Positions 1 through 64,000 of a stretch of 64,000 nt of DNA are shown in pieces; positions within the stretch are counted from its first letter, which is position 1, and each line of letters begins with the position of its first letter. Source of the stretch: an uncultured Bacilli bacterium (lineage in GTDB: Bacteria; Bacillota_I; Bacilli_A; RF39; UBA660); NCBI GenBank assembly GCA_934183185.1, contig CAKPSO010000001.1, positions 21,846-85,845 on the forward strand, given 5' to 3'. Both the position numbers and the translations under genes were made by a program. Under the pieces are notes generated by a model that was not told where the DNA came from, made no database searches, and was given only the letters and a program-made list of their open reading frames with translations.

Positions 1-1829
1 TGTGCTTTCTCTATTTCATCTAATAATATAATAGAATGTGGTTTATTTTTAATTTCTTCTAGCTTATTTCTACAGTCATCATAACCAACATATCCTGGAG
101 CTGAACCTATAATTTTATTTATGGAAGCACTATCACGATATTCACTCATATCAAGTCTAATAAAATTATCACTTCCAAATAAGGCCTTACTATATTCCTT
201 AGCTAACATTGTTTTACCAACTCCAGTAGGACCAACAAATAAAAATGAAGTTGGTTTTCCATTATCTATTAATCCCAATCTTAATCTCTTGGTAAAATTA
301 ACTAACTCTTCAATTGCCCTATCCTGACCTTTAACACTTTTTCTTAAAGTATTATCCAAATTAGTCAAAAAACGTTGCTTACAACTATCTACATCATATA
401 CTGGTATTTTAGTTTTCAAACTTATAACCTTTGCAACATCACTATTTCTAACAACTTTAGTATTCTTATTCTTTAACTTTTTCAACTCCATATTATTGAT
501 TTCACTATGTATTTCCTTTTCTTTTAAACGTAAGACCGTAGCCATCTTAAAATCCTGCTTCATAATTGATTGATTCTTTTTATTAACTATTTCAATTAAT
601 TTATCATGACACTCATCTATAACTTTACTATCCTTATCAACAGTTAATGCTACCATAGAACATACTTCATCTAAAACATCTATAGCCTTATCAGGTTGCT
701 TACGATTATATATATATTTATCAGTTAAACTTATAATAGTTTTAAGTACTTCATCATCGACCTTTACTCCATGATATTCTTCATAAAGAGGTCTAAGCCT
801 ATATAAAATATCATAGACTAATTCTCCTTTAGGTTCCTCTATAAATACCATTTGAAAGCGTCTATCAATAGCCTTATCCTTTTCAATAGATTGTTTATAT
901 TCATCGGTAGTAGTTGCACCAATTAAATGAATTTTACCACGTGCCAATGCTGGTTTAAAAATATTAGCTGCATCAATAGCTCCCTCTGCACCTCCAGCGC
1001 CCATTAAAGTATGAATTTCGTCTATAAAAAGTATAATAGAATCATCATTTTCTATTTCTTTTAACATCTTAGTAATACGTTCTTCAAATTCCCCTCGATA
1101 CTTTGTCCCAGCAACTAAAGCAGCTATTGATACTGATATCAATCTTTTACCACGCAACTTATCTGAAACTTTGTTTTGTACAATCAATCTAGCCAGTTCT
1201 TCAACTATAGCTGTTTTACCTACACCAGCATCACCTATTAATAAGGGATTATTTTTAGTTCTTCTAGATAAGATTTCCATTACACGTTTTAATTCTCCAC
1301 AACGCCCAATCACAGGATCAATATTATTTGATAATGCTTTTTCTGTTAAGTCAACGCCATATTCTTCAACAATTAATTTCTTCTTACCATTACGATGCTT
1401 TTTATTCACAATTTTAGTAGAAAAATAGCTTTGTAATTCTTCGATGTTAATATCGAGTTTATTAAGTACACGAACAGCAATGCCTTCATCTTCCTCTAGT
1501 ATAGCGAATAATAACTGTTCCGTTGTTACCTCACCATTACTGGATTCTTTACTAATTAAAATAGCAGTTTCTAAAATTCTTTTCAACAATGGTGTATATA
1601 AAAACCAGTTGTTTTCTTCTTTACCTTCACCAACTATCCCAATTAGTTTGTTTCTAAAATTAGTATAAGTTACTCCAAAATCAGCTAACTTAAAACTAAT
1701 TTCCTTACTAACTTTCATAATAGCCATGAACAAGTGTTCACTACCAACATAGGGATGTTTTAACTTCTGCATCTCTTTTTTTGCATTCATCAATACCTTT
1801 TGTGCTTCTTCACTAAATTTAGAAAACAT
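1..1829 (-). CDS. clpC: ATP-dependent Clp protease ATP-binding subunit ClpC-like (N-terminal ~610 aa; C-terminus beyond left window edge)
   Basis: Minus-strand reading frame is open from the window edge to an ATG at 1827-1829, which is preceded by a GGAGGGATTTT RBS. The translation (MFSKFSEEAQKVLMNAKKE...) shows Clp_N repeats and two Walker A P-loops (GDAGVGKTAIVEELA and VGPTGVGKTMLAKE). The short middle domain is typical of ClpC rather than ClpB. It is absent from the ORF track because there is no stop codon inside the window. Confidence 0.8.
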   Translation of the reverse strand, partial: MFSKFSEEAQKVLMNAKKEMQKLKHPYVGSEHLFMAIMKVSKEISFKLADFGVTYTNFRNKLIGIVGEGKEENNWFLYTPLLKRILETAILISKESSNGEVTTEQLLFAILEEDEGIAVRVLNKLDINIEELQSYFSTKIVNKKHRNGKKKLIVEEYGVDLTEKALSNNIDPVIGRCGELKRVMEILSRRTKNNPLLIGDAGVGKTAIVEELARLIVQNKVSDKLRGKRLISVSIAALVAGTKYRGEFEERITKMLKEIENDDSIILFIDEIHTLMGAGGAEGAIDAANIFKPALARGKIHLIGATTTDEYKQSIEKDKAIDRRFQMVFIEEPKGELVYDILYRLRPLYEEYHGVKVDDEVLKTIISLTDKYIYNRKQPDKAIDVLDEVCSMVALTVDKDSKVIDECHDKLIEIVNKKNQSIMKQDFKMATVLRLKEKEIHSEINNMELKKLKNKNTKVVRNSDVAKVISLKTKIPVYDVDSCKQRFLTNLDNTLRKSVKGQDRAIEELVNFTKRLRLGLIDNGKPTSFLFVGPTGVGKTMLAKEYSKALFGSDNFIRLDMSEYRDSASINKIIGSAPGYVGYDDCRNKLEEIKNKPHSIILLDEIEKA

Positions 1830-1904
1830 AAAATCCCTCCTGTACATTCTATGAATATTATGTAACCTTTAGAATTTTTTTAAACAGAAAATATGAATAT
1901 AAAC

Positions 1905-1930
1905 AAAAAAAAGACACCATTTACGGTGCC
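1905..1930 (-). terminator. Rho-independent terminator after the YfcC-like gene: hairpin GGCACC-GUAAAU-GGUGUC followed by a U8 run on the minus strand
   Basis: Inverted repeat gacacc/ggtgcc at 1913-1930 with an adjacent A-run at 1905-1912 on the plus strand (a U-run on the minus transcript), immediately after the stop of 1939..3546. Confidence 0.55.
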
Positions 1931-1938
1931 TAAGCTAA

Positions 1939-3546
1939 CTATATAGCTAAAATAATAAGAAATATAATTAGTAATACAATAAGTACTTCAACAAATATTT
2001 TCCAAATATATTTTAGCCATTGTCCATATGGAATATTCAAATAAGTTAAAGTTCCTATTAGAATAACACTAGTTGGTACCACTAACATAGCTAAACCATA
2101 TACTGCTTGGAATATAACTTCAACTAATGGATATAAAGTTGCATCTCCAATAACACTCATAACATATGGTACAGTGCTTTGGGCAGTATAAACAGTCTCT
2201 ACATTAAATAAACTAGCAAACATAGCTACAATAGTCATAGTTACTACATTAAGACCAGATGTTAATCCCATAATGAATTTAGTAATCATTAATTGGAATG
2301 GATGATAAGTACAAATAATAAGTACTACATAAGCAAGCATCATAGTAACTATTGGCTTAACAGCCTTACTAATTCCCTCTTCGATTCCATCAACTATATC
2401 ACTAAATTTGACGCGATATACAAGTGAAAGAATTAAAGAACCAATCATAATAAGTACAGGAATTTCAACATTAAAACTCCAAGATCCAAATTCACTATAA
2501 GTACCTAATAGTTTAGCAAAAATTGGGAATTTTCCAATTTCAAAACCATCAATAGCATTCTTTGCATCTGTAAACCAAGTAATATCAAATAATCCAGACC
2601 AATCAAATACAGCTAAAGCTAAGATAATTAAAATAAAGTCAAATATAAGTACAAAAGGCCAACATTTAACTTTTTTAGTATCATTAGCACTAACCTTTAA
2701 TATTTCATCTGAATTCTTAGCCATACTAGCTCTAGTACTCTTAGACTTAGTTTTAGTTGACTTAGTCTTAGCAGATGTCTTAGTAGACTTACCTGTTTTA
2801 GTATCCTTTTTAGTAGTTGTTGTTTTCTTAGTTGTTTTATTACCATCTTTTTTAGTAACCTCTAAAGCTTCAGATTTAACTTCTACATCAACCTTTTTCT
2901 TAGAAGTAGTTACTTCTGCTTCAACTACAGTGTTTTTAGTCTTCTTAGCATACATTAAAACATTAGCAATTAAAATGATAATGAATGCAACTAAAATAAC
3001 TATTTTAGAAACTAATTCATCCATTGTCTTAAGTCCTAGTAATTGATTTAAATAACTAACACTACTAGTACCTAATGTTGTACCAGCAAGACCAGCAGCA
3101 ACAGAACCAACAGTTACACTAGCAGCTACTAGTTTATTATATCCCATAGCTATTACTATAGAAATAACGAATGGGAAAATAAAAATCATTCCAAATGATA
3201 AACCAGTAACAGATACTATAATAGCTGTTAATGCCATTACTAATCCTAAGAAAATAGGTTCACGACCAGTATATGCATTCTTAATTTTCTCAATTAGTGT
3301 ATGATATGCAGGTATCTTATTAGCAATTCCATAAAAAATACTAACTACAAGAGCATAAACAATAACGTATGAGAAATAAGTAACAGCTACCATTGGATAA
3401 GAGAATAAATCAAATAATCCAACTTGAACCCTTTCTCCTTCTACTAAAACTGAATTGAACGATGCGCTAGGGAAAATCCAACTGCACAAAGTTACCACTA
3501 ATATCGTAGCTAAAACTACTACTGAAATATTTTTTCTTTTCTTCAT
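1939..3546 (-). CDS. Polytopic membrane protein, putative YfcC/C4-dicarboxylate-anaerobic-carrier-like transporter, with a Lys/Thr-rich low-complexity internal loop
   Basis: 535-aa ORF with a GGGAGG RBS before the ATG at 3546. Hydrophobic helices occur throughout, and the C-terminal motifs resemble the YfcC family. Residues ~205-285 form a KTTKKTTTTKKDTKTGKSTKTSAKTKSTKTKSKS low-complexity stretch. Confidence 0.4.
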   Translation of the reverse strand: MKKRKNISVVVLATILVVTLCSWIFPSASFNSVLVEGERVQVGLFDLFSYPMVAVTYFSYVIVYALVVSIFYGIANKIPAYHTLIEKIKNAYTGREPIFLGLVMALTAIIVSVTGLSFGMIFIFPFVISIVIAMGYNKLVAASVTVGSVAAGLAGTTLGTSSVSYLNQLLGLKTMDELVSKIVILVAFIIILIANVLMYAKKTKNTVVEAEVTTSKKKVDVEVKSEALEVTKKDGNKTTKKTTTTKKDTKTGKSTKTSAKTKSTKTKSKSTRASMAKNSDEILKVSANDTKKVKCWPFVLIFDFILIILALAVFDWSGLFDITWFTDAKNAIDGFEIGKFPIFAKLLGTYSEFGSWSFNVEIPVLIMIGSLILSLVYRVKFSDIVDGIEEGISKAVKPIVTMMLAYVVLIICTYHPFQLMITKFIMGLTSGLNVVTMTIVAMFASLFNVETVYTAQSTVPYVMSVIGDATLYPLVEVIFQAVYGLAMLVVPTSVILIGTLTYLNIPYGQWLKYIWKIFVEVLIVLLIIFLIILAI

Positions 3547-3624
3547 ATTAACCTCCCATATTAATTATACATACTTTTTTAGGAAAAATAAACGTTTTAC
3601 ACAAAGTTTTTAATAAATTTTAGC

Positions 3625-3651
3625 TAAAAAAAGCAGGTAACGACTACCTGC
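3625..3651 (-). terminator. Rho-independent terminator of lysS (GCAGGUAGUCGUUACCUGC followed by a U7 run)
   Basis: Perfect 7-bp stem gcaggta/tacctgc with a 5-nt loop at 3632-3651, flanked by an A-run at 3625-3631 on the plus strand, 8 nt after the lysS stop. Confidence 0.7.
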
Positions 3652-3658
3652 AAACTAT

Positions 3659-5140
3659 TTATTCTTCATTATTATCTAAAGGTCTCATTAATGGAAACAT
3701 AACTACATCACGAATACTATCACTACCAGTTAATAGTTGAACTATTCTGTCTATTCCCATACCCCAACCTGAAATAGGTGGCATACCATATTCCATAGCT
3801 GAAATATAATCATAATCCATATCCATAGCATCTAAATCACCGGCAGCTTTTAAATTAGCCTGTTCAAGTAATCTTCTTTCTTGTTCCTGTGGATCAACTA
3901 ATTCACTATATCCATTAACTATCTCTGCTCCATTAATAACTAATTGGAAACGGTCACTAATCTCTGGTCTATCATCATTACTACGAGCAAGTGGTGATAA
4001 ACTAGTTGGATGTTCAGTAAGATAAACTGGCCCTAACATATGAGGACGTGCTACCTTCTTATATAAAACATCTACTAAATTACCAAATCCTAAGTTTTCT
4101 AAAGGAACATCACTTTCGACTTCAATATGATTTTCTTTAATCTTAGCTAGTAACTTTTCCTTAGTATTATCAACATTAATATCAATATTAGCATATTTAA
4201 CTAATAAATCTCTAAAACTTACTCTACCCCAATCACCACTCATATCGACAGTTTTATCACCAACTTGAATAGTAAGAGTTCCAAATATATTCATAATAAT
4301 TGTTTGAAGCATATTTTGAATTAATTTCATATTATCTTCATAATTAAAGTAAGCTTGATATCCCTCTATCATAGTAAAATCCTGTAAGTGAGAAGCATCC
4401 ATTCCTTCATTACGGAAACATCTAGCAATCTCATATACCTTTGGAATACCTCCTACTACAGCTCTTTTTAAGTAGGTTTCTGGAGCTATTCTTAAATAAA
4501 CATCTAAATCAAGTGCATTATGATGTGCCTTAAATGGTCTAGCTGCTGCACCACTAGCTTTATTATTTAAAATAGGAGTCTCAATTTCCATATAACCAAG
4601 ATTATCAAGATAATGTCTTAATTCACGTATAAATTTAACACGTATCTGAAAACGTTTTCTAGTATCTTCATTCATTATTAAATCTACATAACGTTGACGA
4701 TAACAAGCCTCTAAATCTGTTAATCCATGAAATTTTTCTGGTAAAGGTTTTAAGGCTTTACCAAGGAAAGTAAAATTATCAGCACGTAATGTTTTTTCAC
4801 CAGTATGGGTAGTAAAGATTTCTCCCTCAGCACCTAAAAAATCTCCTAAATCAACATTACTCTTAAAGAATGCATAAGCTTCCTCTCCAACTAAATCAAT
4901 TTTAATAGATATCTGTAAATCCCCATTAATATCACGTAATTTTAAGAAACTCATTTTACCCATTTTTCTCATAAAAACAATACGACCAGCTACACGTACA
5001 CCAGTAGTACCATCATCTAACTTGCTAGCATCTTCTAAAGAATGCGTAATTTCATATCGCTCGGGATATGGATTACAGTACTCTCTAATTGCATTAATTT
5101 TATCTCTTCTAACTAATTCTTGTTCACTAAATTCTCTCAT
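3659..5140 (-). CDS. lysS: Lysine--tRNA ligase (class II)
   Basis: 493-aa ORF with GAGGTG RBS. N-terminal OB anticodon-binding region and class II core motifs (e.g. GGIPKVYEIARCFRNEG, the class II motif 2-like segment). Conserved synteny dusB-(RDD)-lysS. Confidence 0.9.
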   Translation of the reverse strand: MREFSEQELVRRDKINAIREYCNPYPERYEITHSLEDASKLDDGTTGVRVAGRIVFMRKMGKMSFLKLRDINGDLQISIKIDLVGEEAYAFFKSNVDLGDFLGAEGEIFTTHTGEKTLRADNFTFLGKALKPLPEKFHGLTDLEACYRQRYVDLIMNEDTRKRFQIRVKFIRELRHYLDNLGYMEIETPILNNKASGAAARPFKAHHNALDLDVYLRIAPETYLKRAVVGGIPKVYEIARCFRNEGMDASHLQDFTMIEGYQAYFNYEDNMKLIQNMLQTIIMNIFGTLTIQVGDKTVDMSGDWGRVSFRDLLVKYANIDINVDNTKEKLLAKIKENHIEVESDVPLENLGFGNLVDVLYKKVARPHMLGPVYLTEHPTSLSPLARSNDDRPEISDRFQLVINGAEIVNGYSELVDPQEQERRLLEQANLKAAGDLDAMDMDYDYISAMEYGMPPISGWGMGIDRIVQLLTGSDSIRDVVMFPLMRPLDNNEE

Positions 5141-5142
5141 AA

Positions 5143-5835
5143 TTACACCTCATCACACATAATAACTCTTGTATGAGCTAGATAATCCTGAATACCACGC
5201 CCATCTTTACGATACATTGCCATAAAAGCTGATACTATAATAAGTATTGTTTGTACAGCTTGTAAACCATAACTAGCATAATAATATATCTCTTTATTCA
5301 TAAATAATACCATACCAATTATTAAAATATTAATAAGTAAAGAATTAATAATAACTGAACGTAAAATATAATGATTAACAGTTAATTCCTCGGAAGTATT
5401 TGATACAACACGAATATGCATTAATTTTTTTCCAAGAGTCTGCCCTTTATTATAGCACTGAAATACAACAAAGTATAATATAATTATAACTACTTCAATA
5501 ATCATAGAAATAACGTTACTATAATCAATATCATACACTACATCAATAGAGCGATTAATAAATTCACTAGTATTAATCTTAGAATCCAAAAAATCCGTTT
5601 GAATTTGTTCATATTCCTTCAAATATTTATCATGATTTTCTGAGTGTGGTACAACCATCAATACACCAGAAGCTACTATAGATACAATTAATATATCAAT
5701 AATATAAGCAATTAATCTTGGAAAGAAAAATGCTTTCTGCATTTTATTATCAGTAACAGATACTTCAATTTTTTTACCATTATCAGATTCATTAACTTGA
5801 ACGGTTGCATCAATAATCTTTTTCTTATTTGCCAT
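5143..5835 (-). CDS. RDD-family membrane protein
   Basis: 230-aa ORF with AAGGAGGAAG RBS. Three to four TM helices. The C-terminal RKDGRGIQDYLAHTRVI matches the RDD family signature (R-DG-G-HD-LAGT-V). Confidence 0.55.
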   Translation of the reverse strand: MANKKKIIDATVQVNESDNGKKIEVSVTDNKMQKAFFFPRLIAYIIDILIVSIVASGVLMVVPHSENHDKYLKEYEQIQTDFLDSKINTSEFINRSIDVVYDIDYSNVISMIIEVVIIILYFVVFQCYNKGQTLGKKLMHIRVVSNTSEELTVNHYILRSVIINSLLINILIIGMVLFMNKEIYYYASYGLQAVQTILIIVSAFMAMYRKDGRGIQDYLAHTRVIMCDEV

Positions 5836-6820
5836 TAATTTCTTCCTCCTTTAGATATTTCTTATAACAGTTCAATATCTCAATTATATCAGATATTTTA
5901 CTACATAGAAATATTTTATTTTTAATTTCATTGGATTTTGGCATACCCTTTAAATACCATGCTATATGACTACGTATTTCCAATACTGCTAGTTTCTCAT
6001 TTTTTAATTTATATAAATTATCCAAATGTTCCAAGCACATATCTATACGTTCTTGATATGTAGGATTAGGTAAAATAATATTATCTTCTAAATAAGCGTT
6101 TATTTGTCTTATTAACCATGGATTACCAAGTACACCTCTACCAATCATAATAAGATCACACCCAGTTTCATCAAGCATTTTTTTGGCACTATATATATCA
6201 ACTATATCTCCATTCCCTATAACTGGAATTGAAACAGCTTCTTTTACTTGCTTAATAATCGACCAATCTGCCTTACCACTATATCCCTGACTGCGTGTCC
6301 TAGGATGTATACATATTGCGCTAGCACCAGCTTCTTCACATATTTTAGCTACCTCTACTGCATTTATATGCTCACTATCCCAACCACTTCTAATTTTTAC
6401 AGTTACTGGAATTGGTACAGCTCGAACAACACTAGAAACTATTTCTTTGATCTTAGCAGGATCTTTTAAAAGTGCGCTACCAGCCTGAGCACGCACAGCA
6501 ACTTTTGGAACAGGACACCCCATATTAATATCTATGATATCTGGATGCATATTTTCATAAATATATTTAGCTGCAGCTACAAACGAATCTTTATCACTAC
6601 CAAATATTTGTTGAGTAATTGGCCTTTCTTCATCTTCCATATAAAGCATATCTAACGTTTTTTTATTATTATAAAAAATGGCTTTATCACTAACCATTTC
6701 TGCATAAATTAAACCAATGCCCATTTTTTTTATAATTTTACGAAAACTAGAATTACCAATTCCAGCCATAGGAGCAAGCACTGTCTTATGTTTTATCTCT
6801 ACATTTCCTATATAAACCAT
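5825..6820 (-). CDS. dusB: tRNA-dihydrouridine synthase B
   Basis: TIM-barrel Dus motifs (VLAPMAGI, DINMGCP, cysteine in the active-site loop). The ORF-track start at 6832 is a TTG. An ATG at 6820 with a GAGGGATATT RBS gives MVYIGNVEIK..., which matches the usual Dus N-terminus. Confidence 0.85.
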   Translation of the reverse strand: MVYIGNVEIKHKTVLAPMAGIGNSSFRKIIKKMGIGLIYAEMVSDKAIFYNNKKTLDMLYMEDEERPITQQIFGSDKDSFVAAAKYIYENMHPDIIDINMGCPVPKVAVRAQAGSALLKDPAKIKEIVSSVVRAVPIPVTVKIRSGWDSEHINAVEVAKICEEAGASAICIHPRTRSQGYSGKADWSIIKQVKEAVSIPVIGNGDIVDIYSAKKMLDETGCDLIMIGRGVLGNPWLIRQINAYLEDNIILPNPTYQERIDMCLEHLDNLYKLKNEKLAVLEIRSHIAWYLKGMPKSNEIKNKIFLCSKISDIIEILNCYKKYLKEEEINGK

Positions 6821-6874
6821 AATATCCCTCAAATCACTATAGATAATAACACAAAAAATAAATAAAAGATATAA

Positions 6875-8380
6875 CTATTTAGCCACTTTCTTAAAAATAA
6901 TATAATTATATCTAATATCACTAGCGGTATTGATTTTATAATCTTTTCTAGATTCTATCCCTCTATAATAAATTTCATAATCAAAATCATGTAGTAATAA
7001 ATGATACAAGTAATCATTTTCTTTAACCAATAAATGTGTAAACTTATATTTATCTAAAAAATCTTTATAGTAAATATGACCATTCTGTAGCATATATAAT
7101 TCTTCTAATATATCAGATTTCTCATTATTAGCCTTTAAAAATATTTCAGCCCTACTATCAATATATACTTTAATACCTAAATATTCTGCATAATTACATT
7201 CTCCATAATTACAATAAAGCCTGATATTAGATACATCATTATCAGAAGTTAACTTATCAATACCACTTTTCATAGATGAATCCATTATCAAGAGTTCCTG
7301 ATTAAAATTTATATAACCAAACGATATTAATAATAAAATAATCATAAATATATAAAAGTAAAAACCATTTTTATTATTTGGCTCACTAACATAGAAGAAT
7401 TTATTTTTAAAATAATACCCTAATGAGTATATTCCACCAATGGCGAAAAATTCAATACCACGATATGAAGATATAGCTAAATATGTAGTTCCAATTAATA
7501 GTAAAAAGTGTCTTAAATGTAATTTTTTATTATTAAATACTAGATATAATAGATAAACACCAAACACAATAGCATATGAAACAAGTCCTCTTAATGTATG
7601 AACATCTGGAGCCATCATCTCAGTAATAAATAAATCAATTACTTCTACTCCATATGATGTAAATACATAAGTAATTGACTCTATTCCATAGGGATTTATA
7701 AATCCACATAAAAACATTATAGCCATTATACATAATAAAAGTTTATTATCTTTTTTACTGGAAGTTAATTTTCCAATATTAATACCTATATTTTCGATTA
7801 TAAAAGGAATCATAAAGCAAAATAATAAAAACCACATAGAAGCATGACAATTAATCATTAGTAATGACAAAACTGGTAACAAATACAATATTTTTTTATT
7901 CTTATTAATAGTATAACTTTCTAAAATATAAAGTTCTGTAACAAGTATAGATAAAGAAAACATTTGTGGACGGGCAACAACGAAAGAAAATGAAATAATA
8001 ATTGATATTATAAATGTAATTAGCACCGACAAATTACGCTTATTGTCTGTAATTACCATTAATAGTTTGTATGTAATAAATACTAAATATATATTTAATA
8101 TATTAGTAATAATATATGGACCACTTTTACCAATAGCTGAATAACTTAAATAAAAAATAATATCCGGAATCCACTGCTGTATAACTAATGATAAATCATT
8201 ATGAATAGTAAATTGATCAATAGTTATAAATCCATCATTTAAAATAGTTCTGCCTGTATTTATTAAAAACCAAATATCATTATCAAAAGACAAAGCCGTT
8301 AAGAATCCAAAAAAAATTGGTATTAATAAAAAAGATAAAGCTTCCCACTTAGATGGATGGTAATTAAATATTTTCTTCAT
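6875..8380 (-). CDS. Hypothetical polytopic membrane protein (about 12-14 TM helices plus a ~130-aa C-terminal soluble domain). Possibly a GT-C-type glycosyltransferase/polymerase-like protein
   Basis: 501-aa ORF with TGAGGTG RBS. The hydrophobic N-terminal two-thirds is rich in aromatic residues and the C-terminal domain is hydrophilic. No recognisable catalytic motif. Confidence 0.45.
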   Translation of the reverse strand: MKKIFNYHPSKWEALSFLLIPIFFGFLTALSFDNDIWFLINTGRTILNDGFITIDQFTIHNDLSLVIQQWIPDIIFYLSYSAIGKSGPYIITNILNIYLVFITYKLLMVITDNKRNLSVLITFIISIIISFSFVVARPQMFSLSILVTELYILESYTINKNKKILYLLPVLSLLMINCHASMWFLLFCFMIPFIIENIGINIGKLTSSKKDNKLLLCIMAIMFLCGFINPYGIESITYVFTSYGVEVIDLFITEMMAPDVHTLRGLVSYAIVFGVYLLYLVFNNKKLHLRHFLLLIGTTYLAISSYRGIEFFAIGGIYSLGYYFKNKFFYVSEPNNKNGFYFYIFMIILLLISFGYINFNQELLIMDSSMKSGIDKLTSDNDVSNIRLYCNYGECNYAEYLGIKVYIDSRAEIFLKANNEKSDILEELYMLQNGHIYYKDFLDKYKFTHLLVKENDYLYHLLLHDFDYEIYYRGIESRKDYKINTASDIRYNYIIFKKVAK

Positions 8381-8432
8381 TATTGCACCTCAATATAATT
8401 TTATCATACAAAGAAAAAAAGGAGTAGCACTC

Positions 8433-8933
8433 CTATAATGTTTTAACATAAATATTATCCAGATACTTTTTTTCTTCTAAGGTTGGAACAGTACTACTAT
8501 AACAGCACTTATAATCATGCAAAGTATTAACTTGTCTTCTATATTCATCTATATTAATATTTTTAGGTAAAAATATAGGTTCTTCAACCATAGAAGCATA
8601 TTGAAATAAAAGACTTTTAACTTTACCCATTTTATATTTACTAATATTACCAGTATTAATATGAAAAGCACTCATATATACTGTAACATCTCCATAAGGC
8701 ATTATCACATACTCTTTATTTTCAACTTTCTCTAATTGTCTCATATTATTAAAATCAACTACAGGATAAATAATATTTCTTTTATTATATTTATTTACCA
8801 AGTCAATACCTTTACCATCTTTATTTGAATATACTATTTTACGTATTGGAGAATACCCAGGAGCAATAGTATAATCAGCCTTTAATATTTCTACTACCCA
8901 ACCAATTTCAATATTACTTATAGTTTTTTCCAT
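8433..8933 (-). CDS. Hypothetical protein (166 aa, soluble)
   Basis: ORF with GGAGACATAAT RBS. No recognisable motifs. Apparently co-transcribed with the 501-aa membrane protein. Confidence 0.45.
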   Translation of the reverse strand: MEKTISNIEIGWVVEILKADYTIAPGYSPIRKIVYSNKDGKGIDLVNKYNKRNIIYPVVDFNNMRQLEKVENKEYVIMPYGDVTVYMSAFHINTGNISKYKMGKVKSLLFQYASMVEEPIFLPKNINIDEYRRQVNTLHDYKCCYSSTVPTLEEKKYLDNIYVKTL

Positions 8934-8975
8934 ATTATGTCTCCATTTCTTTAATGATGAAAAAAGAGAAGTACT

Positions 8976-10934
8976 CTATTTATCTGCTTCCTTCTCTTCA
9001 AGAGCAGCTTCTAACTCCTCTTTGTTCATTTTAGTATAACCCTTAATGCCTTTTTCTTTAGCCTTAGCTTTTAACTCAGTCAAAGTTTCGTCTTTTTCTA
9101 TAGGCATATGGCCAGTTTCTACTAATGAATCTATCTGTTCTTTAGTAATTGTTTCATACTCAAGTAATGTCTCAGCAATTAACTTAACTAAATCTCTATT
9201 TTCTTCAAGAATTTTATGAGCTTGTTTATAACACTCATCAATAATCTTACGTACTTCTTTATCTATTTCATGAGCAATCTCATTAGAGAAGTTTTTACTC
9301 TTATTATAATCTCTTCCTAAGAAAACTCCACCTTCCTGCTGTTCTAACTGTACAGGACCTAAATCACTCATACCATACTCAGTAACCATACTACGAGCTA
9401 TTTTAGTAGCTTTCTCAAAGTCATTATGAGCACCAGTAGTTACTTCCTTGAATTCAATTTCTTCAGAAACCCTACCACCAAGTAAGCCTGTAATTCTTTC
9501 TAAAAGCTCACTCTTAGTAGCCAAATAAGTCTCTTCTTTTGGCATCATCAATGTATAACCACCAGCTTGCCCACGAGGTATAATAGTAATTTTTTGTACA
9601 TCATCAGCATTAGGTAATTTAATACCAAGTACTGCATGACCTGCTTCATGATATGCAACAACCTTTCTTTCATGTTCATTGTACTTACGTGAAACCTTTG
9701 CAGGTCCACCAATAACACGATCAGTTGCTTCATCTATTTCACTCATAGTAATAGCATTTTTACCACGCCTTACTGCAAGTAAAGCCGCTTCATTTAATAA
9801 GTTTTCTAGTGCTGCTCCACTAAATCCAGGAGTTCTCTTAGCTAAATATCCTAAATTAACTGACTTATCTAACACTTTATCTCTAGCATGTACTCCTAAA
9901 ATTTCTTCACGTTCTCTTACATCAGGTAAATCAACTGTAACTTGTCTATCAAATCTACCAGGTCTTAAAAGTGCAGGATCAAGTACATCAGCACGGTTAG
10001 TAGCAGCAATAATAATTATACCCTCGTTAGCACCAAAACCATCCATCTCAGTAAGTAATTGGTTTAAAGTTTGTTCACGCTCATCATGGCCTCCACCTAA
10101 ACCAGTTCCTCTTTGACGTCCTACAGCATCTATTTCATCAATAAAAATTAAACATGGGGCATTATGTTTAGCCTGTTTAAACATATCTCTAACACGACTA
10201 GCGCCAACACCAACAAATAATTCTACGAAATCAGAACCACTAATAAAATAGAATGGTACATTAGCTTCTCCAGCAACAGCTTTAGCAAGTAATGTTTTAC
10301 CTGTTCCAGGAGGGCCAACCAACAATACTCCTTTAGGAATTCTAGCACCTAATTTCTGGAATTTCTTTGGACTCTTTAAAAAATCAATTAATTCACTAAC
10401 TTCTTCTTTTTCCTCTTTTAATCCAGCTACATCTTTAAAAGTAACTTTATTAGTATCATTACTTAAACGAGCTCTACTTTTACCAAAATCCATTGATTTA
10501 TTAGCTCCACCAATTTGTCTAGTCAAAAAGAAGAAACCAGCACCAACTATAAGTAAAATAGGAACTACATTAACTAATATTAATAGTAATGAGCTTGATT
10601 CAGGATCAGCTTTAGTAGTTATTTGAAAAGTATTCTTTTCTTCTGCATCAAATACTGTTTTAATAACTTCATCACTTAATGGTACCCTAGCAAAGAAAGA
10701 TTCATTTTCCTGATAGCCTTCCATCTTACCACGAATCTCATAAACTACTGCTCTTTCTTTAGGAGTAATAGAAAGTTCAGTAACTTTTCCACTATTTAGA
10801 GATTCAACTAACTGATCGTAAGTAAATACGTTAACATTTTGGTTAAAAACACTAAATAAATAATATACACCAAAAATAATCAATACTAAAAATAAATAAG
10901 GTAATAGACCTCTTTTTATACTATTTTTATTCAC
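8976..10934 (-). CDS. ftsH: ATP-dependent zinc metalloprotease FtsH
   Basis: Two N-terminal TM helices, AAA Walker A (GPPGTGKT), Walker B (DEID), the second region of homology, and the zinc motif HEAGHA. The ORF-track start is a TTG at 10952. A GTG at 10934 with a GAAGGAGG RBS is more likely. Confidence 0.95.
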
Positions 10935-10948
10935 AAAATCTGCCTCCT

Positions 10949-12274
10949 TCAATAATATTTAACTATTATATCACATTTTTCATTTTTTTGTTTATTAAAT
11001 TTACTTTTCTTAATACCAGGAATCCAAACAATTTCTCCAGTAGCATCAACAACTATTGGCCATAATTCTCTATCACTCATAGGAACTTTAGCATCTATAA
11101 AAATATCCTTAACTTTCTTATGTCCATTAGTACCCTTTAGAAACATCTTATCTCCATACTTACGTGTACGAACATATAACGGTAGGTTAATGTCACTACT
11201 ATCCAATCTACATATATCATTACCATTAGTATCACATGAAGTAACTTTTTCTAAATGCTTACCATTAGGTAAAATAGCATAATCTATAAACTCCATATCA
11301 TAATCATCAACTTCATTAACATCTCTTTTAAAAATAAGTCTACTATATTCTTTTATAACTTTAACAGAGTTAGGTAGATAAATGTATGTATTCTTTTTCT
11401 TAGAGTTAATTAAATTATGTATCAACTCAACATGACGATCATTAATAAGTATTAAATCATCATGATAAATTTCTTCCAAAATCTGATTTAAGATTTTCTC
11501 CTGAATAAATGGATCTAACTCCATATATAAATCAATATTTAGTATGTTATCTTTATATACTTTTAAATAAGCCTTTTTAACTTGCAAAGTAATATATTGA
11601 TCACATTTTTCAAGCATTCTACTAAATTTTAAAAATTTTTCATGTACGTGTATATCTTCTTTCTTTAAGAAAGGTAACATTTCCATACGATAACGATTTC
11701 TAGTATACTTACCTTTATAATTAGATTGGTCTATAACGAAAGGTATCTTCTTTTTATTATCAAAATCTTCAAGTTCTTGTTTAGTAACATAAATAAGTGG
11801 TCTAACTAACTTATAAGTATTCATATCTACTACTTGACTAAATCCACTATAACCCTTTAGTGTAGAACCACGTGTAAGCCTCATTAGTATTGTTTCAACT
11901 AAATCATCTCCATGATGAGCAGTCATCAAATAGTTAGCATTATATTTCTGTACAATTTCATCAAAATAATGATAACGAATATTTCTTGCTTCATTATGAA
12001 AATTATCATCACTATATTTTTCAATCATCATACTTTCAAATGCTATATTATGTTTTAAACACCAATCTTCAAGAAATTCTTTTTCCTCTTTACTAACTTT
12101 TCTAACGTTATGATTAACATGACAGCATACTAAATGTATATCTTTCTTTTTACGTATATCATATAAAATATAAAGTAGGGCCATAGAATCAGGTCCACCT
12201 GATACTCCAACCACAATAATATCTCCATCTTTAAGACGCAATTCATTATTTAAAAAATCATAAACTTTATTCAT
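10949..12274 (-). CDS. tilS: tRNA(Ile)-lysidine synthetase
   Basis: PP-loop SGGPDS motif near the N-terminus. Length and C-terminal domain typical of TilS. Start moved to the ATG at 12274, which has an AGGTGA RBS. hpt, which usually lies between tilS and ftsH, is absent. Confidence 0.85.
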   Translation of the reverse strand: MNKVYDFLNNELRLKDGDIIVVGVSGGPDSMALLYILYDIRKKKDIHLVCCHVNHNVRKVSKEEKEFLEDWCLKHNIAFESMMIEKYSDDNFHNEARNIRYHYFDEIVQKYNANYLMTAHHGDDLVETILMRLTRGSTLKGYSGFSQVVDMNTYKLVRPLIYVTKQELEDFDNKKKIPFVIDQSNYKGKYTRNRYRMEMLPFLKKEDIHVHEKFLKFSRMLEKCDQYITLQVKKAYLKVYKDNILNIDLYMELDPFIQEKILNQILEEIYHDDLILINDRHVELIHNLINSKKKNTYIYLPNSVKVIKEYSRLIFKRDVNEVDDYDMEFIDYAILPNGKHLEKVTSCDTNGNDICRLDSSDINLPLYVRTRKYGDKMFLKGTNGHKKVKDIFIDAKVPMSDRELWPIVVDATGEIVWIPGIKKSKFNKQKNEKCDIIVKYY

Positions 12275-12336
12275 TTTCATCACCTAAATTTCATTACATG
12301 AACTATTTTACCACAAACCCAAGAAAAAAGAGAAAT

Positions 12337-12636
12337 TTATTCATTTCCCTCTGGTAATCTTAAAATTATTTCGCCATCTTTTGAATACATGTATTTTTCT
12401 CTTGCATAACGAGCTACATAATCAGGATCTTCTAATCTATTAGTTTCTTCCTTTAATTCAGCCTCTTTTTCACGTAAAGCTAACATTTCTTTTTTTAAGG
12501 TATTACGCTCTTCGTACTTATTAGATATTTCAATCCAATAATTACCAACTGCAGTAAATATTGCAATTATAACTAAAAAACAAACTGGAACAAATAAACA
12601 CAAACGTGCACGAGATTTTTTCTGTTTCTTTGCCAT
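12337..12636 (-). CDS. divIC: Septum formation initiator family protein (FtsB/DivIC-like)
   Basis: 99-aa protein with a basic N-terminus, a single TM helix and then a coiled-coil (KKEMLALREKEAELKEETNRLED). Synteny yabP-yabQ-divIC. Confidence 0.6.
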   Translation of the reverse strand: MAKKQKKSRARLCLFVPVCFLVIIAIFTAVGNYWIEISNKYEERNTLKKEMLALREKEAELKEETNRLEDPDYVARYAREKYMYSKDGEIILRLPEGNE

Positions 12637-12733
12637 AATTATCTACACCCTTCTAAGCTCATTATAATGTTCAAATGACAAAAATACAAGAAATTATATT
12701 GATAACTTTTGTCGTTTACAATAAAAGTGTAAA

Positions 12734-13009
12734 TTATTTATATCTAATTTTAAAACTGAATATATTTCCAACTAAATATCCTATCAAAACTAAAAGATAA
12801 AAATATGGATGTAAAACAGCATTATTAATAGTTTTCATACTGATAAAATATAATAAGCAAACACCAACTACTACCACAAAATTCCAAATAATTTGATAAA
12901 CTAATTTACCATAAAACAAATGATGATAACAGAGATTAATCACATATGAAACAATAAATCCATAAACAAATGAGAAAACCAAGCTTTGAATTTGTACACT
13001 TAATTCCAT
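12734..13009 (-). CDS. yabQ: Spore cortex biosynthesis protein YabQ-like small membrane protein
   Basis: 91-aa polytopic membrane ORF immediately downstream of yabP and overlapping it (ATGGAATTAA junction), as in the Bacillus yabP-yabQ pair. Confidence 0.5.
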   Translation of the reverse strand: MELSVQIQSLVFSFVYGFIVSYVINLCYHHLFYGKLVYQIIWNFVVVVGVCLLYFISMKTINNAVLHPYFYLLVLIGYLVGNIFSFKIRYK

Positions 13010-13299
13010 TATTTAAATAGCCTACTAATAATACTAGATTCTTTTTCTTTTTTAGTAGTGTCATCTACATACGCAAAGGATTTAACTAAACCTTTAATTG
13101 ATACATTTCCCTGAAGAGTATCAAGTTTTAATAGTTCCAAATCTTCTCCCTTAATTACTAAATATCCCATTACAGTTTCCATTAAAAATTCTTCATTATC
13201 AAAGCTCTCAATCTTTTTAACTCCAGTTACTAAAATATTCTTTCTTTCAACTATATTAATACTATGATTATAATTATTAATTGTGTTATCCTTGTCCAT
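13009..13299 (-). CDS. yabP: Sporulation protein YabP
   Basis: 96-aa protein. SFDNEEFLMETVMGYLVIKGEDLELLKLDTLQGNVSIKG aligns with the YabP family core (ESFDNEEFLLQTVQG...). Confidence 0.75.
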   Translation of the reverse strand: MDKDNTINNYNHSINIVERKNILVTGVKKIESFDNEEFLMETVMGYLVIKGEDLELLKLDTLQGNVSIKGLVKSFAYVDDTTKKEKESSIISRLFK

Positions 13300-13383
13300 A
13301 TATATATCCTCCTAATAAATAATATGGTACAAATTTCAAACTAGAACAAAAAAAGAACCATAAAGGTTCTGGTACTACTTAAA

Positions 13384-13665
13384 TTATTCTTCAGTTTCAG
13401 TTACAGGATCTTCTGCTTCTTCATAAGCTTTAAGAACTGCTTCTTCAAACATAGAACGAACTTCTGAATTAATTGGATGAGCTATATCTCTATATCCACC
13501 ATTAGGAGTTTTTTTACTAGGCATTGCTATAAATAACCCTTTTTCTCCTTCAATGATACGAATATCATGAATAGCGAAACTATCATCTAATAATACAGAA
13601 GCAATTCCTTTCATTCTTGAACTTTCTTTGTCGATCTTACGAACATTTACAGATGTAATTTTCAT
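13384..13665 (-). CDS. spoVG: Septation protein SpoVG
   Basis: 93 aa. MKITSVNVRKI...GIASVLLDDSFAIHDIRIIEGEKGLFIAMPSKKTPNGGYRDIAHPINSEVR is a near-canonical SpoVG sequence. Confidence 0.9.
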   Translation of the reverse strand: MKITSVNVRKIDKESSRMKGIASVLLDDSFAIHDIRIIEGEKGLFIAMPSKKTPNGGYRDIAHPINSEVRSMFEEAVLKAYEEAEDPVTETEE

Positions 13666-13726
13666 ATGTTACATATCCTCCTTCTAAAGTATTCCAACTT
13701 TATACTTTAATAATATAATATATTAA

Positions 13727-13766
13727 CAAAAAAAGCAACAAAAACTGGTAATATATGACAGTTTTT
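13727..13766 (-). terminator. Rho-independent terminator after veg (9-bp stem CAAAAACUG/CAGUUUUUG, followed by a U-run on the minus strand)
   Basis: Inverted repeat caaaaactg (13738-13746) / cagtttttg (13758-13766) with an A-run at 13727-13733 on the plus strand. Confidence 0.55.
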
Positions 13767-13788
13767 GACTAATAAATACCTGCAAATT

Positions 13789-14004
13789 TTAATTAAGTAC
13801 TATAAGTTTTTTCATAAGTACATCACTATAACTAAAAGATTTAAGAAAATTACTTTCTGCAATCAACACAATAAATATATAATCATATGTTTCAACAATC
13901 TTACCAGAAAATTCTTCTATTTGATTTCTATTACCATTAAAACGAAAATTTAAAGTTTTACCCTTATAATTAGCGACTCTATCTTTAATTTTATCTAAAT
14001 TCAT
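13789..14004 (-). CDS. veg: Veg protein (biofilm/sporulation-associated small protein)
   Basis: MNLDKIKDRVANYKGKTLNFRFNGNRNQIEEFSGKIVETYDYIFIV...SFSYSDVL matches the Veg family (…[21 protein letters not shown]…VSYSYADIL). Start trimmed to the internal ATG. The longer ORF would overlap yabG. Confidence 0.7.
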   Translation of the reverse strand: MNLDKIKDRVANYKGKTLNFRFNGNRNQIEEFSGKIVETYDYIFIVLIAESNFLKSFSYSDVLMKKLIVLN

Positions 14005-14789
14005 CTTGGATACCCCACAAACATACAACCCTTAGTTGCAACACCACCTATTCCATCAGCACCATACTTAGTTTTAGATAATAATGGTATTAAATCAATA
14101 GTTTTATTACGATCATATAAGGCTACTCCACTAGCTATAATAGCTGGATCTAGAGCATGAATATTAATACGTTTAGGACTAGAAGCAAAAGTAGCACCAG
14201 CCTTTATTAACTCTTCATAATTACTTTGACAAGCTCCAGCTACAATTATTAACTTATCTTGATCACGTTCATATTTTCTAGCCTCTAGTACTGCTTCAAC
14301 AAAGTTTTCAGTATTCTTATAACTTGATATATCCTTTATAGAACCTTTCCTTTTATAATATGCATCATGACCAGTAATAACCAATATATCAGGCTTAAGT
14401 TTTTTCAAATAATTAACTATTTCGGACTTAACATCAACTTCATCTAAGCAAGCACCATAAGCCATAATATTAAGTTTCTTATACAAATTCATGCAACGAC
14501 GTAAATAATCTTCATCACCATCAATATGTAAGATTTTTCCTGGTAAATAAAAGTATTCACTACGATCAAGTTGAATATCCTTATCTACCTTAGCTAATAT
14601 AAGTCTATCGTCTTCTACTTCGTTATCACTTTCATTTACCTTATTTAAATCATCAAGATCACTATCAGCAAGCAATCTAATATTAATACCCTTTAAATAA
14701 GCAATATTACCAACTATATCAGTAATCTTAAAGATTAAATCATTATCATGTGAACTTCTAGTAACTAAATCGCCAATATGAAAAAGCAT
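14001..14789 (-). CDS. yabG: Sporulation-specific protease YabG (peptidase U57)
   Basis: MLFHIGDLVTRSS...ITGHDAYYKRKG matches the YabG N-terminus (MQFQIGDMVARKS) and the family core. Start placed at M5 by homology. Confidence 0.8.
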   Translation of the reverse strand: MLFHIGDLVTRSSHDNDLIFKITDIVGNIAYLKGINIRLLADSDLDDLNKVNESDNEVEDDRLILAKVDKDIQLDRSEYFYLPGKILHIDGDEDYLRRCMNLYKKLNIMAYGACLDEVDVKSEIVNYLKKLKPDILVITGHDAYYKRKGSIKDISSYKNTENFVEAVLEARKYERDQDKLIIVAGACQSNYEELIKAGATFASSPKRINIHALDPAIIASGVALYDRNKTIDLIPLLSKTKYGADGIGGVATKGCMFVGYPR

Positions 14790-14841
14790 ATCATCACCCA
14801 TATAATGATATGCCTTTATTTTCTTATTATTACCAAATAAA

Positions 14842-15450
14842 TTATTCTACTTCAAAAAAATCAAAATATTCTCCAAGATAATCACCAGAGTAACTATTAA
14901 CAGTATTACAACTATATCCGCCTGGATGTTCACTAATATATTGATTTCCATATATAATACACTTATTCCTACAATCGCTTTCACTACTACAACTATTAAT
15001 AGGGTTAGTACCATTTAATTCAAAATCAACAGTTTGCCATTTCCATGCTGGTTTATGATAATAATCATATTCACTAATACCCAAATCATCCCAAGGCTTA
15101 ATCTCATTTACTTGATTATTATTTTGAGACGATGAATTATTATTATAACTATTATTATTTGTAGGAGTATTACCTTCATCTTTAGGAATAATTTTATTAT
15201 TATCAGGTTGTGATGAATCAATTTCTTCTTTTTCCACTGAATTCTGTTGATTATTAAAATCAGTTTCAACTTTATCCACTTCATCTGTTGATTTTTCTAT
15301 TTTTTCTGGAGTCAACTGTTCATAACTATTTTCATGACTAGAAACATAATCATGCCTAGAAAAATATAAACACACAATTACTAAACAACTAATAATCACC
15401 ATTAATATAGAAATTATAATAAACATCTTTCTACTCATAATATACCTCAA
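14842..15450 (-). CDS. Hypothetical membrane-anchored protein with an Asn/Ser-rich linker and a Cys-containing C-terminal domain
   Basis: 202 aa. N-terminal TM helix. Low-complexity NNNSYNNNSSSQNNNQ region. Six cysteines in the C-terminal 70 aa. No homology recognised. Confidence 0.45.
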   Translation of the reverse strand: MRYIMSRKMFIIISILMVIISCLVIVCLYFSRHDYVSSHENSYEQLTPEKIEKSTDEVDKVETDFNNQQNSVEKEEIDSSQPDNNKIIPKDEGNTPTNNNSYNNNSSSQNNNQVNEIKPWDDLGISEYDYYHKPAWKWQTVDFELNGTNPINSCSSESDCRNKCIIYGNQYISEHPGGYSCNTVNSYSGDYLGEYFDFFEVE

Positions 15451-16244
15451 ACTAAATTATTACTTATATCACAGAATATATCTACTGATAAATTTTCTGC
15501 TCTAACATTCAAATCAAAATTATATTTGGATAATACTCTAGAAATAGTATCTAAATCATATGTCTTTAAATTATTGCGAAGAGTTTTTCTCTTAAATTGA
15601 AAACTATCTCTTACTAACTTAGTAAATACATTTCTATCTTTAATGTCAACTAAGGTATCTTTTTTATCTAAAGCTAACATCATGCTATCAACATTAGGTT
15701 TAGGTATAAAACAGTTTCTACCAACATCAAATAATTTAGAAACATCAAAATAAGAATTAAGTAATACCGTAATAGAGCCATAATCTTTAGAACCTGGTTT
15801 AGCACTAAACCTATCACCAACCTCTTTTTGGACCATTACTATAACCCTCTCAATATCTAAATTCATATCAATTATCTTTAAAAGTATAGGTGTAGTAATA
15901 TAATATGGTAAGTTGGCAACAATATATAAGTGTTTATAAGAATACTCCTTTAAATCATCTACTACTTTCTGCTCTAAAAAGTCTCCGAAAATAACTTTAA
16001 CATTTGAAATACCAGTTAAATTTTCTTCCAAAACCGGCCTTAGACTTTCATCAATTTCATACGCTATTACATATTTAGCTACTTCAGCAAGTTTTTTAGT
16101 TAAAATACCAGCACCAGGACCTATCTCTATCACTAAAGATTCATCTAATATATTACTTTTACTAACTATCTTATTTGGTATAGAATCATCTCTTAAAAAG
16201 TTTTGTCCATACTTCTTTTTAAATCTAAAATCATCAGTATTCAA
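15447..16244 (-). CDS. rsmA: 16S rRNA (adenine1518/1519-N6)-dimethyltransferase RsmA/KsgA
   Basis: FRFKKKYGQNFL N-terminal signature, SAM-binding VIEIGPGAGILT, and synteny tatD-yabE-ksgA-yabG-veg. Probable TTG start at 16244 with a GGGGGAG RBS. Confidence 0.9.
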   Translation of the reverse strand: MNTDDFRFKKKYGQNFLRDDSIPNKIVSKSNILDESLVIEIGPGAGILTKKLAEVAKYVIAYEIDESLRPVLEENLTGISNVKVIFGDFLEQKVVDDLKEYSYKHLYIVANLPYYITTPILLKIIDMNLDIERVIVMVQKEVGDRFSAKPGSKDYGSITVLLNSYFDVSKLFDVGRNCFIPKPNVDSMMLALDKKDTLVDIKDRNVFTKLVRDSFQFKRKTLRNNLKTYDLDTISRVLSKYNFDLNVRAENLSVDIFCDISNNLV

Positions 16245-16273
16245 AACAAACTCCCCCAATATCTACTAAAATA

Positions 16274-16720
16274 TTATTTACTTACCACTTTATTTTTTCT
16301 TGAAGTAACATCAACAATTATCAAAAATATATTAGAAATAATTAATAGATATAACATTGATTTCATAGGAGCTATAACATCAGCAAAATAATTAAAATTA
16401 ATCTTATATCCAAGTTTTAATATCATAACCATATTACTATCAAAAAAGCTACGATAAGCAGCAAATAATATTACTATAAAAGCAAAACAACAAGTAATAT
16501 TATAAAATAAGCAGTTATTTACAGTTTTCTGTTTAAATATAAAATTTATAAGAAACAAAAATAATAATAGCACAAAAGGTAACATAGTTGGAATACATTC
16601 AAGCATATTTTTTTCTAAACGATTATACATATTCATAATAATATAAAAGCTAATCATAAAACATACTAATAATAATATAAACCTTAATATTGAAAAAAAA
16701 CCATTAATAATCTTAGTCAT
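16274..16720 (-). CDS. Hypothetical small polytopic membrane protein (third gene of the signal-peptidase cluster)
   Basis: About 148 aa with 4 TM helices. AGGAGGTG RBS before the ATG at 16720. Translationally coupled to the upstream gene. Confidence 0.45.
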   Translation of the reverse strand: MTKIINGFFSILRFILLLVCFMISFYIIMNMYNRLEKNMLECIPTMLPFVLLLFLFLINFIFKQKTVNNCLFYNITCCFAFIVILFAAYRSFFDSNMVMILKLGYKINFNYFADVIAPMKSMLYLLIISNIFLIIVDVTSRKNKVVSK

Positions 16721-17411
16721 TAGTAGCACCTCCTACCTCACTATTAAACCAATTAGCTAAATATTCTAAATATAAGCTAGCATCACTATAAGCAGACATT
16801 GTTTCATAGAAGCCATCTCTTACATCATTCTTAACACCAGTATTAGCACTAGAAGTATTAAAATAATAACTACTATTATTTAAAAGATCTTTCTTTAGAT
16901 AAGAGGTTTCACCCTTTAATGTGTTTACATACATTTTTATTAGAGTTTGATTATTCTGTAAAGAAGCAGAAGCTATACCATTTTCACTAGGTGATAAAGC
17001 CCAATATAAACGATTAACTACACAATTACTTAATACTTCATTTTCATATGATTCTCTTAATTTATAAACATCTACCACATTAATTTGAGTATTATTTTTA
17101 ATATTTTCTAAATACGTATTTTTCATAGAAGTAACGCATTGTTTCAAATTATCCTGTACTAATAACATTTTAGCTGAACTAATGTTACCACTATACTTAT
17201 TTACATCAAATGTTCCAAGTTTAGTTTCAATATTAGTTAATCTTTGTTCATACTCATTAACTATAGCAATATCATTTATATTAATTGCATACTGTTTATG
17301 AATCTCCATACTATGAAAAATGTTAACAAACAAATAAAACGATGAAAAAGAAAATACAACTCCTAATAACATATACGCAATTATCTTTAAATACTCTTTT
17401 AAATATTCCAT
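16713..17411 (-). CDS. Hypothetical membrane-anchored extracytoplasmic protein (second gene of the signal-peptidase cluster)
   Basis: Start placed at MEYLKEYLK... (GGGAG RBS, ATG at 17411). One N-terminal TM/signal-anchor helix, then a ~200-aa hydrophilic domain rich in N/S/T/Y. Confidence 0.45.
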   Translation of the reverse strand: MEYLKEYLKIIAYMLLGVVFSFSSFYLFVNIFHSMEIHKQYAININDIAIVNEYEQRLTNIETKLGTFDVNKYSGNISSAKMLLVQDNLKQCVTSMKNTYLENIKNNTQINVVDVYKLRESYENEVLSNCVVNRLYWALSPSENGIASASLQNNQTLIKMYVNTLKGETSYLKKDLLNNSSYYFNTSSANTGVKNDVRDGFYETMSAYSDASLYLEYLANWFNSEVGGATND

Positions 17412-17427
17412 GATTCCACTCCCTCTA

Positions 17428-18138
17428 TCATTTTCTATTATTAATTTCATCTTCCACAATCTTATCATCTATATCAGTAGAAGATAAATTAAGAACACCA
17501 TCTTTAAATTCAGAACCAGACATATCAATCTGTTTATTATTACTTTTATCATCACTATCCTCAGTATTACTATCTTTTTTCTTAACGAGACCGAATAATT
17601 TTAAAATATCAGATCCTATTATACATACACATGGAAGCACAATAGCTACAAGCCAACCAAGTTTACTAGACAAAAATGTCTTTACATAACCAATCATTGG
17701 AATCCTTAATAGTACCTTACCAAGAACTTCACTCTGACGAATTAGTGCCCTATCCTCACTATCATTATTATCCCCTTTTGTACGATAAGCTCGCTCACCA
17801 TCATCAGTTTCTAAAATACCAACAACACGGTGAGTTATTGGAGTACCATGAGTATCAATCTCCTTCGATATAAATGTTATAATATCATATAACTTAATTT
17901 TATTACCTGGCACTCTCATAGTCAAAACTGCATCATACACATTAATATTAGGAACCATACTTGGACTAACAATAACATATGCTCCAAATAGCGGTGATCT
18001 CTGTTCATTATTTTTCTTTCCAATATATTGATCAACAGCATAAGCTAAAAATAATAACACAATAATACCTAGTATCACAAAAAGAGAATATAGAAAGACT
18101 GAAGATAAAAATCGAAAAAATTTCTTCCAACCATTCAT
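17428..18138 (-). CDS. Signal peptidase I, SipW-like (S26 family) with a C-terminal acidic extension
   Basis: N-terminal TM helix followed by SPSMVPNINVYDAVL (S26 catalytic Ser box, compare SGSMEP), a second TM helix near residue 160, and a D/E/S/N-rich tail. The ORF-track TTG start was trimmed to the ATG at 18138 (GGGTGAG RBS). Confidence 0.55.
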   Translation of the reverse strand: MNGWKKFFRFLSSVFLYSLFVILGIIVLLFLAYAVDQYIGKKNNEQRSPLFGAYVIVSPSMVPNINVYDAVLTMRVPGNKIKLYDIITFISKEIDTHGTPITHRVVGILETDDGERAYRTKGDNNDSEDRALIRQSEVLGKVLLRIPMIGYVKTFLSSKLGWLVAIVLPCVCIIGSDILKLFGLVKKKDSNTEDSDDKSNNKQIDMSGSEFKDGVLNLSSTDIDDKIVEDEINNRK

Positions 18139-18239
18139 AATCTCACCCAACCTATATTACCTATCATAAAATATATAATAACATAAAAACAGGAATAAAG
18201 ACAGCAAAAAAGTATAAGAACTGTCAACTTATACTTAAT

Positions 18240-18827
18240 TTACCATCCCCAACGTATAACTTCATATTGAACATTACGCTGTCTACCCACAATATTCATA
18301 TTATCAGATTCAGTAACTAAAAAATCCATTATATTTCCTTTAATTGCTCCACCTCTATCTAACACAATACCAATAATTGCTTCATTAGAAAAGGTAACAT
18401 TAGTAATTTGAACTATCGTACCACAAGGTATAGCAGGATCAGCAGCTAAAATACGTACAGTTCCATATTCAGAATCTTCGTAATAGATATTATTATTACG
18501 CACATCCTGACGAGGAGGGCAACTAACTTTACCAGAACAACCAACACAATTAGCCTTATATGCTGTCATTTGTCCAGTAAATGAAATGGGCATATCTGGA
18601 CCATATTGTTTTGCTTCAGACATATTATTAACCATTTTAACAGTCAATTTTTTTTCATGATTATCATATTTATTAACAATATTCATAGCCTCTATTGACC
18701 TAACACCATTAATATTAGCAATAGTATTACTTTTCTTGGTATTACCAGAAAGCACAATACATAAAAAGCAGAAAACAAAAACAAGAAATAACGATTTAGA
18801 AAGCATAACTTTATAAAACTTTTTCAT
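18240..18827 (-). CDS. 3D-domain protein (YabE/YuiC-like cell-wall-associated protein)
   Basis: Signal peptide/TM helix. The C-terminal GTVRILAADPAIPCGTIVQI...VLDRGGAIKGNIMDFLV matches the 3D (Asp-rich lytic-transglycosylase-like) domain. Synteny next to tatD and ksgA as for B. subtilis yabE. Confidence 0.6.
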   Translation of the reverse strand: MKKFYKVMLSKSLFLVFVFCFLCIVLSGNTKKSNTIANINGVRSIEAMNIVNKYDNHEKKLTVKMVNNMSEAKQYGPDMPISFTGQMTAYKANCVGCSGKVSCPPRQDVRNNNIYYEDSEYGTVRILAADPAIPCGTIVQITNVTFSNEAIIGIVLDRGGAIKGNIMDFLVTESDNMNIVGRQRNVQYEVIRWGW

Positions 18828-18886
18828 AACTCACCCTGCCCCATTTAAATAACCATATCTTATATAACCACACTATACCATAATTA

Positions 18887-19642
18887 TTATAACAAGTCAA
18901 ATAAACTTAGAGCATTATTAGTAGTAATATTACCAACCTCTTCTATAGAAATATGCTTAATATCAGCAATTTTATGAGCTATATAAGGAATATTACTAGA
19001 TTCATTAATCTTCCCCCTATTAGGCTCTGGAGTTAAATAAGGACTATCTGTTTCTAGAACTATACTTTCAAGGGGTATTTCTTCAATTACCTTATATAAC
19101 TTACTATTTTTAAAGGTTACAACACCACCAATACCTAATAAAAAGCCAATATCAATGAACTTTTTAGCCATTTCTAAACTTCCACTAAAGCAATGAATAA
19201 CGCCATGAACCTTATATTTACTAAGTATTTCATAAGTTTCATTAATAGAATCACGACTATGAATAACTACCGGAACATTTAGTTTTTCAGCAATTTCTAA
19301 TTGCTTGCAGAATACTTCTCTCTGTTTTTGCTTATTATCCTTATCCCAATAATAATCAAGTCCAATTTCACCTATGGCTACTATCTTAGAATTATTTTTT
19401 ACCATTTCTTCTAATGTTTCGTAATCTTTTTCCACAATTTTGTTACTAACTTCTGGATGATAACCAATACAAGCATATAAATTCTTATATTTACCCACAA
19501 ATTTAGTGGATAACATAATATCATCCTTCTCACAAAAAGAAGCAATTAACACTTTAACATCTGCATTATCAGCGTTTTTAACATACAAATCTGGCCGCAC
19601 TCCAAAATCATCACCTATATGCATATGAGTATCTATAAACAT
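18887..19642 (-). CDS. tatD: TatD-family metal-dependent DNase/hydrolase
   Basis: MFIDTHMHIGDD N-terminal metal-binding motif, GEIGLDYYW and HSRD motifs. Start moved to the ATG with a GGAGG RBS at 19642. Confidence 0.85.
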   Translation of the reverse strand: MFIDTHMHIGDDFGVRPDLYVKNADNADVKVLIASFCEKDDIMLSTKFVGKYKNLYACIGYHPEVSNKIVEKDYETLEEMVKNNSKIVAIGEIGLDYYWDKDNKQKQREVFCKQLEIAEKLNVPVVIHSRDSINETYEILSKYKVHGVIHCFSGSLEMAKKFIDIGFLLGIGGVVTFKNSKLYKVIEEIPLESIVLETDSPYLTPEPNRGKINESSNIPYIAHKIADIKHISIEEVGNITTNNALSLFDLL

Positions 19643-19724
19643 AGTAAAACCTCCAAACATAATTATACCATAAAAAAGTAGTCAACAAGTAACTACTTAA
19701 AACAATAATACTTTAAATCAAATA

Positions 19725-21266
19725 TTATTTTTTACCTAATTCTTCTAGTTTTTTATCTTTATCAATTCTCATAAATAAAGCTTCTGGATTAACAACTTCA
19801 TAAGAATTATCACTTAAGTAAGTTAATTCACTTCTAGAATTATTAATCTGAGTTTTTATCTTTTCACTAGTATCAGGTAAATATGGACTTAGGAAAATAC
19901 CACATACACGAATAGATTCAAGAAGATTATATAAAACTGTTTCCAATCTATCTTTTTTAGTATCATCTTTTGCAAGAGCCCAAGGCATAGTCTCATCAAT
20001 GTATTTATTAGTTCTTCTAAGAACATCAAAAATCTCATCAAGAGCTGCACCTATTTCTAGATTATTCATTTTCTTTTCTACTTTTTCTTCCAAATTATTT
20101 ACCATTAAAATAAGTTCTTTATCAAAATCTTCTGTAACATTTTTATTAGAAACTGTACCATTAAAATATTTATTAGCCATTGAAATAGTACGATTAACTA
20201 AATTTCCTAAAATATTAGCCAAATCACTATTAATTCTCTCAATTAAAAGTTCATAAGTCAAAGTACCATCATTAGCGTATGGTATTTCATGAAGAACATA
20301 ATATCTTATAGCATCTACTCCAAATTCTTTTACTAAATCATCAGCATAGATAACATTGCCTTTAGATTTACTCATTTTTCCTTCACCAACAAGTAACCAA
20401 GGGTGACCAAATACTTGCTTTGGTAGTGGTAAATCAAGGCTCATTAAAAAGCATGGCCAGTAAATAGTATGAAAACGAATAATATCTTTACCTATTAAAT
20501 GCAAATCAGCTGGCCATAATTTATTAAACTCATCACTACTACCATCTGGATCATACCCAATATTAGTAATATAATTAGTTAAGGCATCAAGCCATACATA
20601 AACAACATGTTTAGGATCAAAGTCAACTGGTATGCCCCAATTAAATGAAGTACGAGAAACACACAAATCCTGAAGACCAGGTTTTATAAAATTATTTATC
20701 ATTTCATTTTTCCTAGACTCTGGTTTTATAAAATCTGGATGTGATTCAATATATTCAACCAATTTATCTTGATATTTAGAAAGTTTAAAGAAATAAGCCT
20801 CTTCACTCTTAGGTTGTACCTCACGTCCACAATCAGGACATTTACCATCAACTAATTGACTTTCCGTAAAAAATGATTCACAAGGAGTACAATATAATCC
20901 TTCATATTTGCCTAAATATATATCTCCTTTATCGTACATTTTTTTAAATATTTTTTGAACAATTTTTTCATGATGTTCATCAGTAGTCCTAACAAATCTA
21001 TCATAACTTGTATTCATAATGTCCCAAATATTTTTAATTTCTGAAGCAACACTATCAACAAATTCTTTAGGCGTAACACCTTTTTCTTCTGCCTTTAATT
21101 GAATCTTTTCACCATGTTCATCAGTACCTGTTTGAAAGTAAACATCAAATCCTTTCAATCTTTTATAACGTGCAATACTATCTGCTAAAACAATCTCATA
21201 AGTATTACCAATATGAGGTTTCCCTGATGTATAAGCAATAGCTGTTGAAATATAATATTTTTCCAT
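19725..21266 (-). CDS. metG: Methionine--tRNA ligase (short form without the C-terminal tRNA-binding domain)
   Basis: Class I HIGN motif (GKPHIGNTYE), a zinc knuckle (CTPCESF...CPDCG) and KMSKS (GKMSKSKGN). Start at the MEKYYIST ATG at 21266 with an AGGAGAG RBS. Confidence 0.9.
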   Translation of the reverse strand: MEKYYISTAIAYTSGKPHIGNTYEIVLADSIARYKRLKGFDVYFQTGTDEHGEKIQLKAEEKGVTPKEFVDSVASEIKNIWDIMNTSYDRFVRTTDEHHEKIVQKIFKKMYDKGDIYLGKYEGLYCTPCESFFTESQLVDGKCPDCGREVQPKSEEAYFFKLSKYQDKLVEYIESHPDFIKPESRKNEMINNFIKPGLQDLCVSRTSFNWGIPVDFDPKHVVYVWLDALTNYITNIGYDPDGSSDEFNKLWPADLHLIGKDIIRFHTIYWPCFLMSLDLPLPKQVFGHPWLLVGEGKMSKSKGNVIYADDLVKEFGVDAIRYYVLHEIPYANDGTLTYELLIERINSDLANILGNLVNRTISMANKYFNGTVSNKNVTEDFDKELILMVNNLEEKVEKKMNNLEIGAALDEIFDVLRRTNKYIDETMPWALAKDDTKKDRLETVLYNLLESIRVCGIFLSPYLPDTSEKIKTQINNSRSELTYLSDNSYEVVNPEALFMRIDKDKKLEELGKK

Positions 21267-21276
21267 AATATCTCTC

Positions 21277-21756
21277 CTATCTACCTGTAGAACCAATACC
21301 GCTAGTTCTAACATTATCTATATTTTCTTCATTATCAACCGTTAAGAACTTTGTAAAAACACCCTGACAAATCTTATCTCCCTTTTTTACAACATAATCT
21401 TCAGAACCATGATTTTGTAACTTTAACCATGCATGTCCCTCATTATCTAGATTATTATAATAATCAGATTCAAATACACCAACCTGATTACACATTCGAA
21501 CATTATACTTAAATCCCTGACTACTTCTAACTAAAAGAAACATAACCTCATCAGTATTCATACATATCTTAATACCAGTTGGAATTTTCTTTATTTCACC
21601 AGGTTTCAAAGTAAAATCAAATAAAGATTCAAAGTCATAACCTGCACTATGTTTAGTATTTCTCTTAGGGATATTATATGATTCATATAACTCTTTATCA
21701 TCACCTATATCCTTTTTAAATTGTTCAAAACTAATTTTCTCAAAATATCTTGCCAT
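21277..21756 (-). CDS. dut: dUTP diphosphatase-like protein (dUTPase/dCTP deaminase superfamily, YncF-like)
   Basis: LLVRSSQGFKYNVRMCNQVGVFESDYY...KKGDKICQGVF...RTSGIGSTG aligns with the YncF/phage-type dUTPase motifs (PRSS..., GVID.DY, KGDRICQ, RG.GGFGSTG). ATG at 21756 directly after a GGAGG RBS and the T-box U-run. Confidence 0.6.
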   Translation of the reverse strand: MARYFEKISFEQFKKDIGDDKELYESYNIPKRNTKHSAGYDFESLFDFTLKPGEIKKIPTGIKICMNTDEVMFLLVRSSQGFKYNVRMCNQVGVFESDYYNNLDNEGHAWLKLQNHGSEDYVVKKGDKICQGVFTKFLTVDNEENIDNVRTSGIGSTGR

Positions 21757-21765
21757 ATTACCTCC

Positions 21766-21990
21766 AAAAAAAAGCAACTATTCTAACCACATAAGGACGA
21801 ATAATCGCGGTACCACCTTAATTTATAGTATAACACTATACACTCAATCTCTTAACGCGAGTAACGAATAAATTATAAACAAATTTATTAGCTCCAGAAC
21901 CATTTATTATTGTTTCTCTATATCTACTTTCACCTAATTAGACTCTCTTAAATAGATTCCCAATAACTCTTTCCTTCAGCGCATTTATGC
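21766..21990 (-). ncRNA. T-box riboswitch leader (tRNA-sensing antitermination element) preceding dut-metG. Probable Met (AUG) specifier
   Basis: The minus-strand transcript contains AAUUAAGGUGGUACCGCG at 21807-21824, a 17/18 match to the T-box consensus AAUUAGGGUGGUACCGCG. This is followed by the terminator helix GCGAUUAUUC/GAAUAGUUGC plus U8 at 21766-21773, and then a GGAGG RBS. Upstream stem-I-like region with AGAGA motifs and an AAAUGG candidate specifier. The promoter TTGAAG-17-TATAAT lies at 22018-21995 on the minus strand. Confidence 0.75.
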
Positions 21991-21994
21991 CTGA

Positions 21995-22023
21995 ATTATA
22001 ACATGAATAATTCTATTCTTCAA
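21995..22023 (-). promoter_or_regulatory. Sigma-A-type promoter for the T-box leader (-35 TTGAAG, 17-bp spacer, TG-extended -10 TATAAT)
   Basis: Read on the minus strand: TTGAAGAATAGAATTATTCATGTTATAAT, with consensus spacing. Confidence 0.5.
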
Positions 22024-22540
22024 CCATTTTTAAAAAAATTGAACTTAAAAACCTACCAAACAAATAATCAGTATCTGAAATACCATCATTACTAAATAAA
22101 ATTACTAAACCAATAGCATCACTATCAATAATAATAGGACTAATAAAATATGAACAATTTTCATTTACATTAGGAATAAATTGAACATCTACTTTACTCT
22201 CCTGATTAATATCCATTCGTCCTTCCAACTTAGTAATTAAAAAATTACTAATATTTTGATTTAAATACCTATCTTTCAAATCTGAACTACATGCAATAAC
22301 CATATCATCATTAGTAATGAGAACTTTAGCATTTATAAATTTATTAGTTATTACCACCAATTTATTAGCAATAGAAATCATATCATCCATTAAAGAAAAC
22401 TTTTTTAATACAATAGATGACTCATTAGTAAATATTTCTAATGAATCACCATCTCTAATTTTAAGATTTTTTCTTATCTCTTTAGGAATAACTATTCTAC
22501 CTAAATCATCAATTCTTCTAACAATACCAGTTGATTTCAT
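22013..22540 (-). CDS. spoVT: Stage V sporulation protein T (AbrB-N/SpoVT swapped-hairpin DNA-binding domain plus GAF-like domain)
   Basis: MKSTGIVRRIDDLGRIVIPKEIRKNLKIRDGDSLEIF is near-identical to the SpoVT/AbrB N-terminal domain. The ~175-aa length with a C-terminal GAF-like region fits SpoVT rather than AbrB. Confidence 0.75.
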   Translation of the reverse strand: MKSTGIVRRIDDLGRIVIPKEIRKNLKIRDGDSLEIFTNESSIVLKKFSLMDDMISIANKLVVITNKFINAKVLITNDDMVIACSSDLKDRYLNQNISNFLITKLEGRMDINQESKVDVQFIPNVNENCSYFISPIIIDSDAIGLVILFSNDGISDTDYLFGRFLSSIFLKMVEE

Positions 22541-22606
22541 ATATTCCTCACTTTCTACCATTAGTTTTTCTATAGTAGAAAGAATTATACTAAGAAATAT
22601 ATTTTT

Positions 22607-23236
22607 TTATTTTTCTTCAGTCTTAGAACAAATTTCCTGATATCTTAAATATCCTTCTTTAGCCTTATTAATTAAGTTATTATCTCTAAGTATTAGTTCC
22701 ATATGAATCTTATTTTCTAACTTGCCATACAAACGATTAAACAAATAATCTTGAATTCTTGAAAGCAAAATATCATGTTTATCAAAGTTTTCAAGAGAAT
22801 CTATCTGCTTCATAAAAACATCATAAGCTTTCTTTTGTACATCAGAAATAGAATATTTTTTTAGATCACTTTCTAATACTGTAGTTGTTTTCAAAACAGT
22901 ATCATAATAATTATTTATGTGAGTTTGATCAAACTCCAGTTCTTCTATAACTTTTTCTAATTTAACTTTTTTATTATCCAATAATCGTTCAAACTCACAA
23001 TAACTATCCATTTTTATTTGATTAATAGTATCAGTAATGAATTTTTTACTATCAAATAAATTAGCATCTTCATATATAGATATAATATTTTTTATAGCAT
23101 TATCAAATTCTAAATTAAAAATATTAGTAATGGTTTCTAGCAATGATGTCATGTTTTTTTCTATATCATAACCAAGTGTAGTAATCAAAATTTGTTTATT
23201 TTTTTGTCGAAACATCTCAATGATATCACTATTCAT
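22607..23236 (-). CDS. Hypothetical cytoplasmic alpha-helical protein (209 aa)
   Basis: ORF between mfd and spoVT. No TM helices. No recognisable motifs. Confidence 0.45.
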   Translation of the reverse strand: MNSDIIEMFRQKNKQILITTLGYDIEKNMTSLLETITNIFNLEFDNAIKNIISIYEDANLFDSKKFITDTINQIKMDSYCEFERLLDNKKVKLEKVIEELEFDQTHINNYYDTVLKTTTVLESDLKKYSISDVQKKAYDVFMKQIDSLENFDKHDILLSRIQDYLFNRLYGKLENKIHMELILRDNNLINKAKEGYLRYQEICSKTEEK

Positions 23237-23297
23237 TGTATCACCCTTCTTATTATTACTAATAATAACAGTTTATACGAAAATAGTCAAATGGAAC

Positions 23298-26200
23298 CTA
23301 ATCACTGATTTTTATTTGATTTAATAATTCAATTAAATAATATATATAGTGTTTTTCCAACTTAATTGTATCCAATATGATTATTAGTTGATCATGTAAC
23401 ATTTTAAAGCGAAACATAGGAGTTATTTTAAAAGCATCTACAAATAGCTTTTCGCCATCAATTTTAGCAGTTATATCCTTACTAAATACTAATTCAACAG
23501 AATTCTTATTAGTAATTGTCTTCTCTATTTGTAGTTTTTTAGCTAATTTTTCAAACCATTCTTCATACATATAGATAACAATTGTTTCATCTAATTTACC
23601 AAATCTATCTTCAAGATCAGCTTTTACTTCATTAAGTTTTTCTAACGAATCAATCGTATTAATCTGCTGATGAACAGCAATTTTCAAATTATCATCATCA
23701 GTATACATATCAGAAATGTGAGTAGATACATTTAATAAAGGTTTTTCATTCATTATTTCTTCTTCCTTAACTGGTATTCCCTTTAAATGACTAACTTCAT
23801 CCTGTAACATTTTTAAGTATAAGTCAATTCCAACAGTATCTATGAATCCTGCCTGTTCGCTACCTAAAATATCACCCGCACCACGAATAGATAAATCTCT
23901 AGTAGCTATTGAGAAACCACTACCAAGTTCAGTAAAATCCTTTATAGCATTTAATCTCTTTATAGCTGTATCATTTAACATTTTAGAAGGAGCGTACATA
24001 AGATAAGCATAAGCTATTTTATTACTTCTTCCAACACGTCCACGAATCTGATATAACTGACTAAGCCCAAAACGATCTGCATCTAAAATTATTAGAGTAT
24101 TAGCATTAGCTATATCAATACCAGTCTCAATAATAGTAGTACATACTAAAATATCATATTCACCATTAATAAAAGCTAACATCCTATCTTCAAGTTCTTC
24201 TTTTGGTAATTGACCATGTGCATAAATTATTCTAGCTTCTGGAACTAATTTTTGTATCTCATATACTTTTTTTTCAATACTATCAACACGATTATATAAA
24301 AGAAATACCTGCCCATGTCTAGAAATTTCCTTATAAATTGCATCTCTAATTATTTGATCATTTTCCTCAATAACGTACGTTTGAACAGGATATCTATCAA
24401 CAGGAGGAGTTTCTATCAAAGACAAACTTCTAATGCCAATCATAGACATCTGTAATGTTCTAGGAATTGGAGTAGCAGTTAATGTAAGAACATCAACGTT
24501 AGCCTTATATTCTTTTATTTTTTCCTTATGTGTTACCCCAAATCTCTGTTCTTCATCTATAACTAATAATCCTAAATTTTTTGGTTTAATATCGTTACTA
24601 AGTAATCGATGAGTTCCAAATACTAAATCAATAGTACCATCACTCAATCCATCCAAAATTCTTTTTTTCTCTTTAGCAGAAGTAAAACGATTTAATAAAC
24701 CAATATTAACAGGAAAATCCTTAAAACGAATTAAAGCATTTTTATACTGTTGATTAGACAAAATAGTAGTTGGACATAAATACAAAACCTGTTTAGAATC
24801 CATAACTGCCTTAAAAATAGCTCTAAAAGCTACTTCAGTCTTACCATAACCAACATCTCCACATAATAAACGATCCATTGGTTTTCTAGATTCCATATCA
24901 TGTTTTATCTGTTCAACAGCTAATAATTGGTCCTTAGTTTCAACATATTCAAAATTATCTTCAAATTTTTTCTGTAACTCTGTATCTTTAGAAAAAGCAA
25001 ATCCCTCCTGCATTTCACGTTCTGCATATATTTTTAAAAGTTTATCAGCAATATCATGAATTTTACTTTTAACTCTTGCCTTAATTTTATTCCAGTCAGA
25101 ACCACCCAATTTATTTACTTTAGGTGTTGCACCCTCATTACCAGAGTATTTACTAATTAAATCTATTTTTTCAACTGGTATATACAATTTATCATTGCCA
25201 GCATAAATAACTTCAATATAATCCTTCACTAAAGTACCATGATTTAAAGTTTTAATACCATTATAAATACCAATACCATTTATAGAATGTACAACATAAT
25301 CACCAACATTCAATTTAGAAATATCCTTAATCTTAGAAGCATACTTAAATTTAGTTTTATACTTTTTACGTGATACTTGATAATTAAACAACTCATAACC
25401 AGTTAATACAACAATATCTTGATAAATAAAACCTCTATTTTTAGACTTTAAAATAATATTAACACTACCACGTCTTAAATCATCTTCATCAGTAATAACA
25501 AAGCTAGAGGTTAACTCTTTAGTAAAATTCTTAACTTGAATTTCCTTCAAATAGATGATAACTAAGTTATTAAGATATAATTGTTTATCAATAAAAACAT
25601 TAATGGCATCAATATTCTCATGAAATGGAGCTATTTCTTTCACATCAAGTGAATAAACATGAATTTCTTTATCATTTATTAGATTATCAACAGTAAGATA
25701 GTAATTTAATTTACCTGGATTTAATTCATCAATAGAGAACATATAATTACCATCAAAATCCACATCACTCTGTGAATGATATTCAACTACTTCAGTAAAA
25801 ATATTTTTATATGTAACCTCAAGTTGAGATGGATCTTTATAAAAAGTAATACAATTACCTAGATACTCTAAAAGTGATTGAACACTATCATAAATACTTA
25901 AATATTTTTGTTTTCTTACAGGTACATCTACATCTTTTGATAAAATAAACTCACTATATGGATAAATAATTACTGAAGACATATTTTTCGTTGATTTTTG
26001 AGTATCCTCATCAAAAATTCTGATTGACTCTATATTGTCACCAAAAAACTCAAAACGTACAGGGTGATCCTGTCCTAAAATAAATACATCAACTATAAAA
26101 CCACGTACAGCATACTCCCCAGTTTTAGTAACAACAGATTCCCTATTATATCCAATATTATCTAAATATCTAATAAACTCTTCCTGAGCAAAATCTTGAT

Positions 26201-26591
26201 TACAATTTATAGTTTTTATATTATTTTTATAGGTACCAACAGTAGGTAAAAATCTTAAATACCCCATCAAATTAGTAATAACTATTCCCTTTTTATTACT
26301 AATAATAGAATTTATAGTTTCTAAGCGATTAACCATTAAATCAGGACTTGTAGCTAAAGCCTCGCTAGTTAAAAAATCATCCATAGGAAATAAGTATACT
26401 TTATCCTGATAATTAAGTAAATTATCATATAATTGATTAGCCTCAAACAAACTTGGAGTAACAATTAAAATATACTCATCATTATCTAAAAAGACAGAAT
26501 TAACATAACGACAAAAAACTTCATCTGTAAGATTAGATAAAGCTATATTACTAATATTTTTAGTGGGAATATTTCCTTTAAATATATCCAC
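23298..26591 (-). CDS. mfd: Transcription-repair coupling factor Mfd
   Basis: 1097 aa. UvrB-homology N-terminal modules, RNAP-interacting domain, and superfamily-2 helicase motifs (GDVGYGKTEVA, DEEQRFGV, TATPIPRT). GTG start with an AGGGGTG RBS. Confidence 0.95.
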   Translation of the reverse strand: MDIFKGNIPTKNISNIALSNLTDEVFCRYVNSVFLDNDEYILIVTPSLFEANQLYDNLLNYQDKVYLFPMDDFLTSEALATSPDLMVNRLETINSIISNKKGIVITNLMGYLRFLPTVGTYKNNIKTINCNQDFAQEEFIRYLDNIGYNRESVVTKTGEYAVRGFIVDVFILGQDHPVRFEFFGDNIESIRIFDEDTQKSTKNMSSVIIYPYSEFILSKDVDVPVRKQKYLSIYDSVQSLLEYLGNCITFYKDPSQLEVTYKNIFTEVVEYHSQSDVDFDGNYMFSIDELNPGKLNYYLTVDNLINDKEIHVYSLDVKEIAPFHENIDAINVFIDKQLYLNNLVIIYLKEIQVKNFTKELTSSFVITDEDDLRRGSVNIILKSKNRGFIYQDIVVLTGYELFNYQVSRKKYKTKFKYASKIKDISKLNVGDYVVHSINGIGIYNGIKTLNHGTLVKDYIEVIYAGNDKLYIPVEKIDLISKYSGNEGATPKVNKLGGSDWNKIKARVKSKIHDIADKLLKIYAEREMQEGFAFSKDTELQKKFEDNFEYVETKDQLLAVEQIKHDMESRKPMDRLLCGDVGYGKTEVAFRAIFKAVMDSKQVLYLCPTTILSNQQYKNALIRFKDFPVNIGLLNRFTSAKEKKRILDGLSDGTIDLVFGTHRLLSNDIKPKNLGLLVIDEEQRFGVTHKEKIKEYKANVDVLTLTATPIPRTLQMSMIGIRSLSLIETPPVDRYPVQTYVIEENDQIIRDAIYKEISRHGQVFLLYNRVDSIEKKVYEIQKLVPEARIIYAHGQLPKEELEDRMLAFINGEYDILVCTTIIETGIDIANANTLIILDADRFGLSQLYQIRGRVGRSNKIAYAYLMYAPSKMLNDTAIKRLNAIKDFTELGSGFSIATRDLSIRGAGDILGSEQAGFIDTVGIDLYLKMLQDEVSHLKGIPVKEEEIMNEKPLLNVSTHISDMYTDDDNLKIAVHQQINTIDSLEKLNEVKADLEDRFGKLDETIVIYMYEEWFEKLAKKLQIEKTITNKNSVELVFSKDITAKIDGEKLFVDAFKITPMFRFKMLHDQLIIILDTIKLEKHYIYYLIELLNQIKISD

Positions 26592-26601
26592 AATATCACC
26601 C

Positions 26602-27168
26602 CTACTTATGATTATACTTTGACATCAAATCAGAAAAAGGCATTTTAAAATAGTCATCTAATATATTTAATACTGTATCTTCTACATCAGCTAACTTTAA
26701 TACATCATCCTTAGAAATCTTGCCAAGTACATAATCCTTAGTATCAATATTTTTATTATTAGATATCCCTATTTTTATTCTTTTATATTCCTGAGTCTGT
26801 AGATGTAATTCAATATTCTTAAGCCCATTATGTCCACCACTTGAGCCTTTTTGTTTCAATTTATAACTACCAACTTGTAAGTCTAAGTCATCATTAATAA
26901 CTAATATATCTGAAACATTTATTTTATAAAAATCCACAAACTTGTGAATAACCTCTCCACTCAAATTAATATAAGATTGAGGTTTTAACAAAATAACCTT
27001 TTCATTATTTATAGTTGTATCAACAAATAATCCATTAAATTTAGATTTGTTTATTACTAAACCCAATTTACTAGCATATTTATCTATAGTTTGAAATCCA
27101 ACATTATGACGAGTATTTTCATATTCACGACCTGGATTACCAAGACCTACTATTAATTTCACTATCAT
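26602..27168 (-). CDS. pth: Peptidyl-tRNA hydrolase
   Basis: MIVKLIVGLGNPGREYENTRHNVGF is the canonical Pth N-terminus. The ORF-track TTG start was trimmed. The exact start (ATG at 27168 or a nearby GTG) is uncertain. Confidence 0.9.
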   Translation of the reverse strand: MIVKLIVGLGNPGREYENTRHNVGFQTIDKYASKLGLVINKSKFNGLFVDTTINNEKVILLKPQSYINLSGEVIHKFVDFYKINVSDILVINDDLDLQVGSYKLKQKGSSGGHNGLKNIELHLQTQEYKRIKIGISNNKNIDTKDYVLGKISKDDVLKLADVEDTVLNILDDYFKMPFSDLMSKYNHK

Positions 27169-27187
27169 CACCACCAAAAATTTAGTA

Positions 27188-27209
27188 AATTATTTCCCGG
27201 GAAATAATT
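27188..27209. promoter_or_regulatory. Noc-binding-site (NBS) palindrome AATTATTTCCCGGGAAATAATT (solo copy)
   Basis: Perfect 22-bp palindrome whose core TATTTCCCGGGAAATA equals the published NBS consensus. Lies in the 32-bp gap between rsmI and pth. Confidence 0.7.
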
Positions 27210-28052
27210 TTAATTATTTATATGATATTCTTTATACACTACTGATTTAGGAATATTTCTTTCAACTGCTACTTTTTTTATTGCTTCTTTTTCGCTTAAA
27301 CCATCATCTAAATAAAGCTTAATATGTTCTAAAATAGTCATAGTTGAAAAATCTTCTAGTTCCAAATTACCCTCAACTACTACAACCATCTCACCCTTTA
27401 ATGTATCAACTACATCAATTACTTCCTGAATAGTACCACGAATTGCTTCTTCATATTTTTTACTGATTTCCCTACATAAAGCAATTCTACGATTACCAAA
27501 TACTTCAAGCAAAGAAGTAAGCATATCAGATATTCTATGTGGAGCCTCATAAAAAATAATTGTATAAGGAAGCTTTTTTAAAAGTTCAAGCTCTTTTTTT
27601 CTCTTAGTACTCTTACTATTTAAAAAGCCATAAAAAATAAAAGGAGATGGATTAATACCTGACATAGTTAATGCTGGTACAAAAGCAGTAGGTCCAGGTA
27701 AACTTATAACATTATACCCATTTTTAACAATATATTCAACAATTTTATATCCAGGATCACTAATAATAGGTGTACCCCTATCGGTAACTAATCCAATGTT
27801 TAAGCCATTTTTTAAATTTTCAAGAACCATCTCTTTTAGAGAATTTTCATTATGATCATCAGAATGAATTAGTTTTTTCTTAATATTCAATCTATGTAAT
27901 AATTCAGATGTAACTCTAGTATCCTCACATAATAAAAAGTCTACCATTTTTATAACCTCAATAGTTCTCAAAGTTATATCGTCCATATTACCAACCGGTG
28001 TTGGTATTAAATACAGACTAGGACTATTATCATAACTTTTTTGTCTCACCAT
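27210..28052 (-). CDS. rsmI: 16S rRNA (cytidine1402-2'-O)-methyltransferase RsmI (YabC)
   Basis: Tetrapyrrole-methylase fold signature LYLIPTPVGNMDDITLRTIEVI...CEDTR. Synteny with yabB and yaaT. Confidence 0.85.
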   Translation of the reverse strand: MVRQKSYDNSPSLYLIPTPVGNMDDITLRTIEVIKMVDFLLCEDTRVTSELLHRLNIKKKLIHSDDHNENSLKEMVLENLKNGLNIGLVTDRGTPIISDPGYKIVEYIVKNGYNVISLPGPTAFVPALTMSGINPSPFIFYGFLNSKSTKRKKELELLKKLPYTIIFYEAPHRISDMLTSLLEVFGNRRIALCREISKKYEEAIRGTIQEVIDVVDTLKGEMVVVVEGNLELEDFSTMTILEHIKLYLDDGLSEKEAIKKVAVERNIPKSVVYKEYHINN

Positions 28053-28063
28053 AACCATCTCCA

Positions 28064-28783
28064 TTATTCAAACATATTTGTTACCTCAGATGTATAATTA
28101 CCATCCTCTTCATGAACATATAAAGGAGGTAATATTTTCAGACCAGGATTTCCGTTTTTTCTACCCTCAACTAAAACCATATTTGATTCACTATTTTTCT
28201 TAGGATAAATAAGGCGTACCTTTTTTACTTCTAATCCATATTTTTGAAACAAATTAAATATTTCGACAAGTCGTTCAGTTCTATGAACGATGGCCAAAGC
28301 ACCATTATTTTTAAGTAAATATTTAGATATACTCAAAACTTCTTCCAAAGTTATCATTTTCTCATGACGTGCAATAACCTTATGCTCATCATCATTTAAA
28401 TTACTTGTTTTTAAATATTTAAAATATGGCGGATTACAAGTAATTACATCAAAACTATCACCTTGATAAATACTTTTAAGATTTTTCATATCAATATTTA
28501 ATAGTTCTATCTGATTTTCAAGATTATTATATTTGACACTTTTTAAGGCCATATCATACGAATCCTTTTGAATTTCTACACCAACTATATGAGCATCAGT
28601 TTTAGTAGAAAGAATCAAAGGAATAGGTGCATTGCCACACCCCAAATCAAGAATATTTTTAACATTTTTATTAATAGTCACAAAGTTTGGTAATAATACA
28701 GAGTCTAAAGAGAATGAAAACCAATCAGTATTCTGAAATATCTTTAAATCATGATAACCTAACAAATCATTTAATACTTCCAT
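28064..28783 (-). CDS. tRNA (adenine37-N6)-methyltransferase-like protein (YabB/TrmN6 family, NPPY motif)
   Basis: SAM motif DLGCGNAPIPLIL and catalytic CNPPYF. N-terminus aligns with B. subtilis YabB from the internal ATG at 28783. Confidence 0.7.
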   Translation of the reverse strand: MEVLNDLLGYHDLKIFQNTDWFSFSLDSVLLPNFVTINKNVKNILDLGCGNAPIPLILSTKTDAHIVGVEIQKDSYDMALKSVKYNNLENQIELLNIDMKNLKSIYQGDSFDVITCNPPYFKYLKTSNLNDDEHKVIARHEKMITLEEVLSISKYLLKNNGALAIVHRTERLVEIFNLFQKYGLEVKKVRLIYPKKNSESNMVLVEGRKNGNPGLKILPPLYVHEEDGNYTSEVTNMFE

Positions 28784-28784
28784 A

Positions 28785-29567
28785 TTAGATTTCAACCTCA
28801 ATTATATTTTTATTTTTTGTCTCTACCATAATAGTTTTCCTCATTAAATTTAATGAAATTACTTTGCCTTCTACATTATTATCTCTATAAATCTGTCCAA
28901 CACGTGGAAAATCCTTTTTCATGTCAGTATAAATATCATCTTCATAATTTAAGCAACACAATAATCTACCACAAACACCATTAATCTTAGTAGGATTTAA
29001 GGCTAACATCTGATTCTTAGCCATATTAATTGATACACTATTAAAATCAGTAAGGAATGTACTACAACATAAAAATCTACCACATGGTCCAATACCACCA
29101 ACTTCACGGGCCTTATCACGAACACCAATTTGTCTAAGTTCAATACGCGTTTTATAAATTTGAGCCAATTTTTTAGCTAACTCCCTGAAATCAACTCTTT
29201 CATCAGCAACAAACTGAAATAAAAGTTGATTACGGTCATAAGTAAAACTTGCATCAAAAATATGCATCTTTAAATTTAAAGATTTAGCTAATTTGCGTGC
29301 TTCTATTATAGCCTTATTACTATCATCCAAATTTTTAAAATAATTTTTCTGATCTTTATCAGTAGCTAATCTAATCACATTCTTAACTGTTAAGCCTAAA
29401 TCACTATCGTTCATAAATTTTGGTTCAATAACTACTAAACCATATTGTAACCCACGATCAGTTTCAACAATTACAGAATCATTTAAATGTAAGTTTGCTA
29501 CATTATCACAATTAAAATAATAAGTTTTGGTATTTTTTTTAAAACGAACCCCGACAATATTAGGCAT
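28785..29567 (-). CDS. ricT: Stage 0 sporulation protein YaaT / RicT (PSP1 domain)
   Basis: MPNIVGVRFKKNTKTYYF matches the YaaT N-terminus (MYEVVGVRFKKAGKIYYF). C-terminal Cys cluster (CGRFLCC, CGRLLCC). ATG at 29567 with a GGAAGGTG RBS. Confidence 0.8.
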   Translation of the reverse strand: MPNIVGVRFKKNTKTYYFNCDNVANLHLNDSVIVETDRGLQYGLVVIEPKFMNDSDLGLTVKNVIRLATDKDQKNYFKNLDDSNKAIIEARKLAKSLNLKMHIFDASFTYDRNQLLFQFVADERVDFRELAKKLAQIYKTRIELRQIGVRDKAREVGGIGPCGRFLCCSTFLTDFNSVSINMAKNQMLALNPTKINGVCGRLLCCLNYEDDIYTDMKKDFPRVGQIYRDNNVEGKVISLNLMRKTIMVETKNKNIIEVEI

Positions 29568-29572
29568 ACAAA

Positions 29573-30421
29573 TCACCTTCCTACAAATTCTATCACAAAC
29601 TGATCAAACATTAAATTGAGATTCAAATTATACTCTAATTTTTCTATTTGATTATTTAAAACTGTAATTTTCTTTAAAAGAGTATCAGCAGTATTACTAG
29701 AAGCTATAAGAGAAATAATATCAATAAAATTATCATCAAACTTAACACTAAATTTATATCTAAGTGCATTCTCATAAATATATTCTAACAAATAGAAAAT
29801 TTCATTCCACTGTTCCTTAGTATAAAATTGATTATCAGTAACTGTTGGTAAATAAGCAATAGCATGTAACTTTTTTTTTTCTAACATACTAATAAAATTA
29901 TTTATAAAATCAACAGAATGATCGGGTATATAATAATTCGTATTAATTAAAGATAAAATTTGACATCTACTACGAATAGTTTCTAAAACTTTATATCTAT
30001 TGTCAGCAACTAATATACCTATAATATTTTCTTCCGGTTCCTCTAAAAATTTTAATAATGAGTTAGCTGCCTGTTTATTAAGCTTGTCCGCATCATATAT
30101 AACATAAATTCTACACTTTTGATTTAATGATTTAGTCATAAATTTTTCTTGAATATCTAAAATCTGATCCTTTTTTATCATAGATGAAGAATCAGAACTT
30201 ATTTCCAAATAATTACCATCATTTTTTATAGTTTGCATACTAATTATTTCAGAAGAATTCGCAGAATATAACATTTCCACAAATCTATCAATAATTTGTC
30301 TTTTATTTGGACAATCACGACTTTCTACTAAGTAAGCATGAGACAATTTATTATTATTAATGAATGATGAAATACAATCAAAAAACATTGACTGTGAATC
30401 TAAAGTATCAACATTATTCAT
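29573..30421 (-). CDS. holB: DNA polymerase III subunit delta' (HolB)
   Basis: AAA+ clamp-loader-like protein with an SRC motif (TIRSRCQ). Synteny dnaX...recR-bofA-holB-yaaT. ATG at 30421 with an AAGGAG RBS. Confidence 0.75.
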   Translation of the reverse strand: MNNVDTLDSQSMFFDCISSFINNNKLSHAYLVESRDCPNKRQIIDRFVEMLYSANSSEIISMQTIKNDGNYLEISSDSSSMIKKDQILDIQEKFMTKSLNQKCRIYVIYDADKLNKQAANSLLKFLEEPEENIIGILVADNRYKVLETIRSRCQILSLINTNYYIPDHSVDFINNFISMLEKKKLHAIAYLPTVTDNQFYTKEQWNEIFYLLEYIYENALRYKFSVKFDDNFIDIISLIASSNTADTLLKKITVLNNQIEKLEYNLNLNLMFDQFVIEFVGR

Positions 30422-30436
30422 TAATATCACTCCTTA

Positions 30437-30634
30437 CTAATACACCATTACAAATAAAAGAACCAAAGAAAACAAGGCTGGAAATCCTAATAAAGATACC
30501 AAAAACACTGTAACAATATTAATTGGAATAATAATATCAAAATTAACAGCAATTACATTAAAACCATACAATATAAAAAAGCTTAACAATATTCTACGTA
30601 AAAAATAAAATATTTTTTTTAACACAATTATCAC
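30437..30634 (-). CDS. bofA: BofA-family small membrane protein (pro-sigma-K processing inhibitor-like)
   Basis: IIIPINIVTVFLVSLLGFPALFSLVLL aligns with BofA (IHVPINLVTTAISGILGIPGIAALVVI). Lies directly after recR, as does bofA in Bacillus. Confidence 0.6.
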   Translation of the reverse strand: MIIVLKKIFYFLRRILLSFFILYGFNVIAVNFDIIIPINIVTVFLVSLLGFPALFSLVLLFVMVY

Positions 30635-30663
30635 CTATTTAAACGTATGGAAATAATTAAAAT

Positions 30664-31260
30664 TTATTCAATATTTTTTCTATCAGCCAAGGCCCTCTCC
30701 AATGTCATAGCATCAATATATTCCATATCTGCACCAATAGGAATACCACTAGCTATCTTAGTAATTGAAATTGGTAAATCACCCAAAATTCTTTTAATAT
30801 AAAGTGCTGTCGTTTCTCCCTCAATACATGGTCTAAAAGCTAAAATTATTTCATCAAAATCATTTGCCTTTATTCTATCAATCAGTTTATCAAGTTCAAT
30901 ATCTTCAGGATTTATACCATCCTTTGGAGATATTAAGCCATTTAATACATGATATTTTCCAGTAAACATACCAAGTTTTTCAAAAAGAAAAACTGATTTT
31001 GGGTCCTCAACAACACATAGCAATTTATCATTTCTATTGTTGTCAGCACAAATAGTACAAACATCAGCATCAGTTAAAGAATTGCATATAGAACAGCGAT
31101 GAATCTTTTTATTAACATCATCTAAACTATTAATAAACATTTCAATTCTATCATCAGACATATTCATAACTGAAAATGCTAATCTTTCAGCAGTTTTTTC
31201 ACCAATACCAGGAAAACACTTAAAAGATTCTATTAGATTTTCTAAACTACTAGGATACAT
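30664..31260 (-). CDS. recR: Recombination protein RecR
   Basis: HhH motif (FKCFPGIGEKTAERLAF), C4 zinc finger (CSICNSL...CTICAD), Toprim domain. Confidence 0.9.
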   Translation of the reverse strand: MYPSSLENLIESFKCFPGIGEKTAERLAFSVMNMSDDRIEMFINSLDDVNKKIHRCSICNSLTDADVCTICADNNRNDKLLCVVEDPKSVFLFEKLGMFTGKYHVLNGLISPKDGINPEDIELDKLIDRIKANDFDEIILAFRPCIEGETTALYIKRILGDLPISITKIASGIPIGADMEYIDAMTLERALADRKNIE

Positions 31261-31262
31261 GT

Positions 31263-31559
31263 TTAAAACAATCCACCAGGCATCATATTACTATACTTGC
31301 CCATTTTTTCCTCAGTAGTTTTATCAACCTTAGAAAAAGCACTATTTAATGCTACAACTATCATATCTTCTAACATTTCAATATCATCAGCCTCTATTTT
31401 CTCACTTATAGTAACTTTAACAACTTCTTTCGTACCCTTAACTTCTACTTTCACAAAAGAACTCTCTCCAACAAATACCATATTATCTATTTCTTCTTTA
31501 GTTTTCATCATATCCTTTTGTAAAGACTGAGCTTGTTTCATTAATGCTTGTATATTCAT
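31263..31559 (-). CDS. ybaB: Nucleoid-associated protein YbaB/EbfC
   Basis: 98 aa. MNIQALMKQAQSLQKDMMK...MMPGGLF is the canonical YbaB family sequence, lying between dnaX and recR. Confidence 0.85.
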   Translation of the reverse strand: MNIQALMKQAQSLQKDMMKTKEEIDNMVFVGESSFVKVEVKGTKEVVKVTISEKIEADDIEMLEDMIVVALNSAFSKVDKTTEEKMGKYSNMMPGGLF

Positions 31560-31580
31560 ATTTCTATCTCCTATCTATAA

Positions 31581-33242
31581 TCATCCATTAATAACAACAT
31601 CATTGCCGAACATTTGTACGGCTTTATCTTTTACAGTACTAACAGTACTAGAAGACAATAAAACATCATTATCAGCACTTATTATTTTATCACTAGTATC
31701 AGGAATTGTACAATATTCATACGTAATTCCCTTATTTTTATTTTCAATATACTCTTTTTTCAACTGATTCCATTTATCAGTAGTAATTATAGCAATTTTA
31801 TAATTTCCAGAGAAAATTTTATTAAATAATAACTCTACATTATCAATAATTTTATATCCCCTATCAACCATAGATTCATAATCAAAAGTTATAATTATTT
31901 CATTAGGGGATGCAGCACGAACTACTCCATCAGCAATATAACAAGCAACAGCACCATATTGACTATCAAGTGCGTAATTATCAAATAATTTCCAATTTTC
32001 TTTTATGTTTTTTAAGATATTTTTATCCGCCATAGCAAAACAATTATTTATAATTAAATTATTGACTTCTAAAATATGGTTCAAACCATCATTACTACTA
32101 ATATTAGTAGTATTTTGATCATTAAAACTATCACTTATACTATTTTCAGTATTTGAAATAGAATTTTCAGAGTCATTAATGATATCATTTGAGCTGCAAC
32201 TAACATCAGTAATTAAATTCAAAAAAGATAACATTTTAATTTCAAAAGCTATGCGAATATTACTAGCAAATCTAATAGCTGAAGGTAAATTACTAAAATT
32301 ATCAACAAATTTAAGTAAAAATTGAATATCAAAGTCTATAGATTCACTCATATAATAAGAAACAATATAATCACGACATAAAAGGAGTAAATCTTGACTA
32401 AAAATCAGTAAATCCTTTCCCTGATTATAAATTAAATCTATGAAATTAATAATTTTAGACACATCTTTATTTTCTATATAACGAAGAAAATTAATTTTTT
32501 CGGTTTTAGAAACAATTCCATTCAATTCTTCAAATTCTACCATAGTAATCTTACTAGTTGAATAAGAAGCAACTTTATCTAGCATACCAATAGCATCACG
32601 CATACCCCCATCAGCAAGATTAGCTATAGCCTTAAGAACATCATCATCAATAATAATATTCTCATTCTTAGATATATATGATAATCTCTCAAATATTTCA
32701 TTTTCACTAAGTCTTTTAAATTCAAAGCACTGACAACGAGAAATAATAGTAGAAGGTACCTTATGTAAATCAGTAGTAGCCAACACAAAAATGATATGTT
32801 CCGGCGGTTCCTCAAGCGTTTTAAGTAAAGCATTAAAAGCACCTGTAGAAAGCATATGAACCTCATCAATAATGTAAACCTTATATAGTAATTCTGAAGG
32901 TACTAAACTGATTTTATTTCTAATTTCCCTTATTTCATCTACACCATTATTAGAAGCAGCATCAATTTCAATAATATCAGAAGTACTATGTTCAATTATA
33001 GACAAACAATTTTTACATTTTCCACAGGCCAAACCATCTATGGGACTTAAACAATTAACATTTTGAGCCAAAATTTTAGCCATAGTGGTTTTTCCTGTTC
33101 CACGAGGCCCAGAAAACATATAGGCATGACTAATTCTACCTTCAAGTAAAGAATTTTTTATTATTTTAACTATAGATTTTTGTCCAACAACATCACTTAA
33201 TGAAGAAGGTCTATATTTTCTATATAAAGCATGATATGACAT
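31581..33242 (-). CDS. dnaX: DNA polymerase III subunits gamma/tau
   Basis: Walker A GPRGTGKTT, zinc module CGKCKNC, SRC (ISRCQ). N-terminus RKYRPSSLSDVVGQ. Confidence 0.9.
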   Translation of the reverse strand: MSYHALYRKYRPSSLSDVVGQKSIVKIIKNSLLEGRISHAYMFSGPRGTGKTTMAKILAQNVNCLSPIDGLACGKCKNCLSIIEHSTSDIIEIDAASNNGVDEIREIRNKISLVPSELLYKVYIIDEVHMLSTGAFNALLKTLEEPPEHIIFVLATTDLHKVPSTIISRCQCFEFKRLSENEIFERLSYISKNENIIIDDDVLKAIANLADGGMRDAIGMLDKVASYSTSKITMVEFEELNGIVSKTEKINFLRYIENKDVSKIINFIDLIYNQGKDLLIFSQDLLLLCRDYIVSYYMSESIDFDIQFLLKFVDNFSNLPSAIRFASNIRIAFEIKMLSFLNLITDVSCSSNDIINDSENSISNTENSISDSFNDQNTTNISSNDGLNHILEVNNLIINNCFAMADKNILKNIKENWKLFDNYALDSQYGAVACYIADGVVRAASPNEIIITFDYESMVDRGYKIIDNVELLFNKIFSGNYKIAIITTDKWNQLKKEYIENKNKGITYEYCTIPDTSDKIISADNDVLLSSSTVSTVKDKAVQMFGNDVVING

Positions 33243-33299
33243 GTTACACCTCCAAAGTATCTATATTATATCATAAAAAAAAAAATAGCGAATTATTTA

Positions 33300-33737
33300 C
33301 TACCTTTTTTCTGAAAAAAAATCTTTGAGTAGTTTTCCACAAGTATTTTCTAGTATACCTCCAGTAATTTCCACAATATTAGAATTTTTAGCATTAAAAA
33401 TAGAATATATTAACCCTTTATCCACATTATCATTGTTTGCACCATAAACCACCATTTTAATACGAGATTGAGAAATAGCACTAGCACACATAGGACATGG
33501 TAATAAAGTAACATACATAACACAATCAGATAATCTCCAATTTTTCTTTTGTTTAGTTGCCTCTATTATAGCATTTACTTCAGCATGAAAAATAGCACAT
33601 TTACTTGAATCCTTAGTATTATGGGCTCTAGAAACTATTCCGTTATTATCCACAATAACAGCTCCAATGGGAACCTCACCACAATCATAAGCTTTTTTTG
33701 CTTCAATTAATGCCTCATTCATATAAAATTCATCCAT
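33300..33737 (-). CDS. tadA: tRNA-specific adenosine deaminase TadA
   Basis: HAE and PCxxC zinc motifs (FHAEVNAI, PCPMCASA). Start set to MDEFYMNEAL..., which aligns with the B. subtilis TadA N-terminus. The longer ORF-track start at 33764 would overlap the 3' end and terminator of the SRP RNA. Confidence 0.85.
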   Translation of the reverse strand: MDEFYMNEALIEAKKAYDCGEVPIGAVIVDNNGIVSRAHNTKDSSKCAIFHAEVNAIIEATKQKKNWRLSDCVMYVTLLPCPMCASAISQSRIKMVVYGANNDNVDKGLIYSIFNAKNSNIVEITGGILENTCGKLLKDFFSEKR

Positions 33738-33744
33738 ATAATCA

Positions 33745-33835
33745 CCTATAAAAAAAGTGCACATAAATATTAAATGTTAAGGCTGCTACCTTCCAGTCCT
33801 GACCTAGTTCCATCAATATTTATTGCACAACATTA
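33745..33835 (-). ncRNA. ffs: Signal recognition particle RNA (small 4.5S type)
   Basis: The minus-strand transcript contains AGGUCAGGACUGGAAGGUAGCAGCC (orig 33781-33810). This matches the universally conserved SRP RNA domain IV (AGGUCAGGUCCGGAAGGAAGCAGCC). The flanking 5' UGUGCAAUAAAUAUU and 3' AAUAUUUAUGUGCAC arms pair into the long hairpin and are followed by a U8 run. A TTGATT/TATAAT promoter lies just upstream (33834-33868). Confidence 0.7.
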
Positions 33836-33887
33836 TAATAATATATTTTTCCAATATAATCAACTCTTTTTGTGTATAAAAATATAT

Positions 33888-33903
33888 GTTCCACGTGAAA
33901 CAT
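33888..33903. promoter_or_regulatory. parS: parS site 1 (TGTTCCACGTGAAACA)
   Basis: Exact match to the B. subtilis-type parS consensus TGTTNCACGTGAAACA, within an 18-bp perfect palindrome. Confidence 0.85.
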
Positions 33904-34050
33904 ATATTATCTATTTTTAAAAGTATTTTTTTATAATTAAATAAGGAATAATAAAGAAAATATACATTAATAATTATAAAGATATTAATCATAACGCTAT
34001 CTAATGTTAAATATAGTAATTTTATTTTAATTAAAGTGGATAATTATAAA

Positions 34051-34066
34051 TGTTTCACGTGAAACA
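34051..34066. promoter_or_regulatory. parS: parS site 2 (TGTTTCACGTGAAACA, perfect palindrome), part of composite module A
   Basis: Perfect 16-bp parS palindrome, followed after 10 bp by an NBS. Confidence 0.85.
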
Positions 34067-34076
34067 TTGTATAAAA

Positions 34077-34094
34077 TTATTTCCCGGGAAATAA
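34077..34094. promoter_or_regulatory. Noc-binding site (TTATTTCCCGGGAAATAA) of composite module A
   Basis: Perfect palindrome containing the NBS consensus TATTTCCCGGGAAATA. Confidence 0.75.
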
Positions 34095-34179
34095 TTTACT
34101 CATAAAAATTAAATTCTGATCTAGAATTAAAAAAATGAATTACAATACACATAAAATATAATATAAATTAAATAAGTAA

Positions 34180-34195
34180 TGTTCCACGTGAAACA
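34180..34195. promoter_or_regulatory. parS: parS site 3 (TGTTCCACGTGAAACA), solo
   Basis: Exact consensus parS. Shares the cattgtgtataa right flank of the composite modules but has no NBS. Confidence 0.85.
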
Positions 34196-34342
34196 TTGTG
34201 TATAACTTTTAATATTCTTTATTAACTTAATATTCAATTAATTATCAATAATCATAACCAACAAACTACATTAAAAAGCGAAAATATAATAATTAACATA
34301 AAAATTAAGTAATTCTAGTTCAATTAAAGGAATATTAGATAA

Positions 34343-34358
34343 TGTTTCACGTGGAACA
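34343..34358. promoter_or_regulatory. parS: parS site 4 (TGTTTCACGTGGAACA), composite module B
   Basis: Reverse-complement orientation of TGTTCCACGTGAAACA. 10-bp linker to an NBS. Confidence 0.85.
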
Positions 34359-34366
34359 TTGTGCAT

Positions 34367-34388
34367 AATTATTTCCCGGGAAATAATT
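34367..34388. promoter_or_regulatory. Noc-binding site (AATTATTTCCCGGGAAATAATT) of composite module B
   Basis: 22-bp perfect palindrome with an NBS core. Confidence 0.75.
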
Positions 34389-34649
34389 TACTTATAAATG
34401 TGCATTTAATTATGTTCAAATAGTGACTTATTATTTGAACATAGGTAAATTAAAAAATATTTATAATTCAAGAGAAATTTATTTTATATATTTTGCATGG
34501 AGCATATATAAAATAATTAACTATCAATAAATATTTTTGTCATAATACTAAAAACTACAGTTAAAATTTAATAATGTAATTAATCATAATAAATTTTGCT
34601 TAATAAAAATTTGAAATAAATATAATGATTAAGAGTAATAATTTATCAA

Positions 34650-34665
34650 TGTTTCACGTGGAACA
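34650..34665. promoter_or_regulatory. parS: parS site 5 (TGTTTCACGTGGAACA), composite module C
   Basis: Consensus parS. 10-bp linker to an NBS. Confidence 0.85.
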
Positions 34666-34675
34666 TTGTGTATAA

Positions 34676-34693
34676 TTATTTCCCGGGAAATAA
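34676..34693. promoter_or_regulatory. Noc-binding site (TTATTTCCCGGGAAATAA) of composite module C
   Basis: Perfect palindrome with an NBS core. Confidence 0.75.
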
Positions 34694-34824
34694 TTTACCC
34701 ATAAATATACAACTTAATGTAGATTAAATAACCTTTTATTACTTGAAAGTAAGCAAATTATTACTCATATTATTTACAATCGTAATAAAATTAAAAAAAT
34801 AATTAATGTTACAATATAAACATA

Positions 34825-34833
34825 TTATCCACA
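34825..34833 (+). promoter_or_regulatory. Perfect DnaA box TTATCCACA inside the parS array
   Basis: Exact 9-mer consensus, 16 bp upstream of parS site 6. Confidence 0.4.
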
Positions 34834-34848
34834 ATATTTTTAAAACGA

Positions 34849-34864
34849 TGTTCCACGTGAAACA
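34849..34864. promoter_or_regulatory. parS: parS site 6 (TGTTCCACGTGAAACA), solo, immediately upstream of the gyrA terminator
   Basis: Exact consensus parS. Confidence 0.85.
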
Positions 34865-34865
34865 T

Positions 34866-34895
34866 AAAAAAATGGCATATTCACGCCATTTTTTT
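34866..34895. terminator. Bidirectional rho-independent terminator at the gyrA 3' end (AAAAAAAUGGC-auauucac-GCCAUUUUUUU)
   Basis: 11-bp inverted repeat with an 8-nt loop, flanked by an A-run and a T-run. It abuts the gyrA TAA stop (34894-34896). Confidence 0.7.
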
Positions 34896-37509
34896 AATTT
34901 TCTATAGGACTTTCTCCTGTTTCATCAAGAGATTCACCCTCATCTTCTTTAATAATTGTAGAAACAGTAGCTACCTTTTGATCATCCTTTAATTTAATTA
35001 ATCTAACACCTTGTGTAGCTCTACTTAAAGTAGAAATTTGATCCATAGACATTCTCATAATGATACCATTATCAGTAATTATTACTAAATCCTCATTACC
35101 AGTAACAGCCTTTAAAGTAACCATCATACCATTTTTATCAGTTACATTTAAAGCCTTAACACCCTTACTTCCACGATGTGTTAATCTATATTCATCAATA
35201 GGTGTCTTTTTACCATATCCATTTTCAGTAACAACTAATACCTGTTCATCAGAAGTTATAATCTCACTACCAACAACTTTTGCACCATCTAAATCAATTC
35301 CACGAACACCAGATGCACTTCTTCCCATTACACGAATTTCGTTTTCCACAAATCTAACCATTCTACCATTAGAAGCACCAATAATTATCTCATTATCCCC
35401 AGTTGTCTTTCGAACAGCTATTAACTCATCATTCTCCTTTAATCCAATAGCTATTTTCCCACTACTACGAATATTATCAAATTCAGATAAATTTGTTCTC
35501 TTAACAACTCCATCCTTAGTTACAAAGAATAAATACTTATATTCGTGTTCCTTAGCACTAAGCGAAATAATAGAATTAATCTTTTCATCCTTTTCAAGTG
35601 ATAATAAATTAATAATTGGCAGTCCCTTACTTTGCCTGCTAAATTCTGGAACCTCATAACCTTTCATTCTATACACTTTTCCCTTATTACTAAAGAATAA
35701 TATATAATCATGAGTCTCCATATTTAACATTTTTTCCACAAAATCCTCTTCATTAGTTGACATACCCTTTATACCAACACCACCACGATTTTGTGTTCTA
35801 TACTCATCAGCAAGCATTCTCTTAATATAACCTCTGTTAGTCAAAGTTATTAAAATGTTTTCCACAGGTATAAGTGATTCATCCTCAATATAATCAACAG
35901 CTGTCATATCTATCTTAGTTCTACGATCATCACTGTATTTTTTCTTAATTTCTAACATTTCATTCTTAATAATGTCCAAAACCCTTTGCCCATTAGCTAA
36001 AATATCCTTATAATCAGCTATTTTAACTAATAAATCATTTAATTCAGCCTCAATCTTTCCACGTTCCAATCCAGTTAAACGACGTAATCTCATTTCAAGA
36101 ATACTGTTAGCCTGAATCTCATCTAAATTAAATCTAGACATTAAATTAGCCCTAGCATCATCATCACTCTCAGCTGCCCTAATAATACGAACAACCTCAT
36201 CAATATTATCAAGTGCTATACGCAATCCTTCTAAAATGTGGACTCTTTCCTCAGCCTTCCCTAAATCATATCTAGTTCTTCTAATAATTACCTCTTTTTG
36301 ATGATCAATATACTTAGAAATAATATCCTTTATACCCAAAGTTCTAGGAGTTTGACCATCAAGAACTAAGAAAATAATACCATATGATATTTGAAAATTA
36401 GTGTGTTTATATAACTGATTTAAAATAACCTGAGCATTAGCATCCTTCTTTAAAGTAATAGTTATTTTAATACCATTTTTTAAATCAGTATGATAATCAG
36501 AAATACCCTCTATCGTCTTATTATGTACTAATTCAGCAACCTTATTTTTTAGTTCCATAGTATTTACACCATAAGGAACCTCATCAATAATAATACAACT
36601 ATGATTACCCTGTTCTTCAATAGTAGCTTTACTACGAATAGTAATAGATCCTCTACCAGTTTCATAAGCCTTTTTAATACCAGAATTTCCTAAAATAATA
36701 CCACCTGTAGGAAAATCAGGACCTTTTATGTATTGCATCAATCCTAAAGTATCAATTTCTGGATTATCTATATAAGCAACACAACCATCTATAACCTCGC
36801 CAAGATTATGTGGAGGAATATTAGTAGCCATACCAACAGCAATTCCCATTGAACCATTAACAAGAACATTAGGAAATCTCGAAGGTAAAACCCTAGGTTC
36901 CTTTCTAGTAGCATCAAAGTTGTCATCCATATCAACAGTATCCTTATTAATATCCCTAAGCAATTCTAGTGATATCTTAGCTAATCTTGACTCAGTATAA
37001 CGCATAGCAGCTGCGCCATCACCCTCAATATTACCAAAGTTACCATGTCCATCAATTAACATATATCTTTGGTTAAAATCCTGAGCTAAACGCACCATTG
37101 CCTCATAAATAGAACTATCTCCATGAGGATGATAATTACCCATAACTTCTCCGACCGTTTTAGCGCTCTTTCTATGAGGTTTGTCAGGAGTATAACCTGA
37201 TTCATACATAGACCATAAAATACGTCTGTGAACAGGCTTTAAACCATCTCTAAGGTCAGGTAAAGCACGTGATTTAATAACACTCATCGAATATTCCATA
37301 AAAGATGTCTTAACTTCATCAACGATATTATTATGATCTAACCTATCTCTTTCATGAAAATATCCACTAAAATTATTACCAATATTCATTTTATCCACAT
37401 CTTGTTGAGAATTATTATCATTAATAATAGTATTAGAATCACTATTCTGCTCTTGACTATCATCACCTGCTCTATTTAATAACTCATTTAAATCATCTTT
37501 ATTATCCAT
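34894..37509 (-). CDS. gyrA: DNA gyrase subunit A, with a ~45-aa N/D/Q-rich N-terminal extension
   Basis: Canonical [25 protein letters not shown], an active-site Tyr region, and C-terminal beta-pinwheel repeats. The ATG at 37509 has a GGGTGGTG RBS, so the N-terminal low-complexity extension appears genuine. Confidence 0.95.
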
Positions 37510-37520
37510 AATACACCACC

Positions 37521-39458
37521 CTAAATATCAATATTCTGCACATAATCAGCATTTTCTTCTATAAACTTACGCCTAGGCTCAACTTCATCACCCATTAATT
37601 TTTCAAAAATAGAATCAGCCGCTACACAATCTTCAACTGTAATTTTTCTCAATACTCTCTTTTCAATATCCATAGTTGTTTCATTTAATTCTTCAGCATC
37701 CATTTCTCCTAAACCTTTCATACGAGCTATTTCTGCCTTAGAACGAACATTTTCGGGTAACGTTACTAAATAATCAGCCAACTCTTCATCATTTAACACA
37801 TATTTTCTAGTTTTACCATGTTGAATTCTATAAAGTGGTGGTTGAGCAGCATAAACATGCCCAGCCTCAACAATAGGTCTAAAGAAGCGATAAAATAATG
37901 TTAGTAATAATACACGAATATGTGAACCATCAACATCGGCATCAGTCATAATAATAATCTTATCATAACGTAATTTAGATAAATCAAAGTATTCCCCGAT
38001 ACCAGTACCAAAAGCTGTAATAATAGTTTTGATTTCCTCATTGCCAAGTGCTTTATCCACTCTAGCCTTCTCAACATTCAAAATTTTACCTCTAAGTGGT
38101 AAAATAGCCTGAGTCATAGAATCTCTACCCTTTTTAGCAGATCCACCTGCACTATCCCCTTCGACTATGAATATTTCTGAAACACTAGGATCCTTACTCT
38201 TACAATCAGATAACTTTCCAAAGAAATTAGTTACAGCCAAATCACTTTTTCTAGTAGCTTCTCTTGCACGTTTAGCAGCCATTCTAGCATTTCTAGCTAA
38301 AATAGCTTTATTAACTATAATTTTAGCCTCATCAGGATTTTCTAATAAAAATCTTTCAAATCCTTCTGAAAAAACACTATCAGCAAGTCCACGTACTTCT
38401 GAATTACCTAATCTTCCCTTAGTTTGACCCTCAAACTGAGGATTTGGATGCTTACATGAAATAATCATAGTAAGTCCTTCTTTAACATCATCCTCTTTTA
38501 AATTTTCATCTTTGTCTTTCAACATATTATTCTTACGAGCATAATTATTAATTACCCTAGATAAAGCCCTTTTAACACCATCTTCATGAGTACCACCATC
38601 ATGAGTATTAATATTATTAACAAAAGAATAAATATTAGTATTATAAGAAGTATTATACTGCATAGCTACTTCAAAAAATACATTATCTTTTTCTCCACTT
38701 AAATGAATAATATCATCATGTATAGGAGTCTTCTCCTGATTTATAAATCTAACATACTCGCTTATACCACCTTCATACAAGAATGTTTCACCAGTAGTAT
38801 CTTCAAGATCTCTATCATCTCTTATATTAATTGATAAACCTCTATTTAAAAATGCCAATTCTCTTACTCTAACTTTCAAAGTTTCATAATCATAAATATC
38901 AGTATCAAATATATCAGGATCAGGTTTAAATGTAACTGTAGTTCCTGTTCTAGATTCTTCACAATCACCTATTACATGAAGTGGTTCTACTGTATGTCCA
39001 CCATTTTCAAATCTAATTTTATATATTTTACTATTTTTATATACTGTAACTTCAACCCATTTACTAAGAGCATTAACTACACTAGCTCCAACACCATGTA
39101 ATCCTCCAGAAACTTTATAGCCTCCACCACCAAATTTACCTCCAGCATGTAAAACTGTATAAACTGTTTCAACAGTAGATATCCCTGTTTTTGGATGTAC
39201 ATCAACTGGTATTCCTCTACCATCATCTTTTACTGTAATAGAATTATCTTTGTTTATAACTACCTCTATATTATTACAGTACCCAGCTAAGGCTTCATCT
39301 ATTGCATTATCAACTATTTCCCATACTAAGTGATGCAATCCCTTAACATCTGTAGTTCCTATATACATTCCTGGCCTTTTTCTTACAGCCTCTAAACCTT
39401 CCAATACTTGAATATCAGAAGCATCATAATGATTTGTTACTTTTTCTTCTAAACTCAT
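37521..39458 (-). CDS. gyrB: DNA gyrase subunit B
   Basis: GHKL ATPase motifs ([31 protein letters not shown]), a Toprim domain ([10 protein letters not shown]), and the C-terminal tail. Confidence 0.95.
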
Positions 39459-39460
39459 AC

Positions 39461-40576
39461 TTATTCCACCCTCTCTGTTACATTACCATGATCAACTATA
39501 AATATTTTGGCTTGATTAACTATTTTCTTTTGAATATTTTTCAAATCAGTAGTAGTAATAATTGTCTGAATACCATTAGGTATATATTCAATTAGTTTAT
39601 TTCTCTTTTTAATATCTAATTCACTAAATATATCATCTAGTAATAAAATTGGACTTGTACCAATTTCTTGATTAAAAAATGAAACTTCTGCTAATTTAAA
39701 GGCAATAATAGCTACTCTTTGTTGACCTTGTGAAGCATAATACTTCATGTTATTATCACCTATAAAAAAAGAAAAATCATCACGATGTGGTCCATACAAA
39801 GTAATACCTTGCATAATTTCCTTTTTTATATTTGACTTCAACTTTTTTGAAAATTGCTCAATAATTTTTTCTTCTTCAAAACTACCTAAATCAATATTGT
39901 TTTCATAAATAATATTAAGATCACTAAGACCCATTATATCTTTATAAATCAATGAAATCTTAGAATTAATATAATCTAAATACTTTTTTCTAAAAATATA
40001 TATTTTAGTACCTCTATCAATCAATTTTTCATCGATTACTTCTAAATATCTTAAATCAGAAAAACCATTAATATTCATCTGTTTCAAGTATTCATTTCTA
40101 GTTTTCAATAGTTTATTATATTCATTTAAACAAGTTACATATTTTGGATATAATTGACTAATTTGAACATTTAATAGATTTCTTCTAATTTGGGGAGAAC
40201 CTTTAATAATATCTAAATCAGTAGGTGCAAACATAATAACATTCATACTAGATATATATGAAGCTATTTTTTTTACTTCTTTTTGATTTATAAACACTTG
40301 TTTATTTTCATTATCAAATTTTATCATCAATTCTTTTAAATTATCCTTAGTCCTAAGTGTCCCTTGTACCTTGCATGTAGAATATCCACTTTGAATAATA
40401 CTACTTTCAAACCCTAAGCGATACGATTTAGTAAGTGCAAGCATATATATACTTTCTAAAATATTTGTTTTTCCTTGAGCATTATCACCAATAAAAATAT
40501 TAATCTTATCACATAGTTTTATTTTTTGTTTTTTATAATTTCTAAAATGATCTAACTCAATTTTTGATAAATACAT
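39461..40576 (-). CDS. recF: DNA replication and repair protein RecF
   Basis: Walker [15 protein letters not shown], the ABC signature and the D-loop. Synteny dnaN-x-recF-gyrB. Confidence 0.9.
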
Positions 40577-40669
40577 AAAAAGCCCCCAAAAAACTCATAT
40601 AATCACCTTTTAATAAAATTAATACACCTATACTTGCACATATATTATACCACAGTAACAGCCTAAAAT

Positions 40670-40712
40670 CACACAAAAAAAGAAAAAGCAGCTATTTTTT
40701 TTCTGCTTTTCT
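40670..40712 (-). terminator. Rho-independent terminator of the ComK-like gene (AGAAAAGCAG-loop-CUGCUUUUUCU followed by a U7 run)
   Basis: Inverted repeat agaaaaagcag/ctgcttttct at 40681-40712 overlapping the last codons of the ORF, with an A-run at 40674-40680 on the plus strand. Confidence 0.6.
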
Positions 40713-41144
40713 ACTATTTATTAAATATTTTAATCGTGTAGCTCTCAAAATCTGATTATCAAGTGAATTTTTTGAAGTATCTATAGTTATATGCTTACCA
40801 TTAATAAGTGTAACATTAGCCTTATTATTCTTTTTTTCTATGGAACTTATAGAATTCAAAGAAAACCAACCACAACACTTAGTAATAGGAGAGGCCGTTG
40901 GAAAGAATATTAATTCATTACTCTCCTCTACTATAATTGGAACTTTATAATTACATCCCAATAGTTTTCTACTACCATCTACTCTACCTTGATAACTACT
41001 ACCAAAGTAACTACAACTATTTTCCATTACTTCATAGGCATGTTCCCCGATAATAAAATCACTATCATTCTCAATAACTCTAGTTTTACCATTTTTTAAG
41101 CCTATAATAGCTAAAGTATTATTACCTAATTCATATTTACTCAT
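40692..41144 (-). CDS. comK: ComK-family competence transcription factor-like protein
   Basis: NSCSYFGSSYQGRVDGSRKLLGCNYKVPIIVEESNELIFFPTASPITKCCGWFSL aligns with B. subtilis ComK (RSCRFFGSSYAGRKAGTYEVTKISHKPPIMVDPSNQIFLFPTLSSTRPQCGWISH). ATG at 41144 with an AGGGGGA RBS. The ORF-track start is a GTG. Confidence 0.6.
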   Translation of the reverse strand: MSKYELGNNTLAIIGLKNGKTRVIENDSDFIIGEHAYEVMENSCSYFGSSYQGRVDGSRKLLGCNYKVPIIVEESNELIFFPTASPITKCCGWFSLNSISSIEKKNNKANVTLINGKHITIDTSKNSLDNQILRATRLKYLINSRKAEKK

Positions 41145-41243
41145 TATTTTTCCCCCTAACACTTCTAATTCGAATTAGTGCCATATATTATAATCACACT
41201 AGATGTCGAATAATAAGTATTTATGGGTAATATCTAACTTTTA

Positions 41244-42365
41244 TTAATAAGTACGAATTGGTAACACTAATTGAGTTAAGCCTTCATCTTTTTTAGATTT
41301 TAAAATAATAGGTTTAACTTCTCCAACAAAAGAAATTTCTACTTCATCATCATCAAAAGCTTTTAAAGCCTCCATCATGTATTTAGCTACAAAAGAAATT
41401 TTCAAATTTTCTTCGTTATTTTTTTCAATAGTCATCTTTTCTTCTACCTTACCAATCTCAGCACTACTACTCTTAACATATAATTTATTATCATCTATCT
41501 CAAATGTTACTATATTCTTTTCTTTATCACTAGTTAAAATACTAGCACGATCAATTACATTATATAAATCACTTATATTAGCCTTAATAGACAACATAAA
41601 CTCTTCAGGAAGTAAATTTGAAGTATTAGGATAAGTTCCACTAATCAATCTAGATTGGAATAGTAAATTCTGATATTTAATTAAAATTTTATTATTAAAT
41701 ACATGTAATTCTAAATTATCCTCACTATCATCCATTATCTTAATAAATTCTAATAAATTTTTACTTGGAATAACTATATTATAATTATCATTTATAGTTT
41801 CATTTAAACGAATAACTTTTCTAGCCAATCTATAAGAGTCTGTAGAATTACATTCTAATATATCTCCTAATATTTTAAAATTAATACCTGTAAGTATTGG
41901 TCTAGATTCATCATTACTAGATGCAAATGATGTTTGACTAATTATAGACTTAAATACTCTAGCTGCAACAGTAACTGGACTTTTACTTTCTTCTAAATTA
42001 ATACTAGGATACTCATTTTTATTAATACCATTTAAATTAAATTCACTATTTTCTGTGTAAATAATTATTTTCAAATCATCTACAACTTCTATATTAATAT
42101 ATTCATCAGGTAATTTACGAACTATATCTAATATATATTTTCCTTGTATAATAATAGATCCTTCTTGATCTATATTCATATCTTCATCTTTTTCTATAAA
42201 TACTTTAATAGTAATATCATTATCACTAGCAGTAAGTGTAAGTCCATTATTATCTAAATCAAATTTAATTCCTGCAAGAACAGGGACTAAATTTTTTGTA
42301 CTAATTGCTTTTGATACTTTATTTAAACCATCTAATAAAACCTCTTTTTTAATTTTTAATTTCAT
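41244..42365 (-). CDS. dnaN: DNA polymerase III beta sliding clamp
   Basis: 373 aa with the three-domain beta-clamp pattern. Lies immediately downstream of dnaA. Confidence 0.95.
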   Translation of the reverse strand: MKLKIKKEVLLDGLNKVSKAISTKNLVPVLAGIKFDLDNNGLTLTASDNDITIKVFIEKDEDMNIDQEGSIIIQGKYILDIVRKLPDEYINIEVVDDLKIIIYTENSEFNLNGINKNEYPSINLEESKSPVTVAARVFKSIISQTSFASSNDESRPILTGINFKILGDILECNSTDSYRLARKVIRLNETINDNYNIVIPSKNLLEFIKIMDDSEDNLELHVFNNKILIKYQNLLFQSRLISGTYPNTSNLLPEEFMLSIKANISDLYNVIDRASILTSDKEKNIVTFEIDDNKLYVKSSSAEIGKVEEKMTIEKNNEENLKISFVAKYMMEALKAFDDDEVEISFVGEVKPIILKSKKDEGLTQLVLPIRTY

Positions 42366-42505
42366 ATTATATTCCTTCTTTCTTAATTAATATTATTATT
42401 ATTACAGTGGAAACTGTGAATAACTCTTAAAATCCTTTTATTATATATATTTTTATCAACTATTACTTGTGGATAATTTATGTAAAAAGTAATAGTTTTA
42501 CACAA
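42366..42505. promoter_or_regulatory. oriC: dnaA-dnaN intergenic DnaA-box cluster / AT-rich unwinding region (second half of a bipartite oriC)
   Basis: Perfect box complement TGTGGATAA at 42468-42476. Weaker boxes AGTGGAAAC/TGTGAATAA at 42400-42424. An (AT)n tract ttatatatatttttatc at 42441-42457. Confidence 0.6.
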
Positions 42506-43882
42506 TCACACTATTTCTTTCTTTAATTTTTCAATTATATTGGCTAATTCTTTATTAGACAACATCTCCCTCTCTATCTTTTCGACAGAATGCATTACTG
42601 TTGAGTGATCTTTACCTCCAAATTCAATTCCTATTTTAGGAAATGATTCATTAGTAAGTTTTCTACATAAATACATAGCTACTTGCCTAGGAAATGCTAA
42701 ATTAGCACTTCTTTTCTTAGATTTCATATCATCTACTGATATTTGAAAGTGTTCAGCAACTATTCTTTGAATTCTATTAATATTATTTTTTTCACTATAT
42801 CCTTTATTTACATAATCTTTCAATACTTCTATAGCTAAATCAAGTGTTATATCAGTACCACCCATTATTGTGGAATAAGCTAACAGTCTAGTAATTGAAC
42901 CTTCCAGATGTCGCACATCACTTCCTACGTTAGAGGCAATATACTCAATAACGTCATCAGGTATATTTTTATTAATAGAATCCCCTATTATCTTCTTTTT
43001 AAGAATAGCTACGCGTAAATCAAAATCAGGTGGATAAATATCAGCGGTCAAACCCCAACAGAATCTAGTTCTAAGTCTATCTTCTAATAGTTTTAAATCA
43101 TCTGGTGATCTATCTGAAGATATTATTATTTGCTTATTATCATTATATAAAGTAGTAAATGTATGGAAAAATTCATTTTGTGTTTGAGTAGCTCCCTGAA
43201 AAAACTGTATATCATCAATAATTAAAACATCTATATTTCTATATTTATCTTTAAAGTAATTAACATAGTCAAAGTTTTTACCATGCTCATCCTTTTTATT
43301 AATACCAAGAAAATCATTTATAAATTGATCACTAGAAACATATAAAACTTTCTTATTACTATGCTGTTCAATATAATTACCAATTGCATGCATCAAATGT
43401 GTCTTCCCTAGTCCACTATTTCCATATATAAATAGTGGATTATAAATATTTCCAGGATTTTCTGCTACATCCAAAGCAGCTGCTTGTGCAAAACGATTAC
43501 TATTACCAACTATAAAATTTTCAAATGTATAATTTGGATTAAGGTTAGATTTATGTTTTCTTTCAATATTATTTTCTGCTTGATTATCAAATAAAGAAAT
43601 TCTCTCTTCTCTAACTACTTTTTCTTCTGTTTCAATTTCTTCTTTTAAGAAAAACTGAATGTCAACATTGTCACCTATAATATCAGATAATGTACTAGTA
43701 ATTAAATCATAATATCTAGTAGCTAAATGTCTTTTAAACATTCCCATGGGAACTATAATTTTAGCTACGCCATCTTTATATTCATACAATTCTGTATCTT
43801 TAAACCAGGTATTAAAGGATAATGGTGTCATTTCATTTTTTATACTGTTTAAAAAATTAGACCAAATGATTTTCACATTCAT
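42506..43882 (-). CDS. dnaA: Chromosomal replication initiator protein DnaA
   Basis: AAA+ Walker A (GNSGLGKTHLMHAIG), Sensor/Box VII, and the C-terminal DnaA signature (HSTVMHS). True start MNVKIIWSNFL... at 43882 with a GGGGAGGGATAAT RBS. The 96-nt extension in the ORF track is an artefact running into DnaA boxes. Confidence 0.95.
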   Translation of the reverse strand: MNVKIIWSNFLNSIKNEMTPLSFNTWFKDTELYEYKDGVAKIIVPMGMFKRHLATRYYDLITSTLSDIIGDNVDIQFFLKEEIETEEKVVREERISLFDNQAENNIERKHKSNLNPNYTFENFIVGNSNRFAQAAALDVAENPGNIYNPLFIYGNSGLGKTHLMHAIGNYIEQHSNKKVLYVSSDQFINDFLGINKKDEHGKNFDYVNYFKDKYRNIDVLIIDDIQFFQGATQTQNEFFHTFTTLYNDNKQIIISSDRSPDDLKLLEDRLRTRFCWGLTADIYPPDFDLRVAILKKKIIGDSINKNIPDDVIEYIASNVGSDVRHLEGSITRLLAYSTIMGGTDITLDLAIEVLKDYVNKGYSEKNNINRIQRIVAEHFQISVDDMKSKKRSANLAFPRQVAMYLCRKLTNESFPKIGIEFGGKDHSTVMHSVEKIEREMLSNKELANIIEKLKKEIV

Positions 43883-44259
43883 ATTATCCCTCCCCTGCAT
43901 AAGAATAATTTGTAAGTCATATTGTAACTTAATTTTGTGGAAAAATAAATAGATAAAATTAACTTTTTTTAAATACACAGCATGTCCACAATATATTCAC
44001 ATATTTTTCAACAAAAAATCATCTATATTATATAAGAAAATTGATTAATTATCAACAGATTAGAAAAAAATATAAAATAACATGTTGAAAAAGTTATGCA
44101 CATGCCTGTGGAAAATGTGGAAAACTAAATTCATAGATAGGATTACTTCTTAAACAATATTAAAAAATTTAAAATTTTAAACATTTATGTGGAAAATAAT
44201 TGACAAAAATGTATTTTATCTTATATACTAATGTAGATTTTACGACTGGAGGTGGAATT
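43883..44259. promoter_or_regulatory. oriC: oriC: DnaA-box cluster between dnaA and rpmH (point of gene-orientation switch)
   Basis: TGTGGAAAA at 43936-43944, 44107-44115, 44116-44124 (a tandem pair) and 44188-44196. TGTCCACA at 43983-43990. AT-rich spacer. rpmH promoter TTGACA(44200-44205)-N17/18-TATACT. Confidence 0.8.
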
Positions 44260-44382
44260 ATGAAAAGAACTTATCAACCAAATAATAGAAAAATGAAAAA
44301 GAAACATGGATTTTTTGCAAGAATGAAGTCTAACGTATTAAATCGTCGTAGAGCAAAAGGTCGTAAAAGATTATCTAAGTAA
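44260..44382 (+). CDS. rpmH: 50S ribosomal protein L34
   Basis: [40 protein letters not shown] is canonical L34. GGAGGTG RBS. The ORF-track start at 44200 is an upstream in-frame ATG sitting within the promoter. Confidence 0.9.
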
Positions 44383-44384
44383 AA

Positions 44385-44411
44385 GCCACTGTGTGCATAG
44401 TGGTTTTTTTT
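44385..44411 (+). terminator. Hairpin plus T-run between rpmH and rnpA (terminator/attenuator)
   Basis: CCACU-gugugcau-AGUGG followed by a U8 run. Confidence 0.55.
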
Positions 44412-44438
44412 CTATTATATTAAAATGCAGGTGATAAA

Positions 44439-44795
44439 TTGAAAAAGTATAATGTCTTAAAGGAAAACAACGATTTTCAACAAATAATTACTAAAAGTAA
44501 TTTTAAAAAAGATTGTAACATAGTACTTTATTATAGAAAAAATAATTTAGACCATTATCGTTTTGGTATATCTGTTGGTAAAAAAATTGGTAATGCAGTA
44601 ACAAGAAATTATTATAAAAGAATCTTAAGAAATATCGTGGATCATAATAAAAAACTATGTTCAAATGACAAAGATTATATTATAATAATAAAGAAGAACT
44701 GTTTATGTGCAACATATGATCAAATAGAGAAGAGCTTTCAAAATCTAATTATAAACAGTAATAAAGGAGAAAAAAATGAAGAGAAAGAATTATAA
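44439..44795 (+). CDS. rnpA: Ribonuclease P protein component
   Basis: 118-aa basic protein with the RnpA RNR-like motif region (KKIGNAVTRNYYKRILR). TTG start with an AGGTGA RBS. Synteny rpmH-rnpA-yidC-jag. Confidence 0.85.
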   Translation: MKKYNVLKENNDFQQIITKSNFKKDCNIVLYYRKNNLDHYRFGISVGKKIGNAVTRNYYKRILRNIVDHNKKLCSNDKDYIIIIKKNCLCATYDQIEKSFQNLIINSNKGEKNEEKEL

Positions 44796-45708
44796 AAAGC
44801 TAATAATTGTCTCAAGCTTAGTACTTTTACTAACTGGATGTACAACAACACTAAAGACAGAAGATAAAAAAGTAGTAAAAAACCCAGAAACAGGACAAAG
44901 TTTAACTGCAAATATTTTATGTAGGCCAACCAACAAAGAAACAATCAAAGCTTATGAAGAAAATGGAGTGGATTTAGCAGCTATACCTAAATGTAGTGAG
45001 TTTAAAATAACAAGTGGTGGTTATGATGGACTATGGACTAGTATATTTGTTAAACCATTAGCTTTCATCATACTATTTATAAGTAAATATGTTAAAAGTG
45101 CTGGATTTGCCTTAATACTAACAAGTTTACTATTAAGATTAATCCTATACCCACTAACTAAAAAAACTGCAATGCAATCAGAATTAATAAAAAAAGCTCA
45201 ACCAGAATTAGATAGATTAGAAAAGAAATATGCTAATAAAACAGATTCAGACTCAATGATGAAAAAGAGTCAAGAAATGACTCTAATATATAAAAAGCAC
45301 AATATTAACCCAATCTCAGGATGTGCATATTCACTTATTCAATTACCATTATTTATAGCTTTCCTAGAAGCAATAAATAGGGTACCAGCTTTATTTGAAG
45401 AAAATTTCTTACTATTACAATTAGGTACAACACCATCTGTAGGTTTATTCAATAATGGAAATTGGTTATATCTTATATTAATAGTTTTAGTAGGATTAAC
45501 TACATACTTCTCATTCAACTTAAATAAAACATCATCAACGAATACTAAAGATCCAATGACTAATATGACTAACATAATGACTGGTATGATAACCGTAATG
45601 GGTATATTCATGCCAACAGCTTTATGTATTTATTGGATTACTACTAACTTATTTACTATAGCTCAAAACTTAATAGTAAAAAGAAGTAAGGAGGTATTAG
45701 CAAAATGA
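44776..45708 (+). CDS. yidC: Membrane protein insertase YidC/SpoIIIJ (lipoprotein form)
   Basis: Lipobox LLTGC, a 60-kDa inner membrane insertase core with 5 TM helices, and a conserved C-terminal basic tail. Confidence 0.85.
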   Translation: MKRKNYKKLIIVSSLVLLLTGCTTTLKTEDKKVVKNPETGQSLTANILCRPTNKETIKAYEENGVDLAAIPKCSEFKITSGGYDGLWTSIFVKPLAFIILFISKYVKSAGFALILTSLLLRLILYPLTKKTAMQSELIKKAQPELDRLEKKYANKTDSDSMMKKSQEMTLIYKKHNINPISGCAYSLIQLPLFIAFLEAINRVPALFEENFLLLQLGTTPSVGLFNNGNWLYLILIVLVGLTTYFSFNLNKTSSTNTKDPMTNMTNIMTGMITVMGIFMPTALCIYWITTNLFTIAQNLIVKRSKEVLAK

Positions 45709-46316
45709 TAAAAAATAGATATACTGGAAAGACTAGAGAAGATGCAATTAATAATGCTAAAATATCTCTTCAAGAATTAGAAGAAAATTTATATATTAAA
45801 GAAATAGAAGTAAAAAACAGTTTATTTAATAAAAAAGTTGAAATAGAAGTAATAAGACATGATGACGTAGTAGAATATATAAAAGAATATATAAAAGAGT
45901 TAGTTAAAAATATGGGCTTAGCAGTTAATTTAGAGGTTAAAAAGAGAAACGATAACATAATGTATATTCTATATACTGATAATAACTCAATTTTAATAGG
46001 AAAAAATGGTAGAACATTAGATGCAATAACTACAATAGTAAAACAAGTAGTACATAAAGAAATAGGTGAGTATTTTAAATTTACTATTGATGTAGGAGAA
46101 TACAAACAGGCTAGAGAACAAAGACTAGAATCTTTAGCTAAAAAAGTAGCTAGAGAAGTATCTACATCTAAAGTAGCTGCAAAACTAGATCCAATGAATT
46201 CATATGAAAGAAGAATTATTCATACTATTTTAGCGGATAATAAGAAAGTAACTACAGAAAGTGAAGGGGAAGAACCTAATCGCTATGTAGTAATTAAACC
46301 AAAGGAAGATGAATAA
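45705..46316 (+). CDS. khpB: RNA-binding protein Jag/KhpB (KH and R3H domains)
   Basis: A C-terminal R3H motif region (SYERRIIHTILAD) and a KH-like domain. Conserved position after yidC. Confidence 0.8.
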   Translation: MIKNRYTGKTREDAINNAKISLQELEENLYIKEIEVKNSLFNKKVEIEVIRHDDVVEYIKEYIKELVKNMGLAVNLEVKKRNDNIMYILYTDNNSILIGKNGRTLDAITTIVKQVVHKEIGEYFKFTIDVGEYKQAREQRLESLAKKVAREVSTSKVAAKLDPMNSYERRIIHTILADNKKVTTESEGEEPNRYVVIKPKEDE

Positions 46317-46374
46317 TCTTCTTTTCTTTTTACAAAAAAAATGGTAGTATATGCTATATAAAAGAGGTGTTACT

Positions 46375-47730
46375 ATGAATGATACAATCACAGCCATTTC
46401 CACAACTCAAGGAGTAGGTGCAATATCAATAATCAGAGTTAGTGGTAATGATGCCATAAAAATAGTAAATAAAATATTTAAGGGAAAAAATCTAGAAACA
46501 GTAGAAAGTCATACAATTAACTATGGACATATCATAGATAAAGATGAAGTGATTGATGAAGTATTAGTATCAGTTATGAAATCACCTAAAACTTTCACAA
46601 CAGAAGATATAGTAGAAGTTAATTGCCATGGTGGTATTTCCACTACTAATAAAGTTTTAGAACTCATATTAAATAATGGTGCTAGACTAGCTGAACCTGG
46701 AGAATTTACGAAAAGAGCCTTCTTAAATGGTAGAATAGACTTAACTCAAGCAGAATCTGTAATGGACTTAATCAATTCTAAGAATGAATCTAAAAGAAAA
46801 GTAGCCATTAAAGGTTTAAATGGTTATGTTAGCAATATTATCAGAAACTTAAGACAAGAAATACTAGAGTTACTTGCATCAATAGAAGTAAATATAGATT
46901 ATCCAGAGTATGAAGATGCAATTGTGATGACTAATGATATCGTAAAGCCAAAGATTGCTGAAATAAAAGAAAAATTAGCTAAAATTATTAATGAATCTGA
47001 AAATAGTAAGATTTTAACTAGTGGTATTAAAACTATTATTATTGGAAAACCAAATGTAGGAAAAAGTAGTATTTTAAATAGATTATTAGATGAAGAAAAA
47101 GCAATTGTTACTGATATTGAAGGAACAACTCGTGATACGGTTGAAGGTTCTATTACGATTAATGGAGTATCTTTAAATATTATTGATACAGCTGGCATTC
47201 GTGAAACAGAAGATATTGTAGAGAAAATAGGGGTAGAGAAGAGTTTAAGTTTAATTAATGAAGCTGATTTAATTATTATTGTTTTAAATAATAATGAAGA
47301 ATTAACAGAAGAAGATAAAAAAATACTAGCCTCATGCAAAGATAAAAAAGTAATTGTAGTTATTAATAAAAACGATTTAGAAAGAAAAATCAATATTAAA
47401 GACATCAATTATAAAAATATAATTTATACAAATACAGTGGATTTGTCTGGGATAGATTCTTTAAAAGAAAAGATAGTAGAATTATTTAATTTAAATGAAC
47501 TTGAACAACAAGATTATACTTATCTAAGCAATGTCAGACAAATTTCACTAGCAAAAGAAGCTAATAGTATATTAGAAGAAGTAGATAATGGAATCAAAAA
47601 TGAAGTACCAGTTGATATGATAGAAATTGATATTAAGCGTGCCTGGGAAAAACTTGGTGAAATAATAGGTGAAACTTACACCGAAGAATTAATAGACCAA
47701 CTATTTAGTCAGTTCTGTTTAGGTAAATAA
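46375..47730 (+). CDS. mnmE: tRNA modification GTPase MnmE
   Basis: N-terminal DTITAISTTQGVGAISIIRVSG, G-domain motifs (GKPNVGKSS, DTAG, NKND), and the C-terminal CLGK. ATG at 46375 with an AAGAGGTG RBS. Confidence 0.9.
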   Translation: MNDTITAISTTQGVGAISIIRVSGNDAIKIVNKIFKGKNLETVESHTINYGHIIDKDEVIDEVLVSVMKSPKTFTTEDIVEVNCHGGISTTNKVLELILNNGARLAEPGEFTKRAFLNGRIDLTQAESVMDLINSKNESKRKVAIKGLNGYVSNIIRNLRQEILELLASIEVNIDYPEYEDAIVMTNDIVKPKIAEIKEKLAKIINESENSKILTSGIKTIIIGKPNVGKSSILNRLLDEEKAIVTDIEGTTRDTVEGSITINGVSLNIIDTAGIRETEDIVEKIGVEKSLSLINEADLIIIVLNNNEELTEEDKKILASCKDKKVIVVINKNDLERKINIKDINYKNIIYTNTVDLSGIDSLKEKIVELFNLNELEQQDYTYLSNVRQISLAKEANSILEEVDNGIKNEVPVDMIEIDIKRAWEKLGEIIGETYTEELIDQLFSQFCLGK

Positions 47731-47779
47731 AATTATAAAAAATGTTATATTAATACAAAAATTATAATTTAATATTAAA

Positions 47780-47803
47780 AATTATTTCCCGGGAAATAAT
47801 TTT
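47780..47803. promoter_or_regulatory. Noc-binding-site palindrome AAATTATTTCCCGGGAAATAATTT (solo copy) upstream of the mnmG promoter
   Basis: 24-bp perfect palindrome with an NBS core, about 35 bp upstream of a GTGTATAAT -10 element at 47834-47842. Confidence 0.7.
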
Positions 47804-47874
47804 TTTCTATTTCTACTAAAAAAATTAGAAATATAGTGTATAATAATTCCAGAAAAAAGAGGAAGTGTATCAAA

Positions 47875-49734
47875 ATGGAATATGATATTATCGTTGTAGG
47901 TGGAGGTCATGCTGGTTGTGAAGCATCACTATCATCAGCTCGTCTACATAATAAAACTTTATTAGTAACAGGAAATATAAAAAATATAGCTGATATGCCA
48001 TGCAATCCATCAATAGGTGGACCCGCAAAAGGAATTATTGTAAGAGAAATAGATGCCTTAGGTGGTGAAATGGCTAATAATATTGATCATAGCTGTCTAC
48101 AAGTCAAAATGTTAAATACAAAAAAAGGCCCAGCTGTAAGAGCATTAAGGGCACAAGGTGATAAAATTACTTATCCAAAAGCTATGTTAGAAACTATGAA
48201 AAACCAAGAAAATCTAGAGATTAAAGAATCACTAGTAGAAGACTTAATCGTAGAAGATAATAAAGTAAAAGGTGTAGTTTTAGAAAACGGAGAAAAGATT
48301 TATGCCAAAGCAGTAGTTCTAACAACAGGAACATACTTAAAAGCAGTTATTCTAAGAGGAGCTAAAAAAACAGTTAGTGGTCCACACGGTGAAAGACCAT
48401 CTAAATTTTTAAGTGATAAACTAAGAGAGTATGGATTTACGATTCAAAGATTAAAAACAGGAACTCCTCAAAGAATAGATAAAAATAGTATTGATTATTC
48501 AAAAACTAGCCTAGAACCAGGTGATAGCGTTCCACATACTTTTTCATTTGATAACACACCACTTTATAAAGTAGAAGACCAAGTACCATGTCATCTAATC
48601 TATACAACGAAAGAAACTCATAAAATTATTATGGATAACCTAGAAAAATCAAGTATGTATGGTGGTTATGTAGAAGGAATTGGCCCTAGATATTGTCCTT
48701 CAATAGAAGATAAAGTAGTTCGTTTTAAAGATAAAGAAAGACATCAACTATTCCTAGAGCCAGAAAGTTTATATTATGATGATATTTACATTCAAGGTTT
48801 TTCAACCAGTATGCCAGAAGAAATTCAAGATTTAATGGTTCATAGCTTACCAGGATTAGAAAATGCCAAAATATTAAAATATGCTTATGCGATTGAATAT
48901 GACGCTATAGACCCTCTACAATTAAAACAGTCACTTGAAACTAAAATACTGGAAAACCTATTTACAGCCGGACAAATAAACGGTACAAGTGGCTATGAAG
49001 AAGCAGCAGGACAAGGATTAATAGCTGGTATCAATGCATCTCGTAAGATTCATAATCAAGAACCATTAATTCTTAAAAGAAATGAAGCCTATATTGGTGT
49101 ATTAATTGATGATTTAGTAACAAAAGGGACTAAAGAACCATATCGTATGTTAACATCTCGTGCTGAATATCGTTTATTACTTCGTCATGATAATGCTGAT
49201 TTAAGATTAAGAGAATATGGACATGAAATAGGTTTAATAACAGAAGAAAGATATCAAAAGTTTGTAGAAAAGAAGAATCAAATCAAAGAATTAATTAATC
49301 TATTAAAAGAAAATAAAATCACACCTACAAGAGATACCAATGAATATTTAACAAGTATTAATTCAACTAAATTATTAGATGGTATTACCTTATATGAACT
49401 ATTAAAAAGACCAGAAATAACATTTACTAATATAAAACACTTTATAGATATTAACTATAGCGATGAAGTAGTAGAACAAGTTGAAATAATGGATAAGTAT
49501 GAAGGTTATATCGTAAAAGCAAATAGGGAAGCCGAAAAAATGTTAGACTTAGAAAAAGTAAAAATACCAGAAGATATAAACTATGATAATGTTCATAACC
49601 TAGCCAGTGAAGCAAGACAAAAATTAGCTCAAGTAAGACCAACTACTATCGCGCAAGCTTCCCGTATTAGTGGTGTTAATCCTGCTGATATTTCTATATT
49701 AATGGTCTATTTAAAAAAGGAAAAACGAATATGA
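47875..49734 (+). CDS. mnmG: tRNA uridine 5-carboxymethylaminomethyl modification enzyme MnmG (GidA)
   Basis: FAD-binding MEYDIIVVGGGHAGCEA N-terminus and highly conserved GidA core. ATG at 47875 with an AGAGGAAG RBS. Confidence 0.95.
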   Translation: MEYDIIVVGGGHAGCEASLSSARLHNKTLLVTGNIKNIADMPCNPSIGGPAKGIIVREIDALGGEMANNIDHSCLQVKMLNTKKGPAVRALRAQGDKITYPKAMLETMKNQENLEIKESLVEDLIVEDNKVKGVVLENGEKIYAKAVVLTTGTYLKAVILRGAKKTVSGPHGERPSKFLSDKLREYGFTIQRLKTGTPQRIDKNSIDYSKTSLEPGDSVPHTFSFDNTPLYKVEDQVPCHLIYTTKETHKIIMDNLEKSSMYGGYVEGIGPRYCPSIEDKVVRFKDKERHQLFLEPESLYYDDIYIQGFSTSMPEEIQDLMVHSLPGLENAKILKYAYAIEYDAIDPLQLKQSLETKILENLFTAGQINGTSGYEEAAGQGLIAGINASRKIHNQEPLILKRNEAYIGVLIDDLVTKGTKEPYRMLTSRAEYRLLLRHDNADLRLREYGHEIGLITEERYQKFVEKKNQIKELINLLKENKITPTRDTNEYLTSINSTKLLDGITLYELLKRPEITFTNIKHFIDINYSDEVVEQVEIMDKYEGYIVKANREAEKMLDLEKVKIPEDINYDNVHNLASEARQKLAQVRPTTIAQASRISGVNPADISILMVYLKKEKRI

Positions 49735-50429
49735 ATTTAGAATTATTTATAGAAGAAACAAAAAAATTAGGTATTACTCTAACAGACTTGCAACTAGAAA
49801 AATTAAATCAATTTTATGAATTATTAATTTCATGGAATCAAAAAATGAATCTAACTAGAATAACAGAAAAAGAAGATGTTTACTTAAAACATTTCTATGA
49901 TAGTCTAACACTTAGTAAAGTAATAGATTTAAAACAAGACTTAACTTTATGTGATGTTGGTAGTGGTGCTGGATTTCCAGGAATTGTTTTAAAAATCTGT
50001 TTTCCTAATTTAAAAATAACTTTACTAGATTCTCTTCAAAAAAGAGTAAATTATTTAAATGAAATAATAAAAGAATTAGATTTAAAAGATATAGAAGCTA
50101 TTCATACTAGAGCAGAAGATTATGCTAAACAAAATCGTGAAAAATTTGATATTGTAACAGCTAGAGCAGTAGCTAATCTTAAAATACTATCAGAATTATG
50201 TATTCCAATGGTAAAAGTAAACGGTTTATTTATTGCAATGAAAGCAACTATTGAAGAAGAACTTGCAAACAGCATGGAAATATTAAAAAAATTAGATAGT
50301 AAAATTGAAAAAGTAGAAACATTCTATTTGCCAGTAGAAAATAGTATTAGAAATATTATTTTGATTCAAAAATTAAAATCAACTAATAGAATTTATCCAA
50401 GAAGAATAGAAAAAATAAGAACAAAATAA
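49731..50429 (+). CDS. rsmG: 16S rRNA (guanine527-N7)-methyltransferase RsmG (GidB)
   Basis: SAM motif DVGSGAGFPGIVLKI. Overlaps the mnmG stop, which is the typical gidA-gidB arrangement. Confidence 0.9.
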   Translation: MNLELFIEETKKLGITLTDLQLEKLNQFYELLISWNQKMNLTRITEKEDVYLKHFYDSLTLSKVIDLKQDLTLCDVGSGAGFPGIVLKICFPNLKITLLDSLQKRVNYLNEIIKELDLKDIEAIHTRAEDYAKQNREKFDIVTARAVANLKILSELCIPMVKVNGLFIAMKATIEEELANSMEILKKLDSKIEKVETFYLPVENSIRNIILIQKLKSTNRIYPRRIEKIRTK

Positions 50430-50457
50430 CAGTTAAAAAATAGGGGGGTAGTAAAAT

Positions 50458-51039
50458 ATGAATAACCAAATTGATAAAATAATAAGAGAAGTATATGAAG
50501 AAGTTAAAACTAGATGTTATGCACCAACAAATGCCTATGGAACTGGTGCTTGGGATCACCACATTGAAGTAGTATATAAATTAGCTATAAAAAATTGTGA
50601 AAAATATCACGCAAATCACGATATTGTAGCACTAGCCGCCTTATTACATGATGTTGCTTCTGTAACGAATAAAGATTATACAGAACAACACCATATCATA
50701 GGTGCTCAAATTGCGGAAAATGTATTAAAAAAATATGATTTAGATAAGAAATCACGGGAATTAATAAAAACATGTATTTTACACCATAGAGGTAGTGTGT
50801 TAATGGAAAAAAATACACCTGAAGAAGTATGCATAGCAGATTCAGATGCTATGGCTCATTTTTATAGTGTACCATCCTTACTTAGAATGGTATATGTAGA
50901 AAAGCATATGGAAATTGATGAAGGTGCAGACTTTGTATTTCATAAATTAGATAGAAGCTATAATAAATTATCACCACGTGGAAAACAAATTATACTACCT
51001 CAATATGAAGCGGCTAAAGTATTACTAGTAAAAAGATAA
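50458..51039 (+). CDS. HD-domain phosphohydrolase family protein
   Basis: H...HD motif (HIEVVYK...LAALLHDVASV) and a downstream conserved His/Asp. 193 aa. Confidence 0.55.
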   Translation: MNNQIDKIIREVYEEVKTRCYAPTNAYGTGAWDHHIEVVYKLAIKNCEKYHANHDIVALAALLHDVASVTNKDYTEQHHIIGAQIAENVLKKYDLDKKSRELIKTCILHHRGSVLMEKNTPEEVCIADSDAMAHFYSVPSLLRMVYVEKHMEIDEGADFVFHKLDRSYNKLSPRGKQIILPQYEAAKVLLVKR

Positions 51040-51070
51040 AAGTCAAAAATCCTAAATTTGACTTTTTTTC
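51039..51070 (+). terminator. Rho-independent terminator after the HD-domain gene
   Basis: AAGUCAAA-aauccuaaa-UUUGACUU followed by a U7 run. Confidence 0.6.
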
Positions 51071-51141
51071 TTGTATGAACATAAAAATATGATATAATAT
51101 ACTCAGAATAAAAGAGTAAAAGAATGAAAAGAGGGTAATTT

Positions 51142-52230
51142 ATGGATAGAGAAGTAGTAGAACTATACTTAGATGATATAATTCCAAATCGTTTTCAACC
51201 TCGTGAAGTATTTAACGAAGAGGCATTAAGAGAATTATCTAATTCAATAAGAGAACACGGAGTTATTCAACCAATTATTGTAAGAAAATTAGGGGATAAA
51301 TATGAAATAATCGCAGGTGAAAGAAGATACAAAGCATCTGCTATGGCGGGACTTACCAAAATACCAGCAATTATTCGTAATTTAGATGATAAAGAAGCCT
51401 CAAAAGTAGCTCTTTTAGAAAATCTTCAACGTAAGGATCTAACAGCTATAGAAGAAGCACGAACTTATCAAAAAATATTAGAATTAGATTCTATGACTCA
51501 GGAAGAATTAGGTCGTACCATGGGAAAATCTCAAGCTGCTATAGCTAATAAAATGAGATTATTATCATTACCTGATGAAATACAAGAAGCCCTACTTCAA
51601 GATAAAATATCAGAACGTCATGCACGTAGTCTTTTAAACTTGGATAGTAGTGAAGAACAGATTGCAATGTTACATAATATTATTAATAAACGTATGACAG
51701 TAAGAGAATTAGACAATGAAATTAAAAAAATAAAAGGAGAACCATATGGTACAACTGATATTCAAATAGAAAATAAAATATCAGAGCCTCCTCTTATAGA
51801 AAATATTAAACAAGTAGAGTATCCAACTACTGATTCAGAATCAAATAATTTCATATTTGATTTAAATCCAGAAAATCCGGCACCAGAACAAAAAGAGGTA
51901 AAAGAATTAAATATAAATTCTACTCCTCAACCATTGCCAAGTGTATTAGAGGATATTTTACTTAAACCAAAATCAGCTAGAGCAGCATATGAAGATAAAG
52001 AACAACCTTCAGAAATTAAAAATGAAACACAAGAAACACTTCCAGAAAAAAACAAATATTCTATCGAGGAGTTACTTGATGACGAAGAATTATATTCATT
52101 AAAAAATGCAATAGCCGAGATAAATAAGAGTATAGAAATAGTAAAATCTAAAGGTTTCTTAGTTAAAATGGAAGAAATGGATTTTGAATCAACATATCAA
52201 ATAATTATTCAAATAGATAAAAACAATTAA
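51142..52230 (+). CDS. noc: Nucleoid occlusion protein Noc (ParB-family CTPase). Lacks an N-terminal amphipathic extension and carries a ~110-aa C-terminal extension
   Basis: ParB-box GERR and an HTH region. GKSQAAIANKMRLL...ISERHARSL carries Noc-type specificity residues (Q, K, ERHAR) rather than the ParB-type (R, H/T, MGHGR). gidB-noc-soj-spo0J synteny. The cognate NBS palindromes are present in the window. Confidence 0.75.
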   Translation: MDREVVELYLDDIIPNRFQPREVFNEEALRELSNSIREHGVIQPIIVRKLGDKYEIIAGERRYKASAMAGLTKIPAIIRNLDDKEASKVALLENLQRKDLTAIEEARTYQKILELDSMTQEELGRTMGKSQAAIANKMRLLSLPDEIQEALLQDKISERHARSLLNLDSSEEQIAMLHNIINKRMTVRELDNEIKKIKGEPYGTTDIQIENKISEPPLIENIKQVEYPTTDSESNNFIFDLNPENPAPEQKEVKELNINSTPQPLPSVLEDILLKPKSARAAYEDKEQPSEIKNETQETLPEKNKYSIEELLDDEELYSLKNAIAEINKSIEIVKSKGFLVKMEEMDFESTYQIIIQIDKNN

Positions 52231-52254
52231 AAGTAGAATAATCTACTTTTTTTT
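52231..52254 (+). terminator. Rho-independent terminator after noc
   Basis: AAGUAGA-auaa-UCUACUU followed by a U8 run. Confidence 0.65.
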
Positions 52255-52335
52255 AACAAATTACTAAAATATATTTTCTTATATAATATTTTTTGTTAAA
52301 ATATATAAGTATCAAATCAGAAAAAAGGTGGTAAC

Positions 52336-53124
52336 ATGGGAAAGATAATATCATTAGTAAATCAAAAAGGTGGAGTAGGAAAAACTACTACCAGTATTAA
52401 TCTTTCTGCTTCATTAGCATATTTAGGTAAAAGGGTACTTTTAATAGATTTAGATCCTCAAGGAAATGCTACAACGGGAGTAGGAATAAATAAAGGTGAC
52501 GTAGTAAAAAGTGTCCATGATGTAATGGCCGGTACTTGTGAGATCACAGAAGCAATAATTCGTACCAAGTTCAAAGGATTATACGTTTTACCAGCTACAA
52601 TTAATTTAGCTGGTATTGATATTGAACTATTAGAAAAAAGTAAAGTTGATCAAAATTTTTCTAAGAACACTCAATTAAAAATAGCAGTCGACCAAATAAA
52701 AGATTCTTTTGATTTTATTATCATTGATTGCCCACCATCTTTAGGATTAATAACAACCAATGCTTTAACTGCTTCTGATTCAGTAATTATTCCAGTTCAA
52801 TGTGAATTCTTTGCACTAGAAGGAATTACTCAATTATTGAATACAATTATGCTAGCTCAGAAAAATTTAAATCCTAATTTAAATATAGAAGGTGTATTAC
52901 TAACAATGTTAGATTCCAGAGCTATCTTATGCCTGGAAGTAGTAGAAGATATTAGAAGATTCTTTAAGGAAAGAGTTTACAATACCATTATTCCAAGATT
53001 GGTAAGAATAGCAGAAGCTCCCTCTCATGGAACACCAATATTAGCTTATGATCCAAAACATAGAGGAACTATTGCTTATTTAAATTTAGCAAAGGAAGTG
53101 ATTGAAAGAAATGGAACAAACTAG
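52336..53124 (+). CDS. soj: Chromosome partitioning ATPase ParA/Soj
   Basis: Deviant Walker A KGGVGKTT, and a sequence of Soj/MinD-type length. Confidence 0.9.
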   Translation: MGKIISLVNQKGGVGKTTTSINLSASLAYLGKRVLLIDLDPQGNATTGVGINKGDVVKSVHDVMAGTCEITEAIIRTKFKGLYVLPATINLAGIDIELLEKSKVDQNFSKNTQLKIAVDQIKDSFDFIIIDCPPSLGLITTNALTASDSVIIPVQCEFFALEGITQLLNTIMLAQKNLNPNLNIEGVLLTMLDSRAILCLEVVEDIRRFFKERVYNTIIPRLVRIAEAPSHGTPILAYDPKHRGTIAYLNLAKEVIERNGTN

Positions 53125-53992
53125 AAGAAAAGCCCTTGGTAGAGGCTTAGAAGAACTATTTAATAATGAACCAATGAATTATGAACAAATTGAAGAAAAA
53201 ATAATTACAGAAACACCAAAAGAAGAAATAGTAGAATTAAAATTATCAGAATTAAGAAGCAATCCTTATCAGCCTAGAAAGAATTTTGATGAAAAAGCTC
53301 TTCAAGAATTATCAGAATCAATCAAAGAACATGGTGTATTTCAACCAATAATAGCTAAAAAAAGTATTAAAGGTTATGAAATAATAGCTGGAGAGCGTCG
53401 TGTAAAGGCTTCAATTTTAGCCGGCAAAGAAACAATACCAGCAATTATAAGAGATTTTTCTGATCAAGATATGATGGAAGTAGCATTACTAGAAAACCTT
53501 CAACGTGAAAATTTAAATGCTCTAGAGGAGGCAACTGCTTATAAAAAATTACTAGAAGAGTTATCATTAACACAAGAGAAACTTGCTGAAAGATTAGGGA
53601 AAAGTAGAAGTCATATCACCAACATGTTGGGCTTACTATCATTACCTGAAGAAGTAAAAGATATGATTATGGAAAATAAATTAACTATGGGGCATGCACG
53701 TGTTCTAAGTAAATTAGAGGATCCACAAAAAATAAAAGATTTAGCTGAAAAAATAGTAATGGAAAATTTAAGTGTACGCCAAGTTGAAAATTTATCAGTT
53801 GAAGAAATCTATGAAAAGAAAAAACCAATTCATAAAAGTAATAACTTAAATAATGAATATAAAGTTTTATCCGAAGAATTATCAGATAAACTAGGAACCA
53901 AAGTAAAAATAACCCACAATAAATTAGAAGTTTCTTTTGTAAATAGTAATGATTTAAATAGAATACTAGAAATAATGGGAATAGATAACTAA
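53111..53992 (+). CDS. spo0J: Chromosome partitioning protein ParB/Spo0J
   Basis: N-terminal ALGRGLEEL, ParB-box GERR, and HTH region GKSRSHITNMLGLL...LTMGHARVL carrying ParB-type (parS-specific) residues. ATG at 53111. The ORF-track start is a TTG. Confidence 0.9.
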   Translation: MEQTRRKALGRGLEELFNNEPMNYEQIEEKIITETPKEEIVELKLSELRSNPYQPRKNFDEKALQELSESIKEHGVFQPIIAKKSIKGYEIIAGERRVKASILAGKETIPAIIRDFSDQDMMEVALLENLQRENLNALEEATAYKKLLEELSLTQEKLAERLGKSRSHITNMLGLLSLPEEVKDMIMENKLTMGHARVLSKLEDPQKIKDLAEKIVMENLSVRQVENLSVEEIYEKKKPIHKSNNLNNEYKVLSEELSDKLGTKVKITHNKLEVSFVNSNDLNRILEIMGIDN

Positions 53993-54002
53993 GAGGGATG
54001 AA

Positions 54003-54812
54003 ATGTTAGAAAAAATATTAATACCAAAAGTTTATTTACCAATAATTTATTCTGCTGTAGCTTTTTTATTAAATAGTATAATAAAGAAAATAGCCAATAA
54101 AATTATCGAAACTAAACAAGAAAGTCTATCAAAAAATAGTTATAACTACAAAAAAATAGAAACTTTTAGAGTATTATTAATAAATATTATTAAGTATGCC
54201 ATAATTTTATTTACACTTTTAGCTATACTTACAGTTTATGGTATAGATGTATCATCAGTATTGGCAGGACTTGGAATAGTAGGAATAGTTGTAGGTCTTG
54301 CTCTACAAGATTTTGCTAAAGATATTATTGCAGGTATCAGTATCATACTAGAAAATCAATATGCAATGGGTGATATAATATCAGTAGGTAATTTTAAAGG
54401 AGAAGTTATTTACTTAAGCTTAAAGACAACACGTATAAAGAGTTGGGATGGTCAAGTAAAAATATTAGCTAATCGTAATATAAATGAAGTTATTAATCAT
54501 AGTATGGAAAATTCTATGGCTATTGTAGATGTAGGTGTAAGTTATGAAGATGATATTGAAAAAGTAGAAAAGGTACTAAATGATCTAGCTATTGAACTAA
54601 CTAAGACACTACCTAAGTTAAAAGGTAAAGTTGAAGTATTAGGCATTGAAAGTTTAGCAGATTCATCAGTTGTCTTTAAAGTTATTGCTCCAACTGTTTC
54701 AATGGAACATTTTGCTATACAAAGAGAAATGCGTAAGCAAATTAAACTTGCTTTAGATAAAAATAATATTAAAATACCATACCCACAAGTAGAGGTGCAT
54801 AATGGAAAATAA
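54003..54812 (+). CDS. Small-conductance mechanosensitive channel family protein (MscS-like)
   Basis: Three N-terminal TM helices followed by an MscS beta-domain (GDIISVGNFKGEVIYLSLKTTRIKSWDGQVKILANRNI). Confidence 0.75.
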   Translation: MLEKILIPKVYLPIIYSAVAFLLNSIIKKIANKIIETKQESLSKNSYNYKKIETFRVLLINIIKYAIILFTLLAILTVYGIDVSSVLAGLGIVGIVVGLALQDFAKDIIAGISIILENQYAMGDIISVGNFKGEVIYLSLKTTRIKSWDGQVKILANRNINEVINHSMENSMAIVDVGVSYEDDIEKVEKVLNDLAIELTKTLPKLKGKVEVLGIESLADSSVVFKVIAPTVSMEHFAIQREMRKQIKLALDKNNIKIPYPQVEVHNGK

Positions 54813-55002
54813 TAAAGATTATCAATTAAACTCCCATGTTATTATGAAAAAAGCTCATCCATGTGGATCTAATGAATGGGAAATTGTTAGACTAGGTGCA
54901 GACATTAAAATTAAATGTTGTAATTGTGGAAGATCAGTTATGATTCCTCGAATAGAATTTAATAAAAAATTAAAGAAAGTATTAAATAGTGAGGAAGTAT
55001 AA
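54802..55002 (+). CDS. DUF951 family small protein (YyzM-like)
   Basis: 66 aa with the CxxC...CxxC pattern (HPCGSNEWEIVRLGADIKIKCCNCGRSVM). Conserved position near parB and ychF in Firmicutes. Confidence 0.65.
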   Translation: MENNKDYQLNSHVIMKKAHPCGSNEWEIVRLGADIKIKCCNCGRSVMIPRIEFNKKLKKVLNSEEV

Positions 55003-55003
55003 T

Positions 55004-56608
55004 ATGAAAGAAAAGAAAAAATTAAAATTAAAAAAATTCTATTTACATCCAGTAACAGCTTTTATTCTATTAACCTTACTTGTAATAGTATTGAGTGGAT
55101 TATTTTCAGTATTTGGACTTCAAGCAACATATAATAAGTTAAATACAAATACCGGAGAATTAGAAAAGACTTTAGTAACAGTAGAAAATTTACTAAATTA
55201 TGATGGAATAAAATATATAGTAAGTAATGCTACAAAAAACTTTATTAGTTTCACAACTCTAAGTACTCTAATTATATCTTTAATTGGTATAAGCATTATT
55301 CAAGCTACAGGGTTACTTGATGCATTTATCAAAAGAACATTGATTAAAATTGATAATAAAAAATTAACTTTTATGCTTATATTAATAGCTACTCTATCAA
55401 GTTTAATTAACGAAATTGGATATGTAATTTTGATTCCACTAGCAGCAATTATCTTTCAAAAAAATAAAAGAAATCCCATTGCTGGTATAATAGCAGCTTT
55501 TGCTGGAGTATCATTTGGTTATGGGGCAACATTATTCGTTGGTTCCATGGAGGTTAATTTAAATCCTATCACAGAATCAGCTGCAGGATTAATTGATTCA
55601 ACTCACCATGTACCACTAACATCAAACTTGTTTATAATAATAATCAGTTCAATAATCCTATCCATAATAGGAACTATAATAATTGAAAAAATACTAATAC
55701 CAAAATTAGGAAAATATAAAAATAATCTTGATTCTATAACTCAAGAAATAGAAATTATTGATAATATAGATACAGTAGAACAGCAAGAACAGAATAAATT
55801 AAGAGAAGAGTTACTAGAAAAAAAAGGAATGAAAAACGCTTTAATAGCTACAATAGTATTTATTCTATTTATGGTATATTCATTAATACCTAACCTTCCA
55901 TTTTCTGGATTATTACTTGATATGGAAGAATCGACTTATTTAGGACAAGTATTTGGTCCAAATTCTTATTTTCAAGATGGATTTACATTTCTAATATCAT
56001 TATTTTTTATAGTAGTAGGAATAGCATATGGAATAGGTGCTAAAACAATAACTAATGACAAAGAACTAGTAAAAGAAAGTAGTGAATACCTATCTAATAT
56101 TGGAAATCTAGTAATGCTAGTATTCTTTGCTTCTCAGTTTATAGCTATATTTAAAAAGACTAATATAGCTGCTATAATTACTGCTTGGGGAGCTAACATA
56201 ATTAATCAAGCAAACTTTACTGGAATACCATTAATCTTATTAGTAATAATTATTATAGCAATAGCCAACGTATTTACAACAACACCAGTAGCTAAGTGGA
56301 CAATATTGGCTCCAGTTGTTGTACCAAAATTAATGCAAGCTAATATATCACCTGAATTTTCTCAATTTATACTAAGAGCAGGCGATTCAATGACTAAAGG
56401 TATTACACCATTATTAGCTTACTTTGTTATATATGTTGGTTATTTAAATCTATATAATCCAGATAGAAAAAAGCCAATAACTATAAGAAAAGCTCTATCA
56501 TTACTAACACCATACTGCCTAATTATAAGTATTACTTGGATAGTAATTACTATATTATGGTACATAATAGGTCTACCTATAGGACCGAGTATATATACAA
56601 CATTATAA
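55004..56608 (+). CDS. AbgT-family transporter (p-aminobenzoyl-glutamate/antimetabolite transporter family)
   Basis: Polytopic. LLNYDGIKYIVSNATKNFISFTTLSTLIISLIGISI...LIPLAAIIFQKNKRNPIAGIIAAFAGVSFGYGATLF aligns with the AbgT/YdaH/MtrF N-terminal conserved block. ATG at 55004 with a GAGGAAG RBS. Confidence 0.7.
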   Translation: MKEKKKLKLKKFYLHPVTAFILLTLLVIVLSGLFSVFGLQATYNKLNTNTGELEKTLVTVENLLNYDGIKYIVSNATKNFISFTTLSTLIISLIGISIIQATGLLDAFIKRTLIKIDNKKLTFMLILIATLSSLINEIGYVILIPLAAIIFQKNKRNPIAGIIAAFAGVSFGYGATLFVGSMEVNLNPITESAAGLIDSTHHVPLTSNLFIIIISSIILSIIGTIIIEKILIPKLGKYKNNLDSITQEIEIIDNIDTVEQQEQNKLREELLEKKGMKNALIATIVFILFMVYSLIPNLPFSGLLLDMEESTYLGQVFGPNSYFQDGFTFLISLFFIVVGIAYGIGAKTITNDKELVKESSEYLSNIGNLVMLVFFASQFIAIFKKTNIAAIITAWGANIINQANFTGIPLILLVIIIIAIANVFTTTPVAKWTILAPVVVPKLMQANISPEFSQFILRAGDSMTKGITPLLAYFVIYVGYLNLYNPDRKKPITIRKALSLLTPYCLIISITWIVITILWYIIGLPIGPSIYTTL

Positions 56609-56644
56609 TTATGTGTTATAATACGCATAGAAAAGAGGAATATT

Positions 56645-57745
56645 ATGGGATTAACAGCCGGAATTGTAGGTTTACCAAATGTAGGTAAATCAACATTATT
56701 TAATGCAATTACTAAAAAAAGTATTCTAGCAGCTAACTATCCATTTGCCACTATTGAACCTAATGTTGGAGTAGTAGTAGTTCCAGATGATAGACTAAAC
56801 GTTCTAAATGATATGTATCAACCAAAGAGATTAATACCAACATCATTTGAATTTACTGATATAGCAGGTCTAGTAAAAGGGGCATCAAATGGTGAAGGCT
56901 TAGGTAATAAATTTCTATCACATATTAGAGAAACAGATGCTATAGTTGAAGTGGTAAGATGCTTTGAAAACAAAGATATTATTCACGTAGAGGGTAAAGT
57001 AGATCCAATAAGAGATATAGAAATAATTAATTTAGAACTTGCCCTAGCTGATCTAGAAAGTATTGGAAATCGTATTGAGAAGATAGAAAAAAAAGCTAGA
57101 ACTAGTAAGAATAAAGATGAATTAATCGAATTAGAGGCCTTAAAGAAGGCTAAGTCATCACTAGAAAAAAATGAAGCCTTAAGAACTGTTAGCTTTACTA
57201 AAGAAGAATTATTAGCTATAAAGTCATATAACTTTCTAACTCAAAAACCAATTATCTATATGGCAAATATAAATGAAGAAGAGGTATCAACAGAAGATAA
57301 TGAATATGTTAAACAAGTAAAAGAATATGCTAGTAAAGAAAATGCTAAAGTAATAAAAGTATGTGCCAAAATAGAAGAAGAATTAAGTCAATTAGATGAT
57401 AATGATCATAAGGACATGTTAGAAGCTCTTGGTATTAAAATGAGTGGTTTAGATCAATTAATTCAAGCAACATATGATTTATTAGGTTTGGCTACATATT
57501 TTACTGTAGGGAAAGATGAAGTAAGGGCATGGACCTTCAGAAAAGGAATGAATGCTAAAGAGTGTGCTGGTATTATCCATAGTGATTTTGAAAAAGGATT
57601 CATCAGAGCAGAAATTATGTCATATACAGATTTGATTGAGTATGGCAATGAAATAAAAGTAAAAGAGGCAGGTCGTGCTAGACTTGAAGGAAAAGATTAT
57701 TTAATGCAAGATGGAGATATATGTTATTTTAGATTTAATGTCTAA
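56645..57745 (+). CDS. ychF: Ribosome-binding ATPase YchF (Obg-family GTPase)
   Basis: GIVGLPNVGKSTLFNA. A TGS domain lies at the C-terminus. 366 aa. Confidence 0.95.
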   Translation: MGLTAGIVGLPNVGKSTLFNAITKKSILAANYPFATIEPNVGVVVVPDDRLNVLNDMYQPKRLIPTSFEFTDIAGLVKGASNGEGLGNKFLSHIRETDAIVEVVRCFENKDIIHVEGKVDPIRDIEIINLELALADLESIGNRIEKIEKKARTSKNKDELIELEALKKAKSSLEKNEALRTVSFTKEELLAIKSYNFLTQKPIIYMANINEEEVSTEDNEYVKQVKEYASKENAKVIKVCAKIEEELSQLDDNDHKDMLEALGIKMSGLDQLIQATYDLLGLATYFTVGKDEVRAWTFRKGMNAKECAGIIHSDFEKGFIRAEIMSYTDLIEYGNEIKVKEAGRARLEGKDYLMQDGDICYFRFNV

Positions 57746-57774
57746 ATAAAATAGATTATAGAAGGAGAAATAAT

Positions 57775-58416
57775 ATGGAAAATAAAATTTATTCAAAAGT
57801 ATATTTATGGTTATTTATAGGTTTACTAGTAACCTTCCTAACAGGAATTTATACATCTACCAATGTAGATGCCTTATCAGCAATATTCAATAATGGTTTT
57901 TATTGGATATTAGTCATAGTAGAGTTAGGCTTAGCAATATTCTTATCAGCAAGAATTCATAAAATGAGTGCAACAACAGCTAGAATAAGTTACTTGTTAT
58001 ATACATTTTTAACTGGATTAACTTTATCATCAATATTTATAGTATATAAATTAGACTCAATAATATTAGTATTTGGTATAACTGCAGTTTTATTTTTAAT
58101 ATTTGCTTTAATAGGAAAAACTACCAATCTAGATTTAAGTAAATTTGGTACTTATCTATTAATGATGTTACTTGGCATAATTATTTGTAGTATTATTAAT
58201 ATATTCTTAGATAATACTATGTTTGATTTAGTTATTTCTTGTATAAGCATAGTTATCTTCTTAGGTTATATTGCCTATGATGTACAAAAAATAAAGAAAT
58301 TAGACGGTTTTCTAACTGATGATAATTTAGCAGTAATAGGAGCTTTTGAATTATATCTAGATTTTATTAATATATTCATTGACTTATTAAGAATATTTGG
58401 AAAAACAGATGACTAG
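57775..58416 (+). CDS. Bax inhibitor-1/YccA-family membrane protein
   Basis: Seven TM helices, with a C-terminal DxxxLYLDFINIFIDLLRIFG that is typical of the BI-1/YccA family. Confidence 0.65.
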   Translation: MENKIYSKVYLWLFIGLLVTFLTGIYTSTNVDALSAIFNNGFYWILVIVELGLAIFLSARIHKMSATTARISYLLYTFLTGLTLSSIFIVYKLDSIILVFGITAVLFLIFALIGKTTNLDLSKFGTYLLMMLLGIIICSIINIFLDNTMFDLVISCISIVIFLGYIAYDVQKIKKLDGFLTDDNLAVIGAFELYLDFINIFIDLLRIFGKTDD

Positions 58417-58460
58417 GGAAATACTTATTACATTATTTCATAATAATAAATAAAATATAT

Positions 58461-58489
58461 AAAAAGCATTTACAAAAATGCTTTTTTTT
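58461..58489 (+). terminator. Rho-independent terminator after the BI-1-like gene
   Basis: AAAAAGCAUUU-acaa-AAAUGCUUUUU followed by a U-run. Confidence 0.7.
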
Positions 58490-58494
58490 GTTAT

Positions 58495-58545
58495 ATTACT
58501 AGCGAGTATTAAATGTACTCCTTGCTAGTAATAGCCAAAAGACCA
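58495..58545 (+). promoter_or_regulatory. Structured rpsF leader (8-bp inverted repeat TTACTAGC...GCTAGTAA around a ~22-nt loop), a candidate S6:S18 autoregulatory element
   Basis: Inverted repeat lying directly upstream of the rpsF RBS AAAGGAGGTG. Confidence 0.35.
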
Positions 58546-58561
58546 AAAGGAGGTGTAGAAA

Positions 58562-58852
58562 ATGAGAAAGTATGAAATCATGTTTATTGTAAAACCAGAC
58601 TTAGAAGAAGCAGCAATGAAACAAATAGTTAAAGATATGCAATCAGTATTAGAAAGTAATAATGCTAAAGTACTAGATTTAAAAGAAATGGGACAACGTG
58701 ACTTAGCATATGAAATTAATAAATACAAGACTGGATATTACTTCTTATTTACTATTGAGACTGAGGATTTAACAGCAACAAAAGAATTCGATCGTTTATC
58801 ATTAATTAATGAAAATATTCTTCGTCACTTAATAGTAAGAGTAGAAGACTAA
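58562..58852 (+). CDS. rpsF: 30S ribosomal protein S6
   Basis: MRKYEIMFIVKPDLEEA is the canonical S6 N-terminus. rpsF-ssb-rpsR operon. Confidence 0.9.
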   Translation: MRKYEIMFIVKPDLEEAAMKQIVKDMQSVLESNNAKVLDLKEMGQRDLAYEINKYKTGYYFLFTIETEDLTATKEFDRLSLINENILRHLIVRVED

Positions 58853-58865
58853 GAGAGGTAATAGT

Positions 58866-59342
58866 ATGAATAAAGTATTTTTAATTGGTAGATTAACTAG
58901 AGACCCAGAATTAAGATATACAACTAGTAATATTGCTACAGCTACATTTAGTATAGCTGTAAATAGAAATTTCACAAATCAAAATGGAGAAAGAGAAGCT
59001 GATTTTATCAACATTGTAGTTTGGAGGAAACAAGCAGAAAATGTTAAAAATTATTTAACTAAAGGTAGTCAAGTAGCTATCGATGGTAGAATTCAAACAA
59101 GAACATATGATGGCCAAGATGGACAAAAAAGATATGTTACTGAAGTAGTGGCAGACAATGTTCAATTTCTAGATACTAGAAATGGCAGTGTTCAAGCTAA
59201 TCCAACAACATCAGGACCAAGCCCATATGATTTTGCAGATCAAGCGCCATCACCAGCACCACAAACTACTGATGTAGCTTCAGACCCTTTCGCTGATTTT
59301 GGATCATCAATCGAAATAAGTGATGATGAATTACCATTCTAA
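58866..59342 (+). CDS. ssb: Single-stranded DNA-binding protein
   Basis: OB fold ([19 protein letters not shown]) and an acidic C-terminal tip DDELPF. Confidence 0.9.
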
Positions 59343-59359
59343 GAAGGAGGAAAATAAAT

Positions 59360-59575
59360 ATGGCAGAATTCTTTAGAAAAAAGAAAAAAGTATGCTACAT
59401 GTGTACAGGTAAAAATATTGATTACAAAGATGTAGAAACTTTAAAAAGATATATTAACGATAAAGGTAAAATTTTACCTAGAAGAATTACAGGAGCATGC
59501 GCTAAACACCAAAGACATATTGCAGAACAAATCAAACGTGCTCGTGCAATAGCTTTATTACCTTATACTAAATAA
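59360..59575 (+). CDS. rpsR: 30S ribosomal protein S18
   Basis: KKVCYMC...[13 protein letters not shown]...RITG...HQR is canonical S18. Confidence 0.9.
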
Positions 59576-59577
59576 TA

Positions 59578-59618
59578 AAGAGAAGAATTATCAATTTGAT
59601 AATATTCTCTTTTTTTTC
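59578..59618 (+). terminator. Rho-independent terminator after rpsR
   Basis: Imperfect hairpin AGAGAAGAAUUAUCAA/UUGAUAAUAUUCUCU followed by a U8 run. Confidence 0.6.
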
Positions 59619-59660
59619 TTATAAAAATACCTTATAATAAGTCATCAAGAAGGTGATAAT

Positions 59661-60623
59661 ATGTCTAATTTATATGAATCATTAACATTAGCCAGTAATC
59701 TAATAGAAAATAAAAATAAATATAATTTGAAATATAATACTTTTTTTCAAAAAATATATCCATTCACAACACAAAATTTAAAGGATCAATATAATATTTT
59801 TGATTTATCTAGTAAAGATATACTAACAGTTCAGGGAAGTGGTGATCAAATACTCGAACTATTATTAAATAAAGCTATAAATATAGATGCTTTTGACATA
59901 AATCCATTGACTGAATACTACTGGTATTTGAAAATGGCTTGTTTCTTAGCTAAAATAGTTCCGGAAGAATACTTTAATTATCTAAGATATAAAGATTACC
60001 CCAAATTTTCAATAAAAAATGATAAATGTTTCAACATTGAAACATTTAATAAAATAAGTTCATACCTACCAACAAATTACAGACTATTTTGGGGAACACT
60101 TTATAAAAAATACTCATCACTAGAAATAAGACGAGAAAATTATCTATTTTCATCAGATGAAGAGCGAGAAAAAGTATTTGCCCAGACTTTAAATTATTTT
60201 GACTCAATAAACTTTGAAAAATTATACACTCTAGTTTCAAAATTAAATTATCATTTCATAGAATCAGATTTTAAAAATTTACCTCATACTTTATCAAAAC
60301 AATATGATTTCATAGATTTATCAAATATTATAAGATATAGCGATATAATGTGGAAAAGCGAGCCACTACGTCACTTTCAAGAAATTATAAATCAGCTTAT
60401 ACCATATCTAAAGGATGATGGTATAATGATTGTTGGTTATCTTTATCAAGCCAATACTGAATATAGTGGTTACGAATGTTATCAGAAAAAAATCAGAGAT
60501 TTATACTTTCCACAGTCTAAATTTCATTATTATTATTTTAATGGCATAACTGATATTAAAACTGAACCACAAAAATTAGATCCAGATGCTATTCTAGTTT
60601 ATCAGAAAAGAAAAAACCATTAA
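59661..60623 (+). CDS. Hypothetical protein (320 aa, soluble, Tyr/Phe/Asn-rich), possibly a SAM-dependent transferase-like fold
   Basis: ORF with an AAGGTGA RBS. The weak Rossmann-like motif ILTVQGSGDQILELL...AFDINP suggests nucleotide/SAM binding. No confident family assignment. Confidence 0.45.
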   Translation: MSNLYESLTLASNLIENKNKYNLKYNTFFQKIYPFTTQNLKDQYNIFDLSSKDILTVQGSGDQILELLLNKAINIDAFDINPLTEYYWYLKMACFLAKIVPEEYFNYLRYKDYPKFSIKNDKCFNIETFNKISSYLPTNYRLFWGTLYKKYSSLEIRRENYLFSSDEEREKVFAQTLNYFDSINFEKLYTLVSKLNYHFIESDFKNLPHTLSKQYDFIDLSNIIRYSDIMWKSEPLRHFQEIINQLIPYLKDDGIMIVGYLYQANTEYSGYECYQKKIRDLYFPQSKFHYYYFNGITDIKTEPQKLDPDAILVYQKRKNH

Positions 60624-60754
60624 TGACATTATTGACCATTTATAGTATAATAAGAATGGATATTTAAAGAGGCATCAAATAAAATATACTATCTAAATTA
60701 AAATTAATAACTATTAATACAGATTAGTAAATATATCAAAATGGAGGAAATACT

Positions 60755-61195
60755 ATGCAAGTAATTTTTATAAAAGATTTAAAAAAACAAGCAAAAAAAG
60801 GTGAAATCAAAGAAGTAAAAGATGGTTATGCTCAAAACTATTTAATCAAAAATGGTTATGCAGTAAAACTTACAGAATCAAGTTTAGCAAGCTATGAAAA
60901 AGAAAAAATACTAGAAAGAAACACCATTATGCAAAAAGAAGAAGAAGCTACAAAACTAAAACAAGACCTAGAAAAAGTAGTTTTACTATTTAAAGTAAAA
61001 ACAGGAGAACAGGATAAAGTGTTTGGTAGTATAAGTGCTAAACAAATAAAAGATGAACTACATAAAAAAGGTTACAAAATAGATAAACGTCAAATAGAAT
61101 TACTAAGTGGCTTATCATCATTAGGATACCATAATGTTAAAATTAATCTATTTAAAAATATAGATGCAATTATTAAAGTTCAATTAGTAAAATAA
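60755..61195 (+). CDS. rplI: 50S ribosomal protein L9
   Basis: MQVIFIKDLKKQAKKGEIKEVKDGYAQNYLI is the canonical L9 N-domain. Confidence 0.9.
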   Translation: MQVIFIKDLKKQAKKGEIKEVKDGYAQNYLIKNGYAVKLTESSLASYEKEKILERNTIMQKEEEATKLKQDLEKVVLLFKVKTGEQDKVFGSISAKQIKDELHKKGYKIDKRQIELLSGLSSLGYHNVKINLFKNIDAIIKVQLVK

Positions 61196-61208
61196 AGAGG
61201 TGACCATA

Positions 61209-62570
61209 ATGGCAGTAAAACAAGTACCACATGATCTAATAGCGGAGCAATCTGTTTTAGGAGCTATGTTTTTGTCTAAATATGCAATAGAAAAAGCAAC
61301 CGAAACACTAACTAAAAAAAGCTTTTATGATGAAAAAAATGGTATTATATTTCAAGCAATAGTTGACTTATCAGATCGAAAAACTCCTATTGATTTAACT
61401 ACGGTAACAGCTGAACTAAATCAAATAAAAAAACTTCAAGAAGTTGGAAATGTAGAGTATTTAACAGAATTAATAAATATAGTTCCAACAGCCGCAAATA
61501 TTGACTCTTATATTAAGATAGTAGAAGATACTGCATTATTAAGAGGAGTAATCGATACTTCTACTGAAATAGCCACACTAGCATACGAAAATGAAGGTGA
61601 GGTAGCTGATATACTTGACCAGGTAGAACAGAAAATAGTAAAAATTATTAGAAATAGACGCTCAAGTGAATTTAGAACTATTCAAGAAGTGTTGGGTGAG
61701 GTACAAAAAAATCTAGAAAAATTATCAGAAACTAAGGGAGAAGTTACTGGTATACCTACAGGTTTCTATGAATTAGATAAATTAACATCAGGATTTCATG
61801 AAAATCAACTTATTATATTAGCAGCTAGACCTGCCATGGGAAAAACAGCTTTTGCCTTAAATCTTGCAACTAACGTAGCTGTTAATACTAATAAAACAGT
61901 AGCTATATTTTCTCTGGAAATGGGTGCAGAACAATTAGCTAACCGTATTATTTCATCCCTTGGACAAATTGAAGGATCAAAACTATCTAGTGGTAATTTA
62001 TTAAATAATGATTGGAAGCGTATAACTGAAGCACGTAGTCAACTCGCAACAGCTAAACTATATATATCAGATGATGCTGGAGTAACAGTAGGCGATATTA
62101 AATCAAAATGTAGAAGACTAGCAACTAGTGAAGAAGGCTTAGATTTAGTAATAATAGACCACCTACAACTACTAACTATGGGTGGAAATTATGGTAATAA
62201 TCGTCAAGCAGAAATTACTGATATTTCAAGAAGCCTAAAAAAAATGGCAATGGAATTAAACATCCCAGTAATTGCCTTAGCACAGTTATCCCGTGGAGTT
62301 GAATCACGTGAAGATAAAAGACCTAAAATGAGTGACTTAAGGGAATCAGGATCAATAGAACAGGATGCCGATATAGTAGCATTATTATATCGTGATGACT
62401 ATTACCAAACACCAAAAGATTCTAATGAATCACCTGACCCAAGCTTAAGTGAACTAATCATAGGAAAACATCGTAATGGTCCAACAGGAAAAATAGATCT
62501 ATTATTCCGTAAAAACACAAGTACTTTTTTAAATTTTATAAAAGATAATAAGGGTGAACCAAATGAGTAA
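61209..62570 (+). CDS. dnaB: Replicative DNA helicase (DnaB family; dnaC in B. subtilis nomenclature)
   Basis: N-terminal PHDLIAEQSVLGAMF. RecA-like core with Walker A (ARPAMGKTAFALN), Walker B and an Arg finger. ATG at 61209 with a GAGGTG RBS. The ORF-track start is a GTG. Confidence 0.9.
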   Translation: MAVKQVPHDLIAEQSVLGAMFLSKYAIEKATETLTKKSFYDEKNGIIFQAIVDLSDRKTPIDLTTVTAELNQIKKLQEVGNVEYLTELINIVPTAANIDSYIKIVEDTALLRGVIDTSTEIATLAYENEGEVADILDQVEQKIVKIIRNRRSSEFRTIQEVLGEVQKNLEKLSETKGEVTGIPTGFYELDKLTSGFHENQLIILAARPAMGKTAFALNLATNVAVNTNKTVAIFSLEMGAEQLANRIISSLGQIEGSKLSSGNLLNNDWKRITEARSQLATAKLYISDDAGVTVGDIKSKCRRLATSEEGLDLVIIDHLQLLTMGGNYGNNRQAEITDISRSLKKMAMELNIPVIALAQLSRGVESREDKRPKMSDLRESGSIEQDADIVALLYRDDYYQTPKDSNESPDPSLSELIIGKHRNGPTGKIDLLFRKNTSTFLNFIKDNKGEPNE

Positions 62571-64000
62571 AAAAACATTATTATTAACATTAATAGCAGC
62601 TATCTTATCAGCTGTAATGGTATACATGGGAAGTAATAGTGCTACCTGTGCCAAACTACTTGGAATAAACACAATAAATACTACCCCTAAACAATTATAC
62701 CGCGTATATTTAGGTGGAGAATCTATTGGACTAATTAAATCTATAGATGAACTTGAAACATTTATTGATGAAAAACAAACAGAATTAAAAGCTAAATATA
62801 ATGTCGATAAAGTTTATGTACCTAATGATTTAGATGTAGTTCAAGAAATTACTTATAATGAAAAAACAGAAAATGTAGAAGACATATATAATAAGATTCA
62901 AAAGATAAAAGGAGACGAATCATTCACTATAGATGGTTACAAGATAGTAATTCATGGTATTCAAAAGTTAAGTGAAGATGGTACAGATCAAACTACTGAG
63001 GATCAAACTATATATGTTTTAGATAAAAATATATTTACATCAGCAGTGCAAAAAACAATAAAATTATTTGTTAATTCTACTGATTATTCTAATTTTATTA
63101 ATGATACTCAACCGGAATTAACAGGTGAAGGTAAGATAATAGAGGATTTATATATAAAAAATAATATTACTATTAAAAAGGATCGTATTCCAACAGGAAC
63201 AAAAATCTATCAAACAGAAGAAGAATTAAGTAAATATCTCCTATTTGGAACAACAGAAGATCAGAGTACATATATAGTTCAAGAAGGAGATACTATTGAA
63301 GAAATAGCCTATAATAATAAGTTGTCAACAGAAGAATTTCTAATAGCTAACACTGAATATAAAACAGCTACTGATTTACTATATCCAGGCAAAAGAGTAG
63401 TATTAGGAATAATAAAACCTCAATTTGATACTGTAGAAGAAACTCATACAGTAACTAGAAAAAATATTCAAAAAGAAACAGTGTATGAAGATGATAATAC
63501 ACAATATGCAGGATATGAACAAGTTAAAGAAGAAGGAGAAGATGGTATAAGTTTAGTAACAGAAAAAATTCAATATACAAATGGTGAAATAACTTCAGTT
63601 GTTACTATAACAGATCAAGAAAAAGTAATAAAACCAGCAGTAAAAAAAGTAGTAATAAGAGGTACTAAACAGTATACTGTATCAAGTGGAAGTAGCTACA
63701 ATATAGATGTACCAGTTGGTGTAGGTAGCTGGGTATGGCCAACCACAACTAGTACTATAAGTAGTACTTATGCCTATAGATGGCAAAGTTTCCATAAAGC
63801 AGTAGATATTACTGGAAATATGGGTTCTCCTATAAGAGCTGCTAATAACGGTGTAGTAGTAATATCATCATATACTAAAGGAAATGGTAATTATATAATT
63901 ATTAAACATGCCAACGGCTATTTCACAGAATATGCCCACCTAGCAGCACGTTATGTACAAAAGGGTCAAATAGTTTATGCTGGTGATACGATAGGTACTA
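62563..64000 (+). CDS. LysM-domain M23-family peptidoglycan endopeptidase (partial; C-terminus beyond the right edge)
   Basis: Reading frame open from the ATG at 62563 to the window end. Signal/anchor helix. A LysM motif (YIVQEGDTIEEIAYNNKLSTEEFLIANT). The M23 catalytic region (HKAVDITGNMGSPIRAANNGVV...GNYIIIKHANGYFTEYAHL) is in progress at the window end. Confidence 0.75.
   Translation, partial: MSKKTLLLTLIAAILSAVMVYMGSNSATCAKLLGINTINTTPKQLYRVYLGGESIGLIKSIDELETFIDEKQTELKAKYNVDKVYVPNDLDVVQEITYNEKTENVEDIYNKIQKIKGDESFTIDGYKIVIHGIQKLSEDGTDQTTEDQTIYVLDKNIFTSAVQKTIKLFVNSTDYSNFINDTQPELTGEGKIIEDLYIKNNITIKKDRIPTGTKIYQTEEELSKYLLFGTTEDQSTYIVQEGDTIEEIAYNNKLSTEEFLIANTEYKTATDLLYPGKRVVLGIIKPQFDTVEETHTVTRKNIQKETVYEDDNTQYAGYEQVKEEGEDGISLVTEKIQYTNGEITSVVTITDQEKVIKPAVKKVVIRGTKQYTVSSGSSYNIDVPVGVGSWVWPTTTSTISSTYAYRWQSFHKAVDITGNMGSPIRAANNGVVVISSYTKGNGNYIIIKHANGYFTEYAHLAARYVQKGQIVYAGDTIGT

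What the first reader, a model, noticed from the sequence alone, without database searches (positions are those of the whole stretch)
21277..22023. T-box riboswitch controlling an unusual dut-metG bicistron
A textbook T-box sequence (AAUUAAGGUGGUACCGCG) with a downstream terminator helix and a U8 run lies on the minus strand. It ends 10 nt before the RBS of a 159-aa dUTPase-family ORF, whose stop is 10 bp before metG. Methionyl-tRNA synthetase under T-box control is common. A nucleotide-metabolism gene (or phage-type dUTPase) inserted between the leader and metG is not. This would place dUTPase expression under control of uncharged tRNA-Met. A candidate AUG specifier (AAAUGG) is visible but not proven.
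Basis: partly seen in the sequence, partly recalled or inferred. Interest (0 to 1): 0.5.

Follow-up and report, generated by a model that had tools for sequence, protein, structure and literature searches.

The report
Met T-box leader of dut–metG operon
An ordinary tRNA-sensing T-box RNA switch of the methionine type sits in front of a two-gene operon in which a dUTPase-family gene precedes the methionyl-tRNA synthetase gene; this odd pairing is conserved across a large group of uncultured gut Bacilli, is fused into one protein in three of them, and recurs in front of the threonyl-tRNA synthetase gene in others.

Summary
Rfam places a complete T-box leader at 21988..21790 (-) (100.3 bits; gathering score 93). 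It has an AUG specifier, an antiterminator, a competing 10-bp terminator and a U8 run. The U8 run abuts the RBS of a 159-aa dUTPase-family ORF, whose stop codon lies 10 nt before metG.

This is not a one-off insertion. In 80 species-level genomes of uncultured gut Bacilli, 75 have a T-box in front of this dut gene. All 71 metG-linked leaders read AUG. Four leaders read ACU, and there dut is followed by thrS (three loci; the fourth contig ends just after dut). Three diverged species encode an in-frame Dut::MetRS fusion behind the same Met T-box.

The dut gene is under strong purifying selection (dN/dS 0.06-0.17) and keeps all nucleotide-binding motifs. Its catalytic motif III Asp is Glu in the window and in 28 of 80 relatives.

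Other passenger genes (RNase R, HAD hydrolase, SDR, small unknown ORFs) also sit inside these T-box operons. The most economical reading is therefore regulatory hitch-hiking in reduced genomes. A real Dut–aaRS partnership is not excluded. The riboswitch itself is standard; the cargo, the fusion and the relocation are new.

The parts
21995..22023 (-). Promoter-like site TTGAAG-17 nt-TATAAT with TG extension, 7 nt upstream of the T-box leader
   Evidence: 10 of 12 matches. It is a weak line of evidence on its own: 16 sites were found against 18 expected in shuffles. Similar extended -10 boxes precede the leaders of relatives.
21790..21988 (-). T-box leader (Rfam RF00230), full length
   Evidence: 100.3 bits, gathering score 93, E = 6.4e-21, model positions 1-219.
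21891..21982 (-). Stem I. It contains the GA/K-turn motif (UGA 21978-21976 with GA 21894-21893), the specifier loop, the AGAGA bulge (21948-21944) and the distal loop GGUGAAA (21934-21928).
   Evidence: cmscan alignment. On 53 homologous leaders, 85.6% of cells are paired, 20 of 21 pairs show compensatory changes, 0 of 500 shuffles reach this, and slid controls give 35-46%.
21901..21903 (-). Specifier codon AUG (Met), followed by the conserved purine G at 21900
   Evidence: alignment columns 94-96 are ATG in all 50 metG-linked leaders of A2 and ACT in the thrS-type leaders.
21806..21823 (-). Conserved T-box sequence AAUUAAGGUGGUACCGCG. The UGGU bulge would pair with the tRNA 3' ACCA end.
   Evidence: The core TGGNAYCNCG lies 50-72 nt upstream of dut in 60 of the 80 loci and 215 nt upstream in one more, L023.
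21793..21819 (-). Antiterminator helix: AAGG, 7-nt bulge UGGUACC, GCGA-UUAU-UCGU, CCUU
   Evidence: Structure line of the cmscan alignment.
21766..21808 (-). Intrinsic terminator: a 10-bp stem (21808-21799 with 21783-21774) and U8 (21773-21766). Its 5' arm overlaps the 3' half of the antiterminator, so the two structures exclude each other.
   Evidence: -17.2 kcal/mol, z = -2.75. T-runs occupy the same position in relatives.
21277..21756 (-). dUTPase-family gene (159 aa), RBS GGAGG at 21765-21761. Motifs I (AGYD), II (RSS), IV (CQG) and V (RTSGIGSTG) are kept. Motif III reads GVFESDYY, with Glu96 (codon 21471-21469) where canonical enzymes have the catalytic Asp.
19725..21266 (-). metG (methionine--tRNA ligase, 513 aa). 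Its RBS AGGAGA (21278-21273) overlaps the dut stop codon. It lacks the C-terminal tRNA-binding domain of the 648-residue model.
   Evidence: NCBIfam PRK12267 scores 760 bits against a cut-off of 598 and matches model positions 4-519 of 648.
19671..19698 (-). Terminator-like hairpin (9-bp A/U-rich stem) plus a U-run after metG. It is followed by an extended -10-like TGGTATAAT before tatD.
   Evidence: This is inference only: it was not flagged by the G+C-requiring scan.

Best explanation
This is a canonical transcription-attenuation T-box riboswitch specific for tRNA-Met. Transcription starts at a sigma-70-type promoter around 22000.

The proposed mechanism is as follows. Stem I reads the anticodon of tRNA-Met through the AUG specifier. 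If the tRNA is uncharged, its free 3' ACCA end pairs with the UGGU bulge and stabilises the antiterminator. RNA polymerase then runs through into a bicistronic dut-metG message. If the tRNA is charged, the 10-bp terminator with its U8 run forms and the transcript ends 10 nt before the dut start codon.

The aminoacyl-tRNA synthetase is the physiologically relevant target. The dUTPase-family gene is a conserved, selected, promoter-less passenger that became embedded between the leader and metG in an ancestor of this group of small-genome gut Bacilli. It is therefore expressed in proportion to demand for tRNA-Met charging.

Shown here: the RNA element, its covariation, the match between specifier and synthetase, the operon anatomy, its conservation, and purifying selection on dut. 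Inferred: antitermination by tRNA-Met, co-transcription, dUTPase activity of the Glu variant, and hitch-hiking as the reason for the linkage.
For: **The RNA element**
- Rfam T-box above the gathering score, full length.
- Mutually exclusive antiterminator and terminator, with U8.
- Stem I covaries across 53 homologous leaders: 20 of 21 pairs are compensatory, and 0 of 500 shuffles reach the observed values.

**Specifier and gene content**
- Of 80 species-level loci, 75 have a T-box in front of dut.
- The specifier is AUG in all 71 metG-linked leaders. It is ACU in L017, L020 and L062, where dut is followed by thrS, and in L023, whose contig ends just after dut.
- The specifier thus follows the synthetase that lies beyond dut. 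This is what one expects if read-through across dut into the synthetase is what selection maintains.

**Operon anatomy**
- dut and the synthetase gene are separated by 10 nt in the window. In the roughly 60 relatives without an inserted gene, tblastn-based estimates run from a 4-nt overlap to 40 nt.
- Three species carry an in-frame Dut::MetRS fusion behind a Met T-box of 107-120 bits, which proves co-expression there.

**dut is a selected gene**
- dN/dS is 0.06-0.17, comparable with 0.09-0.10 for metG.

**Evidence for the hitch-hiking part**
- Other unrelated genes occupy the same slot in relatives. These are RNase R between the Thr T-box and thrS (L090), a HAD hydrolase (L094), an SDR (L079), Bro-N and RhuM genes (L080, L056), and unknown ORFs of 54-196 aa.
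Against: - There are no expression data, and the organisms are uncultured.
- The promoter match is no better than chance.
- An internal promoter inside dut cannot be excluded by sequence. One 10-of-12 match lies at 21701..21673, but it is not above background.
- Two species (L054, L057) keep dut-metG but have lost the T-box, so the leader is dispensable for the pair.
- Pure hitch-hiking does not easily explain three things: dut landed in the same slot of a second T-box operon (thrS), it has stayed glued to metG down to 53% Dut identity, and it became fused to MetRS.
Confidence: 0.85

Rival explanations
1. The linkage is functional rather than accidental. On this reading the dUTPase-family protein is a partner of the T-box-controlled synthetases. 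It could be a trimerising N-terminal module that replaces the missing oligomerisation or tRNA-binding domains of these truncated MetRS and ThrRS enzymes. Alternatively, dUTP sanitation or dUMP supply may need to be tied to tRNA charging status.
For: - The dut-metG pair is conserved from 96% down to 53% Dut identity.
- Three diverged in-frame Dut::MetRS fusions exist, 76-78% identical to each other and with different linkers, one of them seen in two independent assemblies. This is a Rosetta-stone signal.
- dut relocated into the equivalent slot of the thrS operon. The thrS-linked Duts nest inside a metG-linked clade at 80-82% identity to L006 and L022.
- Start and stop codons overlap, suggesting translational coupling.
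- The MetRS lacks its C-terminal domain and the ThrRS lacks its N-terminal TGS domain.
Against: - Unrelated passenger genes occupy the same slot in relatives.
- No Dut::ThrRS fusion appeared among the best 120 hits.
- dut stands alone without a synthetase or T-box in L039 and L078.
- The 48 of 49 wider-family representatives that keep Asp look like ordinary dUTPases; their genomic context was not examined.
- No biochemical link between dUTP hydrolysis and aminoacylation is known to me.
Confidence: 0.2
2. The Dut-like protein in this window is no longer a dUTPase. The catalytic Asp of motif III has been replaced by Glu, and the neighbouring Ile by Phe. On this reading it survives for a non-catalytic or altered function, such as nucleotide sensing or signalling as proposed for phage Duts, or a different substrate.
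For: - Motif III reads GVFESDYY where the closest solved enzyme has GVIDGDYY.
- Glu occurs in the window and in 28 of 80 relatives, in about six separate blocks of a neighbour-joining tree.
- Glu occurs in only 1 of 49 representatives of the wider family.
- Scores fall below the NCBIfam equivalog cut-offs: 132.6 against 223 for PRK13956, and 87.5 against 102.55 for TIGR00576.
Against: - Glu keeps the carboxylate needed to activate the water molecule.
- All residues that bind uracil, deoxyribose, phosphate and the metal are kept, as is motif V.
- Asp and Glu forms alternate between close relatives in the same genomic slot. The window and L001 have Glu, whereas L002-L004 have Asp at 80-84% amino-acid identity. 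This suggests the two forms are interchangeable.
- No second dut is present in the 64-kb window, although whole genomes could not be checked.
Confidence: 0.15
3. The T-box controls only dut, or nothing downstream, and metG is expressed mainly from its own promoter inside or after dut. On this reading the bicistron is apparent, not real.
For: - A 10-of-12 sigma-70-like match lies inside dut at 21701..21673.
- AT-rich genomes offer many cryptic promoters.
- Two relatives (L054, L057) express dut-metG without any T-box.
Against: - The specifier codon matches the synthetase lying beyond dut in 74 of 74 readable cases: AUG with metG, ACU with thrS. Only L023, whose downstream gene is cut off, could not be scored. 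This would not be maintained if the leader did not govern the synthetase.
- Only 10 nt separate the two genes, and the metG RBS overlaps the dut stop codon.
- Fusion proteins exist.
- Promoter-like matches are not enriched over shuffles.
Confidence: 0.05
4. The ORF is a recent phage-derived insertion or a decaying remnant.
For: dUTPases are common phage cargo, and 668 phage records give a match.
Against: - The best phage identity is 41-44%.
- The gene sits in the conserved backbone pth-mfd-spoVT-[T-box]-dut-metG-tatD-ksgA-yabG-veg-spoVG in many species.
- dN/dS is 0.06-0.17.
- 64 columns are invariant across 22 homologues.
Confidence: 0.02

Closest known systems
T-box leaders of Firmicute aminoacyl-tRNA synthetase genes (Rfam RF00230; B. 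subtilis tyrS and glyQS as paradigms)
   Same: It shares all the structural hallmarks and the terminator/antiterminator logic. The synthetase cognate to the specifier is the regulated gene.
   Different: A nucleotide-metabolism gene lies between the leader and the synthetase. The T-box regulon surveys I could read list synthetases, amino-acid biosynthesis genes and transporters. Neither 'dut' nor 'dUTP' occurs in the main text of PMC2494555 in the gene sense (the one word-start match is 'Dutch'), and 'dut' does not occur in PMC3766115. Vitreschak et al. 2008 is not held in the library and could not be read.
Staphylococcus aureus met-leader T-box of metICFE-mdh (PMC3771891)
   Same: It is a Met-specific T-box acting by transcription attenuation.
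   Different: It controls methionine biosynthesis genes rather than metG plus a dUTPase. By its title, that T-box is specific for initiator tRNA. Whether the leader here prefers initiator or elongator tRNA-Met cannot be read from the sequence.
Mycoplasma penetrans MetRS with an appended N-terminal aminotransferase domain (PMC7694997)
   Same: It is a small-genome, Mollicutes-type bacterium in which an unrelated enzyme is joined to the N-terminus of MetRS. This is the nearest precedent for the Dut::MetRS fusions P0129, P0271 and P0272.
   Different: According to that paper's abstract, the appended domain supplies the amino-acid substrate, which is an obvious functional link. A dUTPase has no known link to methionylation. 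In the window itself the two proteins are separate.
Streptococcus mutans dUTPase (PDB 3H6X; NCBIfam PRK13956-type trimeric dUTPases)
   Same: It is the best sequence match (E = 9.5e-29) and the best fold match. The same five motifs occur in the same order, and the unusual YYNNxxNEGH extension of motif III is shared.
   Different: The window protein has Phe-Glu where 3H6X has Ile-Asp at the catalytic position. It has an insertion of about 10 residues near the N-terminus (FEQFKKD...). It scores below the PRK13956 cut-off.

Membership tests
T-box leader (RF00230) | Covariance-model score at or above the curated gathering score | tested here: met
   100.3 bits against 93, full-length match.
T-box leader (RF00230) | Stem I with GA/K-turn base, AG bulge (AGAGA) and distal loop (GGUGNRA), supported by covariation | tested here: met
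   All motifs are present. The helices hold in 85.6% of cells, and 20 of 21 pairs show compensatory change across 53 leaders.
T-box leader (RF00230) | Specifier loop presenting a codon followed by a purine, matching the regulated gene | tested here: met
   AUG followed by G at 21903-21900. AUG occurs in all 71 metG-linked leaders. ACU occurs in the three thrS-linked leaders and in L023, whose downstream gene is cut off.
T-box leader (RF00230) | Conserved T-box sequence forming an antiterminator with a UGGN bulge, competing with an intrinsic terminator | tested here: met
   AAUUAAGGUGGUACCGCG, a 7-nt bulge UGGUACC, and an overlapping 10-bp terminator with U8.
T-box leader (RF00230) | Read-through induced by uncharged cognate tRNA | not testable with these tools
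   This needs in vitro transcription or in vivo starvation experiments.
Homotrimeric dUTPase (Pfam PF00692) | Family profile score above the curated cut-off, and the jelly-roll fold | tested here: met
   Pfam gives 54.4 bits against 22. The AlphaFold model (pLDDT 71) has trimeric dUTPases as all 50 listed Foldseek PDB hits.
Homotrimeric dUTPase (Pfam PF00692) | Motifs I, II, IV and V (AGxD, RSS, Q, RxxGxGSTG) | tested here: met
   AGYD, RSS, CQG and RTSGIGSTG align with the corresponding motifs of 3H6X and are invariant in relatives.
Homotrimeric dUTPase (Pfam PF00692) | Motif III G-x-I-D-x-D-Y with the catalytic Asp | tested here: not met
   The window has GVFESDYY, with Glu96 in place of the Asp. 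The role of this Asp rests on my own knowledge of E. coli D90. I therefore call the gene 'dUTPase-family'; its activity is inferred.
Homotrimeric dUTPase (Pfam PF00692) | NCBIfam equivalog cut-off for dUTP diphosphatase | tested here: not met
   PRK13956 scores 132.6 against 223, and TIGR00576 scores 87.5 against 102.55.
Methionine--tRNA ligase (NCBIfam PRK12267 / TIGR00398) | Equivalog score above the cut-off | tested here: met
   760.3 bits against 598, and 578.5 against 336. The C-terminal tRNA-binding domain is absent: the match covers model positions 4-519 of 648.

The most novel reading that the evidence does not exclude
The dUTPase-family protein may be a genuine partner of T-box-controlled aminoacyl-tRNA synthetases in this lineage. 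It is encoded immediately upstream of the synthetase, often with overlapping or near-abutting stop and start codons (10 nt apart in this window), and can be fused to it. It might act as an N-terminal trimerising or accessory module for domain-poor MetRS and ThrRS enzymes, or it might couple dUTP sanitation to tRNA charging. The recurrent Asp-to-Glu change at its catalytic base could mark a shift away from plain dUTP hydrolysis.
Probability: 0.2. Interest if true: 0.7.

Novelty: new variant of a known kind. Interest (0 to 1): 0.5.

Why it matters
T-box regulons are thought of as synthetases, amino-acid biosynthesis genes and transporters. Here a nucleotide-sanitising enzyme is placed under control of uncharged tRNA across a whole clade of abundant but uncultured gut Bacilli.

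The natural switch of specifier (AUG to ACU) with the downstream synthetase is a clean comparative confirmation of how T-box specificity tracks its target across an intervening gene.

The three in-frame Dut::MetRS fusions are, as far as the searchable literature shows, an undescribed appended domain for a synthetase. They make the question of whether Dut and the synthetase interact directly testable.

The repeated Asp/Glu exchange at the catalytic base offers a natural experiment on the dUTPase mechanism.

If the linkage is only hitch-hiking, it still illustrates how reduced genomes stack promoter-less housekeeping genes behind riboswitch leaders.

Tried and rejected
- **First T-box regex.** My first pattern for the T-box core was mis-specified and found almost nothing. 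It was corrected.
- **RNAalifold on the MAFFT Stem I alignment.** It recovered only the distal helix. I therefore supplied the Rfam-derived structure by hand for pair counting (after a length error).
- **Whole-leader fold.** The minimum-free-energy fold is not distinguishable from shuffles (z = -1.12), as expected for a two-state leader. Only the terminator sub-fold is informative.
- **Literature.** Searches for a dUTPase in a T-box regulon or fused to a synthetase found nothing. Vitreschak et al. 2008 is not in the library, so absence from that survey is unverified.
- **Dut::ThrRS fusion.** None was found among the best 120 hits of a concatenated query.
- **Phage origin.** Rejected.
- **Remnant of a Met T-box in L023.** I looked between the Thr T-box and dut for such a remnant as a trace of relocation. 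Only a 54-aa ORF is there.
- **Second dut in the genomes.** None lies in the 64-kb window.
- **tRNA genes.** The window has none, so the discriminator and anticodon of the cognate tRNA-Met could not be checked.
Full report
**1. The observation**

On the minus strand the window reads, in order:
- a promoter-like TTGAAG-17-TGnTATAAT (22023..21995);
- a leader;
- a U8 run;
- GGAGG;
- a 159-aa ORF (21756..21277);
- 10 nt of spacer;
- metG (21266..19725);
- an A/U-rich hairpin with a U-run (19698..19671);
- tatD.

Rfam matches the leader (21988..21790) to the T-box family over the whole model at 100.3 bits (gathering score 93, E = 6.4e-21). It is the only T-box in the 64 kb.

The cmscan alignment shows each expected part:
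- the GA/K-turn motif;
- the AGAGA bulge;
- the GGUGAAA distal loop;
- Stem III;
- the T-box sequence AAUUAAGGUGGUACCGCG with its UGGUACC bulge;
- the antiterminator.

A 10-bp terminator (GCGAUUAUUC / GAAUAGUUGC) shares its 5' arm with the antiterminator and is followed by U8. The only slip is that the U-run abuts the RBS rather than ending 10 nt before it.

**2. The specifier**

In the cmscan alignment the 3' side of the specifier loop reads UAA-AUG-G, that is AUG followed by the conserved purine. To test this independently I fetched relatives.

A scan of one genome per bacterial species with the ORF's protein returned 80 loci. All come from uncultured gut Bacilli, labelled for example Candidatus Scybalousia, Clostridium sp. 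CAG:710, CAG:914 and CAG:1193, and 'Tenericutes' MAGs.

T-box evidence in those 80 loci breaks down as follows.
- 75 have a T-box in front of the ORF.
- 61 carry the T-box core motif, 60 of them 50-72 nt upstream of dut and one (L023) 215 nt upstream.
- Two more, L017 and L020, were found with a relaxed motif.
- 12 more were found by Rfam or by Stem I motifs.
- Four have none: L039, L078, L054 and L057.
- One contig, L052, is cut off just upstream of dut.

On a 53-sequence alignment of Stem I, the Rfam-type structure holds in 85.6% of cells, against 35-46% when the partners are slid. Twenty of 21 pairs show compensatory changes, and no shuffle out of 500 reaches the observed values.

The three columns aligned with the window's AUG are ATG in every metG-linked leader. 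That is 50 in the alignment and all 71 when the remaining sequences are read by eye.

**3. A natural control**

In L017, L020 and L062 the same gene is followed by a threonyl-tRNA synthetase gene instead of metG. Its product has tRNA_SAD, class II core and HGTP_anticodon domains.

The T-box in front of these three reads ACU followed by A at the specifier position. L023 also reads ACU, but its contig ends just after dut, so its downstream gene is unknown.

An abundant organism, whose ThrRS P0456 is seen in 116 blocks of the collection, has the same T-box(ACU)-dut-thrS layout, with dut and thrS overlapping by 14 nt.

The specifier therefore follows the synthetase that lies beyond dut. This is the strongest available evidence that the leader governs transcription through dut into the synthetase gene. 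It argues against an independent metG promoter as the main source of metG mRNA.

**4. The ORF**

Evidence that it belongs to the trimeric dUTPase family:
- It passes the Pfam dUTPase threshold (54 bits against 22).
- Its best solved relative is the Streptococcus mutans dUTPase 3H6X (E = 9.5e-29).
- A modest AlphaFold model (pLDDT 71) finds only trimeric dUTPases among the 50 Foldseek PDB hits listed.
- Motifs I (AGYD), II (RSS), IV (CQG) and V (RTSGIGSTG against RTGGFGSTG) are intact and invariant in relatives.

Motif III is the exception. It reads GVFESDYY where 3H6X has GVIDGDYY. The Asp that activates the attacking water in characterised enzymes (my knowledge: E. coli D90) is Glu here.
- Glu occurs in the window and in 28 of the 80 relatives, in about six separate blocks of a neighbour-joining tree.
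- It alternates with Asp between close relatives. The window and L001 have Glu; L002-L004 have Asp at 80-84% amino-acid identity.
- It is found in only 1 of 49 representatives of the wider family.
- The protein also falls below the NCBIfam dUTPase equivalog cut-offs.

It is nevertheless strongly constrained. dN/dS is 0.06-0.17, like metG at 0.09-0.10. It is not phage-like, with phage proteins at most 44% identical. I call it a dUTPase-family gene and regard dUTPase activity as likely but unproven.

**5. How old and how tight the linkage is**

The neighbourhood is the classical Firmicute backbone: pth-mfd-(unknown)-spoVT-[T-box]-dut-metG-tatD-(3D domain)-ksgA-yabG-veg-spoVG.

The T-box-dut-metG order persists in Dut homologues only 61% and 53% identical to the window's (L094 and L096; T-box scores of 99.8 and 114.4 bits).

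An exhaustive search of cluster representatives turned up P0129, a 684-aa protein with the Dut domain joined in frame to MetRS. A follow-up search found three such fusions:
- P0129, P0271 and P0272 are 76-78% identical to each other.
- Their linkers differ: STDEEEKKPYYIS, STSEKTENKFYIS and SSTDTEKPKYYIS.
- They lie on separate long contigs, and one was also seen in an independent NCBI assembly.
- All sit at the syntenic mfd-...-tatD position.
- All are preceded by a Met T-box of 107-120 bits.

The fusions are therefore real and maintained.

The thrS-linked Duts are 80-82% identical to the metG-linked Duts of L006 and L022. They nest among them in the tree. This indicates relocation of dut from the metG operon into the same slot of the thrS operon.

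**6. Why dut is there**

Two readings remain.

*Hitch-hiking.* The slot between leader and synthetase is permissive in this lineage. It holds other genes in other species:
- RNase R between a Thr T-box and thrS in L090;
- a HAD hydrolase with weak similarity to YjjG-type pyrimidine nucleotidases in L094;
- an unknown family of 154-170 aa in L007, L010 and L014, with a truncated copy in L015;
- a 54-aa ORF in L023;
- between dut and metG, an SDR (L079), Bro-N and RhuM genes (L080, L056) and an unknown 196-aa ORF (L014).

In addition, dut occurs alone in L039 and L078, and dut-metG survives without the T-box in L054 and L057.

*Real partnership.* Four points favour it:
- the depth of conservation;
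- the tight spacing, with stop and start codons overlapping or nearly abutting in many relatives;
- the fusions;
- the second landing in front of another synthetase.

The MetRS lacks its C-terminal tRNA-binding domain and the ThrRS lacks its TGS domain. I give hitch-hiking the larger share and the partnership about 0.2.

**7. Comparison with what is known**

The RNA is an ordinary member of RF00230 and works like the tyrS and glyQS paradigms. The cargo is what is new.

The T-box regulon surveys I could read do not mention a dUTPase. No paper in the library links dUTPase to a T-box or to a synthetase fusion.

The nearest precedent for the fusion is the aminotransferase domain appended to the N-terminus of Mycoplasma penetrans MetRS (PMC7694997). 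The nearest Met T-box that has been studied is the S. aureus metICFE-mdh leader (PMC3771891).

**8. Verdict**

The riboswitch is standard. The operon architecture is a new variant, and it is clade-wide rather than an isolated oddity. I score interest at a moderate 0.5. That score rests mainly on the fusion, the relocation to thrS and the Asp/Glu exchange, none of which is visible from the window alone.

Noticed in passing
window 21469-21471 (Glu96 codon); L001-L080: The catalytic Asp of dUTPase motif III is replaced by Glu, as FE, IE, VE or LE instead of ID. This holds for the window and 28 of 80 relatives, in about six separate blocks of the Dut tree. Only 1 of 49 representatives of the wider family has Glu. 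Asp and Glu forms alternate between close relatives in the same genomic slot.
   Followed up: partly
L086 3001-5055; L087/L088 3001-5058; L089 3001-5064: Three diverged in-frame Dut::MetRS fusion proteins (684-687 aa), each behind a Met T-box. One was seen in two independent assemblies.
   Followed up: yes
L017 3786-6236; L020; L062 3785-6207; L092 1802-4267; L023 3592-4450: In L017, L020, L062 and L092 the same dut gene sits between a Thr-specific T-box (ACU specifier) and thrS. In L062 and L092 the dut stop and the thrS start overlap; in L017 they lie 4 nt apart. L023 has the same ACU T-box and dut, but its contig ends before the next gene.
   Followed up: yes
L090 21-4255: A Thr T-box (79.9 bits) is followed by an RNase R-family gene (753 aa) and then thrS. 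This is another non-amino-acid passenger in a T-box operon.
   Followed up: partly
L007 3462-3974; L010 3472-3978; L014 3510-3974; L015 3700-3975: A conserved ORF family of 154-170 aa (motifs YY(V/L)IP and NRKNF..IQGG.QKV.KR) with no Pfam match lies between the Met T-box and dut in several species. L015 holds a truncated copy.
   Followed up: partly
L094 2369-2992: A HAD-family hydrolase with weak, below-cut-off similarity to YjjG-type pyrimidine nucleotidases lies between the T-box and dut. It may be a second nucleotide house-cleaning enzyme in the operon.
   Followed up: partly
L079 4488-5219; L080 4568-5419; L056 4537-5562; L014 4494-5084; L023 3807-3971: Assorted genes are inserted inside the operon in single species: an SDR, a Bro-N domain gene, a RhuM-family gene, an unknown 196-aa ORF, and a 54-aa ORF that overlaps the dut start (ATGA).
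   Followed up: partly
L054 3823-4001; L057 1505-1669: Two species keep dut-metG but have lost the T-box. The spoVT-dut spacer there is only about 165-180 nt, and Rfam finds no match at E = 0.01 or better.
   Followed up: partly
window 19725-21266; L017 4482-6236: The synthetases are domain-poor. The MetRS (513 aa) lacks the C-terminal tRNA-binding domain, and the ThrRS (584 aa) starts at the editing domain without the N-terminal TGS domain.
   Followed up: no
window 22607-23236 (-): A 209-aa ORF between mfd and the spoVT-like gene has no Pfam match. An ORF of similar size, also without Pfam hits, occupies the same position in relatives (L081 3297-3959, L083 3430-4059); the sequences were not compared.
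   Followed up: no
window 33742-33839 (-): Bacterial small SRP RNA (RF00169, 58.4 bits). No tRNA gene is present anywhere in the 64 kb.
   Followed up: no

Follow-up and report, generated by a model that had tools for sequence, protein, structure and literature searches.

The duplicated DNA-binding proteins ParB and Noc are a textbook pair with insulated specificities, ParB serving chromosome segregation and Noc the control of division. In Bacillus subtilis, the parS sites of the Spo0J/ParB-parS system (ParABS, in which ParB is a CTP clamp) are spread over hundreds of kb. Caulobacter, Streptomyces, Corynebacterium and Myxococcus carry several close parS near oriC, which act as a single ParB loading zone; to our knowledge, the dense clusters of these genera hold sites for a single protein only, and their phyla lack Noc. 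Among plasmids, the sopC centromere of F consists of 12 repeats of 43 bp, and the parS of P1 is a composite of BoxA and BoxB elements with IHF, demonstrating that a centromere can require a second protein with phased sites. Spo0J and Noc act jointly when early replication is blocked (PMC6852036), and Noc of Staphylococcus aureus spreads over 8–10 kb and restrains initiation (PMC5540599). No published description of a juxtaposition of parS with Noc-binding sites (NBS), or of Noc in a Mollicutes/RF39 or Clostridium context, was found in the literature.

The array described here occupies about 1 kb of non-coding DNA just downstream of gyrA in an uncultured gut bacterium, an organism known from metagenomes only. 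The gyrA–ffs spacer, 1,054 bp in length, contains six parS and three NBS, all of them exact (Table 1), and the longest ORF in the array region does not exceed 59 aa. All six parS match TGTTNCACGTGAAACA with 0 mismatches on one strand, against an expectation of 0.02 from shuffles of the window (the whole 64-kb stretch of DNA that was analysed), and no further parS was found in the window with up to 2 mismatches allowed. Exact copies of the NBS 16-mer TATTTCCCGGGAAATA number five in the whole window, where 0.04 are expected by chance from shuffles, and three of them lie in the array; the sites in the window satisfy the NBS consensus ATTTCCCGGGAAAT and their flanking bases are conserved too. In each of three modules a parS is followed, after exactly 10 bp, by TTATTTCCCGGGAAATAA, with a dyad-to-dyad distance of 27 bp. 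A preliminary description of this DNA had reported the six consensus parS in about 1 kb, the NBS exactly 10 bp past parS in three modules, and the non-coding position between the gyrA terminator and ffs, all of which were borne out; five of its parS coordinates also stand, the first site being at 33887 and not 33888. It had called the composite modules tandem; they form a family of 66-nt direct repeats (mutual identity 83–91%), but they are dispersed at distances of 292 and 307 bp instead of head-to-tail, and no long-period tandem array was detected in the window by TRF. The two lone NBS elsewhere in the window had not been mentioned.

Table 1. Positions, within the window, of the array sites, repeat modules and neighbouring features
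Feature	Coordinates	Strand	Remarks
lone NBS	27191..27206	.	exact match; inside the 32-bp pth/rsmI gap
ffs (small SRP RNA)	33742..33839	-	Rfam 58 bits; one boundary of the array
parS 1	33887..33902	.	TGTTCCACGTGAAACA; exact match; ~50-65 bp upstream of ffs start
composite module 1	34044..34109	+	parS + 10-bp spacer + NBS + shared flank; direct-repeat family
parS 2	34051..34066	.	perfect palindrome TGTTTCACGTGAAACA; exact match; belongs to module 1
NBS 1	34078..34093	.	TATTTCCCGGGAAATA within 22-bp palindrome AATTATTTCCCGGGAAATAATT; dyad 27 bp from parS 2 dyad
parS 3	34180..34195	.	exact match; without NBS partner
composite module 2	34336-34401		same direct-repeat family as module 1
parS 4	34343..34358	.	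exact match; belongs to module 2
NBS 2	34370..34385	.	exact match; 27 bp from parS 4
decayed fourth module copy	34484..34549	+	61% identical to module 1; parS and NBS both destroyed
composite module 3	34643-34708		same direct-repeat family as module 1
parS 5	34650..34665	.	exact match; belongs to module 3
NBS 3	34677..34692	.	exact match; 27 bp from parS 5
parS 6	34849..34864	.	exact match; adjoins gyrA terminator hairpin (34865-34896)
gyrA	34894..37509	-	array boundary on oriC side; stop at 34894, terminator 34865-34896
presumed oriC (dnaA-rpmH spacer)	43979..44260	.	TGTGGAAAA DnaA-box variants and GC-skew flip
lone NBS	47783..47798	.	exact match; mnmE/mnmG gap, ~3.5 kb across oriC from array
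Noc-type ParB paralogue, 362 aa	51142..52230	+	CTPase N-terminal domain, HTH with QKSR, ~110-aa variable linker, Noc-type C-terminal domain
Soj/ParA ATPase, 262 aa	52336..53124	+	identified as Soj
ParB/Spo0J, 296 aa	53102..53992	+	R173/G201, LGRGL ParA-binding motif, GERRxKA, ENLQR, ParB_C domain

The array has the origin-proximal location expected of a parS centromere. Since the GC skew changes sign near 44 kb, next to dnaA, the array is placed about 9.6 kb from oriC, and it is about 17–18 kb from noc-soj-spo0J, distances close to the ~9 kb and ~18 kb first estimated. The B. subtilis ParABS system is likewise origin-proximal and has the identical 16-bp parS consensus, and its ParB and that encoded here share specificity residues, CTP motifs and the ParA-binding peptide, the soj-spo0J operon adjoining noc and rsmG. 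What differs is that all six parS detectable in the window are gathered into 1 kb and interleaved with predicted sites for a second ParB-family protein. The closely set, oriC-near parS recall the clusters of Caulobacter, Streptomyces, Corynebacterium and Myxococcus, and the repeated modules, each with a ParB-family palindrome, recall F sopC and P1 parS; unlike those plasmid centromeres, the array is chromosomal, has two ParB-family specificities per unit, and its modules are about 300 bp apart. Head-to-tail units of the sopC kind, absent from the window, do occur in relatives, for example in L064 (75-bp units), L007 (82 bp), L010 (64 bp), L095 and L201, the last with 61-bp units of parS only; in relatives such as L007, L010, L064 and L095, parS and NBS are duplicated as a single unit.

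Both a cognate ParB and a ParA, as a parS centromere would need, are encoded in the window. The 296-aa protein had been identified as ParB, and its R173/G201 and LGRGL motif agree with this. The 362-aa paralogue carries Q173, K179, S184 and R201 (QKSR). Q173 reads A1 and R201 reads C6 of the NBS if a lysine is present at 179 or 184 (Jalal 2020, PMC7383237), so that the paralogue has both reading residues together with a permissive lysine. QKSR is found in 119 of its 120 best homologues, GERR and ENLQR are invariant, the CTP motifs are intact, Noc structures top its PDB matches, and its C-terminal domain matches positions 214–255 of the Noc model (E = 7e-4). By these features it is a predicted NBS-type protein, and an extremely conserved one. 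The Noc-NBS systems of B. subtilis and S. aureus share with it the identical NBS core, Q173/K179/R201, the CTP-binding residues, the N-terminal, DNA-binding and C-terminal domains, and the rsmG-noc-soj-spo0J gene position. The earlier assignment to Noc holds, but the protein is not a canonical Noc: it has S and not K at 184, a disordered linker some 110 aa long (total length in the family reaches 834 aa), and a score of 288.1 bits against the curated NCBIfam model TIGR04285, below the cut-off of 315, while its predicted sites are concentrated at the centromere. It also lacks some 26 N-terminal residues. It aligns from residue 27 of Geobacillus thermoleovorans NocΔCTD and from residue 3 of the NΔ26 construct, and as its start coincides with that of the engineered NocNΔ26, the membrane-targeting helix is missing; no N-terminal amphipathic helix of this type was found in the paralogue or anywhere in its protein family. 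An upstream alternative start that would restore the helix was excluded, since an in-frame TAA precedes the ATG by 6 nt; a good RBS is also present. In B. subtilis, these ~26 residues (helix α1, helix α2 and a loop) are needed for nucleoid occlusion (PMC8429893).

Comparable loci are common, occurring in well over one hundred species related to this one. A search for the parS–NBS pattern returned at least 120 blocks, from 119 or more assemblies (MAGs of low-GC gut "Bacilli"). Among the matches listed, there is one locus per genome, almost always in the synteny gyrA–tadA–dnaX (of 120 blocks, 106 contain gyrA, 96 tadA and 90 dnaX). For an unbiased comparison, 57 loci were picked by GyrA similarity alone; 44 of these have two or more parS in the spacer and 32 have at least one NBS. 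Densities in the spacers of these loci were 4.17 parS and 1.22 NBS per kb, compared with 0.064 and 0.042 elsewhere, the NBS excess being 29-fold. Conservation is focused on the sites themselves: in a relative with 95% identical GyrB, only NBS, spacer and parS are kept and the remainder of the gyrA–ffs spacer has diverged. Arrangement and copy number vary even among close relatives.

The spacing between the two site types is also patterned. Across species, neighbouring parS and NBS dyads lie between 16 and more than 60 bp apart, with peaks at about 26–27, 36, 46–48 and 56–57 bp, a ladder of ~10.5 bp. This phasing (R 0.24–0.25, jitter-null p < 0.001) was repeated in an independent set (R 0.49 at period 11, p = 4e-4), both statistics counting species as independent although some arrays have common ancestry; no such periodicity was seen in parS-parS spacing.

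These data make it probable that the locus represents a fast-evolving centromere common to the lineage, at which ParB is loaded beside a Noc paralogue devoid of the membrane helix. The gyrA-ffs spacer is probably the principal, and the sole, chromosomal centromere of the organism, and the layout of its sites suggests a "centromere" loading two related DNA clamps simultaneously. A selected, functional two-site centromere is supported by the comparative data, i.e., fixed position, conservation of the sites only, no hybrid sites and phased spacing. The sites, synteny, conservation, phasing and protein features are observed directly; binding by the two proteins, their co-loading and a physiological role are inferred. 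The six parS would be nucleation points for ParB-CTP clamps, which would slide over origin-proximal DNA and work with Soj and presumably SMC. The paralogue, with its NBS-reading residues and CTP motifs, would nucleate at the three NBS of the array, each of which, at 27 bp from a parS, would lie on roughly the opposite face of the helix. Because nucleation at parS and at NBS is proposed to occur at neighbouring sites, both clamp families would load into one kilobase. The known tethering of DNA to the membrane is unlikely for the paralogue, since it and its whole family are without the amphipathic helix of Bacillus Noc; most likely it would serve as a second centromere-resident clamp that marks or organizes the origin/centromere domain, and, by way of its long disordered linker or of partners, it might affect where division occurs or how replication is initiated. 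Counting against such a centromere are the lack of a known effector mechanism for a paralogue without the helix, the NBS outside the array and the wide range of spacings between species. Moreover, some 44% of related spacers contain parS and lack NBS, and no more than about one in three distinct arrangements has a pair within 60 bp; the coupling of parS and NBS is therefore dispensable or easily rewired.

The strongest competitor is passive co-location. The array would then be a multi-parS centromere of the ordinary kind, in which NBS gather only because roomy non-coding DNA is scarce near the origin of a compact genome; ParB and the Noc-like protein would have independent roles, the latter marking origin-proximal DNA in general, with no functional coupling between them at the array. 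The lone NBS at 27191 and 47783 and those within dnaX in relatives would fit this, as would the 25 of 57 GyrA-chosen spacers that have no NBS and the wide variation in arrangement and spacing. Passive co-location is nevertheless judged unlikely. Against it stand the helical phasing of parS with NBS in two independent sets, which parS with parS does not show, the duplication of parS and NBS as one unit in the window and in the tandem arrays of relatives, and the enrichment of NBS in spacers at the unbiased loci; and as NBS sit in gaps as short as 32 bp, and even in coding DNA, space is not limiting for them.

A neutral origin was also considered, in which the NBS would be mutated parS copies, two changes per half-site, generated by repeat expansion and devoid of function. 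The modules are duplicated, a decayed copy is present and copy number varies between close relatives, and the preliminary description's alternative of repeat-driven expansion is to this extent upheld; duplication and decay do not, however, exclude a functional two-site centromere, in which units of parS or of parS with NBS would duplicate and decay while selection holds both site types perfect. As a full explanation, the neutral by-product is strongly disfavoured and very improbable. It requires four coordinated substitutions per site, and a census of half-sites at ~790 sites in 0.96 Mb found 481 parS, 304 NBS and 0 mixed, with no more than five of any partial type. NBS are perfect, with A/T flanks conserved to ~24 bp, in more than 100 species, and the genome encodes a cognate, extremely conserved protein of the NBS type. 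Sites for ParB/Noc heterodimers were rejected on the same census, in which no site joined one half of a parS to one half of an NBS.

Least credible of all is that the palindromes belong to a transcribed sRNA or processing locus or to dispersed mobile repeats and are not protein-binding sites: they could form short hairpins and the region is AT-rich with many promoter-like hexamers, but these hexamers (11) fall below the 15.3 expected from shuffles, Rfam detects no family in the array region besides ffs even at E<=1, the sole terminator-like hairpin in the spacer is that of gyrA, conservation is limited to the 16–24-bp palindromes with no flanking structure, each assembly among the matches listed has a single syntenic locus, and no copies of the array were found in 2.9 million viral contigs, so that both the sRNA or terminator locus, which the preliminary description had named, and the dispersed or mobile repeat were rejected.

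A centromere of two clamps would be a natural system in which ParB and Noc sites are interleaved at one predicted centromere with face-of-helix phasing, and in which the Noc copy is without a feature thought essential for Noc function. It would offer a direct test case for two CTP-clamp families cooperating, competing or blocking each other on shared DNA, and could reveal the role of a Noc-type protein that does not bind the membrane, as well as how Noc arose. It is conceivable, if rather doubtful, that across an order-level clade of gut Bacilli ParB and the helix-less Noc paralogue sit on opposite faces at phased, interleaved sites and form a mixed CTP-clamp partition complex, which may be near the ancestral state of Noc, i.e., a centromere-resident ParB duplicate whose sites were born within a parS array, before the Bacillales-type membrane tether and dispersed sites. 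A probable centromere is also defined for a large, medically studied and uncultured group of gut bacteria, and compact two-colour parS/NBS arrays could serve in DNA labelling.

Some finer features of the arrays can be added. An NBS lies at the gyrA-proximal edge in 23 of 37 arrays of the unbiased set (13.2 expected, significant) and in 39 of 108 of the pattern-selected set (38.9 expected, not significant), and this bias may reflect shared ancestry. A DnaA box was considered as a possible third component of the module. The DnaA-box candidate TTATNCACA is about 9-fold enriched within 60 bp of parS, yet is near only ~11% of parS, and intergenic composition confounds the comparison; many matches to TTWTCCACA fall in coding DNA. 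The 10-bp parS-NBS spacers of the window read TGTG(C/T)ATAA, and in relative L122, where the composite modules of the window are kept, the spacer is TGTGGAAAA.

The gyrA-ffs spacer of the window carries six parS (ParB sites), each an exact match on one strand to the consensus TGTTNCACGTGAAACA by reading of 33600-35300 and by pattern scan, and the scan also found three exact copies of the Noc-binding site (NBS) consensus TATTTCCCGGGAAATA. Dinucleotide shuffles give a chance expectation of 0.02 parS and 0.04 NBS in the full 64-kb window, and no additional parS was found there by pattern scan with up to two mismatches allowed. In every composite module the gap from parS to TTATTTCCCGGGAAATAA is exactly 10 bp (27 bp from dyad to dyad), and the six parS and the three adjoining NBS of the preliminary description are all exact; the two lone NBS outside the array were absent from it. 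The modules form one 66-nt direct-repeat family with 83-91% mutual identity, but they are not the tandem copies previously described: successive modules are 292 and 307 bp apart, and no head-to-tail arrangement was found among them. The 1,054-bp region, bordered by the gyrA stop and terminator on one side and ffs (Rfam, 58 bits) on the other, has no ORF longer than 59 aa, in agreement with its earlier designation as non-coding.

Coordinates of sites and neighbouring features in the window and in loci of relatives
Feature	Position	Strand	Remarks
parS	33887, 34051, 34180, 34343, 34650, 34849		array
NBS	34078, 34370, 34677		array
Lone exact NBS	27191		pth/rsmI gap
Lone exact NBS	47783		mnmE/mnmG gap
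Decayed fourth module copy	34484-34549		66-nt direct-repeat family
TTATNCACA motifs, DnaA-box-like	33871-33879, 34197-34205, 34360-34368, 34667-34675, 34825-34833		
ComK-family gene	40692-41162	-	Pfam E = 7.6e-39; between recF and dnaN
T-box leader	21790-21988	-	Rfam, 100 bits; upstream of ORF 21277-21777
NBS in dnaX of relatives	L122:9802, L128:9393, L130:9854, L132:10124, L162:9854/9911		
Three NBS in dnaX of a relative	L185:3188-3330		ORF 2138-3793; 63-bp (21-aa) repeat

The window derives from a 92-kb metagenome scaffold (ENA ERZ28613749; GC ~28%) with the gene order pth-rsmI-...-holB-recR-dnaX-tadA-ffs-[array]-gyrA-gyrB-recF-comK-like-dnaN-dnaA-oriC, continuing rpmH-rnpA-yidC-jag-mnmE-mnmG-rsmG-HD-noc-like-soj-spo0J-mscS. 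GC skew changes sign at ~44 kb, adjoining dnaA, and the dnaA-rpmH spacer holds DnaA boxes of the TGTGGAAAA type. Apart from the comK-like insertion, the dnaA-dnaN-recF-gyrB-gyrA cluster has the classic order.

Two ParB-family proteins are encoded. The shorter, of 296 aa, is an ordinary ParB, with an N-terminal LGRGL ParA-binding motif, GERRxKA, ENLQR, a ParB_C domain and the residues R173 and G201. The longer, of 362 aa, belongs to the Noc type: its closest PDB matches are Geobacillus and B. subtilis Noc, its specificity residues are Q173, K179, S184 and R201, and its C-terminal end (~42 residues) aligns with positions 214-255 of the Noc model in NCBIfam. Q173 reads adenine 1 of NBS and R201 cytosine 6, as long as position 179 or 184 is lysine (Jalal et al. 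2020, PMC7383237), and the pairs Q173/R201 and R173/G201 bear out the original assignment of the longer protein to Noc and the shorter to ParB. CTP binding by Noc requires R89 and N121 (PMC8429893), and the equivalent residues of the 362-aa protein are invariant. This protein starts where the engineered NocNdelta26 construct starts; its start codon is preceded by a good RBS, and 6 nt upstream the frame is closed by a stop. Unlike canonical Noc, it therefore lacks helix alpha2 and the 10-aa helix that targets the membrane. It differs also in its variable, disordered linker of ~110 aa and in its Noc model score (288 bits, below the cut-off of 315). In B. subtilis, nucleoid occlusion is impaired with helix-less Noc (PMC8429893).

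The family as a whole lacks the helix. Short N-termini are seen in each of the 120 best homologues, with PNRFQPR at offset 14 in 116 and the QKSR signature in 119. The best 150 representatives of 50%-identity clusters are 58-89% identical over the N-terminal and DNA-binding domains, and nearly all begin 14-21 aa ahead of PNRFQPR; among the 112 with a match to the signature pattern, 109 have QK[N/S/T/A/G/...]R. The family is large (at least 150 such clusters; P0121-P0269), the representatives spanning 221-834 aa. N, E, P and S abound in the linkers, which extend some members beyond 800 aa; long examples are P0241 (834 aa) and P0184 (798 aa).

A scan for parS-N(0-30)-NBS, with one genome per species, gave at least 120 blocks from at least 119 assemblies, nearly all of them MAGs of uncultured low-GC gut "Bacilli", Tenericutes or Mollicutes (among those named, Clostridium sp. 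CAG:710, CAG:417 and CAG:1000, Candidatus Scybalousia and Onthousia). Every block has 1-9 parS and 1-9 NBS in a cluster. Among the 120 matches listed, gyrA is present in 106, tadA in 96 and dnaX in 90, and the locus is therefore syntenic. An unbiased set comprised 80 metagenome loci chosen by the GyrA C-terminus alone (58-88% identity). Where gyrA is followed by tadA (n = 57), the spacer holds two or more parS in 44 and at least one NBS in 32; in this set the spacer has 4.17 parS and 1.22 NBS per kb, versus 0.064 and 0.042 elsewhere (29-fold for NBS). Both site types occur in 41 of 68 distinct arrangements, and a parS-NBS pair within 60 bp in 22. Arrays vary among relatives, even between close ones. 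In the closest, L122 (GyrB 95%, GyrA 90% identical), only NBS, their spacer and parS are conserved, one NBS having decayed, and the remaining spacer has diverged. True tandem composite arrays exist in L007 (82-bp units, seven of each site), L064 (75 bp), L010 (64 bp) and L095 (76 bp). Downstream of gyrA there are also pure tandem arrays of parS (L201, eight at 61 bp; L157, four at 105 bp) and of NBS (L147, six, 105-bp period; L149, four, 82 bp; L142, three, 150 bp), the NBS-only loci being contigs that end early. NBS tends to lead the array on its gyrA side, which faces oriC: it comes first in 23 of 37 unbiased arrays versus 13.2 expected, a tendency that may reflect common ancestry instead of function. 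In the pattern-selected set P-N-P... is the commonest order, and NBS does not come first more often than expected.

The two specificities are separate: in 0.96 Mb the sites of general form divide into 481 parS and 304 NBS, with no mixed site (one parS half, one NBS half). The full palindromes span 18 bp for parS (A/T flanks at 98%) and ~24 bp for NBS. Distances between neighbouring parS and NBS dyads peak near 26-27, 36, 46-48 and 56-57 bp (R = 0.24-0.25 at periods of 10-11 bp; jitter-null p < 0.001), and an independent metagenome set gave a ladder of 26, 35, 46, 58 and 70 bp (R = 0.49, p = 4e-4), the species in both cases not being fully independent. The spacer sequences are mostly unrelated to each other, and the same type of analysis found no periodicity in parS-parS spacing. 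At a phase of ~0.4-0.5 turn, ParB and Noc-type dimers would sit on roughly opposite sides of the DNA. The unit lengths of tandem composite arrays (61-64, 75-76 and 82-84 bp) approximate whole numbers of turns.

The array very probably serves as the chromosome's centromere and as the zone where ParB loads, and the Noc-type paralogue very probably binds the NBS. The main rival, that parS and NBS are passively co-located in scarce non-coding DNA, is weakened by their phasing and by the fit of NBS into 32-bp gaps and even dnaX coding sequence. Co-location instead looks selected, because of its conservation, its duplication as a unit, the phasing and the NBS enrichment in the spacer. The paralogue is unlikely to work by the known occlusion mechanism because the membrane helix is absent. 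When early replication is blocked, Spo0J and Noc together prevent mid-cell Z rings (PMC6852036), and in S. aureus Noc spreads over 8-10 kb and holds back initiation (PMC5540599); by analogy with these findings, it is plausible that the paralogue organises or monitors the origin domain. The individual parts (parS, NBS and the ParB/Noc CTP clamps) are already known. In full-text literature searches, no account turned up of parS and NBS lying side by side in nature, or of Noc in these lineages; what is new is the combination of interleaved, phased sites in one centromere, shared by a large clade, with a Noc lacking the membrane helix.

Exact NBS within the dnaX reading frame occur in many relatives, encoding the peptide ISREI in a variable linker (DnaX aa ~345-390); the window's own dnaX has none. 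The TTATNCACA motifs adjoin five of the six parS of the window and also occupy the 10-bp parS-NBS spacer, which in L122 reads TTTTCCACA, a box variant found at the window's oriC. Across loci, DnaA-box-like motifs are ~9-fold enriched within 60 bp of parS, a comparison confounded by base composition, and only ~11% of parS have one. TTWTCCACA has 16 matches in the window versus 1.9 expected, nine of them within 33018-37399, all in + orientation and mostly in coding DNA (dnaX end, tadA, gyrA); either codon bias or a genuine DnaA-box cluster beside the centromere could account for them. Finally, several public MAG contigs (L004, L005, L011, L023, L029, L039 and others) bear Muribaculaceae or Bacteroides helcogenes labels on a gyrA-array-tadA locus of the low-GC Bacilli type, and their GC, mostly 25-28% (L004, 37%), suggests that they are mis-binned or mislabelled.

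Follow-up and report, generated by a model that had tools for sequence, protein, structure and literature searches.

What is a gene of the ComK family doing in the dnaN-recF interval, close to the replication origin of an uncultured gut bacterium of the order RF39? The window, by which we mean the whole stretch of 64,000 nucleotides that was analysed, carries on its minus strand a 150-aa ORF at 40692-41144, with the ATG at 41144 and the stop codon at 40692, and public gene calls yield an identical 150-aa product. It was annotated as a comK-family CDS consisting of the core domain only, on the basis of Pfam PF06338, BLASTP, dN/dS and the public gene calls. A ribosome-binding site, GGGGGA (41151-41156, minus strand), can be read from the sequence 6 nt 5' of the ATG, and GGGGG(A/T) is found at the equivalent spot in nearly all related loci. 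The upstream neighbour is dnaN (41244-42365, minus strand; Pfam DNA_pol3_beta domains on an identical public gene call, and synteny) and the downstream neighbour is recF (39461-40576, minus strand; SMC_N/AAA Pfam matches on an identical public gene call, and synteny). After recF come gyrB (37521-39458), separated by a gap of 2 nt, and then gyrA. On the other side dnaN is preceded by dnaA (42506-43882, minus strand), with oriC just past dnaA. GC skew changes sign near 44000, which places comK about 3 kb from oriC. No yaaA-like or remB-like ORF was found among dnaN, comK, recF and gyrB, and there is no room for either. The ORF map and the gene calls thus bear out the original prediction, which had placed a ComK-family gene between dnaN and recF and had noted that yaaA and remB are missing.

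Membership in the ComK family was checked at the protein level. The Pfam profile PF06338 matches the product with E=6.6e-39 and 133.5 bits (cut-off 22.3) over profile positions 2-150 of 152, which is nearly the full profile, and the FGSSY, IFFPT and CGW blocks pointed out in the original prediction were all found. BLASTP against P0121, a 192-aa ComK of the B. subtilis group which is 97% identical to the ComK query that retrieved it, gave 32% identity across the whole window protein with E=8e-28. None of the NCBIfam models matches the product and a sequence search of the PDB returned no solved relatives; the closest solved folds to a structure model of the protein are LytTR domains. When RF39 ComKs were aligned with five ComKs of Bacillaceae (four from Bacillus and one from Fredinandcohnia), 26 columns were invariant, and the invariant residues include S43, C44, G48, S49, S50, G53, R54, K67, P69, F81, C91, W93, Q131 and R134. 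In the same alignment the RF39 proteins begin about 8 residues later and end about 35 residues before the Bacillus ComKs, and no FMLYPK-like sequence was found in the window ComK. The window protein is therefore devoid of the C-terminal tail of a B. subtilis-type ComK, in which degron and activation region reside. This tail is the MecA/ClpCP degron FMLYPKEERT... (PMC8138137), and its removal from B. subtilis ComK abolishes the activation of comGA while DNA binding is kept (PMC3128618). By its domain content the comK product is a short, core-only member of the ComK family, and a putative DNA-binding transcription factor of an RF39 gut bacterium. It would bind DNA via a beta-rich, LytTR-like core and would control a K-state or competence-type regulon, as other ComKs do. 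Since the C-terminal tail is missing, it would escape the MecA/ClpCP-ComS route of control, and its mode of activation may differ from that of B. subtilis ComK, or it may be a repressor. The original prediction had likened the protein to the competence master regulator ComK; the family stands, but a master-regulator role would be putative, as the tail needed for activation and for MecA targeting is missing.

In B. subtilis the protease partner that degrades ComK is ClpC. A ClpC-type AAA+ chaperone gene (Clp_N and two AAA modules, 768 aa) lies at 1-1829 on the minus strand, running off the start of the window (16552-18858 in sequence L087), but the ComK of the window has no degron.

How old is this arrangement? 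The identical protein with identical neighbours recurs in the MAG GCA_977044665.1 and on 90-150 kb contigs from human-gut metagenomes. A sequence search yielded at least 839 clusters in the family, nearly all of about 150 aa and with metagenomes as their sole source. When every GTDB species was represented by a single genome, 394 genomes were found to encode a relative, and the best 80 of these 394 served as the synteny sample; the species of the window was itself not found in this GTDB-representative collection. All 80 are MAGs of uncultured gut 'Bacilli/Tenericutes', and one of the loci belongs to Ca. Faecenecus, which Gilroy et al. placed in the order RF39, family CAG-611 (GTDB). By tblastn with the six proteins of the window, the order dnaA-dnaN-comK-recF-gyrB-gyrA was recovered in 79 of these best 80 loci. 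The synteny persists at DnaA identities down to 44% and RecF identities down to 37%; the divergent syntenic loci share 44-50% identity in DnaA and 37-40% in RecF with the window's proteins. Across 97 pairs of relatives dN/dS is 0.02-0.16, which shows that RF39 comK is under strong purifying selection. Because the synteny holds even at low DnaA and RecF identity and dN/dS is low, comK has long been part of the RF39 origin block, where it is fixed and under selection, and is not a local insertion. It took the dnaN-recF slot, which is the yaaA slot of other Firmicutes, before the sampled RF39 species diverged. The word 'inserted' in the original prediction, understood as a local event, has to be given up.

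Some further observations were made on these loci. Between the species of the window and the nearest ones of the collection (L007 and L008) ComK identity is only 57-63%, at about 90% for DnaA and 84-86% for DnaN; comK (40695-41144 compared) evolves much faster than its neighbour genes, yet its dN/dS is low. In three species (L040, L053 and L070) a dCMP/cytidine deaminase gene (Pfam PF00383) is located between dnaN and comK, in L040 at 4411-4899, where the dnaN-comK spacer is about 640 bp. This deaminase shares its enzyme family with ComEB of the B. subtilis comE operon, which may be a coincidence. An ORF without assigned function is located between comK and recF in L058. The single exception to the order, L079, has a ComK-family gene at 575-1024 (PF06338, E=3.5e-44) which is followed by unrelated genes and not by recF. 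Sequence upstream of it extends for only 575 bp, and the gene may have been rearranged, may be a second copy or may reflect a mis-assembly.

At about 3 kb from oriC, comK would have the highest and most replication-sensitive copy number, and this could add a dosage input to its expression, as the original prediction had suggested. In pneumococcus comCDE/comAB are origin-proximal early competence genes with a gene-dosage trigger (Slager et al. 2014, reviewed in PMC5034851). The RF39 gene has the kind of position that such a switch calls for, near the skew switch and conserved in 79 of the 80 species, and by analogy with pneumococcal comCDE gene-dosage coupling of comK is plausible. Proximity to the origin may equally be the passive outcome of a very stable gene block; a conserved position alone is no proof of selection for it. 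comK could have landed once, perhaps replacing yaaA, and could then have been carried along by a dnaA-gyrA block that is rarely rearranged, its position being without regulatory meaning. Collinearity of the whole six-gene block speaks for this, as do the extra genes tolerated at the junctions (the deaminase in three species, the ORF in L058) and the one species, L079, in which ComK is found elsewhere. That the dnaA-gyrA block is stable suffices as a passive explanation of why the position is conserved, and this is compatible with a functional comK. Yet reduced genomes usually shed dispensable genes and comK stays put in nearly every species sampled, and dosage-driven competence from an origin-proximal position has the pneumococcal precedent given above. 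We consider the chances that the position is a passive one to be evenly balanced.

A terminator-like hairpin, seen on folding at about 40672-40711 on the minus strand, has a 9-bp stem, an 11-nt loop that holds the TAG stop and a U-run behind it; the original prediction had credited comK with a terminator of its own, and this stem and U-run, overlapping the stop codon, agree with it. A hairpin with a T-run was found 3' of comK in 40 of 76 related loci and 3' of dnaN in 46 of 79, while in the species of the window none was detected in the dnaN-comK spacer, so that read-through from dnaN into comK may occur there. Both the promoter and the terminator of comK escaped a generic promoter and terminator scan with fixed criteria; the promoter was passed over because it has no -35 at 16-18 nt. 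Downstream, a recF promoter and leader (40577-40652, minus strand) is conserved across RF39 loci. It comprises an extended -10, TGGTATAAT (40644-40652), a leader block GTATAGG(A/T)GTAT (40622-40633) and a Shine-Dalgarno sequence with a 13-codon uORF that overlaps the recF ATG out of frame (40557-40598), all on the minus strand and all conserved across RF39 loci. In the species of the window the comK unit thus ends downstream at a terminator of its own, behind which a separate recF promoter follows. That recF possesses its own conserved promoter and leader shows that it is transcribed separately from comK.

The recF leader (40557-40652, minus strand; same region in L007-L086) is strongly conserved across RF39. 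After the extended -10 it has an almost invariant block, GTATAGGAGTA(C/T), and its uORF starts exactly 22 nt 5' of the recF ATG. In the distant clade the leader block lies within a hairpin with a T-run next to it and looks like an attenuator. RNAalifold found a 4-bp stem only, with zero compensatory changes, and the leader has no Rfam match. Many near-clade loci (comK-recF spacers of L007-L086) have a further conserved block, TTTTAGGC(T), which precedes the recF -10 within the promoter spacer and may be a site for another regulator.

A short ComK need not switch competence on. B. cereus ComK2, which has 22 C-terminal residues fewer, lowers the expression of comG (PMC3128618), and S. aureus ComK2 is reported to be a repressor of competence (PMC12491500). 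It could be possible that the RF39 protein is a form like ComK2, acting as a repressor or as a regulator of other genes (of recombination and repair or of the stationary phase), maybe tied to recF and dnaN. The whole tail whose removal kills comGA activation in B. subtilis is missing from it, comK is invariably linked with recF, the late competence genes comG, comE, comF, dprA and ssbB were found neither in the 64-kb window nor in its 10-kb flanks, and K-boxes are missing near comK and recF. But each locus has one ComK-family gene, the sole member detected per genome in the scan, and one would hardly expect a dedicated anti-activator where there is no activator. comK and recF are also served by separate promoters and divided by a terminator, and in a lineage where every member is tail-less, lack of the tail does not equal lack of activity. 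We regard a ComK2-like role as rather unlikely, though it deserves to be kept in mind. A literature search brought up no report tying RF39 to ComK or to competence genes.

For comparison of the promoters, the 110 nt 5' of the start codon were lined up in all loci. A candidate -10, TATAAT (41187-41192, minus strand), was read from the sequence and from this comparison; TATAAT or TATAGT, often with TGn before it, stands at the equivalent place in relatives. Located 11 nt upstream of it is TTCGACA (41204-41210, minus strand), the reverse complement of the Spo0A '0A box' TGTCGAA. This Spo0A-box motif is the strongest cis element of the region and had been missed in the original prediction. It matches the 0A box at seven of seven positions, as a consensus target of Spo0A would, and it is the sole TGNCGAA/TTCGNCA in the 6.3 kb of intergenic DNA in the window; another copy of TTCGACA at 23205-23211 is within a coding region and was taken as chance. 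Among the 79 related comK upstream regions 48 have an exact TTCGACA, and 69 have it when a variant with one mismatch is allowed. The dnaN-comK spacers hold 58 copies in 11.7 kb (4.96 per kb), all in a single orientation, with zero copies on the opposite strand of the same 11.7 kb. No other segment of which more than 1 kb was sampled exceeds 0.21 per kb, so that the spacers are enriched about 24-fold or more relative to any other well-sampled segment; a few copies within dnaA and gyrB are in coding sequence. Promoter regions that carry the motif have one to three direct copies, and multiple copies are exactly 10 or 20 bp apart, whereas the species of the window has a single box. The flank consensus is TTTTTCGACAAA. 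The spacer between the proximal box and the -10 is bimodal, 11 and 21 nt, with no usable -35, and the two spacing classes fall in different sub-clades.

Other identities of the motif were considered. As a -35 for sigma-A it was rejected, the spacing to the -10 being 11 or 21-22 nt and never 16-18. As a DnaA box it was also rejected, with zero copies in the dnaA-upstream or dnaA-dnaN spacers. True DnaA boxes, TTATCCACA, are separate from TTCGACA and occur in only six of the comK upstream regions; the comK upstream region of the window's species has none. The dnaN-comK spacers with a consensus DnaA box (TTATNCACA) are those of L022, L023, L030, L035, L055 and L072, and in L072 the DnaA boxes form an inverted pair that flanks a TTCGACA-like box. 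A B. subtilis-type K-box (paired AAAA-N5-TTTT) with up to two mismatches was found nowhere in 40400-41400, that is near comK and recF, and in only 2 of the 79 related comK upstream regions; the consensus used is that of B. subtilis and may not be that of the RF39 ComK. Autoregulation by ComK through the known type of K-box is not supported by these counts, and another motif could serve instead.

Several lines of evidence connect the motif with Spo0A. Conservation of the 0A box, with core TGTCGAA and A/T flanks, extends from Bacillus to Clostridioides, and Spo0A of B. subtilis recognises it just as that of C. difficile does (PMC3485338). The boxes bound by Spo0A dimers are separated by 3 bp and hence phased at 10 bp (PMC2731898), and where two or three boxes occur in RF39 they are arranged in tandem on the same face of the helix. 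At the B. subtilis comK promoter PcomK, Spo0A~P binds directly to three boxes that activate and two that repress (PMC3297582). On the basis of gene content, spore formation is predicted for RF39 (PMC10868615), the presence of spo0A in RF39 genomes being predicted from this order-level work, and the sporulation genes spoVT, yabG, yabP and spoVG are inside the window. Given the match to the 0A box, the phasing, the precedent of PcomK and the sporulation context, we infer that Spo0A is the binder of a motif which is itself directly observed, as is its conservation. TTCGACA would then be a Spo0A box, and the transcription of comK would be set by Spo0A~P. This would be the same link between Spo0A and comK as was shown biochemically at B. 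subtilis PcomK, here hard-wired by consensus boxes. A box that covers the -35 would work in the manner known from sigma-A promoters that depend on Spo0A, while a box 11 nt from the -10 is in a position more typical of repression than of activation. A Spo0A-controlled, ComK-type regulator, monocistronic apart from possible dnaN read-through in the species of the window, is the reading we favour, with slightly better than even confidence.

The sporulation genes near the origin deserve a remark of their own. Positions 12337-14801 and 22013-22561 hold genes for the yabG protease, veg, spoVG, yabP, a likely yabQ, divIC and spoVT. spoIIE is absent between divIC and tilS, its position in B. subtilis, which fits the published prediction of RF39 without spoIIE.

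LytTR domains recognise direct repeats spaced by some two turns of the helix. As these domains are the closest solved folds to the structure model, TTCGACA could instead be the site of the RF39 ComK itself, in positive autoregulation through LytTR-like direct repeats, or the site of another regulator. The 20-bp spacing of boxes resembles the spacing of LytTR repeats, and in the sequence covered the motif turned up at comK only, as would be the case for a dedicated autoregulatory site. To this can be added that spo0A is predicted for the order rather than directly observed, and that ComKs classically activate their own promoter (PMC3297582). But the 7-mer is the exact core of the 0A box including its A/T-rich flanks, for which the prior of a coincidence is about 1 in 8000. 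The 10-bp tandem spacing fits Spo0A dimers, the lineage is predicted to sporulate, and the B. subtilis ComK site AAAA-N5-TTTT is unlike TTCGACA. A site for ComK or for some other regulator is in our judgement unlikely, and control of comK by Spo0A continues to be the preferred reading.

A second element of the comK 5' region lies between the -10 and the ribosome-binding site. The palindrome near the comK start that the original prediction had described is real and promoter-proximal, but its coordinates are 41165-41178 and not 41176-41189, a shift of 11 nt. The palindrome, CTAATTCGAATTAG, is perfect and occurs once in the window. In about 20 of 62 loci perfect stems of at least 6 bp, differing in sequence (CTAATT, CTAGTT, GCAATT, CTACAT, TGAAAACC and others), are present 27-38 nt 5' of the ATG, with a combined shuffle p of about 3e-4 over loci that are not independent. 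The carriers are all in the nearer sub-clade, and the more distant clade is without the palindrome. An operator or a stem-loop at the 5' end may be its role; support for it is modest, and the element does not extend over the whole lineage. A conserved RNA structure is not claimed for the comK 5' UTR, since folding of the whole UTR was unremarkable (mean z -0.3). Rfam gave nothing at the gathering threshold near comK, with matches at chance level only in 40450-41350 (E up to 5). Elsewhere in the window a T-box leader (Rfam RF00230, 100 bits; 21790-21988, minus strand) precedes a 166-aa dUTPase-like ORF (21277-21777), which overlaps the start of the methionyl-tRNA synthetase gene (19725-21314).

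One may go further and imagine that the core-only ComK in the origin block integrates Spo0A~P with origin copy number, and that replication stress or stationary phase trips a K-state or DNA-uptake programme. We hold this extended version to be distinctly improbable. If true, the programme might serve nucleotide scavenging, or recombinational repair with the adjacent recF, and the locus would be a ComK-based, independently evolved counterpart of the pneumococcal oriC-dosage switch. The order RF39 consists of uncultured bacteria with reduced genomes and is widespread in the human and animal gut. A ComK-family regulator that is strictly conserved suggests that RF39 may have a regulated, competence-like state, and such a state would bear on horizontal gene transfer in the gut, on the scavenging of DNA by auxotrophs and on the future genetic tractability of these bacteria. 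The architecture of the promoter offers a clean comparative case, in which the link from Spo0A to ComK known in B. subtilis would be old and could be hard-wired. A fixed, origin-proximal comK provides a second, independent system for asking whether chromosomal location feeds replication status into the decision for competence, and the tail-less form can inform which parts of ComK are required for its function.

Each element of this locus has a precedent: short forms in ComK2, Spo0A at PcomK, and competence regulators close to the origin. The ComK family label is already present in some public MAG records, and what is new is the context, that is a tail-less comK fixed between dnaN and recF in 79 of 80 loci, with a promoter that carries consensus, phased boxes of the Spo0A type. 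The RF39 protein belongs to the same family as B. subtilis ComK (PF06338) across the core, with shared FGSSxxGR, KxPI, FFPT/FPT, CxW and NQxxR blocks, and Spo0A-type boxes at its promoter parallel the binding of Spo0A~P to B. subtilis PcomK. Unlike the 192-aa B. subtilis protein, the 150-aa RF39 form is without the degron or the known activation region, and its promoter is without K-boxes and has boxes that are consensus-perfect and phased. The B. subtilis comK is far from oriC and outside the dnaA cluster. Like the ComK2 proteins of B. cereus and S. aureus, the RF39 protein is C-terminally shortened, but those are second copies beside a full-length ComK1 and dampen competence genes, whereas the RF39 short form is the sole copy detected and is universal in the lineage. 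The promoter resembles spoIIG, a Spo0A-dependent sigma-A promoter, and the Spo0A-repressed promoters of abrB and phage phi29 A2c, in having consensus 0A boxes in tandem 10-bp phase that overlap or abut the -35 position and in lacking a normal -35; in spoIIG the -35-like and -10 elements are separated by 22 bp. It differs from them in that the RF39 boxes are predicted from sequence and come in two spacing classes, 11 and 21 bp, in different sub-clades. With pneumococcal comCDE/comAB the locus shares a competence-family regulator within a few kb of oriC at a conserved position, but the pneumococcal regulator is a two-component system with a peptide pheromone, of a type unrelated to ComK, and its dosage dependence and positive feedback have been demonstrated, whereas for RF39 comK both are hypothetical. 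Compared with the canonical Firmicute cluster dnaA-dnaN-yaaA-recF-remB-gyrB-gyrA, the order and orientation of dnaA, dnaN, recF, gyrB and gyrA beside oriC are the same; unlike that cluster, RF39 has comK in the slot of yaaA, has no remB in the row, and provides recF with a conserved promoter and leader of its own.

What the first reader, a model, noticed from the sequence alone, without database searches (positions are those of the whole stretch)
42366..44259. Bipartite oriC with DnaA-box clusters flanking dnaA, and absolute gene-strand switch
DnaA-box 9-mers (TGTGGAAAA x4 including an abutting tandem pair at 44107-44124, and TGTCCACA) and an AT-rich tract occupy the dnaA-rpmH spacer. A perfect TGTGGATAA plus an (AT)n tract occupies the dnaA-dnaN spacer. 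All ~43 genes to the left are on the minus strand and all ~23 to the right are on the plus strand, with no exceptions. This degree of co-orientation is higher than the 75-85 percent typical of Firmicutes. Together with the ffs and parS locations, it fixes the origin here.
Basis: partly seen in the sequence, partly recalled or inferred. Interest (0 to 1): 0.5.

Follow-up and report, generated by a model that had tools for sequence, protein, structure and literature searches.

The report
Canonical oriC whose neutral skew never flips
This is the standard, strongly conserved replication-origin region (DnaA-binding sites on both sides of the dnaA gene) of an uncultured gut bacterium, but the mutational strand bias that normally reverses at an origin runs straight through it for at least 100 kb, so sequence alone cannot prove that replication starts here in both directions.

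Summary
DnaA boxes are enriched about 24-fold in the dnaA-rpmH spacer and about 22-fold in the dnaA-dnaN spacer. The latter carries a box pair followed by TAA repeats that meets the published criteria for the basal unwinding system. Both modules are conserved in position in 21 relatives (uncultured Bacilli near 'Ca. Scybalousia'). Gene order is Bacillus-like (…gyrA gyrB recF dnaN dnaA | rpmH rnpA yidC jag mnmE mnmG rsmG noc parA parB…), and every gene in the window points away from the spacer.

The bulk GC-skew flip is produced by the coding-strand switch (codon position 1). At four-fold degenerate sites the same strand is G/T-rich on both arms (ΔAT4 0.52, z=18), and intergenic AT skew does not flip either. 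This polarity holds from -44 to +58 kb in the window's species and two sister species. It is absent in Staphylococcus, Cellulosilyticum and some related lineages. It keeps its direction in lineages where the oriC segment is inverted.

Best reading: a functional canonical oriC plus an unexplained constant strand bias (0.6). Rivals: forks cross the locus from a displaced origin (0.22), or one-way replication from oriC (0.06). The 'absolute' co-orientation ends 4.7 kb beyond the window.

The parts
41244..42365 (-). dnaN (DNA polymerase III beta clamp)
   Evidence: TIGR00663 E=1.4e-91
42391..42404 (-). DnaA-trio-like repeat, 5'-TAA TAA TAA TAA TA-3' on the dnaA-sense strand, 1 nt after the box pair; overlaps a -10-like AATAAT
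   Evidence: invariant in 21 relatives; published criteria: >=3 NAN, spacer <=16; promoter-like TTCACA-17-AATAAT
42406..42423 (-). abutting DnaA-box pair TTATTCACA (1 mismatch) + GTTTCCACT (3 mismatches)
42468..42476 (-). perfect DnaA box TTATCCACA (TGTGGATAA on + strand)
   Evidence: the position holds TTATCCACA/TTTTCCACA in most of the 21 relatives (TTATAAACA or TTATCAACA in five)
42496..42504 (-). degenerate inverted box TGTGTAAAA (2 mismatches) just after the dnaA stop; relatives have TGTGGATAA/TGTGGAAAA here
42506..43882 (-). dnaA (chromosomal replication initiator)
   Evidence: TIGR00362 E=3.7e-157
43936..43944 (+). DnaA box TGTGGAAAA about 60 nt upstream of the dnaA start, within a conserved promoter-proximal block
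43983..43990 (+). TGTCCACA (ATGTCCACA, a 2-mismatch box)
44027..44055 (-). best sigma-70-like promoter for dnaA (TTGATA-17-TATAAT); overlaps box TTATCAACA 44049-44057
44094..44124 (.). box TTATGCACA (44094-44102, +) followed by the abutting tandem pair TGTGGAAAA TGTGGAAAA (44107-44124)
   Evidence: the tandem pair is conserved in relatives
44150..44188 (.). most AT-rich stretch (27-mers >=96% AT); not conserved
44188..44229 (+). DnaA box TGTGGAAAA (44188-44196) abutting the rpmH promoter TTGACA-18-TATACT (44200-44229)
44260..44408 (+). rpmH (L34) and its intrinsic terminator (44381-44408)
   Evidence: TIGR01030; terminator scan
33742..33839 (-). ffs (small SRP RNA)
   Evidence: RF00169, 58.4 bits
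33887..34864 (.). array of six parS sites in a 1054-bp non-coding gap; three sit in a 66-nt repeat with a DnaA-box-like 9-mer and the palindrome ATTTCCCGGGAAAT (Noc-binding-site type)
1..43882 (-). left arm: all genes on the minus strand; four-fold sites in coding orientation G>C (+0.14), T>A (-0.35)
44260..64000 (+). right arm: all genes on the plus strand; four-fold sites in coding orientation C>G (-0.40), A>T (+0.17), the signature expected of lagging-strand genes

Best explanation
The region is the canonical bipartite chromosomal origin (oriC) of a low-GC member of the Bacilli. An upstream DnaA-box cluster lies between rpmH and dnaA; it also overlaps the divergent dnaA and rpmH promoters and so probably serves autoregulation. 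A downstream unwinding module lies between dnaA and dnaN: one perfect box, then an abutting box pair, then TAA-type DnaA-trios. Inferred mechanism, by analogy with B. subtilis: DnaA-ATP docks on the box pair, polymerises onto the trio strand, and stretches and opens the duplex next to dnaN. Helicases are then loaded and forks leave in both directions. Six parS sites 8-9 kb away load ParB for origin segregation. Superimposed on this, the whole clade carries a constant, non-flipping G+T enrichment of the dnaA-sense strand at weakly selected sites. Its cause is unknown and it is not explained by this model. Shown here: the sequence elements, their enrichment, their conservation and the synteny. 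Inferred: DnaA binding, unwinding at the trios and bidirectional firing.
For: Box enrichment is about 24-fold (dnaA-rpmH spacer) and about 22-fold (dnaA-dnaN spacer) over the window background. The box pair plus trios meet the published BUS search criteria: better box <=2 mismatches, second box <=4, spacer 10 bp, >=3 NAN trios. The trios and adjoining box core are invariant, and the box pair is retained, in 21 relatives with 68-90% DnaA identity while the preceding ~45 nt vary freely. The module is retained, often in better consensus form, in much more distant lineages. Box positions in the dnaA-rpmH spacer are conserved. Synteny is Bacillus-like on both sides for -44 to +58 kb, with about 92-100% of genes pointing away from the spacer. 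parS arrays lie 8-10 kb from dnaA throughout the clade. Bulk GC skew and intergenic GC skew both flip at dnaA, with the same magnitude as in Staphylococcus and Cellulosilyticum. On a 1.44-Mb contig of a sister species, dnaA is estimated to lie within about 1% of the midpoint, as expected if the assembly broke in a terminus opposite the origin. SkewDB records about 250 complete chromosomes with strongly asymmetric skew, so a constant strand term on top of normal replication has precedent.
Against: At four-fold degenerate sites the two arms have opposite skews in coding orientation: left GC4 +0.14, AT4 -0.35; right GC4 -0.40, AT4 +0.17; z=18 for AT and z=6 for GC. This means one absolute strand is G/T-rich throughout. 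Every left gene but one, and every right gene, follows the pattern. Minus-strand genes embedded in the right arm of sister species carry left-arm values (AT4 -0.35 vs +0.13 for neighbouring plus-strand genes), so this is a strand effect and does not depend on which genes are compared. Intergenic AT skew also fails to flip (constant term -0.13, flipping term 0.01, about 5 kb per arm). The bias has the classical leading-strand (keto) signature. A bidirectional origin gives no reason for such a bias. The flipping intergenic GC term could be transcriptional (purine-rich leaders). The trios overlap a promoter-like site for dnaN, so their conservation might be regulatory.
Confidence: 0.6

Rival explanations
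1. Displaced functional origin. The dnaA-flanking boxes survive as regulatory elements of the dnaA, dnaN and rpmH promoters, but replication starts more than 58 kb away on the rpmH/noc/parB side. A single fork therefore crosses the whole window from right to left. It is co-directional with the left-arm genes and head-on with the right-arm genes.
For: Neutral-site polarity is uniform from -44 to +58 kb, with the classical leading-strand signature on the minus strand. The same pattern occurs in about 20 relatives but not in controls. In L030, L033 and L029 the oriC-containing segment is inverted relative to its flanks, yet the gyrA side stays leading-like and the mnmG/noc side stays lagging-like, while genes inside the segment have re-equilibrated to the backbone. 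So polarity is set from outside oriC. The boxes overlap promoters.
Against: The unwinding module shows no decay; it is most consensus-like in the inverted lineages. No other DnaA-box cluster was found in the 58 kb to the right. About 60 genes, including rpsF, ssb, rpsR, rplI, dnaB, prfA, argS and secA, would have stayed head-on over long divergence, although these lineages do undergo inversions. Intergenic GC skew flips normally at dnaA. The strand effect (~0.26) is far larger than the apparent replication effect in canonical relatives (~0.05-0.1, inferred). dnaA sits near the midpoint of the 1.44-Mb contig.
Confidence: 0.22
2. One-way (unidirectional or rolling-circle-like) replication from this oriC. 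Only the fork moving towards dnaN is established or survives, so the right arm is copied last by the fork that has gone round the chromosome.
For: The uniform polarity begins immediately at rpmH/rnpA. The strand effect is large, as expected for long-lived single-stranded DNA. parS lies on the early-replicated side in the window, and in L030 it lies on the other side together with the reversed polarity. One-way replication has been shown for chromids (PMC7858055).
Against: In the inverted-segment lineages the inferred fork direction is opposite relative to the box-to-trio orientation. Direction therefore cannot be set by oriC's own asymmetry, and a fixed barrier outside the segment would leave a leading-type stretch that is not seen. 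No B. subtilis-type dif lies next to oriC. Half the genome would be head-on. dnaA sits at the midpoint of the 1.44-Mb contig, not at an end. There is no precedent for a DnaA-type primary chromosome.
Confidence: 0.06
3. Artefact: a chimeric or misassembled contig joined at the origin, or arms with different codon usage because of gene content or expression.
For: The source is a metagenome scaffold.
Against: The same junction and the same asymmetry occur in dozens of independent assemblies, including a long-read contig and an NCBI MAG. Ribosomal-protein genes and low-expression genes on the same strand behave alike, and interspersed opposite-strand genes behave oppositely. Intergenic DNA shows the effect too.
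Confidence: 0.02

Closest known systems
Bacillus subtilis oriC (incA/incB upstream of dnaA; incC with DnaA-boxes 6/7, DnaA-trios and DUE between dnaA and dnaN); the basal unwinding system of Richardson/Pelliciari/Murray (PMC6669920, PMC8287927)
   Same: rpmH | box cluster | dnaA | box pair + trinucleotide repeats with a central A | dnaN. A tandem pair in which the upstream box is the better match. Spacer of 10 bp. Same flanking synteny (recF gyrB gyrA on one side; rnpA yidC jag mnmE mnmG rsmG noc parA parB on the other).
   Different: The trios are TAA, not the TAG-type consensus (3'-GAT-5'). Only about 25 nt separate the trios from the dnaN ribosome-binding site, so there is no obvious separate 27-mer AT-rich DUE. 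A ComK-family gene replaces yaaA between dnaN and recF. Neutral-site skew does not flip here.
Clostridioides difficile and Helicobacter pylori bipartite origins (PMC7561715, PMC8235120)
   Same: Two DnaA-box clusters separated by dnaA, with unwinding assigned to the cluster downstream of dnaA.
   Different: Those origins were mapped experimentally; this one is inferred from sequence only.
Chromosomes with 'highly asymmetric skew' in SkewDB (PMC8941118) and 'asymmetric' cumulative skew in Chen et al. 2020 (PMC7111523)
   Same: Bulk GC skew is about 2.4 times larger on one arm than the other (-0.31 vs +0.13), equivalent to a constant strand term added to a flipping term. The cause is unexplained there too.
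   Different: Here the constant term is resolved to four-fold sites and intergenic A/T. It is shown to be specific to a clade and independent of oriC orientation. Those surveys did not separate site classes in this way and list no relatives of this clade.
Unidirectionally replicating Pseudoalteromonas chromids (PMC7858055)
   Same: No sign change of strand bias across the origin region.
   Different: Those are RepA-type, plasmid-derived replicons with dif next to ori. This is a DnaA-type primary chromosome with ancestral divergent gene orientation and no dif nearby.

Membership tests
Firmicutes-type bipartite oriC | DnaA-box clusters on both sides of dnaA, enriched over background | tested here: met
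   6 boxes in 377 bp and 2 in 140 bp (<=1 mismatch) vs 0.66 per kb background; P=2.6e-7 and 4e-3
Firmicutes-type bipartite oriC | rpmH-dnaA-dnaN-recF-gyrB-gyrA synteny with divergent transcription | tested here: met
   NCBIfam assignments; ORF map
Firmicutes-type bipartite oriC | Elements conserved in related genomes | tested here: met
   Alignments of both spacers in 21 relatives; more distant lineages
Basal unwinding system (BUS) | DnaA box (<=2 mismatches), optional second box (<=4), spacer <=16 bp (mode 10-13), then >=3 NAN trios | tested here: met
   TTATTCACA (1 mismatch) + GTTTCCACT (3) + G + TAA x4, TAT, TAA; spacer 10 bp. The strand convention could not be checked against the published figures (not held).
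Basal unwinding system (BUS) | AT-rich DNA unwinding element next to the trios | tested here: inconclusive
   No 27-mer >=96% AT in the dnaA-dnaN spacer. The only such stretch is 44150-44188 in the other spacer and is not conserved. In a 72% AT genome, AT-richness is not discriminating.
Basal unwinding system (BUS) | DnaA-ATP-dependent strand separation and oligomerisation on the trios | not testable with these tools
   Requires a BHQ strand-separation or crosslinking assay with this clade's DnaA
Functional bidirectional replication origin | Bulk GC-skew sign change / cumulative minimum | tested here: met
   Cumulative minimum at 43-45 kb, but explained by the coding-strand switch (codon position 1)
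Functional bidirectional replication origin | Sign change of strand bias at weakly selected sites (four-fold sites, intergenic DNA) | tested here: not met
   Four-fold sites: same plus-strand sign on both arms, z=18 (AT) and z=6 (GC); same in relatives and out to +58 kb. Intergenic AT does not flip; intergenic GC does flip. Controls flip.
Functional bidirectional replication origin | Copy-number maximum (marker frequency / read depth) at the locus | not testable with these tools
   No read data available
Unidirectionally replicating replicon | dif/terminus adjacent to the origin | tested here: not met
   No match to the B. subtilis-type dif core with <=3 mismatches in the window; a divergent dif cannot be excluded
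Unidirectionally replicating replicon | Fork direction fixed by the origin's own orientation | tested here: not met
   Polarity keeps the backbone direction when the oriC segment is inverted (L030, L033, L029)
ParB-parS chromosomal centromere | 16-bp palindrome TGTTNCACGTGNAACA near the origin, with parA and parB present | tested here: met
   Six sites (0.02 expected) at 33887-34864; parA and parB at 52336-53992; arrays conserved in the clade
Noc-binding site (NBS) | Palindrome ATTTCCCGGGAAAT, with a noc gene present | tested here: met
   Five exact sites in the window, 0 expected. A noc-like ParB paralogue lies at 51142-52230, scoring 288 bits, below the 315-bit cutoff of TIGR04285. The NBS consensus is from my own knowledge (Wu et al. 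2009); the papers read confirm only that the NBS is a 16-bp site bound by Noc.

The most novel reading that the evidence does not exclude
In a whole clade of uncultured, small-genome, spore-forming gut Bacilli ('Ca. Scybalousia' and allies), a perfectly conserved canonical oriC is not the place where replication-type mutational polarity reverses. One fork direction is recorded at neutral sites for at least 102 kb across dnaA, whichever way the oriC segment is oriented. That would mean the chromosome is habitually replicated through its own dnaA-oriC locus, either from a displaced or non-canonical origin or in a one-way mode. In that case about 60 essential and highly expressed genes would be kept head-on to replication.
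Probability: 0.3. Interest if true: 0.8.

Novelty: new member of a known kind. Interest (0 to 1): 0.5.

Why it matters
As an origin annotation this is routine. It adds a well-conserved example of the box-pair/DnaA-trio unwinding module from an uncultured lineage.

The result that matters is methodological and possibly biological. In genomes with near-total gene co-orientation, a bulk GC-skew minimum together with DnaA boxes does not independently confirm an origin, because the coding-strand switch alone produces the minimum. When coding effects are removed, this clade shows a strong strand bias of the leading-strand type that does not reverse at oriC.

If that bias reflects fork direction, these bacteria would challenge two assumptions for Firmicutes: that oriC next to dnaA is the firing site, and that essential genes are kept co-directional with replication. 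If it does not reflect fork direction, it is a clean, clade-restricted example of the unexplained 'asymmetric skew' class. It even comes with a natural inversion experiment, which could help identify the process behind that class.

Tried and rejected
(1) The 1-kb parS/DnaA-box-like gap (33840-34893) as an alternative origin: rejected, because gyrA to dnaA between it and dnaA are leading-like for a leftward fork.

(2) dif next to oriC: none found with the B. subtilis-type core.

(3) The PBP|argS divergent spacer at about +29 kb as a hidden origin: no DnaA boxes in 20 kb, and GC4 does not switch.

(4) The 900-bp gap upstream of hpf at about +54 kb: no box cluster and no Rfam family.

(5) SNP spectra among strains, to see whether the asymmetry is still being generated. 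Raw counts were not significant. Per-base rates were only suggestive (T-loss/A-loss 1.38 and 1.80 on the plus strand in the two arms, each p about 0.08) and the G/C comparison is confounded by selection.

(6) Walking further right: the last homology search, with the N-terminal part of Mbl, returned only fragments. The helicase look-up failed, probably because of the start codon chosen. The exact L34 protein occurs only in the window's own species, so the dnaA locus could not be anchored directly on the 1.44-Mb contig.

(7) 'Opposite-strand ORFs' in relatives' dnaN arms as a way to separate transcription from replication terms: they are short and probably spurious.

(8) Literature lists of 'rolling circle' or 'unidirectional' bacterial replicons: no relatives of this clade.

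(9) Expression-driven codon bias as the cause of the arm difference: rejected.
Full report
WHAT IS THERE

The window is 72% A+T. It matches a 92-kb gut-metagenome scaffold exactly (ena:ERZ28613749 scaffold_716; 13,246 of 13,246 overlapping bases). The closest named relatives are MAGs labelled uncultured Bacilli or 'Candidatus Scybalousia', with best DnaA identity 90%.

NCBIfam identifies the following genes:
- dnaA at 42506-43882 (-) and dnaN at 41244-42365 (-)
- recF, gyrB and gyrA further left
- tadA, dnaX and recR beyond a 1-kb gap
- to the right: rpmH (44260-44382), rnpA, yidC, jag, mnmE, mnmG, rsmG, a noc-like ParB paralogue, parA, parB, mscS, abgT, ychF, rpsF, ssb, rplI and the replicative helicase

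This is the origin-proximal gene order of Bacillus subtilis (my own knowledge).

CHECKING THE OBSERVATION

- TGTGGAAAA occurs 11 times in the window against 0.85 expected. Four copies lie in the 377-bp dnaA-rpmH spacer.
- With <=1 mismatch to TTATCCACA, that spacer has 6 boxes (0.25 expected, P=2.6e-7). The 140-bp dnaA-dnaN spacer has 2 (0.09 expected, P=4e-3). All other intergenic DNA has 0.42 per kb.
- ffs and six parS sites are present.
- All real genes left of the spacer are on the minus strand and all to the right are on the plus strand. Opposite-strand ORFs are nested inside longer ones.

Read in the dnaA-to-dnaN direction, the downstream spacer is:
TTATCCACA, then about 45 nt, then TTATTCACA-GTTTCCACT-G-TAATAATAATAATA, then about 25 nt, then the dnaN ribosome-binding site.

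This fits the published search definition of the basal unwinding system: a box with <=2 mismatches, an optional second box with <=4, a spacer <=16 bp (mode 10-13), and at least three NAN trios (PMC8287927).

In 21 relatives with 68-90% DnaA identity, the trios and the adjoining box core are invariant and the box pair is retained, while the preceding 45 nt vary freely. In far more distant lineages the module is retained, sometimes as a perfect consensus. L033, for example, has TTATCCACA TTATCCACA GCAA TAATAATAATAA.

Box positions in the dnaA-rpmH spacer are also conserved. The outermost boxes abut the best promoter-like sites for dnaA and rpmH.

One caveat: the trios overlap a promoter-like TTCACA-17-AATAAT for dnaN. 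Part of their conservation could therefore be regulatory.

THE SKEW TEST

Bulk GC skew changes from about -0.31 to about +0.13, with the cumulative minimum at 43-45 kb. Bulk AT skew is about 0 on the left and +0.2 on the right.

Splitting by codon position shows why. Position 1 has GC skew +0.43 to +0.50 in coding orientation in both arms, so any switch of coding strand produces a bulk flip.

At four-fold degenerate sites, in coding orientation:
- left arm (40 genes, 4051 sites): GC4 +0.14, AT4 -0.35
- right arm (19 genes, 1879 sites): GC4 -0.40, AT4 +0.17
- differences: z=18 for AT and z=6 for GC

All but one left-arm gene are T>A and all right-arm genes are A>T. This includes ribosomal-protein genes and low-expression genes alike. 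In plus-strand terms, both arms are A- and C-rich. The minus strand carries the classical leading-strand (G+T) signature on both sides of dnaA.

IS THE ASYMMETRY REAL AND GENERAL?

The same test on ±10 kb around dnaA in 50 other genomes gave:
- the same asymmetry in all of the ~20 close relatives
- matching arms in Staphylococcus, Cellulosilyticum, Oscillospiraceae and some related low-GC lineages (L028, L031, L038)

Extending to the right:
- The window's own scaffold continues with plus-strand genes to +24.8 kb, all lagging-like. Then comes LemA on the minus strand, which is leading-like.
- In two sister species the right arm could be followed to +58 kb through B. subtilis-like synteny (argS, pta, prfA, prmC, spoIIR, murA, rpmE, rpiB, spoIIID, mbl, hpf, secA).
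- There, about 90% of genes are on the plus strand with AT4 about 0 to +0.2. The five interspersed minus-strand genes have AT4 about -0.35.

Genes a few hundred bases apart but on opposite strands therefore differ exactly as the two arms do. This is a strand effect and does not depend on which genes are compared.

Intergenic DNA pooled over 15 loci of the clade gives a codon-independent confirmation for A/T. AT skew of the dnaA-sense strand is -0.14 upstream and -0.11 downstream (about 5-6 kb each). That is a constant term of -0.13 and a flipping term of 0.01. Controls have constant terms of -0.05 to +0.04.

Intergenic GC skew behaves differently. It flips at dnaA by 0.22, similar to the controls (0.19-0.35), with only a small constant term (+0.06).

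A NATURAL EXPERIMENT

In L030, L033 and L029 the central segment [mnmE jag yidC rnpA | dnaA dnaN] is inverted relative to its flanks. As a result recF-gyrB-gyrA follow mnmE, and mnmG-rsmG-noc follow dnaN. In these lineages:
- the gyrA-side genes are still T>A
- the mnmG/noc-side genes are still A>T
- the genes inside the inverted segment have changed sign

The polarity therefore belongs to the chromosome backbone and does not follow the orientation of oriC. Enough time has also passed for neutral sites to re-equilibrate.

WEIGHING THE EXPLANATIONS

A canonical bidirectional origin is supported by:
- the enriched, positionally conserved boxes
- the intact unwinding module in every lineage
- the ancestral divergent gene orientation over 100 kb
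- the nearby parS array
- the flipping intergenic GC skew
- weakly, dnaA lying within about 1% of the midpoint of a 1.44-Mb sister-species contig

It gives no reason for a constant strand bias. SkewDB does record about 250 complete chromosomes with strongly asymmetric skew of unknown cause (PMC8941118).

A displaced origin explains the polarity and the inversion result. It has these problems:
- it predicts decay of the unwinding module, which is not seen
- it requires about 60 essential genes to remain head-on for a very long time
- no second box cluster was found within 58 kb
- the strand effect (about 0.26) is much larger than in canonical relatives

One-way firing from oriC is contradicted by the inversion lineages, where the inferred direction is opposite relative to the box-to-trio orientation. 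There is also no adjacent dif. The only experimentally shown precedents are plasmid-derived chromids (PMC7858055). Published lists of 'rolling circle' or 'unidirectional' patterns contain no relatives.

An assembly artefact is excluded by recurrence in dozens of independent assemblies.

My confidences:
- functional canonical oriC plus an unexplained constant bias: 0.60
- forks traversing from a displaced origin: 0.22
- one-way replication: 0.06
- artefact: 0.02
- the remainder is unassigned

THE CO-ORIENTATION CLAIM

The claim is true within the window, but it ends 4.7 kb beyond it. Co-orientation is about 92% over the first 58 kb of the right arm in sister species. The block is a deeply conserved set of housekeeping operons, so the number of independent transcription units is much smaller than the number of genes. 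Comparing it with genome-wide averages is not like for like (inference). It is not anomalous.

VERDICT

The finding is a correct description of an ordinary, well-conserved bipartite oriC in a new lineage. It is a new member of a known kind. The inference that sequence features 'fix the origin here' needs a qualification that turns out to be the most interesting part. The one test that is independent of gene orientation is the sign change of bias at weakly selected sites. That test fails for A/T and for four-fold G/C, in a clade-specific and reproducible way.

Noticed in passing
window 33840-34893; also L001 19040-21216, L003, L013, L014, L018, L032: The 1054-bp non-coding gap between ffs and gyrA holds six parS sites about 130-300 bp apart. 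Three are in a 66-nt repeat: parS + TGTGTATAA-type DnaA-box-like 9-mer + perfect 22-nt palindrome AATTATTTCCCGGGAAATAATT (Noc-binding-site type). Relatives carry 4-10 parS interleaved with up to 7 NBS at the same place. Such a dense, non-coding parS/NBS array is unlike the dispersed, mostly intragenic parS sites of B. subtilis.
   Followed up: partly
window 27192, 34079, 34371, 34678, 47784: Five exact ATTTCCCGGGAAAT palindromes (0 expected). Two lie outside the array: one just upstream of the gene ending at 27177, and one in the mnmE-mnmG spacer. The latter position is conserved in relatives (e.g. L001 5942, 7475).
   Followed up: partly
window 33418, 33646, 34825, 37391 and 33018-35866: Four further perfect TTATCCACA boxes and six TTTTCCACA lie on the plus strand inside dnaX, tadA and gyrA or next to a parS site. 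This local excess of DnaA boxes 6-11 kb from dnaA could be a DnaA-titrating cluster, or could reflect codon/strand composition.
   Followed up: no
window 40692-41162 (-); L112 6433-6885: The gene between dnaN and recF, where Bacillus has yaaA, is called as a ComK-family protein (PF06338) in the collection's annotation. It has no NCBIfam hit at E<=1e-25.
   Followed up: no
L030, L033, L029 (whole loci): An inversion symmetric about oriC, with end points about 3-4 kb either side of dnaA (mnmE|mnmG and dnaN|recF), swaps the flanks of the origin segment in one related lineage.
   Followed up: yes
L087 (ena:ERZ28750358:contig_10267, 1,436,344 bp): A near-complete 1.44-Mb genome of a sister species. 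dnaA is estimated at about 707-713 kb, within about 1% of the contig midpoint (718 kb). Several ORFs are split relative to other strains, suggesting long-read indel errors.
   Followed up: partly
L086-L093 (sister species, +27 to +58 kb from dnaA): These small genomes (about 1.4 Mb) carry sporulation genes in Bacillus-like order (gerQ, spoIIR, an M23/SpoIIQ-like peptidase, spoIIID, mbl). This suggests an endospore-forming lifestyle for a lineage often labelled Tenericutes or Mollicutes in databases.
   Followed up: no
L080 18638-19707 (just beyond the window's right end): An IS3-type transposase (rve domain) ends the source scaffold directly after LemA. Sister species have GerQ and a class A PBP at that position.
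   Followed up: no
window 21790-21988 (-): T-box leader (RF00230, 100 bits) upstream of the gene at 21277-21777.
   Followed up: no
window 51142-52230 (+): The noc-like ParB paralogue is 362 aa, longer than the parB product (296 aa). It scores 288 bits, below the 315-bit cutoff of the Noc model. An HD-domain gene lies between rsmG and noc.
   Followed up: no
(all loci): Lineages with non-flipping polarity have a much larger neutral-site strand effect (|rho| about 0.26-0.35 in AT4) than canonical relatives (both arms about -0.06 to -0.26, implying about 0.05-0.1 after subtracting the coding-strand term).
   Followed up: partly
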